From the NCBI GenBank assembly GCA_028283025.1, contig JAPYNO010000045.1, forward strand, positions 13,895 through 77,894: 64,000 nt of DNA, read 5' to 3'. Shown here piece after piece: positions 1 through 64,000 of this stretch. Numbering within the stretch: position 1 is the first letter of the stretch; each line of letters starts with the position of its first letter. Source of the DNA: Pseudomonadales bacterium. GTDB taxonomy: Bacteria; Pseudomonadota; Gammaproteobacteria; Pseudomonadales; Azotimanducaceae. The position numbers were made by a program, and so were the translations under genes. The notes under the pieces were generated by a model that had not been told where the DNA came from, made no database searches, and saw nothing but the letters and a program-made list of their open reading frames with translations.

Positions 1-573
1 GGCGCTTATCAGTTCTGAAGGCTTGATCAGGCGCGCATAATCATGCGTGCCTTTCGGCAGAATACCGAGTACGTATTCCGCGCCGATGATGGCGAGCAGC
101 CAAGCGCGGGGGTCGCGATTGATCGTAGAAAAGTAGAGGTCGCCACCTAGCTTTGTCAGTGCTGCGCAGGTCTTGACCAAGCGAGCAGGGTCAGGCACAT
201 GCTCAAGGAGTTCAAGACAGGTCACACAATCAAAGCGACCAGCGAATTCTGGCAGTAGTTCATCCGCGCCCGCAAGGCGGTAATCGACATCGACACTATC
301 GGCCTCGGCGTGAATACGCGCCACAGCAAGAGGCTTTTCGGCAAGGTCAATCGCCGTCACTTCTGCCCCTTTGCGCGCGAGTGCTTCCGAGAGCAGGCCG
401 CCGCCACAGCCAACATCAAGACAGCGTCCACCCTCTATGCCACTGCGAGCCGCGATGTAGTCCAAGCGAAACGGATTGATGTCGTGCAGCGGACGAAATT
501 GACCCTTTGGATCCCACCAGCTTTCAGCGAGCGCGTTGAATTTCTCAAGCTCTTCGTGATTGACGTTGCTCAT
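1..573 (-). CDS. ubiG: Ubiquinone biosynthesis O-methyltransferase UbiG (C-terminus runs off the window)
   Basis: My own reverse-strand translation from ATG at 573 gives MSNVNHEELEKFNALAESWWDPKGQFRPLHDINPFRLDYI...LDVGCGGGLLSEALA (SAM motif I)...LELLEHVPDP. It is absent from the ORF track because it is open at the window edge. There is an ATGA stop/start overlap with the upstream gene at 570-573. Confidence 0.9.
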   Translation of the reverse strand, partial: MSNVNHEELEKFNALAESWWDPKGQFRPLHDINPFRLDYIAARSGIEGGRCLDVGCGGGLLSEALARKGAEVTAIDLAEKPLAVARIHAEADSVDVDYRLAGADELLPEFAGRFDCVTCLELLEHVPDPARLVKTCAALTKLGGDLYFSTINRDPRAWLLAIIGAEYVLGILPKGTHDYARLIKPSELISA

Positions 574-1898
574 GCGCGTAGTCCTGCGGAAATTTTAGTG
601 CCCCATGTCTTGGCTCGTGCCAGTGTTTCCTGTTCATCGAGCGTGGTCAGCGAACCGTCTTGCAAAAGTGGCGTTCCGCCGACCCACACATGCGTGACCC
701 TCGATGCGCTTGCTGTGAGCAAGACGGATGCCAGCACGTCGTAGATGGGCTGCGCAGCGCACGCGGACATGTCAATAGCGATCATATCCGCCCACTTGCC
801 GGTTTCTAGCGACCCGATATGGTCGTCTCGACCAATCACGCACGCACTGTCAATAGTACCGAGGCGAACAAAGTCCGCTGTGCTCAGTGTTGAATGCTCG
901 TCGCCCGCCTTGCTTGCCAGCAGTTTTGCCGCCCGCATCTCTTGCAATACGTCAAGCGAGTTGTTGCTGACCGCCCCATCAGTGCCAAGGCCGACCGTGA
1001 CACCTGATTCGCACAGCCGCATCAGCGGCGAAGGGCCGCTCGCAAGCAAGGCGTTTGATTGCGGGCAGTGAACTACGCCGACATTGTTTTCAGCTATGGT
1101 TTCGAGGTCAGCGTCATCGAGTGCGGTCATATGCACGGCCTGCAATCGTGGCGAGATCAATCCAATGTCGTGCAGTTTGCGTATTGGTGTGCATCCGTGC
1201 GCGCGTTGATAGTCTTCGACCTCTTGAGATGTCTCGTGCAGATGGATATGAATTTGGCTTTGAATCTCCTCGGAAATGCTCGCAAGCTTCTCGAAGGTCG
1301 CGACCTCGACTGTATAAGGCGCGTGCGGCGCGTGCGCAATAGTGATGAAATCATCGCCCCGCCAATGATCGTGAAGTTCGGTCGTGCGCCTGAGTCCGTC
1401 CTCGCTGCTCTGCACCCACGCATTGGCTTGTTCGATGATTGGCACGGCGATCTGTGCGCGCATGCCCGTCTCATGCGCGATGTCTGCGATTATCTCCGGG
1501 AAGTAGTATTGGTCAGAAAAACAAGTGATGCCTGCACGAATCATCTCTGCAAGCGCGAGACGCGCGCCATCGGCCACAAACTCGGAAGACACCCATTTGG
1601 CCTCCAAGGGAAAGATGAGTTCGAACAGCCATTCATGCAGTGGCATGTCATTGCCGACGCCGCGCAAGAGCGTCATGGGGCTGTGCGTGTGGGCGTTGAT
1701 GAGGCCGGGCAGCAGCAGGTGATTGGGCAGTTCGATGACTTCACAGGCATGCCAGGTTGATTCGATTTCGGCGTCTGTGCCAACGGCGGCGATGCGCCGG
1801 TCTTTGACCGCGATGGCCGTGTTTTCTTGCGCTACAGCGTCAGGTTCGGCGCTGAAGAGCCAGCCTGCGCGAATGATGAAGTCCGCTTCTGATGTCAT
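570..1898 (-). CDS. mtaD: Amidohydrolase of the TRZ/ATZ family, 5-methylthioadenosine/S-adenosylhomocysteine deaminase-like
   Basis: ORF 570..1973. I prefer the start at MTSEADFIIRAGWLF (1898). Metal-binding motif PGLINAHTHSPMTLLRG is present, followed by HLHET and GLGTDGA. Adjacency to ubiG is typical for this family. Confidence 0.75.
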   Translation of the reverse strand: MTSEADFIIRAGWLFSAEPDAVAQENTAIAVKDRRIAAVGTDAEIESTWHACEVIELPNHLLLPGLINAHTHSPMTLLRGVGNDMPLHEWLFELIFPLEAKWVSSEFVADGARLALAEMIRAGITCFSDQYYFPEIIADIAHETGMRAQIAVPIIEQANAWVQSSEDGLRRTTELHDHWRGDDFITIAHAPHAPYTVEVATFEKLASISEEIQSQIHIHLHETSQEVEDYQRAHGCTPIRKLHDIGLISPRLQAVHMTALDDADLETIAENNVGVVHCPQSNALLASGPSPLMRLCESGVTVGLGTDGAVSNNSLDVLQEMRAAKLLASKAGDEHSTLSTADFVRLGTIDSACVIGRDDHIGSLETGKWADMIAIDMSACAAQPIYDVLASVLLTASASRVTHVWVGGTPLLQDGSLTTLDEQETLARAKTWGTKISAGLRA

Positions 1899-2042
1899 TT
1901 CAAGTCCAAAGCTATGGCGAGTATGTGTGACAGTGAGCCGGTTGTGGCACCTTCTGCGAGGACATTTCCCCACTTCCGCATCAGCCGAACCAGCACGCGG
2001 CAGGATTCACAACTTCACGCTGTTGCAGTGAAGCCTCGTCTG

Positions 2043-2609
2043 CTATTTCATCCATCGAACCTTCTCTTCCTCGTCTGAGTCGCCCAATTCGTGGGATGCT
2101 CCCGGCAATGCTAGCGCGCCGAGGTACAAGAACGCAACGATTTGGTCTTCGTTCTTCAGGCCGAGCGCCTCTTTGATCTTGCAATCGTAGGCCGCCTGGC
2201 CGGTTTTCCACATGCTGCCGAAGCCGAGCGCCTCTGCAGCGAGGCACATGTTCTGCGTGGCGGCGCCCACCGCGAGCAGCTGCTCCACTTCTGGAATCTT
2301 TCCAAGCGTGATATGCGCAGCCACGACGACAATCGTCGGCGCGCGATTCGGCTTGCTGCGCTCAGCATCAATGCGCGCGGGCGAGGCTTCAGGCATTCTT
2401 GATTGCAGGGATTCGGCCATTGCGTCGCCAAGTGCTTTCCTTGCGTCTCCTTCAAGTACGATGAATCGCCAAGGCCGCAATCGACCATGATCTGGGGCGC
2501 ACATGCCTGCTTGGATGATAGCCTCGACTTGCTCCCGAGTCGGCCCCGGCGTGCTTAGCTGCCGCGCCGTCTTCCTAGCGTGGATCGCATCCAATAGAGG
2601 TGTTGACAT
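2043..2609 (-). CDS. Nitroreductase family protein
   Basis: ORF 2043..2777, trimmed to MSTPLLDAIHARKTARQL (ATG at 2609). RPWRFIVL and the conserved C-terminal region are typical of NfnB/NfsA-like nitroreductases. Confidence 0.75.
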   Translation of the reverse strand: MSTPLLDAIHARKTARQLSTPGPTREQVEAIIQAGMCAPDHGRLRPWRFIVLEGDARKALGDAMAESLQSRMPEASPARIDAERSKPNRAPTIVVVAAHITLGKIPEVEQLLAVGAATQNMCLAAEALGFGSMWKTGQAAYDCKIKEALGLKNEDQIVAFLYLGALALPGASHELGDSDEEEKVRWMK

Positions 2610-2640
2610 GATTGTTGTGTTTTCCGAAGCCGAGGCAACA
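2561..2640. repeat. Copy A of an ~80-bp direct repeat (nitroreductase start codon, first 17 codons and ~30 nt upstream)
   Basis: GCCGCGCCGTCTTCCTAGCGTGGATCGCATCCAATAGAGGTGTTGACATGATTGTTGTGTTTTCCGAAG recurs at 3443-3522 with a few mismatches. Confidence 0.9.
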
Positions 2641-2719
2641 AACAGCATGACATGTTTGGCTCGTGGAGAGAGTACCTGAGCGGTGCTGGCGTACCGTGGT
2701 CGAACAGTATCTTCACCAT

Positions 2720-2959
2720 TCAGGCAGATGCTTTGAGGCTGTCCGCTTCGTGTCTGAGCACTGCTTCTACTTGCCAAGCCTGAACTTCAGGGAACCATTC
2801 CAAGAACTCCTTCACGGTGGCGCCGCTCTCGATGTTCTCAAACAAGGCGTAGACAGGGACTCGCGTGCCAGTGAATGCCCATCCGCCGCTGATTTTGCGA
2901 GGGGTTTGTTCGACTGCGGGACATTGGTTCCAGTTTGTCATGGGCATGCTTGGCTGCAA
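2720..2959 (-). CDS. DUF433-type small protein (antitoxin-like), no partner toxin visible
   Basis: 79 aa. The segment ISGGWAFTGTRVPVYALFENIESGATVKEFLEWFPEVQAWQVEAVL matches the DUF433 pattern as I remember it. Confidence 0.6.
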   Translation of the reverse strand: MQPSMPMTNWNQCPAVEQTPRKISGGWAFTGTRVPVYALFENIESGATVKEFLEWFPEVQAWQVEAVLRHEADSLKASA

Positions 2960-3135
2960 ACTTCAGCAATGTTCATTATATCTGCATCTAGGCGATCCCA
3001 CCTGCTTCGCAACGCCCATCCGCACGCCCGAAGGTACTCAAAGCCTTCGATTGCGAGCCGGACACTTTATGTGTTTTCAACAGAAAGCACTCGCCGAATT
3101 GAGTGGATATCTGAATAAATGATACGGTAAGCCAT

Positions 3136-3375
3136 ATGAAAACGACGTTGAACATTGACGATCAGATGATGAAGCGACTCAGGGAGGAATCTGGTCGGCG
3201 CAGAGTTCGCATGTCTGCGCTTGTAGAAGCTGGACTGCGGCGGCTTTTTGATGAGAGTGCGAAGATTAGCAAACGAAAGCCCGGTCTCCTGGATCTGCCT
3301 TCCTGGCCTGGCGGGCCTGCGCGAGTTGACATCTCAAACCGAGAAGCACTCTACAAGAAGATGGAAGATGCTTGA
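3136..3375 (+). CDS. vapB: VapB-family (DUF2191/Rv0623-like) type II antitoxin, orphan
   Basis: 79 aa. The N-terminus MKTTLNIDDQMMKRLREESGRRRVRMSALVEAGLRRL is the classic M.T.L.IDD..L pattern of this family. The overlapping downstream frame (MLEHGSQARTF...) has no PIN features and runs into repeat copy B. Confidence 0.65.
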   Translation: MKTTLNIDDQMMKRLREESGRRRVRMSALVEAGLRRLFDESAKISKRKPGLLDLPSWPGGPARVDISNREALYKKMEDA

Positions 3376-3442
3376 ACACGGGTCGCAAGCACGCACATTC
3401 TGTAGACCTTCGTGTGGATGCGATGCCGAAGCGTGTTCAGCC

Positions 3443-3522
3443 GCCGCGCCGTCTTCCTAGCGTAGATTGCATCCAATAGCGGTGTTGACATGATTGTTGT
3501 GTTTTCCGAAGGCAGGGCGACA
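3443..3522. repeat. Copy B of the ~80-bp direct repeat, a duplicated 5' fragment of the nitroreductase gene
   Basis: The reverse strand from ATG at 3491 reads MSTPLLDAIYARKTARRL and then diverges, so it is a non-functional 5' gene fragment. It aligns to 2561-2640. Confidence 0.85.
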
Positions 3523-3609
3523 ATCAGCTTGCGTAAGACTATGATCAGATGCCTGCAATGGGAGTTAAAGCGTTATATTTGATTCATAAAATCGTATAAG
3601 GCATCATAT

Positions 3610-3930
3610 ATGACTTTTTATGGTTATATAAAGATGCGTTACATACAACCTCGAGTTCGAACTGCTTTGGTGGAGCTTGGTGCCGATCTATCAATTGCTC
3701 GACGAAGACGGCGCATTCTTCAAATTGATCTCGCACGCGCATTACAAATCTCTCGGAAAACGCTTCAGAGACTTGAAGCGGGGGATCCGGGCGTGAGTCT
3801 TGGCGTGTTTGCGAGCGTGTGCGCCGCACTTGGACATATCAACGAACTCCGTGAGTTCGTCTATCGACTTGAGCGTGATACAGCCTTGCTCTCCGACCCC
3901 CCGCCAGAGCGCATACGCAGACGCACATGA
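3610..3930 (+). CDS. hipB: XRE-family HTH antitoxin, HipB-like
   Basis: HTH segment LQIDLARALQISRKTLQRLEAGDPGVSL. ATGA overlap with the hipA start (3927-3930). An alternative start exists at 3634 (MRYIQPR). The local sequence is AT-rich. Confidence 0.7.
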   Translation: MTFYGYIKMRYIQPRVRTALVELGADLSIARRRRRILQIDLARALQISRKTLQRLEAGDPGVSLGVFASVCAALGHINELREFVYRLERDTALLSDPPPERIRRRT

Positions 3931-4952
3931 AAGCACATACACACGTCTATAGAGAAGAAACGCCGGTCGGCGAACTCATCTTCGAAATGAAAGGCAACAA
4001 GCAAGGTTCTGCATTTCGATATACACCGGCATGGATGAGAGAGGGATTTGCAATCGATCCACATGTCCCATTACGTGAAGGGTGGCATCATCAGTGGCAA
4101 TCAGGCGACAACCAACAGGCATTTCTCGGTGCAATCTCTGATTGCATACCAGATTCATGGGGCCGAAAACTGATTGCAGCACAACTTGGCCATCAGCCAA
4201 ATGAGTTCGAAGCGCTCATGTCTGTCAATGATGCAACTCGTATCGGCGCATTACGCTTTCTCAATGCACAAGGTGTTCCATCGACACATTCAACCAACAC
4301 ACCACAGATACAGGATTTGGCTGAGATACAATCTTTATGCCAAATGATTGAACTCGGTGACAAGGATGCCGCGCGCGCTCTATGTGGTCGAGGCGACAGC
4401 CTTGGTGGGGCAAGACCCAAATCAGATTACATCGATCAATCAGAGACACTCTACCTCGCCAAATATACAACTGAACGCGACACACTCCCAATCACTCGAA
4501 TGGAAGTCGCAACACTCAACCTCGCAGAAGAAGTTGGCTTGCGTGCTGCAAAAGCACAACTCGCACTTCCCCATGACCCCCATCCAATCGCATTGATTGA
4601 ACGATTCGACCGTGCAGGTGCGTCTCGTATACCGTATATCTCAGCACAGAGTTTCATTGGGGCAGCAGGGCAGTATTACAGTGAGATCGCAGAACAACTT
4701 ATCAGCACCTCAACACAATCTTTCATCATCGAAGCGAGGGAGTTGTTTGAACGCCTTCTATTCACAATCCTTGTTCACAACACAGACGATCATTTGAAGA
4801 ATCACGGATTACTGTATCTCGATGATCACTGGGTCTTGTCACCACTCTTTGATGTCAACCCACAACCAGAACGACACCCGCAACTGAAAACAGGCATCAG
4901 CCCATCTGCCGGATTCGAACACCTTGATCATCGAGCCAGAGTGCTAAAATAA
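3927..4952 (+). CDS. hipA: HipA-family Ser/Thr kinase toxin (short, 341 aa)
   Basis: The N-terminal coupling domain reads [24 protein letters not shown]. The Gly-rich loop reads [11 protein letters not shown], the catalytic loop [11 protein letters not shown], and LSPLFDVNP follows. The protein ends about 25 aa after DVNP, shorter than the typical HipA C-terminus. Confidence 0.8.
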
Positions 4953-5010
4953 ATCGCTTTGGCCAGCGCATTTTCACTCGTGCGCGACGCCCCCTCACAA
5001 AAGGCAACCT

Positions 5011-7671
5011 GTGTCCCTCATCGGCAGCGAAATCCTCCCAGTACAGTTCCAAGACGAACTGAAGCAATCCTTCCTTGACTACGCCATGAGCGTGATCGTT
5101 GGGCGGGCGCTGCCCGATGTGCGCGATGGCCTGAAGCCAGTGCACCGGCGCGTGCTCTACGCCATGCACGAGATGCACAACACCCACAACCGCCCCTACG
5201 TCAAATCCGCGCGAGTTGTGGGCGAAGTCATCGGCAAATACCACCCGCACGGCGAATCCGCGGTCTACGACACCATGGTGCGCATGGCGCAGGACTTTTC
5301 CATGCGCTATCTGTTGGTCGAAGGGCAGGGCAACTTCGGCTCGGTCGATGGCGACCCGCCCGCGGCCATGCGCTACACCGAAGTGCGCATGATGCGCATC
5401 ACCGGCGAGCTGCTCGCCGATATCGACATGGAGACGGTGCCGTTCGTTGATAACTACGATGGCACGCTGCAAATGCCGGAGGCCTTGCCGACGCGCATCC
5501 CCAATCTCCTGGTCAACGGCTCCGACGGTATTGCTGTCGGCATGGCCACGAAAATCCCGCCGCACAACCTCATCGAAATTATTAACGCTGCGCTCGCGCT
5601 CATTGACGACCCGTTGATCGATGTTGACGAACTCATGGTGCATGTGCAAGGGCCGGACTTCCCGACCGGCGGCACGATTCGCGGACGCGGCGGCATCGCT
5701 CAAGCCTATCGAACAGGGCGCGGACGCATTCACCTGCGCGGCAAGACGCTTGAGCATGACGATCCCTTGCACTTGGCGGGGTTCGATACGGATGCTGATG
5801 AGCAAGCTCCCGCAAGCGGTGATGACGATCAATCCAAAGGGCCGATCGTCATCACCGAATTCCCTTATCAAGTGAACAAGGCGCGCTGGATTGAGCGGGT
5901 TGCGGAACTCGTCAAGGAAAAGAAGCTCGAAGGCATCACCGAGATTCGCGATGAGTCCGACAAGGACGGGCTGCGCGTAGTGGTCGAGGTCAAATCAGCA
6001 GTGAGCGCCAAGACGGTGCTCTACAATCTCTACGCCATGACGCAATTGCAATCGGTCTACGCCATCAACTTGGTGGCATTGGTCGATGGGCGGCCCAAGC
6101 TGCTGCCGCTCAAAGAAGCCTTGAGCGCGTTTCTCAGCCACCGGCGCGATGTCATCACGCGGCGCACCGCCTATCTCCTGCGGGCGGCGCGCGTACGCGG
6201 ACACACGCTTGAAGGTCAGGCGGTCGCGCTGACGAGCATCGACGAAGTCGTTGATCTCATTCGCAACTCGCAATCGCGCGAAGAAGCGCGCATCGGGCTC
6301 ATGGCTCGCGCCTGGCCATTGCATTCATCCATGACCGAACTTCTAAGGCGCGCTGGTGGCGATGCCTGCCGTCCCGCGGGAGTGCCGCGCGAGCTTGGCT
6401 TGCAAGAAGCAGAGGCGGACACAGGCGAGGCGAGTTATCGACTGTCAGAGGAGCAGGCGCAGTCAATCCTGGAACTTCGGCTGCATCGGCTCACCGCGCT
6501 CGAAGTCAAGGACCTCATGGCCGCATATGAGAAAGTGCTCAGCGAGATTGCCGAACTTGAAACCATCCTCGGCTCTCAAGCACGTCTCACGCAAGTCGTT
6601 CGCGATGAGCTCATCGAGGTACGCGAAACCTATGGCGATGCGCGCCGGACGAGCATCAGCGACGCCGAAGCCGACCTTTCGAATGAAGACCTTATTCCTG
6701 TCGAAGACATGGTCGTCACCATCTCGCATCTCGGCTATGCAAAGGCGAGAGTTGTCGGTGATTTTCAAGCCCAAGGGCGGGGCGGCATGGGTCGCGGCGG
6801 CGGCGCTTTGCTCGACGAGGACTTCATTGAGCACATGCTAGTCGCCAACAGCCACGACACGCTGCTGTGCTTCTCGACGAGCGGTCAAGTGTACTGGATG
6901 AAGGTGCATCGCATTCCAAAGCTTCTGCGCACATCCGCATCGCGTGGGCGGCATCTCAATAATCTCTTGCAACTCGGCGAAGGCGAGCGCATCAGCGCGA
7001 TTCTGCCGGTCAAAACGTTCGACGAAAATCAATTCGTGTTCATGGCGACTGCGAGCGGCAAGGTGAAGAAGACGCCGCTCGCGAGTTTCCGTCGCCCGTA
7101 TCAGCGTGGCATCCGCGCCATTAATCTCGAAGAAGGCAACACGCTGATCGGTGCCGAGATCACCGACGGCAGCGCCGATGTCATGCTGTTCGCCGATACC
7201 GGCAAGGTGGTGCGCTTCAAGGAATCCGATGTGCGCGCGATGGGGCGCACCGCGGCGGGCGTCACCGGCATGAAAGTCAAAGGCGGCAAGGTGATCGCCT
7301 TGATTATTCCGCATCCACACGATGCGTTGCTCACGATTAGCGATCGCGGCTACGGCAAGCGATCAAAGCTTGATGAGTTCCCTGTCAAGGGGCGCGGCGG
7401 TCAAGGCGTCATCGGCATGCGCACGAATGATCGTATTGGGCGCTTGGTGGGCGCGTTGCAGGTGGCGAGTGGCGATGAGGTGATGGTCGTGAGCAACCAA
7501 GGCACGCTCATCCGAACAAGCGTTGATTCCATTTCAATACAGGCGCGCGCCACGCAAGGTGTGCGCGTTATGAATCTCAAAGGCGAGGCGCGCGTTGTCG
7601 AGATTGACCGCATCGAAGATATGGGCAGCCCTGAAGAAGATAAGGAAGACACTCACAATGCGGGTGCATAA
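5011..7671 (+). CDS. gyrA: DNA gyrase subunit A
   Basis: GTG start. The sequence [31 protein letters not shown] and [20 protein letters not shown] are near-identical to E. coli GyrA as I remember it. C-terminal beta-pinwheel repeats are present. Confidence 0.97.
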
Positions 7672-8740
7672 TTTCACTGGCGGCCCGGCGGCCCTGCCGG
7701 AAGCTGTGCTTCAGCGTGCGGCGAGCGAGCTGCTCGATTTTCGTGGCATAGGCGCATCGGTGATGGAGATCAGCCATCGAAGTGCCGAATTCTCGCGTAT
7801 CGTGGAAGAGAGCGAGGCGACGCTTCGCAGGCTCATGCGCATTCCTGACGACTATGCGGTATTGTTTCCGCAAGGCGGCGCGACTGGCCAATTCGCAGCA
7901 ATCGTGCTGAATCTCGTCAAATCGGAAGCTGGCGAAGTGCCTTGTTATGTCGATACGGGCTACTGGGCATCGCGCGCGGTGAAGGAAGCGAAACGTTACG
8001 GCGATGCGGTGATCGTCGCATCCTCGAAGGCGCAAAACTATCGCCAAATCCCTGATCCTTCGACCTGGCATGTGCCTGACAATGCCGCCTTCTTGCACGT
8101 CACTTTGAACGAAACCATCGGCGGCGTGGAATATCAGAGCGACCCGCCCACCGATGTGACCCTGGTCGCCGATGCCTCTTCAAATATTCTGTCTCGGCCT
8201 ATCGATGTGTCGCGCTACGGCGTGATCTACGCCGGTGCGCAAAAGAACCTTGGGCCATCTGGCATCGCCATCACGATTGTTCGCAAGTCGTTGCTTGGTC
8301 GTGGTGATCGCCCTATCCCGACTATCCTTGACTACACAACCCTTGAACAAGGTCGCTCCATGGCCAACACGCCGCCGGTGTTCGCCTGGTATATCGCGGG
8401 CCTCGTGTTCGATTGGGTTGAATCTGAAGGCGGTGTCGAAGTCATGGCGAAGCGCAACGACCGCAAAGCGCAGCGGCTGTATGCATTTCTCGATCAAAGC
8501 GGCTTCTATCAGAACAAGGTGGCCAATGCGTTTCGGTCGCGCATGAACGTGCCATTTATTTTGCAGGATGAATCGCGTACACAGGCGTTCTTGGCGGCGG
8601 CGCGTGATGCCGGCTTCATTGGCCTTGAGGGTCACCGCAGTGTTGGTGGCGTGCGCGCGAGCCTCTACAACGCAATTCGGGAAGCTTCAGTCGAAGCGCT
8701 CGTGAACTTCCTCGACGAATTTGCTTCGAGCGCACCATGA
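7658..8740 (+). CDS. serC: Phosphoserine aminotransferase
   Basis: ORF 7595..8740, trimmed to [18 protein letters not shown] (ATG at 7658). It overlaps the gyrA end by 14 nt. The gyrA-serC-pheA order is conserved. Confidence 0.9.
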
Positions 8741-9828
8741 CCAATGAGTTGGGGAAAGTTCGTGCCCGTATCGATGAGATCGACCGAGCCTTGCAATCGC
8801 TTCTCAATGAACGCGCGAGCGCTGCGCTTGAAGTCAGTCGCATCAAAGCCGCGCAGCTCGCCACTAGCGAACAGGCGGTGTACTACCGACCGGAGCGCGA
8901 GGCGCAAATCCTGCGTCGTATTCAGGAAAGCAACCGAGGTGATATGCCGCCGGAAGTGATGGCGCGCCTGTTTCGCGAGATCATCTCGTCGTGCCTATCG
9001 CTCGAATCGCCCTTGTCGGTGGCCGCGCTCGGCCCCGCGGGCACATTCACCGAACAGGCGGCAGTCAAGCATTTTGGCCATTTCGCGCGTATCGAGCCGC
9101 TGTCTTCGATTGATCAGGTATTCCGCGAAGTCGAATCCGACGCAGTGCATTATGGCGTGGTGCCAGTCGAAAACACGACCGAAGGCATGGTCAACCAAAC
9201 CCTTGACTGCCTCATGGATTCACCTTTGGGGCTGTGCGGTGAAGTCGAGCTGCGCGTGCATCAAATGCTCTTGGGGCGCGAAGATTGCGAGCCTGCACAA
9301 GCCACCGAGATCGTGTCACATCAGCAATCGCTCGCGCAAACGAGAGCTTGGCTCGATCTTCACTATGCCGAATTGCCGAGGCGCACCGTAGCGAGCAATG
9401 GCGAAGCGGCGCGTCTTGCCGCTGAATCACCCGAACGCCTTGCCATTGGCGGGCTGCGCGCGGCGGAAATTCATGGCCTGAAGGTGTTTGAACGCAATAT
9501 CGAAGACTTTCCAGACAACAAGACGCGATTCGTCGTCATCGGTAAAACCTTGGCTGGCGCAAGCGGCGAAGACAAAACGTCCATCTTGGTGACGGTGAAG
9601 AACGAGCCCGGTGCGCTCTATCACATCCTTGAGCCCTTCCATACGCTTGGCGTGAGCTTGACGCGCCTAGAGACTCGGCCATTAAGGAGCGGAAGCTGGT
9701 CATATGCATTCTTTATTGATTTCAGCGGACACAGGGACGAGCCACGCATTGAGGACGTGCTGAGGCAAGTGGGCGAGAACGTCGTCAACTTGCGTGTCCT
9801 TGGCTCTTATCCGGCAGCGGCTATCTGA
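8737..9828 (+). CDS. pheA: Bifunctional chorismate mutase / prephenate dehydratase (P-protein)
   Basis: The N-terminal chorismate mutase helix reads LGKVRARIDEIDRALQSLLNERA. The dehydratase core has the TRF motif (DNKTRFVVIG). The ACT domain reads ILEPFHTLGVSLTRLETRP. ATGA overlap with serC. Confidence 0.92.
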   Translation: MTNELGKVRARIDEIDRALQSLLNERASAALEVSRIKAAQLATSEQAVYYRPEREAQILRRIQESNRGDMPPEVMARLFREIISSCLSLESPLSVAALGPAGTFTEQAAVKHFGHFARIEPLSSIDQVFREVESDAVHYGVVPVENTTEGMVNQTLDCLMDSPLGLCGEVELRVHQMLLGREDCEPAQATEIVSHQQSLAQTRAWLDLHYAELPRRTVASNGEAARLAAESPERLAIGGLRAAEIHGLKVFERNIEDFPDNKTRFVVIGKTLAGASGEDKTSILVTVKNEPGALYHILEPFHTLGVSLTRLETRPLRSGSWSYAFFIDFSGHRDEPRIEDVLRQVGENVVNLRVLGSYPAAAI

Positions 9829-9837
9829 GGCGTATCG

Positions 9838-10659
9838 ATGCAGCGACTTGGCCTTGTCGGCACGGGCATGATTGGCGGTTCGTTCGCACTTGCGCTGCGC
9901 GAGGCAGGCGAAGTGCGCGAGGTCATCGGATATGACGCCAACACGAAAGCTGTGCGAGAGGCCATCACGCTTGGTGTGGTTGACAAGCGCGCCATCTCGA
10001 TCGGCGAACTCACTCGAGTATGTGATGCGATTTTGGTGGCGGTGCCTGTCAATGAAACAGCTTCATGCGTGCAAGCTTGCCTCGATGCAGGCGCACAGTT
10101 CGTGATGGAGGCGGGCAGCGTCAAACGGCAAGTGTTCGAGGCGCTCGGTGAGCGCGTCAAGACAAGATTTGCATCGGTACATCCGATCGCCGGTAGCGAC
10201 AAGTCAGGCCCGAGCGCAGCGCGTGCGGATATGTATCAGGATCGCGTCCTGGTCGTGATCTCAGAAGGCGAGCAACGCTTGCGGCAGCAGGCGAGCGCGC
10301 TCTGGTCGGCGTGCGGGTCGCAGGTCATAGAGATGGACGCGCAATCGCACGATGCAACGCTTGCGCTCACCAGCCACTTGCCGCATCTGCTTGCCTTTAG
10401 CCTCATGAGGCTTGTGTCAGAGGGCGAGCCGCATTCATTGAAGCCATTGATGGGGCCGGGGTTCCGTGATTTCACGCGCCTTGCACGCGCTGATGATCGT
10501 ATGTGGCAGGCTATTTTTGAGGCCAATCGCGACGTGCTCGACGCCGAAATCACGCGCTATCAAGCTGAACTTGAAGCCATGCGAAAGCGCATCAACGACA
10601 CAGATGCCATGCGCGCTGCGCTTCGTGAAGCGACCGCGACGTTCGCCGTGCTACAGTAG
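9838..10659 (+). CDS. tyrA: Prephenate dehydrogenase
   Basis: Rossmann motif LGLVGTGMIGGSFALAL, followed by HPIAGS and SHLPHLLAF. Confidence 0.85.
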   Translation: MQRLGLVGTGMIGGSFALALREAGEVREVIGYDANTKAVREAITLGVVDKRAISIGELTRVCDAILVAVPVNETASCVQACLDAGAQFVMEAGSVKRQVFEALGERVKTRFASVHPIAGSDKSGPSAARADMYQDRVLVVISEGEQRLRQQASALWSACGSQVIEMDAQSHDATLALTSHLPHLLAFSLMRLVSEGEPHSLKPLMGPGFRDFTRLARADDRMWQAIFEANRDVLDAEITRYQAELEAMRKRINDTDAMRAALREATATFAVLQ

Positions 10660-10737
10660 AAAAACCTCTTTTTCCTCGCGTTCTTGGTAGGAAGAATGTC
10701 ATCTGATGCTCTTGTTGGCGAATAGAAGGAGCCCCAC

Positions 10738-11607
10738 ATGAACGCCAAAAAATATAAGGAAGTAAACGGCTTGAAAATGGCTTATGTCGAGGCAGGGCAG
10801 GGCAGTTCGCCAAGCATTGTGTTTCTGCACGGCAATCCGACTTCATCCTATCTTTGGCGGAACATCATGCCGCATGTCGCGGATCTTGGCCGCTGCATCG
10901 CACCGGACTTGATTGGCATGGGCGATTCGGACAAGCTGCCGGACTCAGGGCCGGAGCGCTACACCTTCGTCGAGCATCAACGCTATCTCGATGGGCTGCT
11001 TGATCAACTCAGCCTCGGCAATGAGGTGGTGCTCGTCATTCATGACTGGGGATCGGCGCTTGGGTTTGATTGGGCAAGACGGCATCCGCAGCGCGTCAAG
11101 GGCGTCGCCTACATGGAGGCGATTGTTCGGCCGATGCGCTGGTCAGATTGGAACGAGGCGGCGCGGCCTGTCTTTCAAGGCTTGCGCTCGAGCGCAGGCG
11201 AGCAGATGGTGCTTGAGAAGAACATCTTTGTGGAGCGCGTGCTGCCAGGCTCCATCGAGCGCCAGCTGAGCGATGATGAAATGGCAGAGTACAGGCGCCC
11301 ATTCTTGAGTCCCGGCGAAGACCGGCGCCCAACGCTCACTTGGCCGCGCCAGATTCCGCTCGACGGTGAGCCAGAGGATGTGGTGCAGATCGTGGAAGCC
11401 TATGCGCGCTATTTCTCGGCGAGCGATCTGCCGAAGCTGCTCGTGAGTGCCGAGCCGGGCGCGATTCTGATCGGCGAGCAGCTTGAGTTTTGTCGCGCTT
11501 GGCGCAATCAGACGGAAGTCACCGTCGCTGGCAGCCATTTCATTCAAGAAGACTCCGCAGAGGAAATTGGCAGCGCACTGCGAAGCTGGCTGCAGCGTAT
11601 CGCGTGA
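10738..11607 (+). CDS. Haloalkane dehalogenase, HLD-II type (DhaA/LinB-like alpha/beta hydrolase)
   Basis: [13 protein letters not shown] supplies the Asn, [10 protein letters not shown] the Asp-Trp, YMEAIV the Glu and GSHFIQEDS the His. AGGAG lies 7 nt before the ATG. Confidence 0.85.
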
Positions 11608-12269
11608 CAGAGTTTCAGTGCGACTCGGGTTTAAGGGCGCTCGTTCGCGAACGATTGCGGACCTTTGACACGCGCCGTGAGGTGATGGTCGGTAAAGGCA
11701 GCGCCGTTGCGCTCGCCATCACGGATGCGGGGCACGGCGGCAATGTGCCTGGCTTGGCCAAGCATTCAGCGTGGAGCAATGATGCGGCCATTATCATGAC
11801 GCGGCGCGCCTCACATCTTCGCAGCCACGCAGGTCAATGGGCGTTTCCGGGCGGACGCATGGATGAGGGAGAAAGGCCCGAGGAAACCGCGCTTCGTGAG
11901 ATGCGCGAGGAAATTCATCTTGACCTTGGCATGGCGCACGTCATTGGCAGGCTCGACGATTTCGAGACGCGCTCTGGCTATGTGATGACGCCGGTCGTCT
12001 TCTGGGCAGGCCCTCAGCGCTCAATGAAAGCCAATCCGCACGAAGTCGCTTCCATTCACCGCATCCCGCTCGCTGAATTAACGCGCGCCGATGCGCCGCT
12101 CCTGACGCAGATTCCCGAAAGCGAGCAGCCTGTGCTGAGGATGCCGATTGGCGAATCGTGGATTGCAGCGCCCACTGCTGCGCTCCTCTATCAGTTCCGT
12201 GAAGTCTGCCTCTTTGGACGCGCAACGCGCGTCTCGCATTTTGAGCAACCTTATTTTGCTTGGCGCTGA
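11604..12269 (+). CDS. NUDIX hydrolase, CoA pyrophosphatase-like
   Basis: Nudix box [34 protein letters not shown] start at 11604 would overlap the dehalogenase stop (GTGA). An ATG alternative exists at 11685. Confidence 0.75.
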
Positions 12270-12338
12270 AGGATGTCGATGTGAGCGCCGTATATCGCGC
12301 TTCCTGCTACCATAAGACTTTTCTTGCGGAGTACTCCA

Positions 12339-12815
12339 TTGGCAATTCAAGTAGGCGATCAACTTCCAGACGTTGCACTCACCGTCATGCAGGACGGCAC
12401 ACCAAAAAGCCTATCGCGAGACGACTTGTTCGCGGGCAAGAAAGTAGCGCTCTTCGCCGTGCCTGGCGCGTTCACGCCCACCTGCTCCATCGCGCACCTG
12501 CCGGGGTTCGTTGTCAAGGCTGACGAGATTCACGCCAAAGGCGTCGATAGCATCGTCTGCCTCTCTGTCAACGATGTCTTCGTCATGGATGCGTGGGGCA
12601 AGGATAAGAATGCCGAAGCCCTCATCATGGCATCCGATGGTAACGGCGATTTCACCGAAGCGATTGGCCTTGGCGACGCTGGCGCACTCGGCATAGGTGT
12701 GCGTTCACGGCGTTATGCGATGGTTGTTGATGACGGCATCGTGTCGGTGCTCAACATCGAGGCGCCCGGTCAATTCGAGGTGAGTTCTGCCGAGGCTGTG
12801 CTGGCGACCTTGTAG
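12339..12815 (+). CDS. Peroxiredoxin, Prx5/type-2 (AhpC/TSA family)
   Basis: Motif FAVPGAFTPTCS. I prefer the TTG start at 12339 because GGAG lies 7 nt upstream and it gives the N-terminus AIQVGDQLPD. The track start at 12324 is also TTG. Confidence 0.8.
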   Translation: MAIQVGDQLPDVALTVMQDGTPKSLSRDDLFAGKKVALFAVPGAFTPTCSIAHLPGFVVKADEIHAKGVDSIVCLSVNDVFVMDAWGKDKNAEALIMASDGNGDFTEAIGLGDAGALGIGVRSRRYAMVVDDGIVSVLNIEAPGQFEVSSAEAVLATL

Positions 12816-12885
12816 CACGAGGCATCTATTACCGAACTGTCACCGAATATTGCCGAAGCTTCAATCAAGAAAGCCAAGGCTGCGT

Positions 12886-13959
12886 TCACAGCATCAATTG
12901 CTGCATTCGGTCGAGCGTCCAATAGCAGGCGATGCTGCCGACCGCGTAGAGTGGCAGCGCGCGAAGCATGTTCGGGATGCGTTCGAGAAGCGGCGCCAAT
13001 CCGGCAAACGCGATTAGCACGCAGGCGATCACGCCGAGTTGCCCGGCCTCGACGCCGAGGTTAAAGAGCAGCAAAGCCATGGCGAGACTCTCCTGCGGCA
13101 GGCCAATTTCGGCAAGCGCACCGGCGAATCCAAAGCCGTGCAGAAGCCCAAAGACAAATGCCACTTGCCAAGGTCGTCTGGCCACGAGCCCTTGACGCTT
13201 CGGGTCGCGGGCGATCTCGTAGGCGAGCAGGACAATGCTCAAAGCGATCACCGTTTCCACCGGGCCTTGCGATAAAGTGACAAGTTCAAGTACGGCAAGC
13301 GCGAGCGTGACGCTGTGCGCGATGGTGAAGCTCGTGACAGTGGCGGCGAGCACGCCGACTCGGGGCAGAATGCGCTGCCTCGGCGTCTGTGCTTGCTCAG
13401 GTAAGCTGTCTTTCGGAGCGCCAAGAATGAGCAGTATCAAGCCGAGCACGAACAGCAGATGATCGATGCCTGCGAGCATGTGCGTCACGCCGAGCGTGAA
13501 ATAAGCAGGCAAACCAATGGCGCCAGCTTCGGGTATGCGAATGCTCGGATTCGATGCATTAAGGAGCGCTTGGAACTCTTTTCCGTCTGCAAAGCGGATT
13601 CGAAGCAGCGCGTCCGTCAAAGTAGCTTGCAGACCATCAATGGTGATGGTCGTGCCTTCGATGCTGGGGGCGCATGTAAGCGTACCGGTGAATCGAAACG
13701 CGGCTTCGAGGGTTTCGGGCAATGGATCTTGTTGGTAATGACAGGCTGGAGAAAAGGCAGGCGCGAGTTTGAGTGTTTTGTAGCCTGTGCGCGGCAGCTT
13801 CCACGATGTGCGAAAGTGGGCGGTGTTGTCCTGTTCGGAAGTGAGAGCTTCAATTTCGAGCAGCCCAGGACGAATTTCGTGCGCTTGGGCGCATCCGAGC
13901 GCGATGAGGCCAATCATGCTGAATGTGCCGACGATACCGATATCAAGCGGATGCTTCAC
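12886..13959 (-). CDS. HupE/UreJ-family membrane protein with extra N-terminal periplasmic domain
   Basis: The signal peptide ends ...GCAQA|HE. The C-terminal half has multiple TM segments, including GIDHLLFVLGLILL and LLHGFGFAGAL, which are typical of HupE/UreJ. The GTG start overlaps the upstream stop (GTGA). Confidence 0.65.
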   Translation of the reverse strand: MKHPLDIGIVGTFSMIGLIALGCAQAHEIRPGLLEIEALTSEQDNTAHFRTSWKLPRTGYKTLKLAPAFSPACHYQQDPLPETLEAAFRFTGTLTCAPSIEGTTITIDGLQATLTDALLRIRFADGKEFQALLNASNPSIRIPEAGAIGLPAYFTLGVTHMLAGIDHLLFVLGLILLILGAPKDSLPEQAQTPRQRILPRVGVLAATVTSFTIAHSVTLALAVLELVTLSQGPVETVIALSIVLLAYEIARDPKRQGLVARRPWQVAFVFGLLHGFGFAGALAEIGLPQESLAMALLLFNLGVEAGQLGVIACVLIAFAGLAPLLERIPNMLRALPLYAVGSIACYWTLDRMQQLML

Positions 13960-14810
13960 GGCGCATGCACCTCACCACCGTCAATAATATCTTCAACAAT
14001 CTGGTATTTGCTACGCAAATCTTGCACGAAATCGAGGTATGCCTGCTGCCGCTGCTCAGCTTGATAATCACGTTCGATATTTGCTCGTACCTGTTCGAAT
14101 GTAGGGAGTAGCGGGTCGCTGCGCGACTCAATAAATACGAAGTGCAGGCCATGCGATGAAGCGATCGGCCCCGCCCATGACCGAGTCGGCAATCGAAGCA
14201 ATTCGTCGGCGAATGCTTGCCCAAGGTCGCCTGATACGCGCGCAAGCGGCGCATGTGCATACCGCAGCGGCAGCAGGAAGACATCGCCTTCGGCGCTTCT
14301 CCCGGCGATCAGTGCCGCTTCAATGGCGTCAAGGCGCGCGACCAACGCATCCTCGTCGCCATTGGCATGTGCGCTTGGATTGATGTAGACATGGCTGAAA
14401 CTAACGCGCGCCGGTTCGCGGTAGTCAGCCGCGCGGGTATCGAACCATTCGCGCAGGACAGCCTCTGTCGGTATTTGGTCGAGCATGGCATCTTCGCTTA
14501 AGAAGCGAACTTTCTGAGTCAAGCGACGCCTTATGATCTGGTCTCCATCGTCAAGCCCGAGCGCGAGCGCTTCCCGATAGAGCATTTCTTCAACAATGTG
14601 ATCGTCAATGAGTGAACGCATCTCAGGCGCCGTCGGGGTGCGCCCATAGCTTGCCTCCCAGGTGACGGAGAGTCGCTCGCGTAGGCTTTGATCAATATGG
14701 ATTTCGCGCGCCGCATCGCGGTTCACCGTCTGATCGAGGATGAAGATGAGTGCGCCTAGGCAGAGGAACCAAACCAAAGGCTCGCGGAAGAATCGGTGAC
14801 GGAAAGTCAT
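13956..14810 (-). CDS. Peptidyl-prolyl isomerase-like (parvulin/SurA-N-like) membrane-anchored protein
   Basis: ORF 13956..14900, trimmed to MTFRHRFFREPLVWFLCLGALIF (N-terminal TM). The pattern IVEEMLYREALALGLDDGDQIIRRRL is typical of PpiD/SurA-like chaperone domains. Confidence 0.5.
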   Translation of the reverse strand: MTFRHRFFREPLVWFLCLGALIFILDQTVNRDAAREIHIDQSLRERLSVTWEASYGRTPTAPEMRSLIDDHIVEEMLYREALALGLDDGDQIIRRRLTQKVRFLSEDAMLDQIPTEAVLREWFDTRAADYREPARVSFSHVYINPSAHANGDEDALVARLDAIEAALIAGRSAEGDVFLLPLRYAHAPLARVSGDLGQAFADELLRLPTRSWAGPIASSHGLHFVFIESRSDPLLPTFEQVRANIERDYQAEQRQQAYLDFVQDLRSKYQIVEDIIDGGEVHAP

Positions 14811-14812
14811 AT

Positions 14813-16240
14813 CTATTCGGGGCCTTGCAGTGCCGGATATTTGGGTTGGTCGATATGCAATTGAAACATGGCGGTTTGCCGCAGGTGTGATTGCAGGCAT
14901 TGATCGTCAAGCGGCATCTCGCCGTTTCGTAAAGCTGTGCAAAGTTCGCCTCTCAGTGTTGCAATATCCGCGTTGATGCCTAGCAATGCTCGCAATCGCT
15001 CATGTTCTTCACTTCGATGCTGGGGTAATAGGCTCGATTCTCTGAACAGAATCGCAAGTGAGTTACTCGCGACAAGCGAGAGGAAACTGGTTCGCCCGGA
15101 AGTCCGGTTGCGTACCTCCGAGCGCAAGAAGTCATGAACGCTTTTTAAGAGTTCGGCGCTCTCCGGCATGTCAAGGCCATCTCCGGCAGCGACCGGCTGA
15201 GGCAGGTCGAAGGCGCCGGGAAATAGGAGGTTGACGCAATCCGCTTGGCATTCGGAAGTGCGTCTGCCGATGGCAGGGCGCTCGACTGTTTTGTCAGGGC
15301 CGGTGCGGTAGTGTTCGACCATGCCAAGGCAGCCGATCGCCCACCAGAACGAACCAAAAAGCTCCCAGAATTTGAGATGCGCAGCAGAGACCACATGGCC
15401 TGAGTGCCGGGCGTAGGCGGCGAGCAACGCCTCGCGGGTGCCGATTCCGCCTGCGGGCAGGGTGCCGCCGAATCGCCAGGAGCGCGTACACAGCCAGCCA
15501 AGGTCGCGTACAGGATCGCCAATATAGGCGAGTTCCCAATCGAGCACGGCGCAGATGCCATCCTGATCGACCATGAGATTGCCGATGCGAAAGTCGTTGT
15601 GAACAAGCGCTCGAAGGTTCTTCGCCGGTAGGTTCTCAAGTAGCCAGCGCGCCGTGTAGTCGATCATCGGCTGGGCGAAGGCAAGATCTTGGTAGCGCGC
15701 ATAGGTCTCGGTCACGAAAGCTTCCGGCGACAGGTGCGTGAGCTGCTTGGCAAGGCCAGTCGCCTCAAGATCGATGGCATGAATGCGCGCGAGCACAGCG
15801 CCGCACTGCTCGATCAAATGTTTGCGGGCACGCGCTAAATCGGGCGATGTGACAATGCGTCTGCCGAGCGTCTCGCCCTCAAGCCACTGCATGATGAAGC
15901 CCTCGCCGAGTCCGTCCGACTCTTGCAACACATAGTGAACTTCGGGTTCAGGCACGCCTGCGGCGCGCGCCGCGCGCATCAGTGCGGCTTCGGCGGCAAG
16001 CCCCGGTCTTCGCTCATCACTCAGGACGGCTTCTCCGCCTGGTGAGCGCCGCAGGCATAAGTGCTGCGTCCCGTCCGGCGTCTCGACGATGAGCTTGTAG
16101 GTTTCTTGGCTCGCGCCGCCCGATAGCCGTTGTATCGATACAAGACCTTGCACAAGCGGCATTTCGCGCATCAGCACGCTTGCCAGCGTGTCTTGTGCAA
16201 TGTCCAGCAAGGCACTACTCCCGTTTCTGTTGGGATTCAT
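14813..16240 (-). CDS. Phosphotransferase (APH/choline-kinase fold) family protein with C-terminal extension
   Basis: ORF 14813..16366, trimmed to MNPNRNGSS (16240). The catalytic region reads ALVHNDFRIGNLMV...AVLDWELAYIGDPVRDL. Confidence 0.7.
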   Translation of the reverse strand: MNPNRNGSSALLDIAQDTLASVLMREMPLVQGLVSIQRLSGGASQETYKLIVETPDGTQHLCLRRSPGGEAVLSDERRPGLAAEAALMRAARAAGVPEPEVHYVLQESDGLGEGFIMQWLEGETLGRRIVTSPDLARARKHLIEQCGAVLARIHAIDLEATGLAKQLTHLSPEAFVTETYARYQDLAFAQPMIDYTARWLLENLPAKNLRALVHNDFRIGNLMVDQDGICAVLDWELAYIGDPVRDLGWLCTRSWRFGGTLPAGGIGTREALLAAYARHSGHVVSAAHLKFWELFGSFWWAIGCLGMVEHYRTGPDKTVERPAIGRRTSECQADCVNLLFPGAFDLPQPVAAGDGLDMPESAELLKSVHDFLRSEVRNRTSGRTSFLSLVASNSLAILFRESSLLPQHRSEEHERLRALLGINADIATLRGELCTALRNGEMPLDDQCLQSHLRQTAMFQLHIDQPKYPALQGPE

Positions 16241-16253
16241 CGCAGGATGCGCA

Positions 16254-17501
16254 TTATGAACGCGATTCGCCTTTGGTTGAAGCGCTCTTGGGCACTTGCA
16301 AGGCGAAGCCGCTCGCGCAGAGGATGGTGACAAGAGCAATAGCGATGAACGCCGCGTGCCAGTCAAAGGCTTCGGCCACCACCCCCATCAACAGATAGAA
16401 GCCAATGCCAATGATCGCATCGAGCATCCATGCGGCCGAGGTGACGGTGGCGCGTGAATCGCCTTGAATGCGCATCTGCATACGCGCTTGCAGATGCACA
16501 AAGCTAATCGAGCAGGTGAAGAAGTAGGCGACCAGGCAGACGACGCCGAGCACACCGGGTACGAACACGCAGCCAAGCAGCATGACGCCGGAGAGCGCCA
16601 TGAAGAGATGCACGCTTGCGTGTTTTTCAAGGCGAAGCCGCTCTGCGAGTACCAGTCCGATGCTCGCGCCAAGGTAGGCCACACCCGCGATAACGCCGAT
16701 CAATCCAAGCGTGATGCCTGGCTTCTCTTTGTAAAGCGGCCCGATGTACTCTTCCAAAGCCCCGAAGGTGGCGCCGAGCGTTGCGAACGCAAGCAGGAAG
16801 TGGCGTAGTTCAGGGTTCGGCATAATTTCTCGAATCGCGTCTTGGACGACGCCGAGAAACGAGCGCTTGGCTGCGCCTTCGCTCTTCGGCCGCGGATCGC
16901 GAATCAGCCACCAGAGGGTAGATGCTCCGAGCCAGGGGGCGACCATGCTCAGCAGCAGGACTTGTTCGTAGCCGAGCCAGGTGGCTACATAGCCGCCGAG
17001 AATGAGCGCACAGGTCGCACCGAGTGAACGCGCTGCGAGCGAGCGGCCGTAGATTCGCGTATAGATGCGCTCGATCCATCTGAGCTTGCGCGCGTCGTTG
17101 GGATTGTGTCCCGCCGCGCCGCGAATCGTGTCATAGATGAGTGATTCCGAGGTGCCAGACTGTAGCGCTCCGGCGATCGCCCAAGTGATGAAGCCAAGCG
17201 CATAGCCCCAGAAGTGAGGCATGAGCATCCAGCACAAAAAGCAGAATCCTTCCACCACACCAGCGATCGTGAGCAAGGCGCGGCGGTCAAGCCGGTCAGC
17301 CAAGGCGCCGAGGGGAATCTCAAGCATGATCGCGATGCCCGACCAAATCACGAGCAGCAGGCTGAACTCAATTTTCGAAACTGATTCAAGCATCATGATG
17401 CCAAACACTGGATAGATCAGCACAAGTTCGGTCAAAAACGCATGGCAATACCAAGCGGCTTCAAAGCGTCCTATACGAGTGAGTCGTGGCTGGCGAGACA
17501 C
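16254..17501 (-). CDS. MFS transporter
   Basis: Multiple TM segments and the loop GALADRLDRR. I prefer the GTG start at 17501 (VSRQPRLTRIGRFEAAW). The track start at 17582 is TTG. Confidence 0.7.
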   Translation of the reverse strand: MSRQPRLTRIGRFEAAWYCHAFLTELVLIYPVFGIMMLESVSKIEFSLLLVIWSGIAIMLEIPLGALADRLDRRALLTIAGVVEGFCFLCWMLMPHFWGYALGFITWAIAGALQSGTSESLIYDTIRGAAGHNPNDARKLRWIERIYTRIYGRSLAARSLGATCALILGGYVATWLGYEQVLLLSMVAPWLGASTLWWLIRDPRPKSEGAAKRSFLGVVQDAIREIMPNPELRHFLLAFATLGATFGALEEYIGPLYKEKPGITLGLIGVIAGVAYLGASIGLVLAERLRLEKHASVHLFMALSGVMLLGCVFVPGVLGVVCLVAYFFTCSISFVHLQARMQMRIQGDSRATVTSAAWMLDAIIGIGFYLLMGVVAEAFDWHAAFIAIALVTILCASGFALQVPKSASTKGESRS

Positions 17502-17598
17502 GGGGCACCCCGGTTGCGTGCGGATGTGTGTGCAGATGCGCACGAGTTCATGGCGGCAATCATCGACGGGAGTCGCGGCCAAACTGCCTATGCTGGAC

Positions 17599-18276
17599 TC
17601 ACCTTGGTCGCCGCGCGGCTGTACTTGAGGTTGGCGCGCTCTGTTTAAGCGCCTCGGCGAACTTCGCCCATTTGGGCTTGCTGCTCAAGAAAGCCTGGAT
17701 GTCGGCCTTGGTGACAATGCTCTTGATCGGCACGCCGATTTCCTCACTGACGGTTTCAAGGCAAGTTCGCGCCGCTCTGCCGCTTGGGTCTTGACGATCA
17801 ACCCCGACGAGCACACCGACGAACTCTGCGCCAAATCTGATGGCGCGCGCCTGCATCTCCTTGGCGGTGGTGCCTGCGGAGATCACATCGTCGAGCAGCA
17901 GAACACGTCCTGCAAGCGGCGCGCCGAGGCCATCGCCGCCCTCGCCATGATCTTTGGCTTCCTTGCGATTGAAGCCGACCTTGACGTCCGTTGCAAAGGC
18001 TTCGCTGAAGGCCGCAGCTGTTGCGGTGGCAATGGGAATGCCTTTGTAAGCAGCGCCAAAAAGCATGTCGAACTCAATGCCCCAGGCTTGGATTCGCTTC
18101 GCATACACCTTGCCGAGCTCGGCGAGTGCCTTGCCGGTTGCGAGATTGCCGAAGTTTAGGAAGTATGGGGTCTTGAGTCCGGCTTTGGTGACAAAGTCGC
18201 CGAACATGAGGACGTTTGATTCGAGAAGAAGCTCGACAAACGCGGATTGATCGGATTGGTCGGTTTGACTGGTCAC
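17599..18276 (-). CDS. pyrE: Orotate phosphoribosyltransferase
   Basis: FGAAYKGIPIATATA, FNRKEAKDHGEGG and the PRPP motif VLLLDDVISAGTT parallel E. coli PyrE. The GTG start overlaps the upstream stop (GTGA at 18273-18276). Confidence 0.9.
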   Translation of the reverse strand: MTSQTDQSDQSAFVELLLESNVLMFGDFVTKAGLKTPYFLNFGNLATGKALAELGKVYAKRIQAWGIEFDMLFGAAYKGIPIATATAAAFSEAFATDVKVGFNRKEAKDHGEGGDGLGAPLAGRVLLLDDVISAGTTAKEMQARAIRFGAEFVGVLVGVDRQDPSGRAARTCLETVSEEIGVPIKSIVTKADIQAFLSSKPKWAKFAEALKQSAPTSSTAARRPR

Positions 18277-19661
18277 GATGCGCGCCCAAACACTGCGTCG
18301 AGCACTCGACCCGCCCATTTCGATGGGCGACCGGTTTTTGCTTCCGATGCGTCCGCTTGGTTGCCGATCAGCCTGACGGCGCGGCTACCGAGCCAGCGCA
18401 AAGGCTCCGCCGGCCAAGTTGTCGGCGTTTCGCGCACCCAAGCGAGCTCTGTAAGGGCGGTGGCGCGGCCGAGCGTCAGGTCTACGAGCGCGCGCGCCGC
18501 CAAGTTGGAAGCACCGACGCCTTCTCCAACATAGCCGCCTGCCGCGCCAATCCCAGTTTCCCTGTCGAATTGCACGAAGGGTCGTCCGCGCCGAGGCACC
18601 CCGAATAGACCGCCCCATTTGTGGGTGATCTTGACATTGGAGAGCATCGGCAGCATGGTTTTCATAGCGCTTTCAACCTTGGCGAAGTTGGGATGCGCCT
18701 GCGGGAGGGCCGACAGTAGCTTCGAGCCGAAATAGTATTCGAGGCAGCCGCCGAATGCGAGTCGGTTGTCGAGCGTGCGCTGCCCGTAGATAGTGAGGTG
18801 GCGGCCATCGTCGAAGGTTTCGCGGCGCGCGAGGCCAATGTCGCGCCACATGTCGTCGTCAAGCGGCTGCGTTGCGATCATGTGCGTGTAGAGCGGCATC
18901 AGCGTTCGCGCCTGCCCGGCGATTGACCCTGTGTAGCCTTCGGTGGCGCGCAGGATCTTGCCCGCCCTGACTTGTCCGCGCCGAGTGGTCACAATGCCGG
19001 GTTCAATACGCAGCACGGGTGTGTCCTCAAAAATCTCGACACCCTTGGCGCGGACGCGCTCGCCAAGGCCTCGAACGAGGCGCCCGGGGTGAATAGCGGC
19101 GCAGTGCTTGGTGTAGCTCGCGCCGAGATTCGGCTCTGCAGCGAGCCGCTGGGACGATGCCTCTTGTGGAATCCAAGTGAAGTCATCGTCGTCGAAACCA
19201 AGTGAATGCTTGAAGTCAATCGCTTTTTTCATGGCATCGACTTCGTGCGGGTAACGCGCGATAGTGAGCGTGCCGCCTTTGGCGTAATGGCAGTCGATGT
19301 TCTCGGCTTGGCAGACGCGCCCAACTTCATCGACGGTGTCCTGCATGGCGCGCATGAGCGTGACGCCTTCGCTACGCTCAGCATCGCTCTCAAGCATCGC
19401 CGAGATGCCCTCTGCGGTGCCCATGCACCAGCCGCCGTTACGACCGCTTGCGCCGAAGCCGACATAGTTGGCTTCAAAAACGCCGATGACAAGTTCGGGT
19501 TGCTTGGCTTTCAGGTAGTAGGCGCTCCACAGCCCGGTAAAGCCAGCGCCCACAATTGCGACATCGACTTGCTCAGGAAAGGCAGTAGGTGCTTGCAAAG
19601 GTTCGATGTCTGCAAGCGAATCAAACCAGAAGTTGCCGTTGTGATACATCGCCTGAGCCAT
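18273..19661 (-). CDS. FAD-dependent oxidoreductase (DAO family, gamma-glutamylputrescine oxidase-like)
   Basis: Dinucleotide fold VDVAIVGAGFTGLWSAYYL, then GASGRNGG. 462 aa. Confidence 0.75.
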   Translation of the reverse strand: MAQAMYHNGNFWFDSLADIEPLQAPTAFPEQVDVAIVGAGFTGLWSAYYLKAKQPELVIGVFEANYVGFGASGRNGGWCMGTAEGISAMLESDAERSEGVTLMRAMQDTVDEVGRVCQAENIDCHYAKGGTLTIARYPHEVDAMKKAIDFKHSLGFDDDDFTWIPQEASSQRLAAEPNLGASYTKHCAAIHPGRLVRGLGERVRAKGVEIFEDTPVLRIEPGIVTTRRGQVRAGKILRATEGYTGSIAGQARTLMPLYTHMIATQPLDDDMWRDIGLARRETFDDGRHLTIYGQRTLDNRLAFGGCLEYYFGSKLLSALPQAHPNFAKVESAMKTMLPMLSNVKITHKWGGLFGVPRRGRPFVQFDRETGIGAAGGYVGEGVGASNLAARALVDLTLGRATALTELAWVRETPTTWPAEPLRWLGSRAVRLIGNQADASEAKTGRPSKWAGRVLDAVFGRAS

Positions 19662-20741
19662 TTACAGCGCCTCTTGCAGCACTCCAGCCGAGACAATCGT
19701 GCCATCAACCGACAGGGTTACTTCGCCATCAAACGCTTCATGCACGCCGTCAAGAAAGATGTTCTCGAATGCCTTGAATGGCAGTGGCGGCACGATGTGG
19801 TAGTAAACGAGGTGCTTGACGCCTGCTTCGGCGGCTGATTCAGCAGCTTCGAGCGGCGTTGCGTGATAACTCGGCACATCGGCCATGATCTTGGCAGCTG
19901 AGTCATTGCCAGCGGCTTTCAGCGCCGCGCCCGTGCGCGCCGTCAGATCGCTCGACAAGGCTTCGTGAACGAGCAGATCCGCGCCTTTGGCGTGCGCAAT
20001 GAGATTGTCGGACTTTGACGTGTCGCCACTGACTACAAGCGATAGAGCGCCATAATCGAACCGATAGCCAACGGATTGATCGACGGGATCATGCGAGACT
20101 TTGAACGCGGTGATCTTCACTGGCGGCTGATCGTCGGTTTCAAGTACAAGCCATGTCTCTCCATCTTCGGGCAATTCAAACGGCATTGCGAGCAGACCGC
20201 TACCTGCGCTCGGCGCAACCCTCTCGCCATGGTGTGCTGTGCGATAGCCGAAATCAGCAGCGTAGGCGAGATTGAATCCGGCGACGATATCCGAGATCAC
20301 CGGCGGGCCGTAGACGGGCAGCGGCGTGGTGTGATTGCCGCCGACCCAGCGCTGTATGCCGAGTTCTCCGAGCCCGTCAATATGATCCGAGTGCGCATGG
20401 GTGAGCATCGCCGCCTCAATGCGGCCGGGCACTGCGCCAAAGCGCATCATGTTGCGCACCCCATTTGTGCCGGCATCCACGACAAAGAGGCGCTTGCCCG
20501 CTTGCACTGCAAGGCAGGGGCCTGATCGGTTCGTGTCGACGAGCGGGCCGCCTGCGCCGCAGACGAGCACATGCAAGCCGTCTGGGCGGTCGCCGAGCAC
20601 ATCTTGGGCAAAGCGGCTGGTCACTGTGCGGTCGAGCATCATCAAGGCGAATGGCTTGCTGCGCGTGATCGACAGCACTACGAGCACCACAATGACAGCA
20701 ATGCCGAGGCGCATCAGCCACTTGAGAAGGCTCGGGTTCAT
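19662..20741 (-). CDS. MBL-fold metallo-hydrolase with N-terminal membrane anchor
   Basis: ORF 19662..20819, trimmed to MNPSLLKWLMRLGIAVIVVLVVL. Metal motif THAHSDHIDG. Its stop abuts the start of the next gene (19661/19662). Confidence 0.75.
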   Translation of the reverse strand: MNPSLLKWLMRLGIAVIVVLVVLSITRSKPFALMMLDRTVTSRFAQDVLGDRPDGLHVLVCGAGGPLVDTNRSGPCLAVQAGKRLFVVDAGTNGVRNMMRFGAVPGRIEAAMLTHAHSDHIDGLGELGIQRWVGGNHTTPLPVYGPPVISDIVAGFNLAYAADFGYRTAHHGERVAPSAGSGLLAMPFELPEDGETWLVLETDDQPPVKITAFKVSHDPVDQSVGYRFDYGALSLVVSGDTSKSDNLIAHAKGADLLVHEALSSDLTARTGAALKAAGNDSAAKIMADVPSYHATPLEAAESAAEAGVKHLVYYHIVPPLPFKAFENIFLDGVHEAFDGEVTLSVDGTIVSAGVLQEAL

Positions 20742-20773
20742 GCTGTGTCCATGTGTCTCCGGCAGCGCGTATT

Positions 20774-21991
20774 CTATGCGAAGCGCGAGCGCAGATTCGC
20801 CATGCAAATGAGCACGCACAACAGCGTGCAGAACGCGGCGAGCGCAAAAGACACGCCGGGGAAGTAGATTGGCGCTGCGGGGGAAGTGTAGTAGCCAAAT
20901 AGCTGAGTCATGACAGGCGGCGCAAGAATCGCACCGAGTCCCATGATGCTCGCGATAGCGCCTTGTAGTTCGCCTTGTCTGTCCGGCGCGACCTGCTTCG
21001 TCATGTGGCTGCGAAGCGTGACCGAGCCAATGGCGCCGAGGGAGAAGAGTACAATCGACAGAATCAACTGCCAGCCTTGCGTGGAAAAGGCAAATCCGAG
21101 AAAACCCAAGGTTTGAAACGCATAGCCAACCGGAATAGCTGAGCGCTCGCTGAGCAGCTTGATCGCAGGCGTCACTAGCAGGCTGTTGGCAACTGCGATC
21201 ATGACGCCGGTGAATGCAACCGACAAACCCACTTGAAACTCGCTCCAGCCAAACCGTTCAATCGTGAAGAAGCTCCACACGCTCGGATTTGAGTCGTGTG
21301 CGACCTGATAGAAGAAGTAGGCTGCGAGCAGACCGAGGACAGCGGAGCCGCGCAGATGAAAAAGCACGCCGATGGTGTTGGCGCGCAGCAATGAGAAAGG
21401 TCGCCTGTTGTGCTTGCCAAGGCTTTCCGGTAGCACAAGGTAGCCGTAGACGAAATTCAGCAAGCACACGGCGCTCGCGACATAGAAGGGCACGCGGGGG
21501 CCAAACTCCCCAAGCAAGCCGCCGACCGCAGGGCCGAAGATAAAGCCGACGCCCCAGGCCGCGGACAGATAGCCAATATATTTGGCGCGCATCGATTCGC
21601 TTGTCGTGTCGGCAAGGTAGGCGGTGAGTGTGCTGTAAGTTGCGCCGCACATGCCGGCGATGGCGCGGGCAATGAACAGCCAGGCGAGTGTTGGCGCGAG
21701 CGCCATGGCGAGGTAGTCAAGCGAAAAAGCTAAGAGTGATACGAGCAGCACGGGCCGTCGGCCGAACCGATCGCTCAAGCTGCCTAACACCGGCGCGATG
21801 AGAAACTGAATGCCCGCATAGAGCATCAGCAGCCAGCCACCATACTCGGCGGCGGTGCCAATATCCGCACTGGTGAGTTCCACCAAGAGCGCTGGCAGCA
21901 CGGGTACGATGATGCCGAGCCCGACCGAATCGAGCCCCGCAGTGATCAGCACGAAGTTCTTGGCCTGTGCGTTGCTTGCGAGCGGCTTCAT
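20774..21991 (-). CDS. MFS transporter, TCR/TetA-like
   Basis: ORF 20774..22081, trimmed to MKPLASNAQ (21991). Motif GSLSDRFGRRPVLL. ATGA overlap with the upstream acyltransferase stop. Confidence 0.75.
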   Translation of the reverse strand: MKPLASNAQAKNFVLITAGLDSVGLGIIVPVLPALLVELTSADIGTAAEYGGWLLMLYAGIQFLIAPVLGSLSDRFGRRPVLLVSLLAFSLDYLAMALAPTLAWLFIARAIAGMCGATYSTLTAYLADTTSESMRAKYIGYLSAAWGVGFIFGPAVGGLLGEFGPRVPFYVASAVCLLNFVYGYLVLPESLGKHNRRPFSLLRANTIGVLFHLRGSAVLGLLAAYFFYQVAHDSNPSVWSFFTIERFGWSEFQVGLSVAFTGVMIAVANSLLVTPAIKLLSERSAIPVGYAFQTLGFLGFAFSTQGWQLILSIVLFSLGAIGSVTLRSHMTKQVAPDRQGELQGAIASIMGLGAILAPPVMTQLFGYYTSPAAPIYFPGVSFALAAFCTLLCVLICMANLRSRFA

Positions 21992-22950
21992 GGGCTCGCA
22001 CGTCCTTTGGTTCTTGGATAGAGGTGACGCTCCCAACGGCGCGTCGTCATCAGCCAGCTTGTCGGCGATGCCCGCACCCAATCTTCGACCTGTCTAAGTA
22101 AGCGCTCGGAAAGCTCTCGCAACTTTGCTGTTTCATCGCCTACGAGCCCTTCAGTGGAAACTGGTTCATGGATGGTCGCGCGCAGCTTGCCGTCGGCGAG
22201 CCGTTCGCACTGGTAGGGAATGAGGTCGCATCCATAGCGTAGTGCGAGGCGCGCAGGCGTCGCCGAAACCTGCATGTCGTGGCCAAAAAACGGTACTTTG
22301 AGGCCGCCGTCAATACGCACATCGATCATGGTGCCGACACTGCCGCCATCGCGAACATGGCGAATGACGGGCTTCAAGGACGCATCTCGGTTGTGCATGA
22401 GGCAACCTGTTTCAGCGCGGATGCCAGTGAGCAAGCGCGCAAGATGTGGATTTTGCAGCGGGGCATAGAAGGCAAGCGCAGGGATGCGCTCAAGCGTGAA
22501 CACCAGCAGTAGCAGCTCCCAATTAGCGATATGCGCGCTCACAAACACGCCAGCGCGTTTTCTTTGACGATAGGGGTCAAGATCGCACTTCGATTCGACT
22601 TGCAGATACTCGTGAGGCGAGCAGACGATCGAGGGAAACTGCGTCAACTCACCGAAGAGCGCGCCGACTTCGCGCCATGCGTCGCTCGCGATGCGCGTGC
22701 GCATCGCTTGCTCTTGGTGCGGGCACACGATGTCGATGTTATCGAGCACCAACTTATGCTTGGGCGAGACCGGGCCGAGCCAGGCGAGCAGCGCTTTGCA
22801 GATGCGCAAGGCGCGTTCGATGCGAAGGCGCGAGAAGATATGGAGCATGCCTGCCAGCATCGAAGCCTCGATGCGCCACAGCAGATTCTGTACCCAGCCG
22901 AGTCGCCGTGCATACTCTTCAAGCTTGTTGGTGAAAAGCAGCCTCGCCAT
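21988..22950 (-). CDS. Lipid A biosynthesis (LpxL/HtrB-type) lauroyl/lysophospholipid acyltransferase, paralog 1
   Basis: 320 aa. The AHIANWEL (H-box) and overall layout fit the LpxL family. The C-terminus reads WLMTTRRW. Confidence 0.65.
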   Translation of the reverse strand: MARLLFTNKLEEYARRLGWVQNLLWRIEASMLAGMLHIFSRLRIERALRICKALLAWLGPVSPKHKLVLDNIDIVCPHQEQAMRTRIASDAWREVGALFGELTQFPSIVCSPHEYLQVESKCDLDPYRQRKRAGVFVSAHIANWELLLLVFTLERIPALAFYAPLQNPHLARLLTGIRAETGCLMHNRDASLKPVIRHVRDGGSVGTMIDVRIDGGLKVPFFGHDMQVSATPARLALRYGCDLIPYQCERLADGKLRATIHEPVSTEGLVGDETAKLRELSERLLRQVEDWVRASPTSWLMTTRRWERHLYPRTKGRASP

Positions 22951-22957
22951 ATGCGTA

Positions 22958-23884
22958 TCAGGTGTCCCGTGGCCAGCGCCTTGAAAAGCACAGCCATTCG
23001 TTTGGCGTCTCGCGAATCCATCCCTCGAAAAGACTGAGTAGCTGCTCAGTCATATCGCACGCCTGCGCCGATGCCGTGCCTTGCACTCGTGGTGTGACGG
23101 GCGCAAGCAGTGAGATGCGGAAACGGGTGCGTGAAAGGCGCTCGGCGCGCACTGGTATCAATTCGCAATCGCGTCCGAGCGCAAGGCGCGCAGCGGCGGT
23201 GTTACTCGGCGTATTGACGCCAAAGAACGGCAGGGACGGCCCCGAATCGAGGCGGGTGTCCGCAGCGATGCCGACAAGATGGCCTTGCGAGAGTTCGCGC
23301 AACAGATGGCGCATGCTTGCATCGCGCGGCAGGAGCTTGACCGGCAGCGCTTCGCGGTAGTGACGAATACGACCCCTGATGCGGGCGTTGGATTCAGGCG
23401 CGTAAATGATGGTCATTGGCAGATCGTACTTAGAGGCGAGGAAGCTTGCGAGTTGCCAAGGGCCGACGTGCGCGGTGACAATCACCGCTGGTGTGTTCTT
23501 GTCGCGAAGCGCGCGGATGCTTGGGTCGGCGACGAACTCAAGATGTTTTGTGCGCCGCTTCCAGATGCGCTCGACATGCGCGAGCTCTGCGATTGAGCGC
23601 CCGAGGTTGCCGAAGATGCCCTTGACCAGCCGTGCTCGTTCAGATGAGGTCAATTCTGGGAAAGCAATGTCCACATTGCGTAGTGCGCGCTTGCGCTGCT
23701 TTCCGGTGCGCGGCCCCCAAGCGGCGAACACGCGCTCTGCGACCCAGCTCGCAAGACCGAGAGGCAAGGTCTCAAACAAGCGAAAGAGCACGGCAAAAAG
23801 GGCGCCTTCGAGCCGCTGCACCATACGAGCAAGGCGAGGTCGGGTGCTGAGCAGGCGCGTAGGCAGAAAATATAATCGTGGCAT
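22958..23884 (-). CDS. Lipid A biosynthesis (LpxL/HtrB-type) acyltransferase, paralog 2
   Basis: 308 aa. AHVGPWQL (H-box) and C-terminal EWLCFSRRW. It sits in tandem with paralog 1 across a 7-nt gap. Confidence 0.65.
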   Translation of the reverse strand: MPRLYFLPTRLLSTRPRLARMVQRLEGALFAVLFRLFETLPLGLASWVAERVFAAWGPRTGKQRKRALRNVDIAFPELTSSERARLVKGIFGNLGRSIAELAHVERIWKRRTKHLEFVADPSIRALRDKNTPAVIVTAHVGPWQLASFLASKYDLPMTIIYAPESNARIRGRIRHYREALPVKLLPRDASMRHLLRELSQGHLVGIAADTRLDSGPSLPFFGVNTPSNTAAARLALGRDCELIPVRAERLSRTRFRISLLAPVTPRVQGTASAQACDMTEQLLSLFEGWIRETPNEWLCFSRRWPRDT

Positions 23885-24025
23885 GGATTCATTGTGTCAT
23901 ACAGACTTGACGGCTGGGGAGGCTGGCTACACCAAGGCCGAATGAAGCTGTTCTCTATCGCGGCGTGCTTCTTGAGCCAATCTGTTAGGCTGCGCGCTCG
24001 AATATAACTTGCAGGGATTCGGGGT

Positions 24026-25606
24026 ATGCGCTATGAGACGCGCGTAGGCGGCACTTATGCGAAGTATGTGCTGTTTGTCATGACCATCGTGTATGTCTTC
24101 AATTTCATTGACCGACAGATACTTTCCATCCTTGCTGAGCCCATCAAAGCCGATCTTGGCCTTTCCGATGCCGATCTCGGATTCTTGTTTGGCACTGCCT
24201 TCGCCGTCTTCTACGCCGTGTTCGGCATTCCCTTGGGACGCCTTGCGGATACATGGAATCGCGCGCGCCTGATCTCGATCGGCTTGTCGTTCTGGAGCTT
24301 GATGACAGCGCTTTCTGGCTTCTCGCGCAATTTCGTGCAGCTCGCCATTTGCCGCTTCGGTGTCGGTGTGGGCGAGGCGAGCGCAAGCCCCGCGACCTTC
24401 TCGATGCTCTCGGACTATTTTCCGCCGCGCGTTCGAGCGATTGTCATTGCCATTTATTCAGGCGGTCTGTACATCGGCGCTGGCATCGGTGTGTTTCTTG
24501 GCGGCGCTATCACCGACACATGGAATGCTGCGTATCCCGATCCTATGCTCGCACCGCTTGGTCTCAAAGGCTGGCAGGCGGCATTCTTGGCGGTCGGGAT
24601 TCCGGGCATACTGCTGGCCTTCTGGGTGTGGACGCTGCGCGAGCCTGTGCGTGGCATGAGCGAAGGGCTTGAGCCGCCTCCGGCAAAGAGTCCCGTCAGG
24701 GAAACCTTGAGCGAGCTACTGCGCGTCACACCCCTTGTTTCAGCCATCCCCAACGGCCGCCGCGCACTTTTGATCAATTTCATCGCTGGTGCTGTGATCA
24801 GTCTGACAGTCTTTCTGCTTTATCTAGTCACTGGCGACATGGTGCAGTGGGTCGCCATGGGCGTCGGCATTTGGGCGTTCTTTTCCTGGGCGCAGAGCCT
24901 GCTCGTGCAGGACCCGGTGAGTTTCGCGCTGATACTGCGTTCGCGCGCGCTCATCTACACCGTGATTGGTTTTCCGATGCTTTCGTTCGTGACCTATGGC
25001 GTGGGCTTTTGGGGGCCTGCGTATATGGTTCGCACCTTCGGGGTCAGCCTCACTGAGGCCGGGCAATGGCTCGGCTTAGGCGGCGCGATCGGCGGTTTCA
25101 TTGGCATCACGCTCGGCGGCTGGCTCGGCGATACCTTCCGCGCCCGCACGTGCAAAGGTAGGATGTACGTGGGGTATATCTCCATTGCCTTCATGATTCC
25201 TTGCGCAGCGGTGTTTGCCTATACGGAGAGCGCCGTCATTGCGTATGTGGCGTCGTTCTTTTTCTCCCTGGTTTCGCCGCTGTGGGTTGCCATTCCACCA
25301 GCGACCGTGAACGATCTTGTGTTGCCAAGAATGCGGGCGCTCGCAAGCGCGTTCTACATTGTCATGCCGACCTTCATCGGCCTTGCGCTCGGTCCTTACA
25401 TGATGGGATTCATCAGCGATCAGTTCGTGCAAAGCGGACTCGATGATGCCGACTCGCTACGGCTGTCGATGGTCTTAGGTCTCTCAATGCTGGTGCCGGG
25501 GGTTGTGCTGATCTACTTGGCGTCGCGGCATCTCGAAGCAGACGAGGATTCGCGCATCGAGCGTGCGCGCGCAGCCGGGGAGGTTGTGACCCTTGCGGAA
25601 ACCTAG
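24026..25606 (+). CDS. MFS transporter (spinster-like, 526 aa)
   Basis: N-terminus FNFIDRQILSILAEPIKADLGLSDADLGFL, loop GRLADTWNR, and 12 or more predicted TM stretches. Confidence 0.75.
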   Translation: MRYETRVGGTYAKYVLFVMTIVYVFNFIDRQILSILAEPIKADLGLSDADLGFLFGTAFAVFYAVFGIPLGRLADTWNRARLISIGLSFWSLMTALSGFSRNFVQLAICRFGVGVGEASASPATFSMLSDYFPPRVRAIVIAIYSGGLYIGAGIGVFLGGAITDTWNAAYPDPMLAPLGLKGWQAAFLAVGIPGILLAFWVWTLREPVRGMSEGLEPPPAKSPVRETLSELLRVTPLVSAIPNGRRALLINFIAGAVISLTVFLLYLVTGDMVQWVAMGVGIWAFFSWAQSLLVQDPVSFALILRSRALIYTVIGFPMLSFVTYGVGFWGPAYMVRTFGVSLTEAGQWLGLGGAIGGFIGITLGGWLGDTFRARTCKGRMYVGYISIAFMIPCAAVFAYTESAVIAYVASFFFSLVSPLWVAIPPATVNDLVLPRMRALASAFYIVMPTFIGLALGPYMMGFISDQFVQSGLDDADSLRLSMVLGLSMLVPGVVLIYLASRHLEADEDSRIERARAAGEVVTLAET

Positions 25607-25616
25607 GGAAGTTCCT

Positions 25617-26816
25617 TCAATCCCGGCGCAGCGCCGGGTCGATTGCAATCGGGCTCGGAAAGCGCCGCACGACAAGATAGGTTGACACGCACAGCGATGC
25701 GACTGTTGCGCTGGTGAGAATCAAAGATGCGGACTCGGACACAAGGGCCGTGCCAGCCGCGAGGTGCACAACGAGCAATGAAAACTCGCCGCACTGACCA
25801 AGCCTGAAGCCGATCTCACGCGACACTGCAGGCTTTTCGCTGGTGAGTTGCAGGAGCAAGCGAAACACGAGTGGCTTGAGTGCGACGAAAATGAGCACAA
25901 GGGCGATGATTGGGAAGATGTGCCCAACCAGTCCAAAGAGATCGATATCGCTGCCGATTGAGAAGAAGAACAGCACAAGGAAGAAGTCGCGGATGGGTCT
26001 GAAGCGCTCGGCTTCAACCTGCGCGACGCGCAGATTTGCGAGCGAAATGCCTGCGATGAACGCGCCGATTTCGGGCGTCAGCCCGATCACTGCGGCAAGG
26101 AAGGCGATGAGGAAGCACCAGCCAATGCCAATCAAATCGATGACTTCAGAAATGGCGCCGAACTTGAGGAATAGCGGCTTGATCAGGCGATCAACGCCAA
26201 CAAAAGCGAGCAAGCCGAGAATCGGCGCGGTCACGCCAGCGAGCCCAAGCCTGAGCGCAAGGCTGCTGCCGCCGTCCGAGCCTTCGCTCACCACGAAGCT
26301 GCCAATAACGATCAGCGCTACGATGGCGATCAGGTCTTGGATGAGGAGCTGGCCGATGACGATATCACCGATGTGCCGGTGATGCAGGACGTTAGTCGGT
26401 AGCAGCTTCAAGCCAATAAGCGTGCTTGAAAACCCGCTCGCGATGCCAACGACAATCGCTTCGCTGATGCCGAAGCCGAAGGCGGCCATAACGAGGAAGC
26501 CGAGCGCGAAGAAGATCACTGTGCTCAAGACCGCAACCATGACCGTACTGCCGAACATGCGCCTCAAGCGGTTGGGAGGCAGGTCGAGGCCGACGATGAA
26601 GAGCAGGAACATAATGCCGAACTCGCCGATCTCCTGAAGCAATTCGGCGTTCGCAACGATGCCAAGGCCGTGCGGGCCGATGACCATGCCGAGCAGGATG
26701 TACACGATGAGCAGCGGCTGCCGCGCATAGAGCGACAGCGCGCCCAAAAGCGCGGCGCCAATGAAGACGATGGCGATTGAGGTCGCCGCGCCTTCGCTCA
26801 TCAGTTCTTCGAGCAT
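25617..26816 (-). CDS. Cation:proton antiporter (CPA2/Kef-type membrane domain)
   Basis: 399 aa, highly hydrophobic. GPHGLGIV...EIGEFGIMFLLFIVGLDL is typical of Na+/H+ exchanger family proteins. Confidence 0.75.
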   Translation of the reverse strand: MLEELMSEGAATSIAIVFIGAALLGALSLYARQPLLIVYILLGMVIGPHGLGIVANAELLQEIGEFGIMFLLFIVGLDLPPNRLRRMFGSTVMVAVLSTVIFFALGFLVMAAFGFGISEAIVVGIASGFSSTLIGLKLLPTNVLHHRHIGDIVIGQLLIQDLIAIVALIVIGSFVVSEGSDGGSSLALRLGLAGVTAPILGLLAFVGVDRLIKPLFLKFGAISEVIDLIGIGWCFLIAFLAAVIGLTPEIGAFIAGISLANLRVAQVEAERFRPIRDFFLVLFFFSIGSDIDLFGLVGHIFPIIALVLIFVALKPLVFRLLLQLTSEKPAVSREIGFRLGQCGEFSLLVVHLAAGTALVSESASLILTSATVASLCVSTYLVVRRFPSPIAIDPALRRD

Positions 26817-26874
26817 GCTTTATGTCGAATAGCTGTCGAGGGATGATAACGCCAAGAATGCGTGAGGGGCGTCA

Positions 26875-27255
26875 TCACGCGAACGCGGTTGCCAAGGCGC
26901 GATCATACGTTTTGATCTGTGTGATGCCTCGTCTTTGGCAGGAAGCGAAATGGCATAAATCCCTCGCGGAAAGTGTTGGATGTTGAGTAGCAAGCGTTGC
27001 CGCAAGCGCAGCATCCTCATATTCAAGCGGCCAGACTGTGATACCTGCGTCTGCAATCATTTCCAATGCATGCCGCATCTCCTCAAGCCGATCTACGGGG
27101 CGGTAGAGGTGAAGTAATTCCTGAATCACTTCCGCTGATGTACACAGGTTCATGCTGGCAGTCCCATGCTCCTTGAAAAACACCCTCGCCTCTCCGCGTA
27201 GTGGATGAGGCGTGCCAATGGCGTAGGCAAACACGTTGGTATCAACGAATATCAT
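26875..27255 (-). CDS. vapC: PIN-domain toxin VapC
   Basis: ORF 26875..27333, trimmed to MIFVDTNVFAYAI. Acidic PIN residues are present (VDTN, AEVIQE, SARD, TYD). ATGA overlap with the antitoxin stop. Confidence 0.8.
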   Translation of the reverse strand: MIFVDTNVFAYAIGTPHPLRGEARVFFKEHGTASMNLCTSAEVIQELLHLYRPVDRLEEMRHALEMIADAGITVWPLEYEDAALAATLATQHPTLSARDLCHFASCQRRGITQIKTYDRALATAFA

Positions 27256-27530
27256 GTGGCGGCAACACCACTTAACTTCGATTCGAGAAGCAGCTTCTTC
27301 TGCTCCTCCCAGTCTGGCTCCTGGCCATGCCATGTGCGCTCTTCATCACATCGTCTGAAGAACTCGTCAAAGTCCTTAGGCGTTGCGAGGCGCCTTTGCG
27401 TGCGCTCATTGTTGATTTTCTCTTGAGCAGCCTCTCGCAGCCAGGCGCTGAGTGATTTGCCATCGCGCTTGGCGTGATACACATAGCGGGCTCTTTCTCC
27501 GTCCTTGAGCACCATTTGCACCCGTGCCAT
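27252..27530 (-). CDS. vapB: Ribbon-helix-helix (CopG-like) antitoxin, VapB
   Basis: ORF 27252..27575, trimmed to MARVQMVLKDGERARYVYHAKRDGKSLSAWLREAA, which looks like an RHH N-terminus. Confidence 0.7.
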   Translation of the reverse strand: MARVQMVLKDGERARYVYHAKRDGKSLSAWLREAAQEKINNERTQRRLATPKDFDEFFRRCDEERTWHGQEPDWEEQKKLLLESKLSGVAAT

Positions 27531-27688
27531 TCCGGTATATCTCCAAGTTGAGTGAGGTGTGTAGGTAGTATACATATGTGTATTGATACTGTGTAATAAC
27601 CGGGTTGTTCGCCCTGCGTCTTAAGAAGAGCAGGGGATGTCACAAAGGCGGATCAACTGGAGTTTGTATTTCCCTGCATGGCAGGTGC

Positions 27689-28315
27689 TCACTGATAATA
27701 CGCATTCTCAGTAAAGCTGTGATCCGTCACATCGCGAATCGCTTTGAGCTCCGGGACGGCGCGCAGCAGCGATTCTTCAACGCCGTGCTTTAAGGTGATG
27801 TCAACCGCTGCGCAGCCTTGGCAGCCGCCGCCGAACTGCAAGACTGCGGTGTTGTCTTCAACGACTTCCACAAGCGTGACCATGCCGCCATGCGCAGCGA
27901 GTCCGGGATTGATCTCGGTGTAGAGCACGTAGTTGATGCGATCCTCTAAAGGCGAATCGTCGGAGACCTTGGGCGCACGTGCATTGGGGGCGCGAATGGT
28001 CAATTGTCCGCCGAACTGATCTTCCCTGAAATCGACTTCGGCGTCTTCAAGAAAGGACTCGCTGCGCTTATCTATCCATGTGGTGAAGGGGCCGACATCA
28101 AACGGGATATCGCCATCTTCGGCTTCATCCGCACGACAATAGGCAATGCAGGTCTCGGCTTGCGGCGTACCGGGCTGCTGGACAAACACGCGAATGCCGA
28201 TTTCCCCTTTCTCATGGGGTTTTTCTTCGCTTGACTCGGATTCGCTGCGCCGTTTTTCTAAAAGTCCGACGAGATAGTCTTTGGCGGAGTCTGAGATGCT
28301 GAGGTACGCGCCCAT
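27689..28315 (-). CDS. nfuA: Fe/S biogenesis protein NfuA
   Basis: A-type N-terminal domain plus a C-terminal Nfu domain with [15 protein letters not shown]. Confidence 0.88.
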
Positions 28316-28321
28316 TGTCCG

Positions 28322-28432
28322 CTACCCGATGATGCCCCCGGAGGCAAAGTGGATGGCCCCGGCCACAAGGCATAGCAGCAAAATCACCATGCCGAGGGCA
28401 TCAGCCTTAGCATCACTGGCTTTCGATTTCAT
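28322..28432 (-). CDS. Candidate 36-aa small membrane protein
   Basis: My own translation gives MKSKASDAKADALGMVILLLCLVAGAIHFASGGIIG*. GAGGAG lies about 7 nt upstream of the ATG. It sits between the DAHP synthase and nfuA on the same strand. It is below the length shown in the ORF track. Confidence 0.4.
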   Translation of the reverse strand: MKSKASDAKADALGMVILLLCLVAGAIHFASGGIIG

Positions 28433-28464
28433 GTCGGTCTCCTCATGAGAGTGCGCATTTTACA

Positions 28465-29562
28465 TCAGGCGGCGACAAGCTCGGTGCGGACGCGCTGTTG
28501 CAAGGGTTTGCGGAGCCGCGCTGCAAGCTCGCATAGCAAGGACGCAGTGGTCGGCCAATCAATGCAGGCATCGGTGATGGACTTCCCATATTCGAGGGCC
28601 GTCTCGCCCTCAATGAAGGATTGATTGCCGCCTTCAAGATTGGATTCGAGCATGATGCCTGCGATGCTGCGATTGCCAGCTTCGATCTGCGCTGCGACTT
28701 CGCGCGCCACGAACGGCTGGCGCGTGTGGTCCTTGGCTGAATTCGCATGGCTGCAGTCAACGACGATATTGGCGGTGAGACCGGCAGCCTGCATTTGCCG
28801 CTCGGCGTCAGCGATGGATTCGGCGTCGAAATTCGGCCCGCGCACGCCGCCTCGGAGGACTAAATGCCCATCGGCATTGCCGCGGGTGTGAATGATCGCA
28901 ACTTCCCCACGTTGATTGATACCGAGGAAACGGTGCGGCGTGGAGACCGAACGCAATCCGTTGATAGCCACACTCAGCCCGCCATCGGTTGAGTTCTTGA
29001 AGCCGACAGGGCAAGAAAGCCCCGATGCCATTTCTCGATGCGTCTGAGATTCGACAGTTCTTGCGCCGATCGCCGACCAGGCGATGAGGTCTTGCAGGTA
29101 CTGGGGCATGATCGGGTCGAGGGCTTCGGTCGCAATGGGCAGCCCGTATTCTGCCGGGTCTGCGATCTTCAAAAGCAGCTCGCGCGCAATTCTAATGCCT
29201 TCCTCAATGTGAAAGGTGCCGTCGAGATGAGGATCGTTGATGAGGCCCTTCCAGCCGGTTGTTGTGCGCGGCTTCTCAAAATAGACGCGCATGATCAGTA
29301 GCAAAGTGTCTTTGAGCTCGCGCGCGAGCTGCGAGAGGCGCAGAGCATAGTCGAGCGCAGCATCAGGATCGTGGATCGAGCAGGGGCCGGTGATCACGAT
29401 CAAGCGAGGGTCGGCGCCGCGAAGGATGGCGCGAATGTCACGTCTCGAATCGGCGACCGCGTGGGTGAGCGGCTCGCCCATTGGCAGCACCTCTTTCAGC
29501 CCCTTGGGCGAGATGAGGTTTTCCTGTGCGAGCACGTTGGTGTTTTCCGTTTGTTCCATCAT
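28465..29562 (-). CDS. 3-deoxy-7-phosphoheptulonate (DAHP) synthase, class I, paralog 1
   Basis: [49 protein letters not shown] and KSITDACI are colinear with E. coli AroG. The feedback specificity cannot be read from the sequence. Confidence 0.92.
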   Translation of the reverse strand: MMEQTENTNVLAQENLISPKGLKEVLPMGEPLTHAVADSRRDIRAILRGADPRLIVITGPCSIHDPDAALDYALRLSQLARELKDTLLLIMRVYFEKPRTTTGWKGLINDPHLDGTFHIEEGIRIARELLLKIADPAEYGLPIATEALDPIMPQYLQDLIAWSAIGARTVESQTHREMASGLSCPVGFKNSTDGGLSVAINGLRSVSTPHRFLGINQRGEVAIIHTRGNADGHLVLRGGVRGPNFDAESIADAERQMQAAGLTANIVVDCSHANSAKDHTRQPFVAREVAAQIEAGNRSIAGIMLESNLEGGNQSFIEGETALEYGKSITDACIDWPTTASLLCELAARLRKPLQQRVRTELVAA

Positions 29563-29594
29563 GATGAAGAGCGTCTTTCTTGCCTCAAATTATG

Positions 29595-29636
29595 AAAAAA
29601 CCCCGAGGCTTTCTGACCTTGTGCCGACGGGGTTTT
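29595..29636 (-). terminator. Intrinsic-terminator-like hairpin with U-tract in the 5' leader of DAHP synthase paralog 1 (candidate attenuator)
   Basis: The minus strand reads AAAACCCCG-(22 nt)-CGGGGTTTTTT. The U-tract ends 32 nt before the ATG at 29562. No upstream gene on either strand ends here. Confidence 0.4.
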
Positions 29637-29990
29637 GATAGATGCCGAAGGCGGTCATGGCCGCCTCGGGGGATGATGATCCGGTGAAAAGGCGTTGATC
29701 GTCAGTCGAGGCGGTAACTACGCAGCCCGCCAATACCACGCGCAAAGAGCGCATCGCATAGGCGCGCTGCCCGCATCGCTAAATCGCTGTCCTGAGCTAG
29801 ATTTCATGCGGCGCATTATGGAGAGGCTCGCGTGCGCTTGTCAATTCATTGCTCGAAAAGCATTTGTTGTTAACCTACGCCCCCGAGCCTTATCAAATTC
29901 GAGAGTAGCACTTCGCCGTATGAGGGCTATACTTTGACGCTTCATCGAGCCTTCAGACAAGCAAGCTTCAGCGAAGGAGAGCAGTACATC

Positions 29991-31310
29991 ATGACCGTTT
30001 ACCGCAAAGTTGAGCGCTATGCCGACCCGCAGACAAGCAAGACGCCGGCGCACAAAGAGCCTGATCCCGACCTCGGCCACGACTTCATCCCCAAAGAGCG
30101 CTACACCTCGAAGGACTTCATGGCGCTCGAATGGGAGCGGCTGTGGACCAAGGTGTGGCTGATGGGCGCATGGCAAGGGGACCTCAAGAACGCCGGTGAT
30201 TATGTGGTCACCGAAATCGGCAACGAGTCGATTGTCATTACCAAGGATGAAAACGGCAACTACAACGCTTTTTATAACGTCTGCTCGCACCGCGGCAATC
30301 AGGTCGCTTACGGCAGGCGCGGTCACACAGATGCGTTTCGTTGTTCATTTCACCTGTGGGAATACAACCTGCGCGGCGAGCTCACGCATGTGCCCGACGC
30401 CGAGACCTTTGCGCAGGGCGCACCGTGCGACAAGCTCTCTATCGTCAAGCTGCCGTGCGAAACCTGGGGCGGCTGGGTGTGGTTCAGCATGAACCCGGAT
30501 GTTGAGCCTTTGCGCGACTACCTCGACATGATCCCTCAGCATTTGGACCCGTATCACTTTGAGCGTATGACGCTCGTTAACGACATCACCTTCGAATGGG
30601 ACGTCAACTGGAAGACATCTGTGGATGCCTTCAACGAAACCTACCATGTCAACGGCACGCATCCGCAGCTAATGACCTACATTGAGGACATGGATGTGCA
30701 AATCGATTGCTACAAACGGCACAGCCGCTACCTCATCCCGTTCGGCGTGGTCAGTACGCATTGGCAGGACGGCACTGGCATTTCCGAGCCGATGAAGGAG
30801 TATATGCGCATGATGCATCTCGATCCAGACACCTACCAAGGCGATGGGCTTGGCGTGCGGCGTGCAGTGCAGGAGAATTTGCGCAACAACGACAAGGCAC
30901 TTGGGTTTGACTTTGCGGATTTGAACGACGATCAGCTCTCCGACGATTATCATTATCTGATCTTCCCTAACATCACCATGAATATTCATGCCAACAGTGT
31001 GATGATCTTCAGGCAGCGCCCGCACCCAACAGACCCCAACAAAATGCTGTGGGATTTGCAGAACTACATGCTTATGCCCGAGGGTGCGCCCGCGCCTGAG
31101 CGGCCCGAACATCGGCAGTTCAAGCACGGCGAGGAATCCTTGGGCGAAGTGCTCGATCAAGATGCCTCGAATCTGCCGATGGTGCAAAGGGGCATGAATT
31201 CGCGTGGCTTTCGCGGCTTGTGGGTTTCCAAGCAGGAACTGCGCGTGCGTCATTTGCACAAGGTCGTGGATGACTATCTGTATCGGGGCAGCATCAAGTG
31301 GCTCGGCTAG
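29991..31310 (+). CDS. Rieske [2Fe-2S] aromatic-ring-hydroxylating oxygenase, alpha subunit
   Basis: ORF 29934..31310, trimmed to MTVYRK with AAGGAG upstream. Rieske motif CSHRG...(17)...CSFHLW. Mononuclear iron motif NETYHVNGTHP. Confidence 0.85.
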   Translation: MTVYRKVERYADPQTSKTPAHKEPDPDLGHDFIPKERYTSKDFMALEWERLWTKVWLMGAWQGDLKNAGDYVVTEIGNESIVITKDENGNYNAFYNVCSHRGNQVAYGRRGHTDAFRCSFHLWEYNLRGELTHVPDAETFAQGAPCDKLSIVKLPCETWGGWVWFSMNPDVEPLRDYLDMIPQHLDPYHFERMTLVNDITFEWDVNWKTSVDAFNETYHVNGTHPQLMTYIEDMDVQIDCYKRHSRYLIPFGVVSTHWQDGTGISEPMKEYMRMMHLDPDTYQGDGLGVRRAVQENLRNNDKALGFDFADLNDDQLSDDYHYLIFPNITMNIHANSVMIFRQRPHPTDPNKMLWDLQNYMLMPEGAPAPERPEHRQFKHGEESLGEVLDQDASNLPMVQRGMNSRGFRGLWVSKQELRVRHLHKVVDDYLYRGSIKWLG

Positions 31311-31353
31311 CGGCGCGTCTTTCTCAATTCTTTTCTCGACAGGAGCAATTCTC

Positions 31354-32112
31354 ATGGATCTACAAATCAAGGGCGGCAAAGCGCTCATCACCGGCGGTTC
31401 CAAAGGCATCGGCCTTGCCATCGCCCACGCCTTCGCCGATGAAGGCTGCAATGTCGCGATCTGTTCGCGCAGTCAGGACAATGTCGATTCGGCGCTCGCC
31501 GAACTTGCCGCCAAGGGCGTCAACTTCTATGGCGAAGCGGTGGACATCGCCGATGCGGATGCCTTCGCAAGCTGGGTCAAAGGTGCTGCGGATGCCCTCG
31601 GCGGCGTTGACACCTTCGTCTCCAACGCCACAGGCCCGGGCGGCGGCGATGAGAAGGCATGGCAGGGCGGACTCACACACGATATTTTCGGGCTCACGCG
31701 CGGTGTGGCCGCATCCGTCTCGCACTTGGCAGCCTCTGAGAACGCGAGCATTGTCGCCATCTCCTCGACGGCTGCTTTGGAAAAGTTTATCGCTGCCATG
31801 CCTTACAACGCCATGAAAGCGGCTCTTTTGCAGCACGCTGGCGCGCTTGCGTTTGACCTCGCGCCGAAAGGTATTCGCGTCAATTGCGTGACGCCCGGGC
31901 CTATTTTCATTGAAGGCGGTTCATGGGATCGCATCAAGCAGGGCATGCCAGCCCTGTATGAAGGCACGCTTGCGGAAGTGCCCTTGGGACGCATGGGCAC
32001 GGCGGCGGAAGTCGCTGCACAGGTGGTGTTCTTGGCGAGTCCGCTCTCAGGCTTCACCACCGGCACCAACGTGGTTGTCGATGGTGGCCTCACCAAGCGC
32101 ATTCATTTCTAG
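31354..32112 (+). CDS. Short-chain dehydrogenase/reductase (SDR)
   Basis: ORF 31204..32112, trimmed to MDLQIKGGKALITGGSKGIGLAIA with AGGAG upstream. Active-site segment YNAMKAAL. Confidence 0.85.
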   Translation: MDLQIKGGKALITGGSKGIGLAIAHAFADEGCNVAICSRSQDNVDSALAELAAKGVNFYGEAVDIADADAFASWVKGAADALGGVDTFVSNATGPGGGDEKAWQGGLTHDIFGLTRGVAASVSHLAASENASIVAISSTAALEKFIAAMPYNAMKAALLQHAGALAFDLAPKGIRVNCVTPGPIFIEGGSWDRIKQGMPALYEGTLAEVPLGRMGTAAEVAAQVVFLASPLSGFTTGTNVVVDGGLTKRIHF

Positions 32113-32121
32113 GCGATTTCG

Positions 32122-32871
32122 ATGCCAAAGCAAAGCGTTCAGGTCTACATGGTGGTTGCTGGCGACTATCACGACATGGACTATGCGCGCCTCGAACTTT
32201 TGAAGTTGCTTGCGGCAAACGAGCGCATTCGCGTGCATGTAGCTGAAAATTATCACGACCTTGATGCCATCAACGCTTGCGACTGGCTGCTCACCTACAC
32301 CTGCAACCTCGTGCCAGAAAGCCATGAGCAGGAAGTCTTGAGAGCGTTTGTGGCGGGCGGCAAGAAGTGGTTTGCGCTGCACGGCACCAATTCGATCCTT
32401 CGCTTTCTTGAGGACGGCAGGGTTGATAGTCCGGAACTGGCGCCAGTGCTGATGGAAACGCTAGGTTCGCAGTTCATCGCGCACCCGCCGATACAGCCGT
32501 TCAAAGTACGAAACGCAGATCCTGAGCACGAACTCGTCAAAGGTATTGACGAGTTTGAGACAGATGATGAGCTGTACCTGTGCCGAATTCACGGCCAGCT
32601 ACACACGCTGCTTGATACGCGCTATGTCGGCAAAGCCGTTGGTTTCGTGGAAGAGGATTGGCATGAAGACGTCTCGCATCCGGTCTACTACATCAAGAAG
32701 GTTGGCGAGGGCGAAGTGCTGTATCTCAATCTTGGTCACTGCCGTGGTCATTACGACATGCAGCCGATGATCGACTACTATCCCAATATCGAGCGTGGCA
32801 GCTGGGAGAAACCAGAGTATTACGAGCTGCTAAGACGCGGTATCGACTACTGCGTGCGCGGGGTCGCGTGA
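32122..32871 (+). CDS. ThuA-domain (class-I glutamine amidotransferase-like) protein
   Basis: 249 aa. The layout VVAGDYHDMDYARLELLKLL...FALHGTN...DELY resembles ThuA-like proteins. I cannot assign a function. Confidence 0.5.
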   Translation: MPKQSVQVYMVVAGDYHDMDYARLELLKLLAANERIRVHVAENYHDLDAINACDWLLTYTCNLVPESHEQEVLRAFVAGGKKWFALHGTNSILRFLEDGRVDSPELAPVLMETLGSQFIAHPPIQPFKVRNADPEHELVKGIDEFETDDELYLCRIHGQLHTLLDTRYVGKAVGFVEEDWHEDVSHPVYYIKKVGEGEVLYLNLGHCRGHYDMQPMIDYYPNIERGSWEKPEYYELLRRGIDYCVRGVA

Positions 32872-32872
32872 G

Positions 32873-33829
32873 GTGGGTGAGTTTCGCTTCGCGCTGCAAT
32901 CCTTCAATGCCACAAGTGGCGCGGATTGGAGCGAGCAGGCGAGGAAGGCGGAAGCGCTCGGCTATTCCGCACTACACCTGGCAGATCACATTTTGGGGCC
33001 GGGGCCTGCCTTTGAGCGGGCCAACCATCCGCCGCAGACACTTGCCGCAGTGCCAGCGATGGCGCACGCCGCTGCGGTCACTAAAGATCTGAAAATCGGT
33101 TGCCGTGTCTTTTGTATCGACTATCATATACCGATTGTGCTCTTGAAAGAAGCCATGACCATTGATTTGCTGTCGGACGGCCGTTTGGAGCTTGGCCTAG
33201 GCGCTGGCTGGGTGAAAGAAGAATACCGCGCGCTCGGCATGCACATGGACGATGCAAGTGTGCGCATAGACCGGCTTCAAGATATTGTACAAGCGGTCAA
33301 GTGTTGGCGCCAGCCCGGCCTCATGAAGATCACGAACAGAACTATCAATTGGAAGGATTTTGAAGCTGTGCCACAGCCAGTGTCGAAACCGCCTATCATG
33401 ATTGGTGGCGGCAGTCCTCGCGTGCTGCGCCTTGCTGGCCAAGAAGCGGACATTGTGAGCCTCAATTTCAACAATCGAACAGGCATGATTGGCGCCGATG
33501 GCGTGCGGCTCTCGACCGCCTCGGAAACAGCGTGTAAAATTGCATGGATTGAGCAAGGTGCCGGAGACCGATTCAGTGCAATCGAAATCGAGATCGGTGC
33601 CTACTTCACGTTTGTAACGGAGCAAGCGAAGCCGGTGGCCCTACAGTTCGGACAGATGTTTGGCTTGAGCGAGGATGAAATGCTCGCCCATCCGCACGCG
33701 CTTTTTGGCGGTGTGGAGAGCATTTGCGAAGAGCTAGAGCGACGTCGAGAAGCCTTCGGTATTACCTATGTGACCGTGCCAATGGAAGCGGCAGATGCCT
33801 TTGCGCCAGTGGTGGCGCGTCTCGCTTGA
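32873..33829 (+). CDS. Luciferase-like monooxygenase (LLM) family oxidoreductase
   Basis: GTG start. SDGRLELGLGAGW is the LLM signature region. 318 aa. Confidence 0.7.
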   Translation: MGEFRFALQSFNATSGADWSEQARKAEALGYSALHLADHILGPGPAFERANHPPQTLAAVPAMAHAAAVTKDLKIGCRVFCIDYHIPIVLLKEAMTIDLLSDGRLELGLGAGWVKEEYRALGMHMDDASVRIDRLQDIVQAVKCWRQPGLMKITNRTINWKDFEAVPQPVSKPPIMIGGGSPRVLRLAGQEADIVSLNFNNRTGMIGADGVRLSTASETACKIAWIEQGAGDRFSAIEIEIGAYFTFVTEQAKPVALQFGQMFGLSEDEMLAHPHALFGGVESICEELERRREAFGITYVTVPMEAADAFAPVVARLA

Positions 33830-33872
33830 CTGAGATTGCTGACTTGGAAACGCGGGCGAGTCGAGTTTGAAT

Positions 33873-35675
33873 ATGGTCAAGAGTCACCACAATCACAATA
33901 CGCCGGGCACAGAGGCAAGCTTGGCCGCGGGCGTACTGCACGAGGCAGTGCTTGAAACGCTGGCGAGCGCCGTAGTCTCGCTTGAGCCGGGCGGTATGGT
34001 CACGACCTTCAATGCGGCAGCAGGCATGATCACCGGCATAGAACCTGAAGCCGTGATCGGGCGCACGTTCGCAGAGGTGTTCCTTTCGCTAGAGGGCGCT
34101 GAAGAGTTCACGCAAGCTGTGCTCGATGCGATTTACGAAGGCACGCTGGTGCATCAGCGCGTTGTCAATGTCGAATTCCCCTCCGGCAAGCGCGCTCTGG
34201 CGGTCAGCGCGTCGCGAGTGCGCGGCGGCCGCGGCGAGGATGCTGGTGTCGCTGTTGTGTTTGATGACATTTCAGAATTACGCGAGTTGCGTGACAAGGA
34301 ATTGCAGCTTGCGCAAGCGCTCGAAACACAGCACCGCGAATTGCAGCAGGCCTATCTGAAGCTTGAGGCACAAAACGACGAGCTGCAGGTCGTCGAGCGG
34401 CAAGCCCGCCGTTCGCGGATTGGCGGTGTTGTGGCGCTCGGATTCGTGCTGCTGGTGGTTGGCATCTCAGTGGTAAATTTGCAACCGGATGCGCCTGCTG
34501 TAGCGGCTAGCGTCACGCCTCAAGAAAATGATGGCGAAGGGAGGCTTTTTGTGGTCGAACCGCGCGCCGTGTCGCGCGTCGTCAATATCACTGGTCAACT
34601 CGCGCCGAGGCGCGAGGTGGACATCATCAGTCCGATGCAAGCGAGGGTCGCTGCGGTGCATGTGCCATACGGCGTGCGCGTGGTTAAGGATCAGCTTTTG
34701 GTTGAGCTTGATGTGAATCAACTCAACATTGAGCACCGTCAAGCTGAGGCGGCGCATATCAAAGCGATAGAGCGGTTTTCACAAATCGAGAACTGGGAGG
34801 ACAGCGTCGATGTCGCGCGCGCTCGCCGCAGCTTGAACAGAGCGAAAATCGATTTGGAAGATGCGCGCAACAAACTCGAGGAAACAAATTTTCTGCTGGA
34901 ACGCGGGGTGATTCCTTCCTCAGAGCAAGAAGCGGCAACGCGCAATCTGGAAAACCGCCGGTTCGACCTAGAGGCAGCTGAGCAGAGCTTCAAGATCACT
35001 ATTGACAAGGGTGCTTCCGATCGTCGCGTGGCACAACTCGAACTCGACAATGCGCGCGCACGATTTGAAGACCTCAGCGAGACGCTCAAGCTGTCAATGT
35101 TGCGGGCGCCGGTAGCTGGCGTGGTGATGCGGCCGCCAAGTACAGGCGGCGAGCAGCTCACGCGGCTTGCGGCGGGCGATTCGGTCTCTAAAGGTCAGCG
35201 CCTGCTCATTATCGGTGATCTTGACGGGCTGTCGGTTGTTGGGCAGGTGGACGAGGTTGATATTGTCAGCATTCAGGTAGGCAACGAGGCGCTCATCAAA
35301 GGCGACGCCTTTGAAGGACTTGATCTCGCTGCGACCGTCACCAAAGTGTCTTCGCAAGCGAGCAGCAGCTTGGGTTATAGGGCCTTGCCACGGTATGATG
35401 TCGAGGCGAGTGTTGATCGCTTGAGCGCTGATCAGCTCGCACTGCTCCGCCTCGGCATGTCTGCGGTTATCGAAATTGTCGTCTCCGAAAAAGACGATGC
35501 GCTCATGGTGCCCATCGAAGCGGTGTTCGTGCTCGACAATCAGCCAAGCGTCCTTGTGAACAAGGACGGCGAAGTGACCCGTAGGCCGGTCGAGCTTGGG
35601 GAAGTCACAGTGAATGCAATTGAAGTCGTGACAGGGGTCTTTGCAGGCGACGAACTGGTGATTCCCAACTCATGA
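33873..35675 (+). CDS. PAS-domain::HlyD/MacA-type periplasmic adaptor (membrane fusion protein) fusion
   Basis: N-terminal PAS-like segment LETLASAVVSLEPGGMVTTFNAAAGMITGIEPEAVIGRTFAEVF...VVFDDISELRELR. This is followed by a coiled coil, a TM segment (IGGVVALGFVLLVVGISVV), then MFP lipoyl/coiled-coil/beta-barrel regions (LRAPVAGVV..., LRLGMSAVIEIV). The track start at 33867 is TTG, and an ATG lies at 33873. Confidence 0.75.
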   Translation: MVKSHHNHNTPGTEASLAAGVLHEAVLETLASAVVSLEPGGMVTTFNAAAGMITGIEPEAVIGRTFAEVFLSLEGAEEFTQAVLDAIYEGTLVHQRVVNVEFPSGKRALAVSASRVRGGRGEDAGVAVVFDDISELRELRDKELQLAQALETQHRELQQAYLKLEAQNDELQVVERQARRSRIGGVVALGFVLLVVGISVVNLQPDAPAVAASVTPQENDGEGRLFVVEPRAVSRVVNITGQLAPRREVDIISPMQARVAAVHVPYGVRVVKDQLLVELDVNQLNIEHRQAEAAHIKAIERFSQIENWEDSVDVARARRSLNRAKIDLEDARNKLEETNFLLERGVIPSSEQEAATRNLENRRFDLEAAEQSFKITIDKGASDRRVAQLELDNARARFEDLSETLKLSMLRAPVAGVVMRPPSTGGEQLTRLAAGDSVSKGQRLLIIGDLDGLSVVGQVDEVDIVSIQVGNEALIKGDAFEGLDLAATVTKVSSQASSSLGYRALPRYDVEASVDRLSADQLALLRLGMSAVIEIVVSEKDDALMVPIEAVFVLDNQPSVLVNKDGEVTRRPVELGEVTVNAIEVVTGVFAGDELVIPNS

Positions 35676-36421
35676 AGTGGCCGGGTATAAAGGGTAACCG
35701 AGCCTCGTCGAAAGGGTCAACTCAAGATCACTGGCTGCCTGAAGCCGACCAGCCCATATTGAAGCTCTCCGGCGTTTCCAAGCACTTTACGGTGGGGCCG
35801 GTACGCACAAGCATCTTCCACAACATCCATTTGCAGGTGAATGCGGGCGACATGGTGTCGATCATGGGTGCCTCCGGCTCTGGAAAATCGACTTTGATGA
35901 ACATCATGGGATTGCTCGACCGGCCGAGCGGCGGCTCGATTGCACTTGGCGGCCAGAACATTGCGTCAATGGACGACAACGCTCTGTCTGCGCTTCGCAA
36001 TCGGGGATTGGGGTTTGTCTTTCAATCGTTCTTTTTGTTGCCACGCCTGTGTGCTTGGGAAAATGTGGCCCTACCGCTCGCCTATCGCGGCGCACACGGC
36101 GTTGAAGTACGTGAGCAGGCGGAGGATATGCTGTCCAAGGTTGGTTTGGCGGAGCGCCTTGCCCATCGACCGACTGAACTTTCGGGTGGACAGCAGCAGC
36201 GCGTAGCGATCGCACGGGCACTCGTCGGTAGCCCAGCGCTGCTTCTAGCAGACGAGCCCACGGGCGCGCTTGATGCGGAAACGAGTCGTGAAATCATGGA
36301 TTTGTTTGAGCGGCTCAACAGCGATGAAAAAGCCACCTTGGTCCTCATCACCCACGACTATGCAATCGCACGTCGCTGCGAGCGCCATCTTCGCCTGGTC
36401 GATGGCGAGATTGAAGAATGA
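35672..36421 (+). CDS. ABC transporter ATP-binding protein (MacB/LolD-type)
   Basis: Walker A GASGSGKST, signature LSGGQQQRVAIARAL, Walker B LLLADEPTGALD. ATGA overlap with the MFP gene. Confidence 0.9.
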   Translation: MKWPGIKGNRASSKGSTQDHWLPEADQPILKLSGVSKHFTVGPVRTSIFHNIHLQVNAGDMVSIMGASGSGKSTLMNIMGLLDRPSGGSIALGGQNIASMDDNALSALRNRGLGFVFQSFFLLPRLCAWENVALPLAYRGAHGVEVREQAEDMLSKVGLAERLAHRPTELSGGQQQRVAIARALVGSPALLLADEPTGALDAETSREIMDLFERLNSDEKATLVLITHDYAIARRCERHLRLVDGEIEE

Positions 36422-37656
36422 ACGCGCGCGCAGAACTCATATCGCAAGGCGCACTGCCATTTCTATCAGGCAGCATGTTGATGGCGCACGCCAAGGAAGC
36501 TGTCAAGGGATTGGTGTCGAATCTACAACGCAGCGTGTTAGCACTTGCTGGCATTGTCATTGGCATCGCATCGGTGATCGCACTGCTGACGGTTGGCAAT
36601 ATTGCCCGCAACGAGGCGATCAAGCAGTTTGAAGCGCTTGGCACTGACCTCGTATCGGTGTTTGACGTCAGTGATCGTAGTCAAGAGGAAAGGCCGCATG
36701 TGCTCGACATCAATCATGCGACTGCGCTTGCCAATCTGTCGACGATCCAGGCCGCTTCGCCCTATGCCTATGATTCAGCGGAGCTCGTGCTCGGCGGTGA
36801 TAATTACCAATCGTTTCGCCGAGTCGGCGTGAATGAAGCCTTTGCCAACATACATGAAATGAGTTTGCTCGATGGTCGATTCATATCGCCTTTCGACGGG
36901 CGCCGACCATTCGCCGTCATTGGCTCGGAGGTCGCCGATGAGATGCGCAGTGCTGGCACCATGCCTACGGTTGGCACGAATATCCGATTCGGAGGCAGCA
37001 TCTACACCATTGTTGGAGTGCTCGATCATCGCGCTTCGGCTACGCAAGATCTGCGCGTAGAGAGAGCGGTGCTGGTGCCCATTCAAGTAGCGCTGCGCGC
37101 GCTCGGCACTCGCGAGCTGACCGGCGTTACCCTGCGGCTCGAACCTGATGTTCACTATTTGACTGCGACGAACGAGATTCAAGCCTATTTCCAGCGCGCT
37201 GCGCCGGGACTGTACGTGAATGTGCACAGCCCTGTGCGCCTGATCGAGCAAATGGAGAAGCAGATGCGTTTGTTTGCGGTCTTGCTTGGTGCGGTAGCGG
37301 GCATTGCGCTCGTTGTGGGTGGGTTCGGTATTATGAACGCGATGCTCGCATCGGTCACCGAGCGACGAACGGAAATCGGTATCCGCCGGGCACTCGGTGC
37401 GAGGCAGCGCGATATTCAGATCCAGTTCCTCGCTGAATCATCGGTATTGTGTGTTCTTGGCGGATTGATTGGCGCGGTGATCGGCATTGGCGCGACACTC
37501 ATTATTAGCGCCGTTGTTGGCTGGACATGGCTATTCTCAGTGAGCGCAGTCGTGCTTGGGGTCGCTACGGCTGTGGTTGTCGGCTTGGCCTTTGGTTACT
37601 TCCCGGCACGACAAGCAGCGAGGCTTGACCCGATTACGGCGCTGCGCGATTCCTAG
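36418..37656 (+). CDS. ABC transporter permease, MacB/FtsX-type with periplasmic domain
   Basis: 412 aa. One TM segment, a large periplasmic domain, then the FtsX-like C-terminal TM bundle (ERRTEIGIRRALGARQRDI). ATGA overlap with the ATPase gene. Confidence 0.85.
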   Translation: MNARAELISQGALPFLSGSMLMAHAKEAVKGLVSNLQRSVLALAGIVIGIASVIALLTVGNIARNEAIKQFEALGTDLVSVFDVSDRSQEERPHVLDINHATALANLSTIQAASPYAYDSAELVLGGDNYQSFRRVGVNEAFANIHEMSLLDGRFISPFDGRRPFAVIGSEVADEMRSAGTMPTVGTNIRFGGSIYTIVGVLDHRASATQDLRVERAVLVPIQVALRALGTRELTGVTLRLEPDVHYLTATNEIQAYFQRAAPGLYVNVHSPVRLIEQMEKQMRLFAVLLGAVAGIALVVGGFGIMNAMLASVTERRTEIGIRRALGARQRDIQIQFLAESSVLCVLGGLIGAVIGIGATLIISAVVGWTWLFSVSAVVLGVATAVVVGLAFGYFPARQAARLDPITALRDS

Positions 37657-37665
37657 GGAAGCTCA

Positions 37666-39273
37666 TTGTCGGGTGCATTCGCCGCCAGCCTTTGCTATGG
37701 TGAAAAGAGCCTCTCGGAACTCTGCCTCATCGAGCGCCAGCTACAACTCGACCTGCCAGTCTTCGCCATCTGCGTTGCCGTGGTGCTCTCCATCTCGGTG
37801 CCTGTCTGGGAAGCACCTCTGGCGGCCGCGTCGATGTTGTCGCGCATCTACGAATGGATTGAAGCGAACCTCGGTTTTGCATTCATCTGGGCAGCCGTTG
37901 GCGCTACCATCTTTCTCCTCTGGCTGGCGCTCTCAAGGCACGGCAAGCGAACGCTCGGCGGTATTGATGCCAAGCCCGAGTTCAGCACGTTCAGTTGGAT
38001 CGGCATGCTGTTCTGCGCTGGCATCGGCGCATCGATCATGTATTGGTCGGCGCATGAATGGGCGTTTTATGTCGATCAGCCACCGTTCGGGGCAGAGAAA
38101 GGCAGCATCGAGGCAATGGAATGGGCCTCGACCTATGGGCTGTTTCATTGGGGCGTGCCAGCTTGGGCGCTCTACTGCGTGCCAGCCGTCACCATCGGCT
38201 GGGTGTTCTGCTCACAAAGGACGGGGCAGCTTCGCTTCTCGACATCGCTGACCGGCCTGTTCGGGCCGGGGTTCACAGAAACGCTCGGCGGCCGTCTCGT
38301 GGACGTGTTCTTCATCGTCGGACTGATTGGTGGGACAGGCACCTCGCTCGGTCTCGCAACCCCAATGCTCACGGCACTGATCGCCGAACTCGGCTGGCTG
38401 CCGCAAGGCTTCACCTCAAGCTTGCTGGTGCTGATGGTGTGTACGGGCATTGTCGCGGTCAGCGTCTATCTCGGCCTTGACAAGGGTATTCGGCGCTTGA
38501 GTGAGATCAATGCGTGGCTGGCGATTGGCTTTTGCGCGTTTGTGCTGATCACCGGCCCGACGGTGTTTCTGTTGAACGCGGCCACCAACAACCTGGGTCT
38601 GCTGCTAGATGGCACGCTGCGCATGATGACATGGATGCAGCCGTTTGGCGGCAACGGCTTTGTCGGCGACTGGACGATCTTCTACTGGGCTTGGTGGATC
38701 GCCTACGCGCCTTTTGTCGGGCTGTTTGTGGCGCGAATCTCCTATGGCCGCACCTTGCGCGAGATGGTGTTCGGCATGCTTGGCTATGGCACGGCAGGGG
38801 GGGCGCTCTACTACCTCACGCTTGGCACAAGCGCCATGTGGCACGACATGCAAGGCTTGGTGCCAATTCTGCAAGCGGTTCGTGCGGGCACACCCGATAT
38901 TGGCGTCGCCGCCTTCATTGGCTCGATGCCGCTGAATCCATTACCGCTGTTGGTGTTCCTTGTGACCGCTGTGATCTTCGTGGCGACTACCTACGACTCC
39001 TCTTCATTCGCCATCGCCTCAGCTGCGACGAAAAATCTCGAACACGATGATCAACCACCACGTTGGCAGCGAATTTTCTGGGCATTCGGCATCATGGCGC
39101 TACCCGTGACGCTACTTGTCATCCGCGAGGCAGGCGGCGATGCGCTCAAAGCCATCCAATCCCTTGTGCTTGTGGTGGCACTGCCGATCATGTTGATCTG
39201 CGTGCTGTCTTGTATCAGTTTGGTAAAGTCGTTAAACGAGCAGGGCAATCAATCTCCGCGAAGCGTAAAATGA
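37666..39273 (+). CDS. BCCT-family (betaine/carnitine/choline) transporter
   Basis: FSWIGMLFCAGIGASIMYW and WTIFYWAWWIAYAPFVGLFVARIS are BCCT signature segments. The TTG start is the only in-frame start upstream of TM1, so its position is uncertain. Confidence 0.8.
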   Translation: MSGAFAASLCYGEKSLSELCLIERQLQLDLPVFAICVAVVLSISVPVWEAPLAAASMLSRIYEWIEANLGFAFIWAAVGATIFLLWLALSRHGKRTLGGIDAKPEFSTFSWIGMLFCAGIGASIMYWSAHEWAFYVDQPPFGAEKGSIEAMEWASTYGLFHWGVPAWALYCVPAVTIGWVFCSQRTGQLRFSTSLTGLFGPGFTETLGGRLVDVFFIVGLIGGTGTSLGLATPMLTALIAELGWLPQGFTSSLLVLMVCTGIVAVSVYLGLDKGIRRLSEINAWLAIGFCAFVLITGPTVFLLNAATNNLGLLLDGTLRMMTWMQPFGGNGFVGDWTIFYWAWWIAYAPFVGLFVARISYGRTLREMVFGMLGYGTAGGALYYLTLGTSAMWHDMQGLVPILQAVRAGTPDIGVAAFIGSMPLNPLPLLVFLVTAVIFVATTYDSSSFAIASAATKNLEHDDQPPRWQRIFWAFGIMALPVTLLVIREAGGDALKAIQSLVLVVALPIMLICVLSCISLVKSLNEQGNQSPRSVK

Positions 39274-39291
39274 CGCTTCCCTTGCCGCAAT

Positions 39292-39912
39292 GTGCGCAGC
39301 TTGCCCGAATCAAAAGGCATCCGCCTCTTTAAGAACAGTTTTCTGGAAGCGCTCACTCATGTGCATCCCATTGTGCCGCTGTGCTTGTGGGGGCCGATTG
39401 CCCTCTGGCTGATCGGTCGAGGTGTGCTGACGCATGGGTTTGGCCTCGCCGATGTGGGCATGATGCTGGTGGCTGGCGCGTTTGCATGGACGCTCAGTGA
39501 ATATCTCGTCCACAGGTTCGTGTTTCATTTTCGGCCAACGACCGCGGCGGGTCGCTATCTCGTCTACCTTTTTCACGGCATTCATCACGATGACCCTAAT
39601 GATCGCACGCGCCTCGTGATGCCGCCCGCAGGTGCCATTCTTATCATCGGCTTCATTTACCTGCTCTTCTCGCTTGTTGTCCCGCACCCATGGATCGAGC
39701 CGTTCTTTGGCTTCTTCATCATCGGCTACCTGTGCTACGACTACACGCACTACGCGATACATTTCTGGCCGATGAGTGGGCGAATTGGCGGCTATATCAA
39801 GCGCAACCACCTACTACATCATTTTCAAGAACAGAATGTGCGCTTCGGTGTCAGCACGCCATTTTGGGATGTCGTGTTCCGCACTCGCGGCAAGCTCACG
39901 ACCACGACTTAA
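39292..39912 (+). CDS. Fatty acid hydroxylase / sterol desaturase superfamily membrane protein
   Basis: Histidine boxes HRFVFH, HGIHH and HLLHH. GTG start. Confidence 0.75.
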   Translation: MRSLPESKGIRLFKNSFLEALTHVHPIVPLCLWGPIALWLIGRGVLTHGFGLADVGMMLVAGAFAWTLSEYLVHRFVFHFRPTTAAGRYLVYLFHGIHHDDPNDRTRLVMPPAGAILIIGFIYLLFSLVVPHPWIEPFFGFFIIGYLCYDYTHYAIHFWPMSGRIGGYIKRNHLLHHFQEQNVRFGVSTPFWDVVFRTRGKLTTTT

Positions 39913-40226
39913 GCACCGCTCTCGTCAGACGATAAACACGCGCCAGACCATAGCGATGGTAAACGCAAGATTGAATCCTAGCATCCACTTGACGAGCAGC
40001 ATGCTCGCTTTGATTTCAGCAATGCTGCTATCGTATTGAGCGACTGACTTGGCGGCTTCTCGGGCTTTGACTTCGTCAGACCCAGCGCTCAGGAGCGCAT
40101 CATATACTTCATACTTCGCTGTTCATTGGCTCATGCTGTGGCCGCAAGCTCTTGCCTTGTCAGACTGTCTATCTTACTCTAACTTTATCTTCTATCTTCT
40201 ATTATCCGGCGCCCTTGCAAAGGCCA

Positions 40227-41318
40227 ATGACACATAAAATCCACTCTGTTTTCGCAGCGCTCGCCTCGCTGCCAATGTTCGCCTTCGCAGATCTTGCGCA
40301 CTATGATGTGGGCAGCGACGGCGATATATCCGCTGAGGAGTTCGCCGCCTACTACCATGAAAGCCGAGCGCCTTCGATTTTGAAGTTCGATTTCAACGCT
40401 GACGGGACACTCAGCAGCGAAGAATTATCCGCGCTTGCCGATGAGATGGCGGCGCTGCACGCGGCGGCTACCGAGCGCACGCGTGCATTCGCGGAAAAGA
40501 ACTCATCAAAGCCATTCATGGAGCGCTTAGGACTGCTCATTCGTGAGTCTCATGCGCAAGCGAATCTCGGCGCTGAGCGCTCAAGCCTGGCGGAAATACG
40601 CGGCGCGAATTTTTCCATGACGCAGGACATCGCGAGCGAGTCTCGCGTCATTTCCATGAAGGGCTCGGTCTTGCGTCCGCTGACCCTAGGGCAAGCCTCG
40701 CGCCACTGGCTGCTTCCCGGCGTCGAGTTCAATCGCCTCACCAACGAAACCGAGCCGGAGCGCGAAATCGACTCGCTGACCTTTCGCATCGGTAGCGAGT
40801 TTACGTTCGATAGCAAGCGCTTTGGCGGTGGCATTCGCTTGCGCGTCAACCCCTTGGTCACGACCAACTTTGGATTCGATGTCGATGTGCGCGCGCTCGA
40901 AGTGCAGGTCGAACCGAGCTGGGAACAGGGCGAACTTGGCGCTGAGAGGCGTTTTGGCCCGATGAGCATCCATACGCGCTTGCTTTTTCAAGCTGAATAT
41001 GGTGAGGTCGTTGATGCGGGCGAGCGACCGGATTTACGCGCAGGCGACGGTTTTACGCGCGCAGGTGCGAAGCTTGGTGCCATGTTCCGGCCAGTGGATA
41101 TCGCGCTCATCGATGGCCTCGCCGGGTCGCTCAGCTACGAATGGCATCAGGACTTGAGCGGTGATTTGCGGGCGCGAAGGCTCTTTGTGGCGGGCATCTA
41201 TTATCAACTCGATGCCCTCGGGCAAGTGACGCTCGAAAGCAAGTACATTCAAGGCGATACATCGGTCGCCTTGGAAGATGAGGAGACATGGACCATCGGG
41301 CTTGGCGTGAAGCTGTGA
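40227..41318 (+). CDS. Secreted protein with paired EF-hand Ca-binding loops and a C-terminal beta-barrel-like domain
   Basis: ORF 40152..41318, trimmed to MTHKIHSVFAALASLPMFAFA (signal peptide). The EF loops are DVGSDGDISAEE (nt 40305-40340) and DFNADGTLSSEE (nt 40389-40424). The C-terminal half has alternating hydrophobic beta-strand patterns and ends TWTIGLGVKL. Confidence 0.55.
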   Translation: MTHKIHSVFAALASLPMFAFADLAHYDVGSDGDISAEEFAAYYHESRAPSILKFDFNADGTLSSEELSALADEMAALHAAATERTRAFAEKNSSKPFMERLGLLIRESHAQANLGAERSSLAEIRGANFSMTQDIASESRVISMKGSVLRPLTLGQASRHWLLPGVEFNRLTNETEPEREIDSLTFRIGSEFTFDSKRFGGGIRLRVNPLVTTNFGFDVDVRALEVQVEPSWEQGELGAERRFGPMSIHTRLLFQAEYGEVVDAGERPDLRAGDGFTRAGAKLGAMFRPVDIALIDGLAGSLSYEWHQDLSGDLRARRLFVAGIYYQLDALGQVTLESKYIQGDTSVALEDEETWTIGLGVKL

Positions 41319-41468
41319 CACATGGCACGGACTCATTCGGGTAATACGCTGGCGTGCAGGCGTTATAGGAACTTGAAAAGCAAGGGGCTCGCCCATATGT
41401 TGGGTTGACTGAGAATCGCACTTTTCTAGCCACACACATCTAGTCACATATAGCAGGGAGTTTTTGGC

Positions 41469-42398
41469 GTGATCGAAGCTCAAGGTCTCACGCGCTACTA
41501 CGGCGATACGCTCGCCGTGGATGGCGTGAGTTTTTCTCTTTCCGAAGGCGAAATTGTCGGGCTGCTTGGTCACAATGGCGCTGGCAAATCCACTATCCTC
41601 AAGCTCATCACCGGTGCGCTCGAACCCGACCGGGGCGAGGTGCGCTTGGATGGCACCTTGATGGATGTCGCAGACGACCAAGCGAAATCGAAGATTGGCT
41701 ATCTGCCTGAGAACCTGCCTCTCTATAGCGATATGCAGGTCGTTGACTACCTCGACTACATGGCGTCAATGCACGGCCTGACAGGGCTAGCGGCGCGCAA
41801 TGCGGTGGTGCGAAGCATGAAGACAACTGAACTCGAAGATCGCACCTTTGATCGTATTGATCAGCTTTCGCGCGGCTTTAAGCAGCGCGTCGGCGTGGCG
41901 CAGGCTATTTTGCACGACCCCAAGTATGTCATTCTCGATGAGCCAACGAACGGACTCGATCCGTCGCAAACGCTTGCCATGCGGCACCTTTTGAAGCGTC
42001 TGTCGAAGAATGCGGCGGTGCTGGTGTCCACCCATGTGCTTCAGGAAGTCAGCGCCGTCTGTGATCGCGTGCTTATTCTTCGCGCAGGCACGCTCGCGGT
42101 TGATCAGCCATTAGCGGCCTTGAGCGCATCGAATCGACTGATGCTGGCAAGTTCAGCGGCATCCGCCAAGGTGAAAACTGCCATCTCAGGCATCGACTGG
42201 GTGGCAGCGGTCTCAGAAGACGATGACGGATACATGCTGGAAGTATCCGATGGCGCACTAGTGGATGATCGGGATTCCATCGCTGGCCTCGTGCGCGTGC
42301 TCGTGGAGGCGGATGTGCCTGTGAGCGGCCTTAGCGCTGTGCGCAAAGACCTTGAAGCCCTGTTTCGTGAAGTGACGGAGGCGCACCATGCAGCCTAG
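41469..42398 (+). CDS. ABC transporter ATP-binding protein (ABC-2/GldA-like)
   Basis: GTG start. Walker A GHNGAGKST, signature LSRGFKQRVGVAQAIL, Walker B ILDEPTNGLD. Confidence 0.88.
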   Translation: MIEAQGLTRYYGDTLAVDGVSFSLSEGEIVGLLGHNGAGKSTILKLITGALEPDRGEVRLDGTLMDVADDQAKSKIGYLPENLPLYSDMQVVDYLDYMASMHGLTGLAARNAVVRSMKTTELEDRTFDRIDQLSRGFKQRVGVAQAILHDPKYVILDEPTNGLDPSQTLAMRHLLKRLSKNAAVLVSTHVLQEVSAVCDRVLILRAGTLAVDQPLAALSASNRLMLASSAASAKVKTAISGIDWVAAVSEDDDGYMLEVSDGALVDDRDSIAGLVRVLVEADVPVSGLSAVRKDLEALFREVTEAHHAA

Positions 42399-45345
42399 CG
42401 AAGTCATCCGAATTGCGCGCAAGGAGTTCGGTCTCTATCTCAATAGTCCGGCTGGCTACCTGTTCCTCGCGACTTTTGTCGGCGTGTGCTTGTTCGTGCT
42501 CTTCTGGGGCGAAGCCTGGTTTGCGCGCAACATCGCCGATGTGCGCCCGCTTTTTGAATGGATGCCGCTGCTACTTGTGTTCCTGTCAGCCGCGCTCACC
42601 ATGCGCATGTGGAGCGAAGAGAAGCGCACGCAAACCCTTGAGCATGTGCTGACTTTGCGGGCGAGTCTTGCCGCCTTCGTGTTCGGTAAGTTTTTGGCGT
42701 GCTGGGGGCTGCTTGGCGTTGCGCTCCTGCTGACCTTGCCACTACCTGTCAGCGTCTCGTATTTCAGCGGTCTCGATTGGGGGCCGGTGATCGCGGGCTA
42801 CTTGGCTGCCATGCTCCTTGGCGCCATGTATCTGGCGATCGGCCTTTTTGTCAGCGCCCGCACTTCAAGCCAGATCGTCAGCTTGATACTTGCAGTGCTT
42901 GTGAGTGGCGCCTTCTACATTGTCGGCGCCGGCGTACTGACTGATCTCGTCGGCAATCGCTTGGGCGAATGGATGCGGCTTGTTGGCAGTGGCTCACGAT
43001 TCGAGAGCATCACGCGCGGCGTCATCGATCTGCGCGACCTTGTCTATGCACTGTCGCTCGCTGGCGTGTTCCTCGTGCTGTGCGCCCATAGCTTGCGTGC
43101 GCAGCGGTTCGCAAGCCGCGGACAGAAGGCTTCGCATGGTCGCGCGCGCCTGATAGTCGCCCTGCTAGTCGTCAATTTGCTCGCGCTCAACGTATGGCTG
43201 CACGGTGTCAAATCGCTGCGGGTGGATGTCACCGAAGGCAATCAATATTCGCTTTCCAAGACTACCGAGAGCTTTCTTGCGCAGCTTCGAGAGCCACTTC
43301 TGATTCGCGGCTACTTCAGCAGCAAGACGCATCCACTGCTCGCACCGCTCGTACCGCAGCTTGAAGATTTGCTTGCCGAGTACGAAGTCGCCGGTCATGG
43401 CCGCGTGCGCGTCGAGATCATTGACCCGGTACTCGACCCGGAGGCTGAGGACGAGGCCAACAGCAAGTACGGCATTCGCTCGGTGCCGTTCCAAGTTGAA
43501 GATCGCTATCAGTCGAGCCTCGTGAATTCATACTTTAATGTGCTGGTGAGCTACGGCGATGCGTATGAGGTCATTGGCTTTGGCGACCTCATTGAAGTGA
43601 AAGTGAGCGGCGAATCTGGCGTTGATGTGCAGCTTCGCAACCCGGAGTTCGACATCACGAGCCGGATTCGCAAGGTGCTGCTCGATTTTCAGTCCGGTGG
43701 AGAAGTGCTTGCGAGCCTTGATGCGCCGGTCGAATTTGTCGCCTATGCTTCAGCCAACGAGTCGCTGCCGCCAAGCCTCGCTGAATATCTTGCCATCGTC
43801 ATGGAGGTGATGCAGGACAAGGCGGATGAATCGAACGGCAAACTTGGCGTATCTCGGGTTGACCCGCAAGCAGGCGACGGCAGCATCGCCGAGCATTTGC
43901 GCCAGAACTACGGCTTTAGTCCGATGCGCGCGAGCCTGTTAGACGCCGCGAGCTTCTATTTCTACTTGACGATGAGCGATGGTGAGATTCTCGTGACCCT
44001 GTCGATTCCTGAATCGCAAGATCGGGAAGGTTTTGAACGGGTGCTCGACACGGCGCTCAAACGCTTCGCGAGCGGCTACTTGAAGTCGGTGGCGCTGAGA
44101 TCGCCGCAGCCGCTGCCGCCGCAGCTTGCGCAGCAGGCGGCGCAACAGGGACTCACGCCGAACACCTACGAGCGGCTCTTTGAGCAGCTGACATCCGGCC
44201 TCGATGTCGTGCGCGCTGATCTCACCGACGGGCAAGTGCCTGAAGAGGCAGAGGCGCTGCTCGTCGTTGACCCGTCTTCGCTCGGCGATAACGAAGTGTT
44301 CGCCATCGATCAGTTCCTGATGCGAGGTGGCACGGTGCTGCTGTCCCTCGGCGCCTATGAATCTTCATTGACACCGACAAATATTTCGGTGAGTCCGCGA
44401 AGTACTGGCCTTGATGATTGGCTTGCGCACAACGGCATTGAGATCGGCCAATCACTGGTGATGGATGCACGCAATTCGGCCTTTCCTGTGCCGGTGACGC
44501 GCCAGGTCGGCAGCTTTTCCTTTCAAGAATTGCAAATGCTTGACTACCCGTACTTTGTCGAGGTGCGCGATGACGGCTTCAACGAGGAGGCGATCATGGT
44601 CTCGCAAGTGCCGCAGGTGTCGATGCCTTGGGCATCACCCATCGAGATCGATGCGCAGGCGAATGCAACGCGGCAGGTGACTGAGCTGCTCCGTAGTTCG
44701 GATGAAGCATGGCTGAGCACGAGCACCGATGTGACGCCGCGCTTCTCCGAGGATGGGCAAGCGCCGTTCTTCCCTGAGGGCGAGATCGGCAGCCGCGTGC
44801 TCGGTGCCATGATCGAGGGCCGCTTCGATTCGTTCTTCGCTGGCAAGGCATCGCCATTGCTGACAGCGGCCATTGAAGCGCAGGCGGAGGAAGAAGATGC
44901 CGGGGCGCTTGATGAAGAGCAAGCAGACGCTACAGACACAACTGAGAGCGAGATTGAAACAGGCGCTGGCGTTGTGGCTTCAGTGATTGAACGTTCTCCT
45001 CAGTCGGCTCGCCTTATCATTCTTGCCTCGAACGAGTTTCTTTCAGACCGCAATTTGCAGATCATGGGTTCAATCTCGGGCATGGTGCAGCAAGGCTCGC
45101 TAGAGCTTGTGCAGAACGCCGTTGACTATGCGCTCGAAGATGCGGGATTGGTCAGCATTCGTTCACGCGGGCACTTCAACCGTACCTTGCCGCCGACAAC
45201 ACGCGAGTTGCAGATGGTCTTCGAATACATGAACTACGCCTTCGCCCTCTTCGGTCTCGGCATTGTGTTTCTGTTGTCGTTCTACGCCCGGCGGCGTCGG
45301 CGGCTTGAATACGCGAGTTGGTTCAGCGAAGGAGTGCAATCATGA
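42388..45345 (+). CDS. Fusion of ABC-2 permease (GldF-like) with GldG-like auxiliary domain (985 aa)
   Basis: About 240 aa at the N-terminus form a multi-TM ABC-2 permease. A large extracytoplasmic region follows, and the protein ends in a TM segment plus RRRRR. The layout resembles GldF+GldG. It overlaps the ATPase gene by 11 nt. Confidence 0.65.
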   Translation: MQPSEVIRIARKEFGLYLNSPAGYLFLATFVGVCLFVLFWGEAWFARNIADVRPLFEWMPLLLVFLSAALTMRMWSEEKRTQTLEHVLTLRASLAAFVFGKFLACWGLLGVALLLTLPLPVSVSYFSGLDWGPVIAGYLAAMLLGAMYLAIGLFVSARTSSQIVSLILAVLVSGAFYIVGAGVLTDLVGNRLGEWMRLVGSGSRFESITRGVIDLRDLVYALSLAGVFLVLCAHSLRAQRFASRGQKASHGRARLIVALLVVNLLALNVWLHGVKSLRVDVTEGNQYSLSKTTESFLAQLREPLLIRGYFSSKTHPLLAPLVPQLEDLLAEYEVAGHGRVRVEIIDPVLDPEAEDEANSKYGIRSVPFQVEDRYQSSLVNSYFNVLVSYGDAYEVIGFGDLIEVKVSGESGVDVQLRNPEFDITSRIRKVLLDFQSGGEVLASLDAPVEFVAYASANESLPPSLAEYLAIVMEVMQDKADESNGKLGVSRVDPQAGDGSIAEHLRQNYGFSPMRASLLDAASFYFYLTMSDGEILVTLSIPESQDREGFERVLDTALKRFASGYLKSVALRSPQPLPPQLAQQAAQQGLTPNTYERLFEQLTSGLDVVRADLTDGQVPEEAEALLVVDPSSLGDNEVFAIDQFLMRGGTVLLSLGAYESSLTPTNISVSPRSTGLDDWLAHNGIEIGQSLVMDARNSAFPVPVTRQVGSFSFQELQMLDYPYFVEVRDDGFNEEAIMVSQVPQVSMPWASPIEIDAQANATRQVTELLRSSDEAWLSTSTDVTPRFSEDGQAPFFPEGEIGSRVLGAMIEGRFDSFFAGKASPLLTAAIEAQAEEEDAGALDEEQADATDTTESEIETGAGVVASVIERSPQSARLIILASNEFLSDRNLQIMGSISGMVQQGSLELVQNAVDYALEDAGLVSIRSRGHFNRTLPPTTRELQMVFEYMNYAFALFGLGIVFLLSFYARRRRRLEYASWFSEGVQS

Positions 45346-46325
45346 TGCGGCTGACGCAAAAGACCATCAATGTGCTCATCGGCGTGTTGGCCGCACAAGC
45401 GGTACTTGCCGTGCTGCTGCTCATGCCGAGGGAGCAGACGCTCGATCCGCTGGTGACTTTCGATTTCGCGATTGTGGACGAGCTCCGCATTGCCGGTGGT
45501 CAAGAGCAAGAAGACGGATTGATCGAACTCTTCCTCAATGACGAAAACTCTGATGCGTGGGCTATGCCGGGCGGTCTGCCTGTCGATGCCTCGCGTATCG
45601 AATCGCTGTCCGAGGTGCTTGAGCGCGACCGCTGGACATGGCCGGTCGCTTCAACGAGCGACGCCGCCAAGCGCTTCGAGGTCACCGATGAGAATTTTCA
45701 GCGACGGCTACAGCTACTCGCTGGCGAGGATGAAATCGCGATGCTGTATTTGGGCACATCGCCGGGATTCCGGCGCATTCACGTGCGCGAAGCGGATTCC
45801 GAGAAAATCTATGCCATTGAGCTTGCCGCCTACGACCTGCCGCTCAAGCAAGACGACTGGCTCGACAAGTCGCTCATCGAAGCACCGGCGGGCATTGAAG
45901 CGATGGGTCGGCCCGGACTGTGGGAGGCCGAGCTTGACGGAGAAGGCGAGTGGACACTGCCCAATTCATCCCTTGCCGCCAAGCGTAGCGAACTTGCGAG
46001 CATGGCGACGCGCTTTGAAACCTTGCGTGTCATTGGCGTGTCCGAAGAAGCGCCTGATCGGGCGCCAGACCTTTCGTTTGAGATCACCGCCGCAGGCGTC
46101 AATGTACGCTACGACTTCTACCGGCCGGAAGAGGAAGAGAATGAAGATAAAAATGACAATGCCGACGAGTCAGAAGATGCCGAACTCAGCGCATCGATCC
46201 GCGATACGCTCGTCAAATCAAGCCTTCGAGACGAATACTTCCGGGTGTCGAGCTTTACCGTCGATCAGCTTGACAAGACGCTCGAGGACTTGACAGAAGC
46301 GCTCGCAGAGGAGGCAGACAGCTAA
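45342..46325 (+). CDS. DUF4340-like protein (N-terminal anchor, acidic C-terminal region)
   Basis: ORF 45318..46325, trimmed to MMRLTQKTINVLIGVLAAQAVLAVLLL with AAGGAG upstream and an ATGA overlap. Its position after a GldG-like gene is typical for DUF4340. Confidence 0.45.
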   Translation: MMRLTQKTINVLIGVLAAQAVLAVLLLMPREQTLDPLVTFDFAIVDELRIAGGQEQEDGLIELFLNDENSDAWAMPGGLPVDASRIESLSEVLERDRWTWPVASTSDAAKRFEVTDENFQRRLQLLAGEDEIAMLYLGTSPGFRRIHVREADSEKIYAIELAAYDLPLKQDDWLDKSLIEAPAGIEAMGRPGLWEAELDGEGEWTLPNSSLAAKRSELASMATRFETLRVIGVSEEAPDRAPDLSFEITAAGVNVRYDFYRPEEEENEDKNDNADESEDAELSASIRDTLVKSSLRDEYFRVSSFTVDQLDKTLEDLTEALAEEADS

Positions 46326-46392
46326 GCCCCGCATTCACAGCAACGCAGGCATCCTACTAGAATGAATAGTTTGTGGTGTTCGTGCGTCATTC

Positions 46393-47055
46393 GTGAAACG
46401 GTGGATTCGGCTTCTAGCGGGGTTGCTGCTGATCGCGGCAGTCTCGAGCTCGCTGCAAGCGCGCGAAGTGACTCAACTTGATTATCTCGCTGATGCGCGC
46501 GGACTCTCAGCGGGCACCGTACAGGTGCGTGTGATTCGAGAGGGCGAGCGCTACGAGATACATGGCGAGGCTGAAGCCACCGGCGTCTTCGAGCTGTTGT
46601 CGGCTTGGCGGAGCTGGTTTCGGGTGTCTGGGCGCACGACTTCCGGCCTGCCGGTTGCACATTTCTACGAGCATTTCGAGTCTAATCGTTCACGCACCAA
46701 GACCGTCAAAGTCATTGATGGTGTCACCGAGTATGCGCGCAATGGCGAGGCGCGCGCTGCAACGCAAGCGACGGCCTTGATCGATGTATTCTCACTGATT
46801 TTTGTGCATGGTCAGTGCGATGAAGCCTTCCGTGCGCATAGCGGGCGCATGGGCTACGATATTGTGCGCACGTCACGAAAGGTGACGGAATCGCGCGAAA
46901 CCTGCGTCTATTCAGTGCTTGATGATGAGGATGTTCGTTTCAATGCAATAATTTTGATCGAAAATGTGAGCGGCGTGCGGGCGCCGGTGGAACTTGACTT
47001 TTCCGGCTATCAGCTTGGCCGATTCCGCTTGCAAGATGTGATGACCGAGGAGTAA
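46393..47055 (+). CDS. Secreted hypothetical protein, DUF3108-like
   Basis: GTG start. Signal peptide MKRWIRLLAGLLLIAAVSSSLQA. The family call is from memory of its pattern only. Confidence 0.4.
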   Translation: MKRWIRLLAGLLLIAAVSSSLQAREVTQLDYLADARGLSAGTVQVRVIREGERYEIHGEAEATGVFELLSAWRSWFRVSGRTTSGLPVAHFYEHFESNRSRTKTVKVIDGVTEYARNGEARAATQATALIDVFSLIFVHGQCDEAFRAHSGRMGYDIVRTSRKVTESRETCVYSVLDDEDVRFNAIILIENVSGVRAPVELDFSGYQLGRFRLQDVMTEE

Positions 47056-47058
47056 CGC

Positions 47059-47754
47059 ATGGATTTGAACTGGACGAGCATTGATGTGGACGGCGCGGCC
47101 ATGAGGGTGCTCACATGCTTGCCTCTTGAGGCCGGTTCGCCTGCGGCTATCTTGTGTATGCACGCGCCGGGCGTGGATAATTTCATGGAAGCGATGGCGC
47201 AAAGGCTCGGACGCGCCGGCTTTGCGGCCTATGTGCCCGACCTCTATTACCGCCAAGGCGAAACCGAAGACGATCCGATCAAGCGTATGGGCCGATTGCG
47301 CGATGCTGAGCTCATGGTTGATCTCGCCACAACAGAGCGGTATGTGGCGCGTCAAGATCATCGGCGCATCGCCATCGCGGGCTTCTGCATGGGCGGCAGA
47401 ATCGCACTCATCGCCGCATCAATACTGACTTCGCTAGATGCGGCCATTTCTTTCTACGGCGGGTTCATTCGAGAAGCCTGGGGCGAAGGCGAGCCGCCGA
47501 TTGCGCGCGTGGGCACGATCACCTGTCCGGTGCTGCTCATCGGCGGGGCCGAGGATAGCAACCCGTCTGCCGATGATATAGCCGAACTCGCGCGCGTTCT
47601 TGACGAGGCGGGCAATGCACCGGAATCCATGATCTTCGAAGGTGTCGGCCATGCGTTTCTCAACTTCAATCGGCCTGGCTATCGCGAAGAAGTGGCCATG
47701 CGCGCTTGGAGTCGGTTCGAGGAGTTCTTGACGACGCATCTGGCGAGCGACTAG
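47059..47754 (+). CDS. Dienelactone hydrolase family protein
   Basis: Nucleophile elbow IAGFCMGG. The C-terminal His lies in GVGHAF. 231 aa. Confidence 0.8.
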   Translation: MDLNWTSIDVDGAAMRVLTCLPLEAGSPAAILCMHAPGVDNFMEAMAQRLGRAGFAAYVPDLYYRQGETEDDPIKRMGRLRDAELMVDLATTERYVARQDHRRIAIAGFCMGGRIALIAASILTSLDAAISFYGGFIREAWGEGEPPIARVGTITCPVLLIGGAEDSNPSADDIAELARVLDEAGNAPESMIFEGVGHAFLNFNRPGYREEVAMRAWSRFEEFLTTHLASD

Positions 47755-47802
47755 CGCCTCGCTTCGATACACTGTTCGAGTCCTGCTTTTACGCCAAGTG
47801 AC

Positions 47803-48669
47803 ATGACAGCATTCGGTATTCTTATTTTCCCAACGGATTATGCAATTCCGCCCGCGGAGCTTGCCGTGATGGTCGAAGCGCGCGGCTTCGAGTCAATGTT
47901 CTTTCCTGAGCATACGCACATTCCGGTGAGTCGCATCAGTCCTTGGCCGGGCGGTGCGGACTTGCCCAAGCAGTACTGGCACACGCACGATCCATTTGTA
48001 GCGCTCGCCATGGCGGCGCAGGCGACAAAGCGCATTATGCTTGGCACAGGCATTGCCCTTGTCACCGAGCGTGACCCGATCCTCATGGCCAAGCAGGTCG
48101 CTACGCTCGATTTCCTGTCAGAGGGGCGGCTTGTGCTTGGGGTTGGTGCTGGCTGGAACGCAGAGGAGATGGAGAACCACGGCACGCGCTTTGCCGATCG
48201 GTGGAAGATCTTGCGCGAGCGCATACTCGCCATGAAGCGGATTTGGAACGACGATGAGGCTGAGTATCACGGCGAGTTCGTAGACTTCGATCCAATCTGG
48301 GCGTATCCGAAGCCGAAACAGCCGGGCGGCCCGAAGATCCTGATGGGCGCTGGTTCACCCTGGACTTGGGGGCGTATCGCTGAGTACTGCGATGGCTGGA
48401 TGCCCATTTATCAAGACCCAGATCAAGAGGGCGGCAGGCTGTCCATTGATTTCCCAACGGGCATCACACAAATGCGAGAAGCTTGGGATGCGGCAAATCG
48501 CGACGGCGAACCCGAGCTTTGTGTCTACGGCGTGCCAGGAGACAAGGCCAAGATCGAGGCGATGATCAATTTCGGATTCAACCGACTGCTGCTCGGGCTG
48601 CCTTCCGCGCATCGAGACAAGATTGAACCAATCTTGGATCAATATGCCAAGCTATTGGAATCATTCTGA
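47803..48669 (+). CDS. Luciferase-like monooxygenase (LLM) family oxidoreductase, second copy
   Basis: FFPEHTHIP and SEGRLVLGVGAGWNAEEMENHG. 288 aa. Confidence 0.7.
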   Translation: MTAFGILIFPTDYAIPPAELAVMVEARGFESMFFPEHTHIPVSRISPWPGGADLPKQYWHTHDPFVALAMAAQATKRIMLGTGIALVTERDPILMAKQVATLDFLSEGRLVLGVGAGWNAEEMENHGTRFADRWKILRERILAMKRIWNDDEAEYHGEFVDFDPIWAYPKPKQPGGPKILMGAGSPWTWGRIAEYCDGWMPIYQDPDQEGGRLSIDFPTGITQMREAWDAANRDGEPELCVYGVPGDKAKIEAMINFGFNRLLLGLPSAHRDKIEPILDQYAKLLESF

Positions 48670-48677
48670 AAAACACC

Positions 48678-49520
48678 ATGTCTGACGCGCGGTTTGGTTA
48701 TTATGAACCTTGCGAGCTGAGCATTTCGGCGCAAGGCGCGTATCTTGAGTTCGCGATTGAACTCAGCAAAGCTGCAGCGAAGGCGATATTGCCCTACTTC
48801 AGGCCCGAAGCGATCAATACTGAAACCGAGGTTGAGAACAAGAGCAGAGAAGGCTACGACCCGGTCACGCAAGCAGACCGAGGCGCAGAACAGGCAATGC
48901 GCCATCTCATTGCCGAAAGATTCCCAGACCATGGCGTGTTCGGCGAAGAGTTTGGATTCTCAAAAGGCGCGGGCCTGACCTGGGTGCTCGACCCAATTGA
49001 CGGCACGCGCGCCTTCGTCATGGGGCTTCTTCATTGGGGTACGCTTGTTGCGCTTTTCGATGGCGAGCGTCCGCGCATCGGCGTGTTGCATCAGCCTTTT
49101 TTGAAGGAGATGTTCACAGGCGATTGCGAGCGCGCGTTTCAATTTTCGAGCGGTGCTAAGCGCCCGCTCGCCACGCGCCCATGCGCATCGCTTGACGAAG
49201 CCTTGTGCGCGAGTACATCGCCGGACATGTTTGCGACCGCAGGCGAGCGCATCGGTTTCGAGCGCGTGCGGAGCTTCGTGCGCGACATGCGCTACGGTAC
49301 CGACTGCTACGCCTATGCGATGCTCGCATCTGGCCATATCGACCTTGTCATTGAAGCGAGCCTCAAGCCGTATGATGTACAGGCGCTGATGCCGATCATC
49401 GAAGGCGCAGGCGGCCTGCTGACGACCTGGCAAGGAGAGAATGCCGCGATGGGTGGCGCAGTGGTCGCAAGCGGCGATCCAAGACTTCACGAACAAGTGC
49501 TTAAGGAGCTTCAATCATGA
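48678..49520 (+). CDS. Inositol monophosphatase family protein (possibly histidinol-phosphatase HisN-like)
   Basis: Motifs [11 protein letters not shown] and [12 protein letters not shown]. Confidence 0.75.
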
Positions 49521-49861
49521 CCAATTTAGCCGAAGCCTCGTGCGAGGCGTGCCATCAAGACGCGCCGCCTGTGGAAGGCGCTGAGCTTTCCGCCCTACTT
49601 ACAGAGCTGCCCGAATGGCGGCACGAAACGGTGGAAGGCGTGCCGCGGCTCAGTAGGGACTATCAATTCAAGAACTTTCTCGAGGCGATTGCCTTTACCA
49701 ATGCGGTCGGAGTCATTGCCGAAGAACAAGGCCACCACCCTGCGCTGCTCACCGAATGGGGCAGCGTGCGCGTTTCATGGTGGACACACAAGATCAGAGG
49801 CTTGCACCGGAACGACTTTGTGATGGCGGCGAAGACCGATCGCGCTTACGACAGCTGCTGA
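49517..49861 (+). CDS. phhB: Pterin-4-alpha-carbinolamine dehydratase
   Basis: 114 aa. [23 protein letters not shown] is the PCD signature. ATGA overlap with the preceding gene. Confidence 0.85.
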
Positions 49862-50897
49862 CCGCGCTGGCGAGATTCTCAAGGCAGGCGAGGCTGTCGT
49901 CCCAGCCAAGGCACGCATCCGTGATACTTTGTCCAAAGACAAGATCCTCTCCTTTTTCAAGCGCTTGCCGCCCTTCAATGAGATTGCTTTCAATCATCAC
50001 GCCCATGAGGTGCGAGCCGCCTTGCTTGAGATAGCTGCACAAAGAGTCACAGACATCTATTTGACGCTTGTACTGTTTTTCGCTGTTTGCGTGGCTCGTG
50101 TCAACCATCAAGCGCGTGGGCAGTTCAGCGCTTCGAAGCTGCTCGGCGCAGGCCTCCATGCTGCTTGCATCGAAGTTGGTGCGACCGCCGCCACCACGCA
50201 GGATGACATGGCAGTCGTCGTTGCCTTTGGTTGAGAAGATCGCCGAGTGCCCGTGCTTGGTGACGGATAAAAACACATGCGGATACCAGGCCGAACGCAC
50301 CGCATCGACTGCGATTTGGGTGTTGCCTTGCGTGGAGTTCTTGAAGCCGACCGGGCAGGACAGCCCGGAGGCGAGCTGCCTGTGGACTTGGCTCTCGGTG
50401 GTGCGCGCGCCGATTGCCGCCCATGAGACGACATCGCCCAAGTATTGCGGTGAAATGGGATCAAGGTATTCGGTGCCAGCGGGCAGCCCAAGCTCAGTGA
50501 TGTCGCGAAGCAGGGCGCGGCCTCGCTTGAGCCCTTCGTTGATGTCGCAGGAATCATTGAGGTGTGGATCGTTCAGCAGCCCTTTCCAGCCGATGATCGT
50601 GCGCGGCTTCTCGAAATAGACGCGCATGATCACGAGCAGCTCGTTCTCAAAGCGATTCGCCTGCTCATACAAGCGCTCGGCGTAGACGAGCGCGGCCTTG
50701 GGGTCGTGAATCGAGCAGGGGCCGATGATGACCAAGAGGCGTGGGTCACTGCCGCGCAGCATGTCGCGAATCTGCGCTCGTGCCTCGAACACGACTTTGG
50801 ATGAGCGCTCGCTGAGCGGCAGTTCGGCCACTAGGTCGGCGGGCGCGATGACTTCCTCTTGTCCTGCAATGCGAGTGTCATCGGTGATATATCTCAT
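49794..50897 (-). CDS. 3-deoxy-7-phosphoheptulonate (DAHP) synthase, class I, paralog 2
   Basis: [10 protein letters not shown]..., [49 protein letters not shown] and [12 protein letters not shown]-terminal extension of about 15 aa overlaps the phhB 3' end on the opposite strand. Confidence 0.92.
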
Positions 50898-50898
50898 G
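50890..50898. repeat. 9-bp direct repeat TATCTCATG, left copy (candidate target-site duplication of the IS/ankyrin block)
   Basis: It sits immediately left of the IS terminal sequence CTACTGTCCGG (50899). An identical 9-mer lies at 53382-53390. Confidence 0.55.
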
Positions 50899-51244
50899 CT
50901 ACTGTCCGGTGAAATTATCGAATAAATTTAACTGTCTAGGGAGCGCGGAATTTTCGGAAGTGTAGCCGGTGTCTGTAAGTCTTTCATTCAACGGGATTTT
51001 TTCGAACAGCGTGACCGACAGGCCCTGTAGCAGGGTGTAAAGCGAGGCGTTGAGTCGAGGCGCTTCTGGCGATGGCCACGAGCAGGTGCACGGAGACGGC
51101 GGTCCTGCACCTTGACTGCGTTCTCCGATGTGCCGTGGAACTTCCTGATGCGTAGATGCTGCTTGATCCATTTGAAGAACAGCTCCACCTGCCACCAGGA
51201 TTTGTGCAGCTGGCAGACGGTCGGCGGCGGCTCGAAGAGGTTGG
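50899..51244 (-). mobile_element. Degenerate 3'-terminal fragment (~346 bp) of an IS4-family element
   Basis: It aligns by eye at roughly 90% identity, with indels that break the frame, to 52316-52670. That includes the terminal CTACTGTCCGG and the Y-2-R-3-E-6-K-encoding region. Homology stops at 51244. Confidence 0.8.
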
Positions 51245-51324
51245 CACTACCACACATGTTCGATCTAACATAATTCCAATTTCGAGACATGCATTCGGTC
51301 TATCTTGTGTCGTACTCACGACAT

Positions 51325-52284
51325 TTATTCTTCCGCGCCCGCTTCTCGTAGCGCCCACACAACGGCCGCATTGCCTCTTTTTTCCGCCACGTCAAGCGGC
51401 GTACTGCCGGCTTCGGCCTTGGCGTTCACGTCCGCGCCCGCCTCGATTAGCAGTTCCGCTAAGTCCCAGTGCCCATGCAATGCCGCATCGTGAAGTGGCG
51501 TTCTGCCGTAGTCGTCCTTGGCATTCACGTCCGCGTCTGCTTCGATCAGCAGTTCCGCTATGTCCGCTTTGCCCTGGAATGCCGCCCCGTGAAGCGGCGT
51601 AGCGCCGCCGTCGCCCTTGGCGCTCACGTCCGCACCTGCTTGGATCAGATCATCCGCTATCAGCGCATGTTTTTTGTCCGCATCGTTCTCCTTGCCGTAA
51701 CGCTTTCCCAGCATTCGTAGATGAAGCGGTGTGTTCCCATGCTCGTCCTTGGAGTTCACGTCCGCGCCCGCCCCAATCAGCACACGCACCACGTCCGCAT
51801 GTCCTACAAACGCTGCATAGACAAGCGGCGTTCTGCCGCTGTCGTGCTTGGCGTTCATGTCTGCGCCCGCCTCGATCAGAATTTCCACCATGTCCACTTT
51901 GCCCTGGAGTGCCGCCCTGTGAAGCGGTGTAGCGCCGTCGTCATCCTTGGCGTTCATGTTCGCGCCTGCCTCAATCAGCATTTCCACCATGTCCGCTTCG
52001 CCGGACTCTGCCGCCGCGTGAAGCGGCGTATAGCCACCTTTGTATTTGGCGTTCACGTCCGCGCCTTCCTTGATCAGCTTCCACGCCTCTTCTAGCCTGC
52101 CATTGTGTACCGCAAGATGTAGCTCAGTCCCACCAAGCCTTGCAAAGCAAAACACCACCAGAACAGTCAAGGACACAAGAAGAAGAAGAAGAAGAAGAAG
52201 AAGAAAGGTAGACCATACCCAGCCTAGAAATATAAACAGTACCGCTAATGCTACTAGGGTAATAATCCGTTTCATATTCTTCAT
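51325..52284 (-). CDS. Membrane-anchored ankyrin-repeat protein (about 7 ANK repeats)
   Basis: Repeated G.TPLH.AA..G..D...LLIEAGADVNAKD units. The N-terminal hydrophobic segment includes L9. The start is uncertain: ATG at 52284 or 52275, while the track GTG at 52314 lies inside the IS inverted repeat. Confidence 0.85.
   Translation of the reverse strand: MKNMKRIITLVALAVLFIFLGWVWSTFLLLLLLLLLVSLTVLVVFCFARLGGTELHLAVHNGRLEEAWKLIKEGADVNAKYKGGYTPLHAAAESGEADMVEMLIEAGANMNAKDDDGATPLHRAALQGKVDMVEILIEAGADMNAKHDSGRTPLVYAAFVGHADVVRVLIGAGADVNSKDEHGNTPLHLRMLGKRYGKENDADKKHALIADDLIQAGADVSAKGDGGATPLHGAAFQGKADIAELLIEADADVNAKDDYGRTPLHDAALHGHWDLAELLIEAGADVNAKAEAGSTPLDVAEKRGNAAVVWALREAGAEE
52177..52203. repeat. 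Trinucleotide repeat (AAG)9 on the plus strand, equal to (CTT)9 in the ankyrin gene, encoding Leu9
   Basis: Read directly from the sequence. It is in frame within the predicted N-terminal TM segment FLLLLLLLLLVSL. Confidence 0.95.
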
Positions 52285-52313
52285 TCGTCTATTCCCATTG
52301 TTTCTTTTCCTCA

Positions 52314-53380
52314 CACTACTGTCCGGCGAAATTATTCGATAAATTCAACTGTCTAGGGAGCGTGGAATTTTCGGAAGTGTAGCCGGTGTCTGTTAAGTCG
52401 TTCATTCAACGGGATTTTTTCGAACAGCGTGACCGACAGGACCTGTAGCAGAGTGTGAAGCGAAGCGTTGATGCTGAGGCGCTTCCTGGCGATGGCGACG
52501 AGCAGGTGCACGGAGACGGCAGTCCAGATCTGCACCTTGACCGCGTTCTCCGATGTGCCGTGGAACTTCCTGATGCGTAGATGCTGCTTGATCCATTTGA
52601 AGAACAGCTCCACCTGCCACCGGGCCTTGTACAGCTGGCAGACGGTCGGCGGCGGCTCGAAGAGGTTGGTCAGGAAGACCAGCGTCCTGCGCGTGTCTGG
52701 GTCCTTGAAGCGAATGCGCCGCAGGTGCCGCGGATAGTGCCTGCGGGTGTCGGCACCCGTCGTCGCCACGGTCTGGTCGCAGACGATCCCCTGTTCGCGG
52801 TCGCTCGGCGCCGAGTAGACGCGCCGGAGGCCGGTGTTCGACTTGGCGCGCGTGACGAAGAACGCGCCCGCCTCGTCGAGCGCGCAGAGGCGCTTGAAGT
52901 CGAGGTAGGCGCGGTCCATCACATAGATGGCCGCGGGCTCGGGGATCATGAGGTCGAGGACATTGATGTCATGCAGCCTGCCGTCGGAGACATGGATGAA
53001 GCTCGGGATGTTGCCGCGCAGGTCGAGCAGGGTGTGCATCCTGACCGCCGCCTTGGTGGCGCGGAACGACGCCCAGGGGAACAGCGACAGGCAGAGGTCG
53101 ATGGTGGTGGAGTCCAGTGCGTACACGGTGTTCGACAGGCCCACTGCCAAGGACTCCTCGGCGCGCATCTCCCGCGCCTGCGCGATGAGCCGCTGCGCGA
53201 AGTCGGCGTAGATCCGCCAGTCGCGCCGCTCGTTGGCGTCGGCCAGGGTGGAGCGCCTGACCGGCGAGCGGATGCCCATGTGGTAGAGCTTGGCCGACTG
53301 CGCCGACAGGCAGGCCTCGATGTCGCGCAGGCTTTCCCTGTAGGTCAACTGCACCTTCAGAAGTTAACCGGACAGTAGTG
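52314..53380 (-). mobile_element. IS4-family insertion sequence (1067 bp) with perfect 13-bp terminal inverted repeats, internally 5'-deleted
   Basis: CACTACTGTCCGG lies at 52314-52326 and its reverse complement CCGGACAGTAGTG at 53368-53380. The 9 bp directly flanking this copy differ (TTTTCCTCA versus GTATCTCAT), so this copy has no target-site duplication of its own. Confidence 0.8.
52353..53354 (-). CDS. IS4-family DDE transposase, apparently lacking the N-terminal ~50 aa
   Basis: Signature YKARWQVELFFKWIK (Y-2-R-3-E-6-K), plus VMDRAYLDF. The ORF begins with GTG at ...QLTYRESLRDIEACL, a segment that in full-length relatives as I recall them lies about 50 aa inside the protein. An in-frame TAA sits just upstream, next to the inverted repeat. 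Confidence 0.7.
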   Translation of the reverse strand: MQLTYRESLRDIEACLSAQSAKLYHMGIRSPVRRSTLADANERRDWRIYADFAQRLIAQAREMRAEESLAVGLSNTVYALDSTTIDLCLSLFPWASFRATKAAVRMHTLLDLRGNIPSFIHVSDGRLHDINVLDLMIPEPAAIYVMDRAYLDFKRLCALDEAGAFFVTRAKSNTGLRRVYSAPSDREQGIVCDQTVATTGADTRRHYPRHLRRIRFKDPDTRRTLVFLTNLFEPPPTVCQLYKARWQVELFFKWIKQHLRIRKFHGTSENAVKVQIWTAVSVHLLVAIARKRLSINASLHTLLQVLSVTLFEKIPLNERLNRHRLHFRKFHAP

Positions 53381-53381
53381 G

Positions 53382-53390
53382 TATCTCATG
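53382..53390. repeat. 9-bp direct repeat TATCTCATG, right copy
   Basis: It lies 3 nt beyond the 11-bp core of the right IS end, or 1 nt beyond the 13-bp inverted repeat. It is identical to 50890-50898. Confidence 0.55.
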
Positions 53391-56279
53391 CTATTTGGCT
53401 TCGCTTGGCTTGGTGCTTTTTCCGCCGTGCACCGATGGTTCGCAACACCACTTGGTGCGAAGTACGTCGAATTTGTCAAGATATTTCTCAGAGATACCGA
53501 GTATTTCGAAGATTCGCTCGTCAAGGTGCTTTCTTGCATCGTCTTGATAGGCTTCGTTGGCGGGCAGGAAGCAACTCGCCTTGAGTTCTTCAAAGGCATC
53601 TGCGAATTGCTTGTGCTGCACATCGCTCAAGGCTGCGCAGTCGATGGTGGGTAGATTTGGGAGCTTGGCTGTAGTCAAGCGAGATCGGCCTTGCTGCTGG
53701 CGAGTGCCGTGCCACCAGAAGAGCATCAGGCCAAGAGTTGAATTCCCCCAAAGTAGCAAAGGCATCTCATAAGCTTCATTCATTGGCAACAGGTTCGGCC
53801 AAGCGGTGCCACCGAGAGTCGAATGTGGCGTCAGGCATACGGCAACCGATTGTGAGTTGAGCTGGAAATCGAGGTTGTGATGCAATCGGGAGGCGTATTT
53901 CTGCCACATCTCGACAGCCCTCTGTTTGCAGCCTGTCCTCTCGATGCCTTCTGTGTCTGGGTGAACGATGAATTGCCGTTCTCTTTGTGCATTGTGCGCC
54001 CAGAGCACTGGGTAGGTCGGCACGCCGCTGTCTCGAATCTCCTCGATATCAAATGCGCCTCTGCCGTTGCTGCCATTGATGTCACGATGCATAAGACCTC
54101 GCCTTGCCACCTTATCCATGCTCGTCAAAGGCACGGCGTGGGCAGTGCGCGAGCGCGGCAATACGAGCGTGCCTTCGCACAGCGCCATGAGCGCATCGAT
54201 GAGACTCGAGTCGCGAATCCCTGCGGGATAGAACTTGGCGCCAGTCTCGCGTGGCATTGGGCGCATATGACCCTTTGCGAACTCGTGCGCTTCAAGGCGG
54301 GTTTGCGGTCTCTGCGTCAAGTTCGCGAAATGCACCGTCTTCGAGTGAGTTCCGCCGCCATCGATTTTGGTGGCGAGCACGAGGCATTCGGCCATGCCTG
54401 TGTCTGCCGAAAAAGCGCGGTCGGTATCGCCTGATGCGGCAATAGAGACGATGGTGATGTCGGAATAGTTGCGGGAAAGCGCTTTGCGGGCATTGTCCCA
54501 ACTCTCGCCAGAGGCAAACGAAAACGGCAGAACGAGTGCGAGTACGCCGCCTTCCTTGAGTTTGTCGTGCGCGAGGTCCATGAAGTTGGACGCAAGGCCG
54601 GCGTTTCCATGCCCAAATTGTCTGCTCGGTTGCTCTCTTAGCCGATTCGCCATTTCTCGCTGTTCGTCCTTGGATGTCGCGAACCCCGCAAACGATGGCA
54701 CCGGTACCCCTAGCTCACCTTCGTGGTTAGTTGGCCGCGTGAATGGCGGGTTCATAATCACCAAATCAAAAGTGCCGTGCCCGACCGGGAAGCCTCTGCG
54801 GTCTCCAACCGGCCTCGTGCCTGTGCCTGTCATCCGCTGCCCTGACACTTCGATTTCCTCGCTTGCGCCACTTTGCGCAAAGAGGTTCGTCGCGCTCAGC
54901 TCGGTTGTCCTCAAATCGAGTGCGCCGATGTAGATTCTGTTGCGCTCCGCTTGGATGCGCTTGGAAACCGCTTCATCGGTTCCATACGGCATGACGTGCA
55001 CGAGCGAATCGTGGTAGATGACGTCAGGGTGTGCGCTTGACAGCATTGATGTCGCAAGGTGCGCCGCCGCTGGCATGATGTCAGTGCCTACAAACACATT
55101 TTCCATGAAGTGCTTGTGCAGCGCCTCGTCATCGAGTCCGGAGCGCCGGATTTTGCGATAGACCGCCGATTGCACAGCGGATAGCAGCGTGCCGGTGCCG
55201 CACGCGAAGTCGGCGATCTTGAGCGCTTTTACGGCAGCCTCATCGGCCCAATCTACTTGCATGCGCTGGGCGGCAAGTTCTGCGAGCAACGCAGCAGATT
55301 CCGGCAGCGTGTAGAAGGTGGCGAGGAATTTTCGATCAGCGATGAGCGTTTGGAACATTCTCGCGCCAAGATCATGGAAAGTAGTGGCGCCGAGTTTTTT
55401 GAGTGAGGTTGCTACGGCATCGGCTCTATCCATGAGCTCGACGGCATCCCGCGTGGTCAGCTCATAGGCAAGATCATGCGCAATGCTAAAGATAGGCCAA
55501 TAGTTCACTTCTAGTATCTTTCTCCAGTTTCGCTTCACCCATCTGGGATTAAAAGACCCCGTTGCGCCCAAGGCGCTCTCAACGCTCGGGATGCCGGTGC
55601 GCCCTTCGATCGCGTGGTGAAACACAAACGCATTGATGATGATCGCCACAGCCATTCTCACTGTCTGCTCGCCGGGCTCTTGGTGCAGGACATCGCCGAG
55701 CGCATCAAGCGATGCAAAGGTTTGGCGAAGCACATGGCTTGCTTGGGAGACCCCAAGAAAAAGCGTTTCAGCGCCTTCAACAATTCGCTTCTCGGAAAGC
55801 GATGCGATTTCGACCGCATCGGCAAGGTCATCAACGCCGCCTTCGAGCCATCCGGTGATATGCTTCGGCCACCGCAGGATGCGACTGTTCGTGCCGAGCT
55901 GGTAGATGGCGTACTTAAAGCGAGATTGGGCAATGCCGGCGGCCGTCAAGCCTTGCGGCCATTTCACTGCGATTGCGGCCTCGATGACGGCGCCTCTGTC
56001 GCCGACCTGAAGACCGATACGTTCTTTCGTTTGCTTATGTAGCGCCCTGTTGACGCTATTGGCGCTCGGTGCTTCAAACTTGGTTTCGATTGCGACTGGC
56101 TGCGCGCCAGGGGAATTCACCAACACATCGAGCCTCAGCATGGATTTGCCTTGAATCGTGCCGGTGGAGTCGATGTGCACATTGCCTTCGTTCCATAGCG
56201 GATGCCGCTTAATGAGCAATTCGCCGAGCTTGGCGTTCAGCACCTCTTCGCGCTGTTTAGGTGTTGGGATTGTGGCCAC
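53391..56279 (-). CDS. 962-aa fusion of a PD-(D/E)xK-like N-terminal region, a gamma-class N6-adenine DNA methyltransferase core and a large unassigned C-terminal domain (Type IIG/IIL-like)
   Basis: Motifs read directly: aa 322-327 FYTLPE; aa 357-363 DFACGTG (nt 55191-55211); aa 510-513 NPPF (nt 54741-54752); aa 51-67 D-x13-E-T-K. GTG start with no clear SD. The MTase call is strong. The nuclease call is inference. Confidence 0.65.
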   Translation of the reverse strand: MATIPTPKQREEVLNAKLGELLIKRHPLWNEGNVHIDSTGTIQGKSMLRLDVLVNSPGAQPVAIETKFEAPSANSVNRALHKQTKERIGLQVGDRGAVIEAAIAVKWPQGLTAAGIAQSRFKYAIYQLGTNSRILRWPKHITGWLEGGVDDLADAVEIASLSEKRIVEGAETLFLGVSQASHVLRQTFASLDALGDVLHQEPGEQTVRMAVAIIINAFVFHHAIEGRTGIPSVESALGATGSFNPRWVKRNWRKILEVNYWPIFSIAHDLAYELTTRDAVELMDRADAVATSLKKLGATTFHDLGARMFQTLIADRKFLATFYTLPESAALLAELAAQRMQVDWADEAAVKALKIADFACGTGTLLSAVQSAVYRKIRRSGLDDEALHKHFMENVFVGTDIMPAAAHLATSMLSSAHPDVIYHDSLVHVMPYGTDEAVSKRIQAERNRIYIGALDLRTTELSATNLFAQSGASEEIEVSGQRMTGTGTRPVGDRRGFPVGHGTFDLVIMNPPFTRPTNHEGELGVPVPSFAGFATSKDEQREMANRLREQPSRQFGHGNAGLASNFMDLAHDKLKEGGVLALVLPFSFASGESWDNARKALSRNYSDITIVSIAASGDTDRAFSADTGMAECLVLATKIDGGGTHSKTVHFANLTQRPQTRLEAHEFAKGHMRPMPRETGAKFYPAGIRDSSLIDALMALCEGTLVLPRSRTAHAVPLTSMDKVARRGLMHRDINGSNGRGAFDIEEIRDSGVPTYPVLWAHNAQRERQFIVHPDTEGIERTGCKQRAVEMWQKYASRLHHNLDFQLNSQSVAVCLTPHSTLGGTAWPNLLPMNEAYEMPLLLWGNSTLGLMLFWWHGTRQQQGRSRLTTAKLPNLPTIDCAALSDVQHKQFADAFEELKASCFLPANEAYQDDARKHLDERIFEILGISEKYLDKFDVLRTKWCCEPSVHGGKSTKPSEAK

Positions 56280-56282
56280 CGG

Positions 56283-56302
56283 ACTGGTCGCTACTGGTCG
56301 CT
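56283..56302. repeat. Perfect tandem duplication 2 x ACTGGTCGCT between the purN stop and the methyltransferase-fusion start
   Basis: Read directly from the sequence. It occupies most of the 32-nt intergenic gap. Confidence 0.9.
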
Positions 56303-56311
56303 GGCAAGGGT

Positions 56312-56908
56312 CTACAAGTATATCGCATTAAGCAAAGCATCGAGTGCTTTGATGAGCAATTGATGCTCGCCTGCCTTGACCCGCGCTTCAAGCGCGCTTG
56401 GGGTGTCGCCTGGCAGCACCGGAATCGAATTGTGCATGATGATAGGGCCGCGGTCATAGACCTCATCGACATAGTGAATCGTCGAACCCGTGACGGCTTC
56501 GCCTGCATTGATGACAGCCTCGTGAACGCGGCGACCATAGAATCCTTGTCCGCCGTATTTTGGCAACAGGGCAGGGTGGCAATTGATGACCCGGCTTTGA
56601 AAGGCGCTTAGCGTCTTCGGGCCGATCAATCGCATGTAGCCTGCGAGCACCACGAGATCAACCTTGGCGTTTTTCAAGACACGGGTCATGGCCGCATCGA
56701 GTGACGCTGCATCGCCGTGCGTTTGGCGGCTCATGTGTGATGCGAGAATGCCATGCTTGCGCGCGCGAGCAAGCGCACCGGAATCACTGTTGTTGCTGAT
56801 GACGATGCTCACCTCGGCGTTCAGCCGAGCAGATTCGCACGCATCGACCACTGCCTGCATGAGGCTGCCCTCGTGCGATGCGAACAGGGCGAGCCTAGCT
56901 TTATCCAT
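56312..56908 (-). CDS. purN: Phosphoribosylglycinamide formyltransferase
   Basis: VVLAGYMRLIGP and INCHPALLPKYGG, followed by GSTIHYVDEVYDRGPII, parallel E. coli PurN. Confidence 0.8.
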   Translation of the reverse strand: MDKARLALFASHEGSLMQAVVDACESARLNAEVSIVISNNSDSGALARARKHGILASHMSRQTHGDAASLDAAMTRVLKNAKVDLVVLAGYMRLIGPKTLSAFQSRVINCHPALLPKYGGQGFYGRRVHEAVINAGEAVTGSTIHYVDEVYDRGPIIMHNSIPVLPGDTPSALEARVKAGEHQLLIKALDALLNAIYL

Positions 56909-56947
56909 GAAAACTATGCATAAAAACTATTCACGAATGAAAACGAC

Positions 56948-57787
56948 TCATGAGCGATTGATGAGGAAATTAGCCGTGTGCCAGATTTCCATATGCGGCC
57001 AGTCGCCCTCAAGGACGGCCATGTACAAGCGTAGATACTCATTGCCGCGTCGCCGCCACTTGGCTTCCGGCGTGGCTATTAATCGGTATGTTTGACCGAC
57101 GCGAAGCGTTTGGCGCACGACGAAGTGCGTCTCCAAATGAAGCCACGCTGGCATCACGAAGCGCCCGGTGAGCGCGCGGTTGGCAAGGTCCATCCACAAG
57201 CGGGGATGAATGATGCCAGCCTCCCACAGCGAAAGGTCTTTTGCGTGCGCCCCGGCAGAGGTGACGTTTTCCTCGTGGCTTGGTGTCCAAGCAATTTCGG
57301 CAAAGGCCTCGCCGGGGCGGACACCTGCCCACCTGATCTCGCGCCGCACTGTTCTTCGATTTGATGCGCGAGCTCGACTGAAAGGATTCGCCTCCGGCAT
57401 CTGATCGAGAAAACTGAGCTTCAGCTTTGAGAGTATCGTGCCTTGTGCATTGCGACAGGCGAGGCAGATGTGCGACTTGCTGCTCGATTTCTGATCGGGC
57501 GCTATGTGAAGCGCATCGCCATCATAGGCAGGACGGATCAGCCTCATGCTGACTTCGGTGCCGGAAAGCCATGTATCTTCAAAGGTTTGCGTCAATAATT
57601 CGCTCATATGCCCGAACAGGTGCGCACCTGAAACGAGCGCGCCTTCAAATCCGTGCTCGCGCGCCACATCGTCCGCATGAATGCGATTGACCGTGTTCGT
57701 GTCTTCATTGATCGCATACGCAGTCAACGGCGAAGAAGGAAACATCTTGATGAGATTCATCTTCGCTTTCTTCGGCTCAGCTGCCAT
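56948..57787 (-). CDS. MaoC-like / hotdog-fold protein
   Basis: NRIHADDVAREHGFEGALVSGAHLFG resembles the MaoC dehydratase motif. The 279-aa size fits a double hotdog. The start overlaps the dctM end by 11 nt, and an alternative ATG lies at 57760. Confidence 0.5.
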   Translation of the reverse strand: MAAEPKKAKMNLIKMFPSSPLTAYAINEDTNTVNRIHADDVAREHGFEGALVSGAHLFGHMSELLTQTFEDTWLSGTEVSMRLIRPAYDGDALHIAPDQKSSSKSHICLACRNAQGTILSKLKLSFLDQMPEANPFSRARASNRRTVRREIRWAGVRPGEAFAEIAWTPSHEENVTSAGAHAKDLSLWEAGIIHPRLWMDLANRALTGRFVMPAWLHLETHFVVRQTLRVGQTYRLIATPEAKWRRRGNEYLRLYMAVLEGDWPHMEIWHTANFLINRS

Positions 57788-59132
57788 ACGCTTGTCCGGG
57801 AAGCCAGGTCACGAGTCCTTGAAACCAGAAGATCATGATCATGCCAAGGAGTTGCAACAGAATGAACGGCGCGACGCCACGGTAGATGCTTGCAATATCC
57901 ACTTCCTCAGGTGCCACGCCTTTGAGATAAAAGATAGCAAATCCAACAGGCGGTGTCAGAAAGCTCGTTTGCAAGCAGACCGCGAAGAGCACAGTGAACC
58001 AGATTGGATCGAACCCCAAGCTTTGCACGACTGGAGCCACTAAAGGTAATACAATCAATGTGATTTCAATCCAATCCAAGAAGAATCCGAGTAAGAAGGT
58101 GGCGATCAGTATGGTGATGACGATGCCTTCGGGAGAGAATGGCAGTGCAAGCAACATGCGCTCCATGAGTTCATCGCCGCCAAGCCCTCGCAGCACCAGC
58201 GAATAGGCTGTTGCACCGACCAATGTGGCAAAGATGAAGCCCGTCGTTTTGCTTGTTTCAACAAGAACTTCTTTGAAGATAGGTCGGTTGAGTCGCCGGT
58301 TGGTGCCAGCAAGCAGCACCGCGCCAAGCGCACCGACCCCTGCGGCCTCTGTTGGAGTGGCGATGCCAAGGAAAATGCTGCCCAAAACAGCAAGGATGAG
58401 GGCCGCTGGCGGCAAGATGGCGACGAGCAGATCAAGCATGGCGCTCGCATCGAGTCTTGCTTCCTTAAGCGCCGCTGGCGCGACTTCAGGCTGCAAAGCG
58501 CCGCGCAGGATGATGTAGAGGCTGTACATGAGCGCGAGCATCAGTCCTGGAAAAACCGCTCCAAGGAACAGGTCGCCAACACTCATTGCCATGCGGTCGG
58601 CCATGAGCACAAGCATGATGCTTGGTGGAATGAGAATGCCCAAGGTGCCGACAGCGCAGACCGTTCCCGAGGCTAGGCGCTTGTCGTAGCCAGCTTTGAG
58701 CATGATGGGAAGACCAAGCAATGCCAGCAGAACAACCGATGCGCCGATAATGCCCGTCGTGGCGGCAAGCAGTACGCCGATGAAGGTGACGCTGAGTGCA
58801 AGTCCGCCTCGCAAGGGTCCGAAAAGCCGTGAAAAATGTGTCATCAATCGTTCAGCGATGCCGGACTTGTCGAGCATCAAGCCCATGAAGATGAACATGG
58901 GCAAGGCCACCATGACCCAGTTCTCCATGACGCTCCAGATGCGCTCAATGCTCAAAGACAGATAGCTCCAATCGACGCCGGTGACGATGCCAAGGTCGAT
59001 TTCTGCGACGATGGCGATGGCGGTGAAGGCGACCGCGAGGCCCGCGAGAATCCATGCCACCGGAAAGCCGGTGAACACCAGCCCGATGAAGGCAAGGAAC
59101 ATGCACACGGCGAGCACCTCGTTGAGTGGCAC
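57777..59132 (-). CDS. dctM: TRAP transporter large permease
   Basis: 451 aa, polytopic. MENWVMVALPMFIFMG...GGLALSVTFIGVLLAATTG is typical of DctM. Confidence 0.88.
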   Translation of the reverse strand: MPLNEVLAVCMFLAFIGLVFTGFPVAWILAGLAVAFTAIAIVAEIDLGIVTGVDWSYLSLSIERIWSVMENWVMVALPMFIFMGLMLDKSGIAERLMTHFSRLFGPLRGGLALSVTFIGVLLAATTGIIGASVVLLALLGLPIMLKAGYDKRLASGTVCAVGTLGILIPPSIMLVLMADRMAMSVGDLFLGAVFPGLMLALMYSLYIILRGALQPEVAPAALKEARLDASAMLDLLVAILPPAALILAVLGSIFLGIATPTEAAGVGALGAVLLAGTNRRLNRPIFKEVLVETSKTTGFIFATLVGATAYSLVLRGLGGDELMERMLLALPFSPEGIVITILIATFLLGFFLDWIEITLIVLPLVAPVVQSLGFDPIWFTVLFAVCLQTSFLTPPVGFAIFYLKGVAPEEVDIASIYRGVAPFILLQLLGMIMIFWFQGLVTWLPGQAYGS

Positions 59133-59142
59133 AGCGAAGCCC

Positions 59143-59649
59143 TTACTTGAAAAGAAATGCCCAAACGCGCATCAGGCGGGAGAGTGCGGCGAGGAGAAGC
59201 AGCCCAAATCCAACAAGTAGCATGGATTTGATGAGCCAGCGGTAGGCGAGGCCGCCCGGAGAAGACGACACTTCACCATCGAGAAAGCTATTGATCACAA
59301 AAGGCGCCGCGTAGAGCAGCATGACCGCAACGAATGGAAGCAGCAGCAGAATGAGACCGTAGAGTTCAATCCATGCCTGCATTCGGCCCGAGAGCTTCAG
59401 CCGCACGACATCGACGCGTATGTGGCTATCGGTCTTCACCGCAAAGCTCATGGCAATCAGGAAGCCTGCGGAATAGAGGTGCCACTGCAATTCCTCGAAC
59501 TCAATGCGCCCCATCGAAAAGGCGTAGCGCATGATGACATTGACGACGATGACGACGAGCAGCGCCGCCCAAAGCCACGAGGCGAGCGTGCCGATGCGCT
59601 CAATGAGGGCGTCTGCGAGGCGCGAGAACCTTGTGTCCGGCAATTGCAC
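59143..59649 (-). CDS. dctQ: TRAP transporter small permease
   Basis: ORF 59143..59964, trimmed to the GTG at 59649 just after the dctP stop. About 168 aa with 4 TM segments. The long upstream extension overlaps dctP in another frame. Confidence 0.75.
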   Translation of the reverse strand: MQLPDTRFSRLADALIERIGTLASWLWAALLVVIVVNVIMRYAFSMGRIEFEELQWHLYSAGFLIAMSFAVKTDSHIRVDVVRLKLSGRMQAWIELYGLILLLLPFVAVMLLYAAPFVINSFLDGEVSSSPGGLAYRWLIKSMLLVGFGLLLLAALSRLMRVWAFLFK

Positions 59650-59653
59650 GAGG

Positions 59654-60799
59654 TTAAAAATCTCGCGGCAGGTAGGCGAGGCGCTTCCAAGGGTCGTACT
59701 GGTCGCGAAATGCTTGCTGGGATTCCCAGACCCTTTTGAAGGCCGCGTCGCGCTCCGCTTCCTCCGCCATGACCTGATCAGCTTGGCTCTGCAACGTGCG
59801 CAGTAGATCATCAGGCAGGCGCGTGACGGTGACGCCGCGTGACTTGAACCCGGAGAGCACCGGCCCTTGCAAGGACTCGGAGTGCGCGAGACCGCGTGCG
59901 ACGCCCGCGGTGCAGGCAGTTTCGAGCATGGCTTGGTCGGGCGGTGAGAGCGCATTCCAAGCATCCAAACTGATCAGCAGGTGATTGCTCGTGAAGGTCT
60001 GGTGCCAGCCCGGGAAGTAGTTGTATTTGGTGACCCTGTCAAACCCCAAGGACTGGTCAGCACTCGGCAGCGAGTACTCGGTTGCGTCGATAGCACCTTT
60101 TTCAAGTGCTTGAAATATCTCACCACCCGCTATCATTGTGACTGAGGCGCCAAGGCGTTCGATGATTTTGCCGCCGAGCCCGGCGAAGCGAATTTTGAGG
60201 CCCTTGAGGTCATCGAGTTCGCTAATAGGTTTGCGGAACCAGCCAGCGGTTTCAGGCCCGATGACACCGCATAGCATCGGATGGATGCCAAAATCGGCAA
60301 ATATCTCCACTGCGAGCCCTTCGCCGCCCCCTTCGTACCACCAAGCGGTGAATTCCGGCGGCTCCATGCCAAAGGGCACTGCGGCAAAGAGTGGCGCAGC
60401 AGGGATCACACCTTGCGAATAGCCTGCCCAGGTGTATCCGGCTTGCGTCTTGCCTTCGCGCACAGCATCGAACACGCCAAGCGGAGGCACAATTTCCCCC
60501 GGCTCGAACACCTGCAGACCGAACCTGCCGTCCGTTGACCGCGCCAGAAAGTCGGCGACGCGGAGGATGCCGTCGCCAAGACCTTCAAGCGATGTTGGGA
60601 TGGAGACAGGCACGCGCCAGCGGATCGCTTCGCCTGCACGCGCTCCAGATTGGCCTTCGGCCTGCATCGCTCGTGCGTCCTGTTCGCCCGCAGGCCGTAG
60701 CGCCAAGCTCGCGAGGATGCCGACAGTCAGTGCGGCACAAACCGCGAAAGCGGCAGCTCTATGGCTGATGTATCCAGAATTACTGTGCGCTTCACTCAT
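59654..60799 (-). CDS. dctP: TRAP transporter substrate-binding protein (DctP-type)
   Basis: ORF 59654..60958, trimmed to MSEAHSNSGYISHRAAAFAVCAAL (signal/anchor). IRWRVPVSIP...GKTQAGYTWAGY...FPGWHQ are typical of DctP-type binding proteins. Confidence 0.8.
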   Translation of the reverse strand: MSEAHSNSGYISHRAAAFAVCAALTVGILASLALRPAGEQDARAMQAEGQSGARAGEAIRWRVPVSIPTSLEGLGDGILRVADFLARSTDGRFGLQVFEPGEIVPPLGVFDAVREGKTQAGYTWAGYSQGVIPAAPLFAAVPFGMEPPEFTAWWYEGGGEGLAVEIFADFGIHPMLCGVIGPETAGWFRKPISELDDLKGLKIRFAGLGGKIIERLGASVTMIAGGEIFQALEKGAIDATEYSLPSADQSLGFDRVTKYNYFPGWHQTFTSNHLLISLDAWNALSPPDQAMLETACTAGVARGLAHSESLQGPVLSGFKSRGVTVTRLPDDLLRTLQSQADQVMAEEAERDAAFKRVWESQQAFRDQYDPWKRLAYLPRDF

Positions 60800-60872
60800 G
60801 GCAGAAACACTAGCACATTCGCTATCCGTTACACTACGCGCCTTCTTCCGGCAGATGGTCGCTCCGCACACT

Positions 60873-62027
60873 ATGCGCGTAGGCATCCCAGCTGAATCGC
60901 ATCCACGAGAGGCGCGCGTTGCGCTAGTGCCCGCGAATGTCGCAAAGCTCACCGACATCGGGTGTTCCGTCTACGTTGAATCCGGTGCAGGCAATGCAGC
61001 AGGATTCACAGACGATGAGTTTCGATCGGCAGGTGCGCATCTCGACTCGCGCGCAGAGGTCTTGTCGTCAGATTTGGTGCTGCGCGTCTCTGCGCCGAGC
61101 TTGGACGAAACCCGGCAGATGGCATCCGGTGCTCGGCAGATCAGCTTCCTCGACCCCTTTCGGCAGCGCGACCTTATCGAAGCACTTGCTAAGCAAGGTG
61201 TGACGGCCGTTTCCATGGAAATGATCCCGCGCATTACCGTCGCGCAGAAAATGGATGCGCTGTCATCGCAGGCGAGCTTCGCTGGCTATGCCGCCGTACT
61301 ACTCGCTGCTGAGCGCAGCAGCAAGTTCTTCCCGATGATGATGACGCCAGCGGGCACCATCGCGCCAGCGCGCGTGTTTGTCATCGGTGCGGGTGTGGCT
61401 GGTCTGCAAGCGATCGCCACCGCCAAGCGCCTCGGAGCGCGCATCGAAGCCTTCGATACACGTCCTGAAGTCAAGGAGCAAGTGGAGTCGCTTGGTGGCA
61501 AGTTCATTGAAATTGACCTTGGCGACACAGAATCAACTGAGCAAGGCTATGCCAAGGCACTCACTCCTGAACAAATTGCACTGCAACGCCAAGGGCAGGC
61601 CGAAGTGATTGCGCGATCAGACGTGGTCATCACCACTGCGCAGGTGTTTGGGCGCAGCGCACCTCGCATCGTCACCTCGCAAATGCTTGCCAACATGAAG
61701 CCCGGCAGCCTCGTCATTGACATGGCGGTCGATACCGGCGGCAATGTCGAAGGCACAGAAGCCAATAAGGAAGTTGTGACGGAGCAGGGCGCCATCCTTC
61801 TTGGCATCACGCATCTGCCGTCGCGCATCGCTCGGGATGCCAGCCTCATGTACTCGAACAACCTCGTGAATCTCATCGCGCACCTCAAAGAAGCGAGCGC
61901 GGACGAAGCAGGCGCATGGCCGCAGCCCGGCGGCGATGATGAAATCGCGGCGAGATCAGTGATTACCCATGCGGGCAAGATCGTCAACGAGCAAATTCTG
62001 GCGCACTATGCCTCTGATAACAAATAA
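60873..62027 (+). CDS. pntAA: NAD(P) transhydrogenase subunit alpha part 1
   Basis: ORF 60432..62027, trimmed to MRVGIPAESHPREARVALVP. NAD-binding motif VFVIGAGVAGLQAIATAKRLGA. Confidence 0.9.
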   Translation: MRVGIPAESHPREARVALVPANVAKLTDIGCSVYVESGAGNAAGFTDDEFRSAGAHLDSRAEVLSSDLVLRVSAPSLDETRQMASGARQISFLDPFRQRDLIEALAKQGVTAVSMEMIPRITVAQKMDALSSQASFAGYAAVLLAAERSSKFFPMMMTPAGTIAPARVFVIGAGVAGLQAIATAKRLGARIEAFDTRPEVKEQVESLGGKFIEIDLGDTESTEQGYAKALTPEQIALQRQGQAEVIARSDVVITTAQVFGRSAPRIVTSQMLANMKPGSLVIDMAVDTGGNVEGTEANKEVVTEQGAILLGITHLPSRIARDASLMYSNNLVNLIAHLKEASADEAGAWPQPGGDDEIAARSVITHAGKIVNEQILAHYASDNK

Positions 62028-62056
62028 TCGTATTTCAATTATTGAAGGCCATTAAG

Positions 62057-62347
62057 ATGGAAGCAGTCTTTCTTACGCTTGTGCTCGTGCTCTCAATCGC
62101 GCTGGGATTCGAGCTCATCTCCAAGGTGCCAGCGACCTTGCACACGCCGCTGATGTCTGGCGCCAACGCCATTTCAGGCGTCACCCTCGTCGGCGCGCTC
62201 GCAGCGGCTGGCGCCGACCAAGGCTTGGCTTCGGCCGTGCTCGGTGGCTTGGCGGTGGCACTTGCGACCATCAACGTGGTTGGCGGCTATTTGGTTACAG
62301 ACCGCATGCTCGGCATGTTCCGCAAGAAAGATTCGTCAGGTTCATAA
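62057..62347 (+). CDS. pntAB: NAD(P) transhydrogenase subunit alpha part 2 (membrane)
   Basis: LHTPLMSGANAISGVTLVGAL and INVVGGYLVTDRML. I prefer the ATG at 62057 over the TTG at 62042. Confidence 0.88.
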   Translation: MEAVFLTLVLVLSIALGFELISKVPATLHTPLMSGANAISGVTLVGALAAAGADQGLASAVLGGLAVALATINVVGGYLVTDRMLGMFRKKDSSGS

Positions 62348-62359
62348 AGGCTCGAACAC

Positions 62360-63721
62360 ATGTCTAACCTTGCGATCAACTTCGTCTATGTGGCTTCGGC
62401 ACTGCTATTTATTCTCGGCCTCAAGTTTTTGAGCTCTCCAGCGACTGCGCGGCGCGGCAATGTTCTATCGGCCCTCGGCATGCTGCTCGCAATTGTGGTG
62501 ACCTTGCTCTCCAAGGACATCCTCGATTATCGCTGGATTATCGTGGCGGCCTTGGCGGGCGCCATGATCGGCGCACTCGCCGCGCGACTTGTCGCGCTCA
62601 CTTCAATGCCCGAAATGGTAGCGCTCTTTAATGGCTCTGGCGGTGGCGCGAGCCTGCTCGTTGGATGGTCAACCCTCTATCCGGCATCGGATTCGGTCTT
62701 TACGCTGGTGACTGTCGTGCTCTCAATCCTCATAGGCGGTGTAACTTTGACAGGCAGCCTCATGGCGTGGGGCAAGCTCTCTGAGGTCATTACCACGCGC
62801 GCGGTTGTGTTCGGCCTACAGCGCATCTTGAACTCCCTCATACTCATCGCGCTTGTGGTTAGCGGCGTCATGTTTGTGATGAATCCAGAGCCAAGTTCCC
62901 CCGTCTTTTTTGCCCTCATTGGGCTGTCGCTGCTACTCGGCGTCATGGCCGTGCTGCCAATCGGTGGCGCGGACATGCCGGTAGTGATTTCGCTGCTCAA
63001 TAGCTACTCTGGGCTCGCGGCTTGCGCGGCGGGCTTTGCGATTGGTAACAATATTCTCATCGTGGCAGGCTCGCTCGTCGGCGCTTCGGGCATTATTTTG
63101 ACGAACATCATGTGCAAGGCCATGAACAGATCGCTCGCCAATGTGCTTTTTAGCGGCTTCGGCGCGGTCAAGGTGGCAGGCAAGGTCGAGGGCGAGGTCA
63201 AGCCCATTTCTGTCGATGATGCCTTCTTGATTCTCGAAGCCTCATCGGCGGTCACCTTCGTGCCGGGCTATGGCATGGCGGTGGCGCAAGCGCAGCATGC
63301 CGTCCGTGAGCTTGCTGAGCTGCTGGAGAAAAACGGCGCTGAGGTGACCTTTGCGATCCATCCGGTCGCAGGCCGCATGCCCGGGCACATGAACGTTCTG
63401 CTTGCGGAGGCCAATCTGCCTTACGATCAGCTCGTTGAGCTCGAAGATATTAATCCGCGCATGGGGATGATTGACGTGGCGGTGGTCATTGGCGCCAATG
63501 ATGTCGTCAATCCATCTGCGCGCGAGGACGAAGGCAGCCCGATCTACGGCATGCCGATCATCAATGTGGATTACGCCCGCACCGTCTTCGTACTCAAACG
63601 ATCGATGGCATCAGGCTTTTCAGGCGTTGACAATCCGCTGTTCTTCGCAGACAACACGCGCATGCTGTTCGGTGATGCCAAAGAATCCATTTCGGGCCTG
63701 GTCGCCGAGTTCAAATCCTGA
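62360..63721 (+). CDS. pntB: NAD(P) transhydrogenase subunit beta
   Basis: 453 aa. A membrane domain is followed by the dIII domain, with GYGMAVAQAQH and HPVAGRMPGHMNVLLAEA. Confidence 0.92.
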   Translation: MSNLAINFVYVASALLFILGLKFLSSPATARRGNVLSALGMLLAIVVTLLSKDILDYRWIIVAALAGAMIGALAARLVALTSMPEMVALFNGSGGGASLLVGWSTLYPASDSVFTLVTVVLSILIGGVTLTGSLMAWGKLSEVITTRAVVFGLQRILNSLILIALVVSGVMFVMNPEPSSPVFFALIGLSLLLGVMAVLPIGGADMPVVISLLNSYSGLAACAAGFAIGNNILIVAGSLVGASGIILTNIMCKAMNRSLANVLFSGFGAVKVAGKVEGEVKPISVDDAFLILEASSAVTFVPGYGMAVAQAQHAVRELAELLEKNGAEVTFAIHPVAGRMPGHMNVLLAEANLPYDQLVELEDINPRMGMIDVAVVIGANDVVNPSAREDEGSPIYGMPIINVDYARTVFVLKRSMASGFSGVDNPLFFADNTRMLFGDAKESISGLVAEFKS

Positions 63722-64000
63722 CGGGGTTGAGTCCCTGTTTTCGCCGCTCTTTGCGGCGGATGATTCGAGCCAGCTACCTCAAGCATGGCGCCCCATCGAC
63801 TACTCGCCTGCCGTCGGTTCAACCAAGGCGATGATTGAAGCACGTTTCGCGAATGGCGCCCGTTCAGTCTTGAAGGCGCTCGCGCCAGAAGGCCCCGCCA
63901 TGTTGCATTGGCAGGCATCCGAAGATGTCAAGCATCCACTCTATTGGGCGCGAGAATCGCGCTTCCTAGAAAGTGCATCGAGCCAAATCTCGACATCTGC

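Follow-up and report, generated by a model that had tools for sequence, protein, structure and literature searches.

How an ankyrin-repeat gene came to lie, bracketed by pieces of an insertion sequence (IS), between two genes that are otherwise neighbors was the question raised by a 2.5-kb block in the stretch of DNA analysed here (64 kb, the window). The initial annotation had read the block as an IS fragment, an ankyrin gene and an IS copy that behave as one unit, with the ankyrin gene as cargo or captured between two copies, and its coordinates were all found to be correct. To the left lies an AroG-type DAHP synthase gene (49794–50897, minus strand; PF00793, E = 5e-87; TIGR00034), the N-terminus of which is collinear with those of its relatives, and to the right an Eco57I/N6-methyltransferase-like gene of 962 aa (53391–56279, minus strand; PF07669 and PF02384, both weak), with its TAG stop at 53391–53393. 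The methyltransferase-like gene adjoins the DAHP synthase gene in every relative that has the former.

The left part of the block is an IS remnant of 346 bp (50898–51244, minus strand) with its IRL end outward, corresponding to approximately the last 356 nt (positions 969–1324) of a full-length master element, L121 (1326 bp, 393-aa transposase), which was found in run SRR10406116, whose number adjoins those of the runs holding the two alleles described below. The fragment at 50893–51244 is 91.7% identical to 52310–52669 and about 92–95% identical to the master. Beyond the junction GGTTGGCACTACCACAC follows an AT-rich spacer (51245–51324), which begins with CACTACC, resembling an IS end, and holds a repeated element of ~50 nt with a predicted hairpin (51262–51324); other copies of this element occur at C31:~22400–22456 and C35:44955–45017. 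The ankyrin-repeat cargo gene (51325–52284, minus strand; Ank, Ank_2 and related families, E down to 2e-61) encodes 319 aa with a hydrophobic N-terminus, was also called as 319 aa on a JGI contig, contains an (AAG)9 tract at 52177–52203 and has a GC content of 57.3% vs 57.1% for the genome. The IS transposase gene is located upstream of it and shares its strand. The exact protein was found only at the window locus, and no homologues above about 50% identity were found in the genus or in a large protein database, the search of the latter being of limited recall, as it missed the window's own ankyrin protein.

The second IS copy, IS_B (52314–53380, minus strand; NF033592, 261.6 bits; PF01609; DUF4372 model positions 47–74 only), is 97.9% identical to the master. 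It had been described as complete, which holds for its two 13-bp terminal repeats CACTACTGTCCGG; its interior, at a total of 1067 bp in the window assembly, is without master positions 30–286 (257 bp), and with them transposase residues 1–47, full-length transposases of the family having about 389–393 aa with DUF4372. The absent 257 nt are present at the same locus in two other assemblies (L122 and L125), and L122 is without 229 nt elsewhere; the interior of the inner IS varies between assemblies.

The transposase is of the IS4-type DDE class (PF01609, 8e-28; NF033592, 261.6 bits, cut-off 115), and within the IS4 family the IS falls into the ISPosp4-like, IS4Sa-type group, in agreement with the family first proposed. 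From its relatives, the true termini were found to be CA-CTACTG...CAGTAG-TG, that is 5'-CA..TG-3'; they are shared by 75 intact relatives, 53 of which have a perfect 9-bp target duplication directly beside them. The IS4Sa subgroup has ends of the form CA------T and direct repeats of 8–10 bp (De Palmenaer et al. 2008, PMC2266710, Table 1), a range that includes the 9 bp of the present clade. The inner copy carries CACTACTGT at both ends, with CA at the start and T at position 9, the exception being the left outer end of the unit, G-CTACTGT. ISPosp4 (name as annotated, plasmid 2 of Polaromonas JS666) likewise has a transposase with DDE_Tnp_1 and an N-terminal DUF4372, a length of ~1.33 kb, CA------T ends and a 9-bp duplication; the window IS shares about 69–73% nucleotide identity with the plasmid copies and is a distinct isoform. 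Besides that of L121 (97% identical), the closest transposases are 82–84% identical and come from Porticoccaceae, SAR92, Binatia and Pseudomonadales MAGs.

The outer ends of the block are inverted with respect to each other, as in a single transposable unit: the terminal motif CTACTGTCCGG occurs at 50899 (plus strand), at 52316 (plus strand) and at 53368–53378 (minus strand), the first and last being the outer ones, so described from the outset. The 9-mer TATCTCATG, proposed as the flanking direct repeat, occurs only twice in the window (50890–50898 and 53382–53390), and identity around it reaches 12 nt (TATCTCATGCTA, 50890–50901 and 53382–53393). The repeat is real, its register one base off; the duplication consistent with the family is (A/G)TATCTCAT, present as ATATCTCAT on the left (50889–50897) and as GTATCTCAT on the right (53381–53389), where it abuts the canonical terminus. 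Accordingly, the 3-nt offset initially noted on the right does not hold, as the termini of the relatives place the true terminus at 53380, only 1 nt from the 9-mer. In register, the two copies agree at 8 of 9 positions and differ at the first base (A vs G). The left copy fits the target preference of the family, A-T-N5-A-T (A1, T2, A8 and T9), and the DAHP synthase ATG falls within it. The inner copy (52314–53380) has no flank repeat of its own, as had been observed, its IRL flank TTTTCCTCA matching GTATCTCAT at 3 of 9 positions; the duplication surrounds the whole unit and not the individual IS copies.

The empty site predicted by removal of the block, GGTGATATATCTCATGCTAT, was found in three metagenome contigs of the same species (L118–L120), which are identical over the junction-critical 20 nt and have flanks about 97–98.6% identical to the window (98.6% and 97.3%). 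These contigs were reached via the protein cluster of the DAHP synthase; the exact right-hand sequence, as predicted, gave no empty-site matches when used as a query in metagenome contigs, because the conspecific strains carry four SNPs just past the repeat. In the empty allele, one copy of the repeat is present, IS and ankyrin gene are absent, and the TAG of the methyltransferase-like gene stands 1 nt ahead of the DAHP synthase ATG (TAG-C-ATG), exactly the anticipated spacing. The block is thus an insertion with 9 bp duplicated relative to the empty allele, and a chance match of the two copies is dismissed since the conspecific empty allele holds one. In four other species of the genus the methyltransferase-like gene also adjoins the DAHP synthase gene with neither IS nor ankyrin gene between them, and the ankyrin gene was accordingly found without IS ends at the locus neither there nor in the conspecific empty sites. 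The occupied junctions were confirmed in three other assemblies (JGI and Logan): both are identical in three independent assemblies, and L122 and L123 share the remnant-side junction. As some sampled populations are occupied and others empty, the insertion is dated within the species. A literature search found no publications on the sample accessions.

These observations make it quite probable that the block is a compound (composite) transposon based on the ISPosp4-like IS4-family element and that it was inserted in one event. Two IS-derived, inverted ends bracket the cargo, and the empty sites, the outer duplication and the inverted ends support the cargo reading, movement as one unit being deduced from the one insertion known. 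The ends used would be the IRL of the 346-bp remnant and the IRR of the second IS copy, which lie in the same orientation and enclose the gene for the ankyrin-repeat membrane protein together with its native 3' spacer. A transposase of the same IS, supplied by the inner copy or by a full-length copy elsewhere, would have acted on both outer ends, and a single cut-and-paste event would have placed the block into ATATCTCAT, across the DAHP synthase start codon, with duplication of 9 bp. The remnant and IS_B differ by 8.3%, far above the divergence of the flanks between the empty-allele contigs and the window (1.4–2.7%), so the two IS parts would already have been about 8% diverged at landing. 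Several features count against the compound transposon. At the left outer terminus G-CTACTG stands in place of CA-CTACTG, and without the conserved CA this end is predicted not to be cleavage-competent; the duplication copies are unlike at the first base; and the assembly-dependent interior of the inner IS leaves a self-encoded transposase uncertain. The G at the left terminus recreates the native TAGC-ATG context, and the residual transposase frame in the remnant (51195–50899, ORF list) has its TAG 1 nt ahead of the DAHP synthase ATG. A CA to G change after landing could have restored this context and probably immobilised the left end; drift alone is unlikely to have produced two or three later mutations in a stretch of 11 nt, as the flanks have diverged so little. 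Mis-opening of a P-nucleotide-like hairpin was considered as a source of the extra G and dropped, as the expected base would be C. It also counts against the compound transposon that a search for further insertions in the genome and the JGI metagenome contigs, of limited recall, revealed neither another copy of the unit nor a donor site, and the junction between ankyrin gene and IS that is specific to the unit had no matches in metagenome contigs.

Stepwise assembly in place would leave the duplication outermost as well. In this scenario a solo IS inserted and made the 9-bp duplication, and an 'IS remnant–ankyrin–IS' structure from elsewhere later replaced or enlarged its interior through homologous recombination or gene conversion. 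The position at which the remnant breaks off (51244) corresponds to the one at which the second copy takes up again (52669), a match that guidance by IS homology would produce, and IS relics are present elsewhere in the genome (C41 and C38). The composite must nevertheless pre-exist elsewhere, which adds a step, the solo-IS intermediate is absent from six assemblies of the locus and the non-canonical left terminus is left unaccounted for, so that this route is considered unlikely. The left end without the terminal CA needed by DDE transposases, together with the 12-nt length of TATCTCATGCTA, could instead suggest illegitimate, microhomology-mediated recombination, the repeat of 9–12 bp being its by-product rather than the trace of a staggered transposase cut. 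This is very unlikely, since the right junction is exactly canonical, the duplication has the 9 bp of the family, the target matches A-T-N5-A-T, the block boundaries are IS terminal repeats in inverted orientation, and the last 3–4 nt of the 12-mer are accounted for by an IS end starting with CTA beside the native stop codon CTA.

A repeat that was there before the block, or an assembly chimera, is effectively refuted. Two other species of the genus (G002 and G003) do have a near-repeat, CATGAGACA..CATGAAATA, 14 nt apart at the junction (10–16-nt spacer), and the IS interior is assembly-dependent, but the single copy and 1-nt spacing in the conspecific empty sites rule out the near-repeat as the origin of the 9-mer, and three independent assemblies show the same sequence at both junctions.

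Compound transposons of the IS4 family include Tn10 with IS10 and Tn5 with IS50, and Tn9-type units have directly repeated IS copies. As in these systems, two IS copies bracket a passenger gene in the window, the outer ends are used, a 9-bp target duplication surrounds the whole unit and one of the two flanking copies may be defective. The window unit differs in that one of its flanks consists of no more than an end remnant of 346 bp, making it a minimal or pseudo-compound unit, in that its cargo is an ankyrin-repeat gene and not a resistance gene, and in that its left outer terminus is no longer canonical; its transposition is read from the sequence. Mobile insertion cassettes, among them MIC231, a derivative of the IS4-family element IS231, similarly have IS-type terminal repeats around a passenger gene and are mobilised in trans by the cognate transposase, whereas in the window one flank may have remained an entire IS that encodes its transposase, and the ends come from two IS copies that have diverged. 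In ISEcp1-type mobilisation, one IS moves adjacent DNA via its own end and an imperfect surrogate end farther off; the pairing of an IS end with a second, more distant end is shared, but what serves as surrogate end in the window is a true IRL from the same IS family rather than a random look-alike, and the IS family is a different one.

'Eukaryote-like' ankyrin genes are often discussed in host-associated bacteria, and to our knowledge their acquisition has rarely been documented at base resolution. Judging from the local sequence, the insertion appears to split a translationally coupled gene pair yet to leave a look-alike coupling signal. A further reading, rather doubtful, is that the IS has been caught in the course of carrying a eukaryote-like ankyrin gene from strain to strain in an uncultured gammaproteobacterium. 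Once the unit had landed on the DAHP synthase start codon, a short change from TAGTG-ATG to TAGC-ATG, templated or selected, would have fixed it in place, killed the transposon end and restored stop-restart translational coupling of DAHP synthase, whose partner would now be the remnant transposase frame and no longer the methyltransferase gene. The unit obeys the known rules of IS4-family compound transposons and is otherwise an ordinary insertion, adding an example and no new principle. The locus, at which natural populations provide both the empty and the occupied allele, is a clean example of an ankyrin-repeat gene as transposon cargo.

Every gene in the region lies on the minus strand, and in transcription order the locus comprises an Eco57I/N6-methyltransferase-like gene (962 aa, 53391-56279), a copy of an insertion sequence (IS_B, 52314-53380) whose transposase gene has the same direction, an ankyrin-repeat gene (51325-52284), an AT-rich spacer of 80 nt, a 346-nt remnant from the transposase-distal end of the same IS (50898-51244) and, last, the DAHP synthase gene (49794-50897). 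The remnant is 91.7% identical to the corresponding part of IS_B. When the window was scanned, TATCTCATG was found only at 50890-98 and 53382-90, and the IS end CTACTGTCCGG at 50899 and 52316 on the plus strand and at 53368-78 on the minus strand; the coordinates assigned to the block, the 9-mer and the IS ends by the initial annotation were exact. The repeat flanking the block is 12 nt in full (TATCTCATGCTA), because the IS end starts with CTA and the methyltransferase stop codon also reads CTA on this strand.

In four other species of the genus (G002, G003, G004 and G005), the methyltransferase-like gene lies directly upstream of DAHP synthase, with a spacer of 10-16 nt and neither an IS nor an ankyrin gene between the two. 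Three contigs with an empty site, reached through the 90%-identity protein cluster of DAHP synthase, are much closer to the window: L118 (Logan SRR10406112), L119 (a 135-kb contig of JGI 3300009875) and L120 (JGI 3300009887), with flanks 98.6% (left) and 97.3% (right) identical. Their junction is GTCATCGGTGATATATCTCATGCTATCGGGCC, in which the repeat occurs once and TAG-C-ATG lies between the genes. The empty site predicted from removal of the block was borne out over its first 20 nt, as was the predicted stop codon 1 nt from the DAHP synthase ATG; just after these 20 nt the contigs carry 4 SNPs in the methyltransferase tail, which is why a first pattern scan for the predicted site gave no matches. 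The occupied allele was found in the JGI assembly of sample 3300009888 (L122/L124) and in Logan SRR10406114 (left junction in L123, right junction in L125). Within one species the site is thus polymorphic between runs and samples whose accession numbers are close to each other, and the junction sequences are not assembly errors.

The methyltransferase-like gene is itself accessory and is decaying in some lineages. In a relative with a 90% identical DAHP synthase (L117:5119-6000), all that is left of the 2.9-kb gene between purN and DAHP synthase is an 880-bp remnant, the frames of which are still similar to the C-terminal part of the protein. In G002 and G003 (loci L011/L012), the 16-nt spacer that separates the methyltransferase stop from the ATG of DAHP synthase looks like the start of the latter gene (12/15 nt); a mini-frame within the spacer, ATGAGACAACATCCATGA, has a stop that overlaps the true ATG.

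The transposase matches PF01609, NCBIfam NF033592 (IS4 family) and the end of DUF4372. Relatives were compared from the Polaromonas JS666 plasmid 2 (ISPosp4), a Klebsiella plasmid, other species of the same genus and 80 public-genome loci; all share the termini 5'-CA(C/G)TA(C/G)TGTCC...GGACA(C/G)TA(C/G)TG-3' and a full length of about 1.33 kb. A perfect 9-bp duplication lies flush against the CA and TG termini in 53 of the 75 intact-length copies, and one further copy has a 10-bp duplication. These features agree with the IS4Sa subgroup of De Palmenaer et al. 2008 (PMC2266710), whose ends are CA------T and whose direct repeats measure 8-10 bp. Among the 53 duplicated 9-mers (loci L015-L116), A occupies position 1 in 38 (72%), T position 2 in 26, A position 8 in 26 and T position 9 in 31 (58%), a weakly palindromic target preference. 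A full-length copy of this very isoform, L121, was found as a stand-alone contig in Logan assembly SRR10406116; it is 1326 bp long, encodes a 393-aa transposase and shares 97.9% identity with IS_B and 94.8% with the remnant. The transposase frame of L121 stops at the TAG within the terminal CAGTAGTG (L121:1322-1326; compare window 50899-50901), so that with every insertion a stop codon comes to lie 2 nt from the flank. Two further occurrences were observed: a related copy, 73% identical, which lies only about 6 kb away from this DAHP synthase locus in G002 (C1:1046008-1046968), and, in the window's own genome, a piece 96.7% identical to IS_B (C41:9000-9381), which abuts an IS3-family orfA-like fragment and ends with its contig exactly at the window's deletion junction (GGTCAACTG).

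The initial annotation had described IS_B as complete. The window's copy measures 1067 bp; positions 30-286 of L121 (257 nt) are missing, and with them the promoter region, the start codon and residues 1-47 of the transposase. In two independent assemblies of this insertion, compared over L122:4489-5584 and L125:5899-6155, exactly this segment is present, joined to the same right junction and bearing two private SNPs; the Logan contig, L125, has the first 256 nt, and L122 instead lacks 229 nt further in (positions 380-607). Outside these interior differences the assemblies are 100% identical, and the conflict means that the IS interior at this locus is assembly-dependent; the copy is possibly full-length and perhaps autonomous. 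The genome bin holds no contigs below 2000 bp, and any collapsed IS contig of 1.3 kb would thus have been dropped from it.

A 9-bp duplication around the block, as first proposed, stands in presence and length but not in register. The true right end of the unit is 53380, and the next 9 nt outward, GTATCTCAT, match ATATCTCAT on the left (50889-97) at 8/9 positions. This in-register duplication fits the family preference A-T-N5-A-T perfectly, whereas the earlier register, TATCTCATG, has T at position 1 (seen in 4/53) and G at position 9 (3/53). The first base differs between the two duplicated copies (A/G), possibly a relic of the TAC codon present in three other species. At 53357-53390, the duplicated DAHP synthase start codon beside the methyltransferase stop opens a 10-codon decoy frame, MRYHYCPVNF*, into the IS end. 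The left terminus is G-CTACTG, not CA-CTACTG, identically in three assemblies, and the net insert is 2492 nt, where a canonical event would give 2493. In coding-strand terms, the expected ...CAGTAGTG|ATGAGA... has become ...CAGTAGC|ATGAGA..., which recreates the native TAGC-ATG of the empty site and results in the 12-nt identity of the flanking repeat; the remnant's residual transposase frame (51195-50899) stops at this TAG. The change possibly arose by a short conversion templated on the right-hand copy, or possibly by selection for the native stop-restart context; neutral decay is unlikely, since flank divergence is low.

The ankyrin gene has a GC content of 57.3%, against 57.1% for the genome. 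At its end, contig C31 carries a partial paralogue with the same last codons and the same downstream element of about 50 nt (97% identity over 38 nt), and this common 3' end suggests capture from a resident gene family rather than from a distant donor. The element, an intergenic repeat with a hairpin (GTGTCGTA(G)CTCACGACAT), occurs in three copies, two right after ankyrin-paralogue stop codons (window 51262-51324, C31:~22400-22456) and one between divergent genes (C35:44955-45017). Searches of the genus and of a large protein database gave no orthologue above about 50% identity; the database lacks the window's own protein, so this negative result carries little weight. The hydrophobic N-terminal coding part contains an (AAG)9 microsatellite (52177-52203), read as CTT (Leu) on the coding strand and unchanged in the JGI assembly. 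The ankyrin and transposase genes share a strand, and the former begins about 30 nt past the IS end, with a weak outward promoter-like site predicted at 52396-52367; expression driven from the IS is plausible.

Insertion of the block in one step, as a pre-assembled compound unit, is favoured. Its outer ends are inverted IS ends and the duplication encloses the whole; the flank of the inner left end at 52314, TTTTCCTCA, is unrelated, confirming that the internal copy has no matching flanks of its own. The two IS parts diverge by 8.3%, versus only 1.4-2.7% for the flanks against the empty-site strains, so they already differed when the block arrived. Alternatively, a solo IS may have inserted first and then recombined with a composite located elsewhere, but this route presupposes the composite all the same, and no intermediate allele was observed. 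Neither the window's genome nor JGI metagenome contigs yielded a second copy of the unit, and the exact ankyrin protein was found at this locus alone; mobility of the unit thus rests on this single insertion. Within that scope, the proposal that the ankyrin gene was mobilised as cargo of one composite unit is supported by the inverted ends, the bracketing duplication and the empty allele. The block is supported as an IS4-family compound transposon or cassette-like element, in which the cargo is unusual and the mechanism is not surprising, and the natural empty and occupied alleles document the insertion well.

What the first reader, a model, noticed from the sequence alone, without database searches (positions are those of the whole stretch)
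53391..56279. Stand-alone 962-aa nuclease-like::N6-adenine methyltransferase fusion, a divergent single-polypeptide R-M or an undescribed defence gene
Read directly from the ORF: FYTLPE (aa 322-327), DFACGTG (aa 357-363) and NPPF (aa 510-513), in the order expected for a gamma-class amino-methyltransferase. Upstream of that core, aa 51-67 read D-VLVNSPGAQPVAI-E-T-K, which has the spacing of a PD-(D/E)xK nuclease core. About 330 aa after the MTase core carry no motif I can name and could be a target-recognition domain. There is no helicase, no separate R, S or second M gene, and no BREX/DISARM-type partner in the flanks. The neighbours are purN on one side and the IS/ankyrin block and a DAHP synthase on the other. 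By eye the gene is AT-richer than the backbone. The architecture resembles MmeI-like Type IIG/IIL enzymes. However, the N- and C-terminal sequences do not resemble MmeI as I remember it, so the family may be divergent or new.
Basis: partly seen in the sequence, partly recalled or inferred. Interest (0 to 1): 0.7.

Follow-up and report, generated by a model that had tools for sequence, protein, structure and literature searches.

The report
Stand-alone nuclease–methylase restriction enzyme gene
This gene most likely encodes a one-protein restriction-modification enzyme, with a DNA-cutting domain, an adenine methylase and a DNA-reading domain in one chain; the design is well known, but this large sequence family has no annotated or characterised member in any resource searched.

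Summary

**Structure.** An AlphaFold model (pLDDT 81, pTM 0.83) best matches BpuSI (Type IIG), DrdV (Type IIL) and BREX PglX/BrxX. It has five parts laid out as in MmeI:
- nuclease, aa 1-162
- helical spacer, aa 163-315
- gamma-class m6A methylase, aa 316-640
- variable domain, aa 641-880
- helical tail, aa 881-962

**Nuclease domain.** It folds as alpha-beta-beta-beta-alpha-beta. E11, D51 and E65 are about 99% conserved in 270 homologs. Position 67 is K (83) or E (183), so the site reads D..ExK or BamHI-like D..ExE.

**Variable domain.** Paralogs within one genome are 90-99% identical up to aa 640 but only 59-77% identical in aa 641-760. That is the pattern of a target-recognition domain.

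**Partners.** No partner gene recurs in 80 loci (139 immediate neighbours).

**Family.** It is large (946 clusters at 50% identity), unannotated, spread over more than 10 phyla and often multi-copy or tandem. The MAG names suggest sponge symbionts.

**Corrections.** The gene is not AT-rich (56.5% vs 57.6% GC). In this lineage it sits at a conserved position between purN and a DAHP synthase gene.

**Verdict.** A new sequence family of a known kind (single-chain Type IIG/IIL R-M). Activity is untested.

The parts
53391..56279 (-). Whole ORF, 962 aa plus stop, GTG start. Putative single-chain Type IIG/IIL-like restriction-modification enzyme.
   Evidence: ORF and translation; full-length homologs, 2794 hits. 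AF2 model, pLDDT 81.3, pTM 0.83. Foldseek top hits BpuSI, DrdV, BrxX/PglX.
55794..56279 (-). aa 1-162: N-terminal PD-(D/E)xK-fold nuclease domain (H11-25, E34-38, E50-54, E62-68, H73-87, E101-107 ...).
   Evidence: domain model pLDDT 94.2; weak to moderate structural hits, almost all PD-(D/E)xK nucleases; best is a BFVD COG5377 phage endonuclease, E=3e-4, prob 0.98; no Pfam match; 946 clusters carry the domain, always at the N-terminus.
56127..56129 (-). Codon of D51, the putative metal-binding Asp at the start of beta-2.
   Evidence: Invariant in A1, A2 and A3. D in 263 of 264 family sequences.
56079..56087 (-). Codons of E65-T66-K67, the ExK motif on beta-3.
   Evidence: E65 in 266 of 268 sequences. 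Position 67 is K in 83 and E in 183.
55335..55793 (-). aa 163-315: all-helical spacer between the nuclease and the methylase.
   Evidence: secondary structure (H163-187 ... H298-314). The position matches the MmeI helical spacer, residues 156-300 (PMC4833311).
54360..55334 (-). aa 316-640: gamma-class N6-adenine methyltransferase domain. Motif X is FYTLPE (55299-55316), motif I is DFACGTG (55191-55211), motif IV is NPPF (54741-54752). Loops at aa 462-494 and 516-526 are variable and low-confidence.
   Evidence: Pfam Eco57I PF07669, 31.3 bits against a cutoff of 25.3. PADLOC MTase_II 3.3e-15; motifs invariant; pLDDT.
53640..54359 (-). aa 641-880: alpha/beta region after the methylase, the putative target-recognition domain. 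It is most variable in aa 641-760.
   Evidence: highest column entropy at aa 641-720; paralogs and syntenic orthologs diverge here while the rest stays similar; no Pfam match. CamA (methylase plus DNA-recognition domain) aligns with TM 0.64 normalised to the target.
53391..53639 (-). aa 881-962: C-terminal helical bundle with strongly conserved motifs (LPANEAYxD, WCxEPSVHGGK), then the stop codon.
   Evidence: A907-A910, W944, C945 and E947-K954 invariant; helices 886-951. [quoted passage not shown]

Best explanation
The gene encodes a self-contained, single-polypeptide restriction-modification enzyme of the Type IIG/IIL design. It belongs to a large sequence family that no resource searched here annotates or describes.

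**Proposed mechanism**
- The variable domain (aa ~641-880), together with variable loops of the methylase, reads a short asymmetric DNA sequence.
- The gamma-class methylase (aa 316-640, FYT-LP / DFACGTG / NPPF) flips an adenine in that site and methylates N6 using AdoMet. This marks host DNA as self.
- On unmethylated foreign DNA, the N-terminal PD-(D/E)xK domain (E11, D51, E65, K67) cuts at a fixed distance from the site. The ~150-aa helical spacer holds it there. Cutting probably needs two enzyme molecules, since there is one catalytic site per chain.
- One recognition domain directs both activities, so swapping or mutating it changes restriction and protection together. This would explain the mosaic paralogs.

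**Shown here**
- The fold and domain order.
- Conservation of the catalytic residues in both enzymatic domains.
- Diversification concentrated in the putative TRD.
- Absence of any conserved partner gene.

**Inferred, not shown**
- Actual cleavage.
- The cut distance.
- Single-strand (IIL-type) modification.
- The recognition sequence.
- An anti-phage role.
For: **Architecture.** The full-length AF2 model has pLDDT 81.3 and pTM 0.83. Its best PDB matches are:
- BpuSI, Type IIG, 8e-16
- DrdV, Type IIL, 5e-15
- BrxX/PglX
- CamA
- LlaBIII
- BsaXI

All have probability 1.00. The domain boundaries parallel those of MmeI: 1-155, 156-300, 301-620, 621-825 and 826-919 (PMC4833311).

**Methylase.**
- Pfam Eco57I scores above its gathering cutoff.
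- PADLOC MTase_II gives 3e-15.
- The motifs are invariant.

**Nuclease.**
- The domain model has pLDDT 94 and an alpha-beta-beta-beta-alpha-beta core, with D51 at beta-2 and E65/K67 on beta-3.
- Nearly all named structural neighbours are PD-(D/E)xK nucleases.
- Conservation: E11 256/257, D51 263/264, E65 266/268. Position 67 is K or E in all but two sequences.
- These residues are also kept in 24-37% identical homologs, including plasmid-borne ones.

**TRD.**
- Column entropy peaks at aa 641-720.
- Three paralogs in one Bryobacterales genome are 85-93% identical in aa 1-640 but 61-69% in aa 641-760.
- One tandem pair in L063 (the second and third of its three tandem copies) is 97/99/90% identical in the nuclease, spacer and methylase, against 59/74/65% in the three C-terminal segments.
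- The tandem pair in L077 is 98/99/95% against 71/74/74%.
- The syntenic ortholog P0009 is 60-70% identical elsewhere but 37.5% in aa 641-760.

**Stand-alone.**
- Clustering of flanking ORFs in 80 loci found no shared neighbour.
- No Pfam or PADLOC family occurs in more than 2 of 139 immediate neighbours.
- Several genomes carry multiple copies.
Against: - No biochemical or methylome data exist for any member.
- Against solved structures, the isolated N-terminal domain gives no match at E<=1e-3. Only 2 BFVD matches reach that level. The nuclease assignment therefore rests on topology, conserved residues and an enrichment of weak hits.
- Sequence similarity to characterised IIG/IIL enzymes is marginal.
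- In the window's lineage the gene sits in a housekeeping-looking run with very short gaps. The gap to purN is 32 bp here. In L001 the gaps are 22 bp to purN and 16 bp to the DAHP synthase gene.
- The locus is syntenic down to 61% identity. That is unusual for a mobile defence gene and would also fit a domesticated methylase.
- Most family members have E rather than K at position 67.
Confidence: 0.7

Rival explanations
1. It is a solitary (orphan) adenine methyltransferase. The N-terminal PD-(D/E)xK-fold domain no longer restricts DNA and serves instead as a DNA-binding or regulatory module. The enzyme would act in epigenetic regulation, or in protecting the chromosome against other nucleases.
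For: - The locus purN-[gene]-DAHP synthase is fixed and syntenic in three related genomes (L001, L002, L011).
- Divergence of the gene tracks that of its neighbours: 81% and 61% identity for the gene, against 80% and 67% for purN and 89% and 76% for the DAHP synthase.
- The intergenic gaps are tiny.
- GC content equals that of the backbone.
- PADLOC's best hit is 'MTase_II', not a IIG model.
- Distant plasmid homologs lie in conjugative-transfer regions, where orphan methylases are common.
Against: - Near-invariance of E11, D51, E65 and K/E67 over 270 sequences from more than 10 phyla is hard to explain without catalysis or metal binding.
- Diversification of the recognition domain among paralogs and tandem copies is typical of restriction specificity races, not of regulatory methylases.
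- The nuclease domain is never lost in full-length members.
Confidence: 0.17
2. It is the methylase and specificity subunit of a multi-gene defence system (BREX/PglX-like, MADS/MAD2-like, or Type ISP/Type I-like). Its partners would be encoded elsewhere in the genome.
For: - There are structural matches to BrxX/PglX and LlaBIII.
- There are weak profile hits to PADLOC mad2 (1e-12) and PglX, and to the NCBIfam PglX and MAD2 models.
Against: - NCBIfam scores are far below the family cutoffs: PglX 15.7 against 500, MAD2 15.6 against 720.
- No BREX, MADS or helicase gene lies in the window flanks.
- No partner recurs in 80 loci or 139 immediate neighbours.
- The protein carries its own nuclease-fold domain, which PglX lacks.
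- Three dispersed copies in one genome each lack partners.
Confidence: 0.05
3. It is a mobile-element cargo gene: a plasmid or ICE-borne methylase-nuclease that helps the element establish itself or acts as an addiction module. Here it would have been captured by the chromosome.
For: - Homologs occur on plasmids next to T4SS or PRTRC genes.
- 40-50% identity across more than 10 phyla implies lateral transfer.
- Integrases or transposases flank some copies.
- An IS lies directly downstream in the window.
Against: - The IS/ankyrin block is an insertion specific to this window. It is absent from the syntenic L001 and L002 loci.
- The window gene shows no compositional anomaly.
- This reading concerns how the gene spreads rather than what it does, so it is compatible with the R-M mechanism.
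Confidence: 0.08

Closest known systems
MmeI-family Type IIL enzymes (MmeI, NmeAIII, DrdV; PDB 5HR4, 7LO5, 7LVV)
   Same: - One chain of about 920-1010 aa.
- Same order of five modules: PD-(D/E)xK nuclease, helical spacer of about 150 aa, gamma-class m6A methylase, TRD, C-terminal helical bundle.
- DrdV is among the top fold matches.
- No second methylase and no partner genes.
- Family members keep overall similarity while differing in the TRD.
   Different: - There is no significant full-length sequence similarity. DrdV gives E=0.014 on one 57-residue stretch, and the profile search finds nothing below E=0.5.
- The motif spacing differs: D-x13-ExK here, D70-x9-E80-x-K82 in MmeI.
- Most members of this family have ExE.
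- The C-terminal motif WCxEPSVHGGK marks this family; whether MmeI-family enzymes have it was not checked.
- Cut distance and single-strand modification are untested.
BpuSI / Eco57I-type Type IIG enzymes (PDB 3S1S; Pfam PF07669)
   Same: - BpuSI is the best structural match of the whole model (8e-16).
- The Pfam Eco57I methylase model is the only curated family passed (31.3 bits against 25.3).
- Both have an N-terminal nuclease, a helical connector, a methylase and a TRD.
   Different: - Only 12% identity in the structural alignment. TM is only 0.33-0.36 for the whole chain because the domains are oriented differently.
- The N- and C-terminal domains match no Pfam family.
- PADLOC Type IIG models score only E>=9e-5.
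BREX PglX/BrxX methyltransferase (PDB 8C45, 9EWZ)
   Same: - Gamma-class methylase and TRD core of the same fold.
- Weak motif-I similarity.
   Different: - PglX has no nuclease domain and works only with other BREX proteins.
- NCBIfam PglX scores 15.7 against a cutoff of 500.
- There are no BREX genes nearby.
BamHI-type PD-(D/E)xK active site (Asp94, Glu111, Glu113; from my own knowledge of the literature)
   Same: Two thirds of this family carry D..ExE instead of D..ExK (183 E against 83 K). BamHI likewise has Glu in place of the canonical Lys.
   Different: - The protein contexts are unrelated. BamHI is a small homodimeric Type IIP enzyme.
- The window's own protein has the canonical K67.

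Membership tests
Type IIG/IIL single-polypeptide R-M enzymes (functional class) | Nuclease and methyltransferase domains in one polypeptide. | tested here: met
   The model shows a PD-(D/E)xK-fold domain (aa 1-162) and a gamma-class methylase (aa 316-640) in one ORF. The catalytic residues of both are conserved.
Type IIG/IIL single-polypeptide R-M enzymes (functional class) | A shared target-recognition domain in the same chain, with no separate S subunit. | tested here: inconclusive
   aa 641-880 is the hypervariable, paralog-diverging region, as expected of a TRD. No S gene lies nearby. The domain's fold could not be searched on its own, and no DNA-binding data exist.
Type IIG/IIL single-polypeptide R-M enzymes (functional class) | Demonstrated sequence-specific cleavage at a fixed distance, plus AdoMet-dependent methylation. 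| not testable with these tools
   This needs enzyme assays or methylome data.
MmeI family (Type IIL) as a sequence family | Significant similarity to MmeI-family enzymes along the whole length, including the nuclease and TRD (Morgan 2009, PMC2731913). | tested here: not met
   Against PDB sequences, DrdV gives E=0.014 on one short stretch. The profile search finds nothing below E=0.5. PADLOC IIG models score E>=9e-5 on partial stretches. The similarity is in fold only.
MmeI family (Type IIL) as a sequence family | [quoted passage not shown] | not testable with these tools
   Indirect only: a single methylase and a single TRD, no second methylase gene, and a spacer of similar length.
Pfam PF07669 Eco57I restriction-modification methylase domain | Score above the Pfam gathering threshold. 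| tested here: met
   31.3 bits against a cutoff of 25.3, aa 477-613. The same family is precomputed for many homologs.
Pfam PF02384 N6_Mtase (Type I HsdM-like) | Score above the Pfam gathering threshold. | tested here: not met
   19.4 bits against a cutoff of 20.4.
PD-(D/E)xK nuclease superfamily | Alpha-beta-beta-beta-alpha-beta core, with an acidic residue at the start of beta-2 and (D/E)xK on beta-3. | tested here: met
   Secondary structure is H11-25, E34-38, E50-54 (D51), E62-68 (E65, K67), H73-87, E101-107, at pLDDT 94. E11, D51 and E65 are about 99% conserved, and position 67 is K or E.
PD-(D/E)xK nuclease superfamily | Significant structural or profile similarity to known members. | tested here: inconclusive
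   PDB: no hit at E<=1e-3, but the weak hits include many PD-(D/E)xK nucleases: Exo5, MGME1, XisH, Cas4, Card1, Can2, NucS. BFVD: two hits at E<=1e-3, and nearly all named hits in the top 50 are PD-(D/E)xK nucleases. No Pfam nuclease model matches.
BREX PglX / MADS MAD2 / Alw26I-type methylases (NCBIfam) | Score above the curated NCBIfam cutoff, and presence of the system's partner genes. | tested here: not met
   PglX 15.7 against 500, MAD2 15.6 against 720, Alw26I 26.5 against 353.5. There are no partner genes.

The most novel reading that the evidence does not exclude
This may be an uncharacterised family of MmeI-like 'programmable' single-chain R-M enzymes that spreads laterally among phylogenetically unrelated bacteria of one habitat, apparently marine-sponge microbiomes. 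Specificity would be re-assorted by exchange of a recognition-domain cassette (aa ~641-880) between dispersed and tandem paralogs. That would amount to a built-in specificity-switching system. In the Azotimanducus lineage, one copy may have become a fixed chromosomal resident inside a housekeeping gene run.
Probability: 0.3. Interest if true: 0.6.

Novelty: new member of a known kind. Interest (0 to 1): 0.42.

Why it matters
**Enzyme discovery.** If active, the family offers hundreds of natural variants of a single-chain enzyme in which one domain sets both cutting and protecting specificity. There are 946 clusters at 50% identity and at least 574 genomic loci. MmeI became useful for engineering new specificities for exactly this reason.

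**Annotation gap.** PADLOC sees only an orphan 'MTase_II', NCBIfam scores are far below cutoff, and the nuclease and recognition domains have no Pfam model. Defence-system censuses probably miss this family or count it as a lone methylase.

**Symbiosis biology.** It would be a concrete, traceable example of the laterally shared R-M repertoire reported for sponge symbionts (PMC8163846). It carries clear signs of specificity diversification.

Tried and rejected
1. **Sequence searches against solved structures.** The single sequence and the 35-sequence profile gave only marginal hits: DrdV at 0.014 and PglX at 0.5. Sequence alone does not place the protein.
2. **Pfam on the isolated N-terminal, spacer and C-terminal segments** at E<=10. 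Nothing meaningful came back.
3. **Foldseek of the isolated nuclease domain against PDB**. No hit reached E<=1e-3. I used only the enrichment of nuclease folds among weak hits, together with the BFVD search.
4. **Compositional island.** Rejected.
5. **Conserved partner gene or operon.** Rejected after all-against-all clustering of flanking ORFs in 80 loci and Pfam and PADLOC scans of 139 immediate neighbours.
6. **Promoter and terminator scan around the gene**. There were no more sites than in shuffled sequence, so it was uninformative.
7. **Dinoroseobacter plasmid hits** (aa 711-930 only). These are an IS-truncated gene remnant, not a free-standing C-terminal domain.
8. **Phage records.** Haloviruses match only the spacer and methylase (aa 200-654, 27% identity). 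This gives no information on the nuclease or TRD.
9. **Literature searches** for Azotimanducus and for Eco57I plus sponge returned nothing.
10. **Not possible.** REBASE could not be queried.
Full report
**1. The observation**

The ORF exists as described. One search lists 53391..56279 on the minus strand, 962 aa, with a GTG start at 56279, the first start codon (ATG/GTG/TTG) after the preceding in-frame stop. Its translation carries FYTLPE at aa 322-327, DFACGTG at 357-363, NPPF at 510-513 and D51 ... E65-T-K67.

These are not chance strings. In an alignment of 35 homologs at 48-82% identity, every one of these residues except K67 is invariant.

- purN (56312-56908, 32 bp upstream on the same strand)
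- an IS4-type DDE transposase (52353-53354)
- an ankyrin-repeat protein (51325-52314)
- a DAHP synthase (49794-50897)
- a TRAP transporter and PntAB further upstream

One detail fails. The gene is not AT-richer in any meaningful way: its GC is 0.5646 against 0.5764 for the window, and several neighbours have the same or lower GC.

**2. What the protein looks like**

Curated libraries recognise only the methylase core.
- Pfam Eco57I (PF07669) scores 31.3 bits against a cutoff of 25.3. N6_Mtase falls just below its cutoff.
- NCBIfam models for Alw26I-type methylases, BREX PglX and MADS MAD2 score 15-27 bits against cutoffs of 353-720.
- PADLOC gives 'MTase_II' at 3e-15 and mad2 at 1e-12, but its Type IIG models reach only E>=9e-5.
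- The N-terminal 162 aa and the C-terminal 322 aa match no Pfam family, even at E<=10.
- Sequence searches of the PDB give only DrdV at E=0.014. The profile search finds nothing below 0.5.

Structure is far more informative. An AlphaFold2 model built on the 35-sequence alignment has mean pLDDT 81.3 and pTM 0.83. Its Foldseek matches in the PDB, all with probability 1.00, are:
- BpuSI (Type IIG), 8e-16
- DrdV (Type IIL), 5e-15
- BrxX/PglX
- CamA
- LlaBIII (Type ISP)
- BsaXI

Whole-chain TM scores are modest (0.3-0.45), as expected for multi-domain proteins whose domains sit at different angles. CamA, a methylase plus DNA-recognition domain, reaches 0.64 normalised to the target.

The secondary-structure map divides the chain into five parts:

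| Part | This protein (aa) | MmeI (residues; PMC4833311) |
|---|---|---|
| alpha/beta domain / nuclease | 1-162 | 1-155 |
| all-helical spacer | 163-315 | 156-300 |
| Rossmann-type methylase | 316-640 | 301-620 |
| alpha/beta domain / TRD | 641-880 | 621-825 |
| helical bundle | 881-962 | 826-919 |

**3. The N-terminal domain**

Modelled alone it is very confident (pLDDT 94.2, pTM 0.89). Its order is H11-25, E34-38, E50-54, E62-68, H73-87, E101-107. This is the alpha-beta-beta-beta-alpha-beta core of PD-(D/E)xK nucleases, with D51 at the start of the second strand and E65-x-K67 on the third.

Against the PDB, no single match reaches E<=1e-3. The weak matches nonetheless include many PD-(D/E)xK nucleases: Exo5, MGME1, XisH, Cas4 SSO0001, an alkaline exonuclease, Card1, Can2, NucS/EndoMS and the R2 endonuclease.

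Against predicted viral structures, the best hit is a COG5377 phage endonuclease (3e-4, probability 0.98). Nearly every named hit in the top 50 is a PD-(D/E)xK, YqaJ, Cas4-like, VRR-NUC or Mrr nuclease.

Conservation is the strongest argument. Counts over 270 family sequences:

| Position | Residue counts |
|---|---|
| 11 | E in 256 of 257 |
| 15 | N in 257 of 259 |
| 51 | D in 263 of 264 |
| 65 | E in 266 of 268 |
| 67 | E in 183, K in 83, other in 2 |
| 87 | R in 266 of 268 |
| 100 | E in 255 of 268 |

E11, N15, D51 and E65, and the K-or-E choice at position 67, also hold in homologs of only 24-37% identity, including plasmid-borne ones.

It is not met for D51 and E65. The K/E alternation at 67 has a precedent: from established knowledge of BamHI (Asp94, Glu111, Glu113), a D..ExE site can be catalytically competent. 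The window's protein has the canonical lysine.

I rate the nuclease-fold assignment as well supported. Nuclease activity is inferred.

**4. The region after the methylase**

Column entropy along the alignment is highest at aa 641-720. There are secondary peaks at aa 461-500, a low-confidence loop inside the methylase, and at aa 881-900.

Copies within one genome differ mainly here. Percent identity by region:

| Comparison | Regions up to aa 640 | aa 641-760 | aa 761-880 | aa 881-962 |
|---|---|---|---|---|
| Three dispersed copies, one Bryobacterales chromosome | 85-93 | 61-69 | 69-80 | 70-80 |
| L063, second vs third tandem copy (Hyphomonadaceae) | 97 / 99 / 90 | 59 | 74 | 65 |
| L077 tandem pair | 98 / 99 / 95 | 71 | 74 | 74 |
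| L026 pair | 92 / 94 / 94 | 77 | 97.5 | 100 |
| Window vs syntenic ortholog P0009 | 60-70 | 37.5 | 62.5 | 58 |

Where three values are given for the regions up to aa 640, they are nuclease / spacer / methylase.

This mosaic pattern, a conserved catalytic chassis with a diverged cassette, is what a target-recognition domain under specificity diversification looks like. It matches what Morgan et al. describe for the MmeI family (PMC2731913).

The last ~80 residues are among the most conserved parts of the protein (LPANEAYxD, WCxEPSVHGGK). They are therefore not part of the TRD. They occupy the position of the MmeI C-terminal helical bundle. Their role is unknown.

**5. Context and distribution**

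The gene has no conserved partner.
- Within the window's lineage it lies between purN and the DAHP synthase gene in three other genomes. These are L001 (81% identity), L011 (Candidatus Azotimanducus sp., 81%) and L002 (61%). The gaps are short (22 bp and 16 bp in L001) and there is no IS/ankyrin block.
- Its divergence tracks that of its neighbours. Identities in L001 and L002 are 80% and 67% for purN, 89% and 76% for the DAHP synthase, and 81% and 61% for the gene itself. This points to vertical inheritance at a fixed locus.
- Elsewhere it sits in unrelated contexts: next to McrBC, in IS-rich regions, or among metabolic genes.
- A scan of one genome per species found at least 574 loci.
- In the best 80 loci, clustering of flanking ORFs found no shared neighbour beyond generic transporter and sulfatase families in at most 8 loci.
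- No Pfam or PADLOC family occurs in more than 2 of 139 immediate neighbours.

The N-terminal domain profile finds 946 clusters at 50% identity (536 at E<=1e-10). The domain is always at the N-terminus. The proteins are either about 900-1070 aa long or look like contig-truncated fragments. All source names seen for these proteins are 'hypothetical protein' or, on plasmids, 'N-6 DNA methylase'.

The 80 best loci come from MAGs of more than 10 phyla at only 39-53% identity to the query. These include Acidobacteriota, Latescibacterota, Chloroflexota, Cyanobacteria, Gemmatimonadota, Bacteroidota/Rhodothermales, Spirochaetota, Actinomycetota, Binatia, and Alpha- and Gammaproteobacteria. This spread implies lateral transfer.

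Many record names point to sponge-derived MAGs: SB06xx_bin, RHO3_bin, CAR3_bin, Poriferihabitaceae and a Synechococcus SB0668 bin. This fits the report that R-M systems are enriched in, and laterally exchanged among, sponge symbionts (PMC8163846). I did not verify isolation sources, so the habitat association is an inference.

More distant full-length homologs (24-35% identity) occur on plasmids of Nitrosospira, Sulfuricystis and Aminobacter, near conjugation genes.

**6. Mechanism and rivals**

The best-supported reading (confidence about 0.7) is a self-sufficient Type IIG/IIL-like R-M enzyme. The TRD and methylase read an asymmetric site and methylate one adenine. The tethered nuclease cuts unmethylated DNA at a distance set by the helical spacer.

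*Shown:* fold, domain order, conserved catalytic residues in both enzymatic domains, TRD-type diversification, and the absence of partners.

*Inferred:* cleavage itself, its distance, one-strand modification, and the site recognised.

The main rival (about 0.17) is a domesticated solitary methylase whose nuclease-fold domain no longer restricts. The fixed housekeeping-like locus in this lineage favours it. The near-invariant active-site residues and the diversifying TRD argue against it.

A trans-acting multi-gene system (about 0.05) is disfavoured by the neighbourhood survey and by the far-sub-threshold PglX and MAD2 scores. A mobile-element origin (about 0.08) describes how the gene spreads and is compatible with the R-M mechanism.

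**7. Comparison with what is known, and novelty**

*What it works like:* MmeI/DrdV (Type IIL) and BpuSI/Eco57I (Type IIG).

*Membership:*
- It meets the architectural definition of the Type IIG/IIL class.
- It passes the Pfam Eco57I methylase model.
- It fails the sequence-similarity criterion of the MmeI family.
- It fails the curated PglX, MAD2 and Alw26I models.

It is therefore a new sequence family of a known kind, not a new kind of system. REBASE could not be consulted, so a prior listing as a 'putative Type IIG' cannot be excluded.

*Interest:* moderate. The design is textbook. The family is nonetheless large and unannotated, probably missed or mislabelled by defence-system finders, and rich in natural TRD variants and tandem arrays. 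It appears to be shared across phyla within one habitat.

Noticed in passing
window 50893-53380: Relative to the syntenic loci L001 and L002, about 2.5 kb is inserted between the methylase gene's stop codon and the DAHP synthase gene.
- A complete IS lies at about 52314-53380. It has 20-nt terminal inverted repeats (52314-52333 / 53361-53380), an IS4-type DDE transposase and GC 0.644.
- A ~350-bp partial second copy of one end of the same IS lies at 50893-51244. It is 90-96% identical to 52310-52669.
- The ankyrin-repeat gene (51325-52314) sits between the two copies.

The ankyrin gene therefore looks IS-bracketed, like a composite element.
   Followed up: partly
window 51325-52314 (-): A 329-aa protein made almost entirely of ankyrin repeats (33-aa / 99-nt periodicity; Pfam Ank 2e-61). 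It is a eukaryote-like repeat protein of the type reported as enriched in sponge symbionts. Another ankyrin gene lies near the homolog in L003.
   Followed up: no
L043 (Rhodothermales OZ244857.1) 14-11882; L042 (OY760427.1) 3997-12087: At least three to four head-to-tail copies of the homologous gene are 96-100% identical to one another. This is either a recent tandem amplification or a long-read assembly artefact. It contrasts with the diverged tandem copies in L063 and L077.
   Followed up: partly
L063 (Hyphomonadaceae OZ253505.1) 2815-12090; L077 5998-13931: Tandem arrays of 2-3 diverged paralogs share near-identical nuclease, spacer and methylase parts but have different C-terminal parts. 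The arrangement could allow recombinational exchange of recognition cassettes.
   Followed up: partly
window 56948-57787 (-): A 279-aa ORF with no Pfam match lies between dctM and purN. It is conserved in position and sequence (74% and 65% identity) in L001 and L002. It is a lineage-conserved gene of unknown function.
   Followed up: no
family-wide, position 67 of the query: The third catalytic-motif position is strictly K or E (83 against 183 of 268, with two exceptions). This splits the family into an ExK group, which includes the window, and an ExE group. I did not examine whether the split tracks a difference in activity or metal use.
   Followed up: partly
L009 (Dinoroseobacter shibae pDSHI04) 7001-7699: A fragment corresponding to aa 711-930 of the family is flanked by IS5, IS110 and IS3 transposases. 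It is a remnant of a disrupted copy on a plasmid and is conserved in three D. shibae plasmid records.
   Followed up: partly
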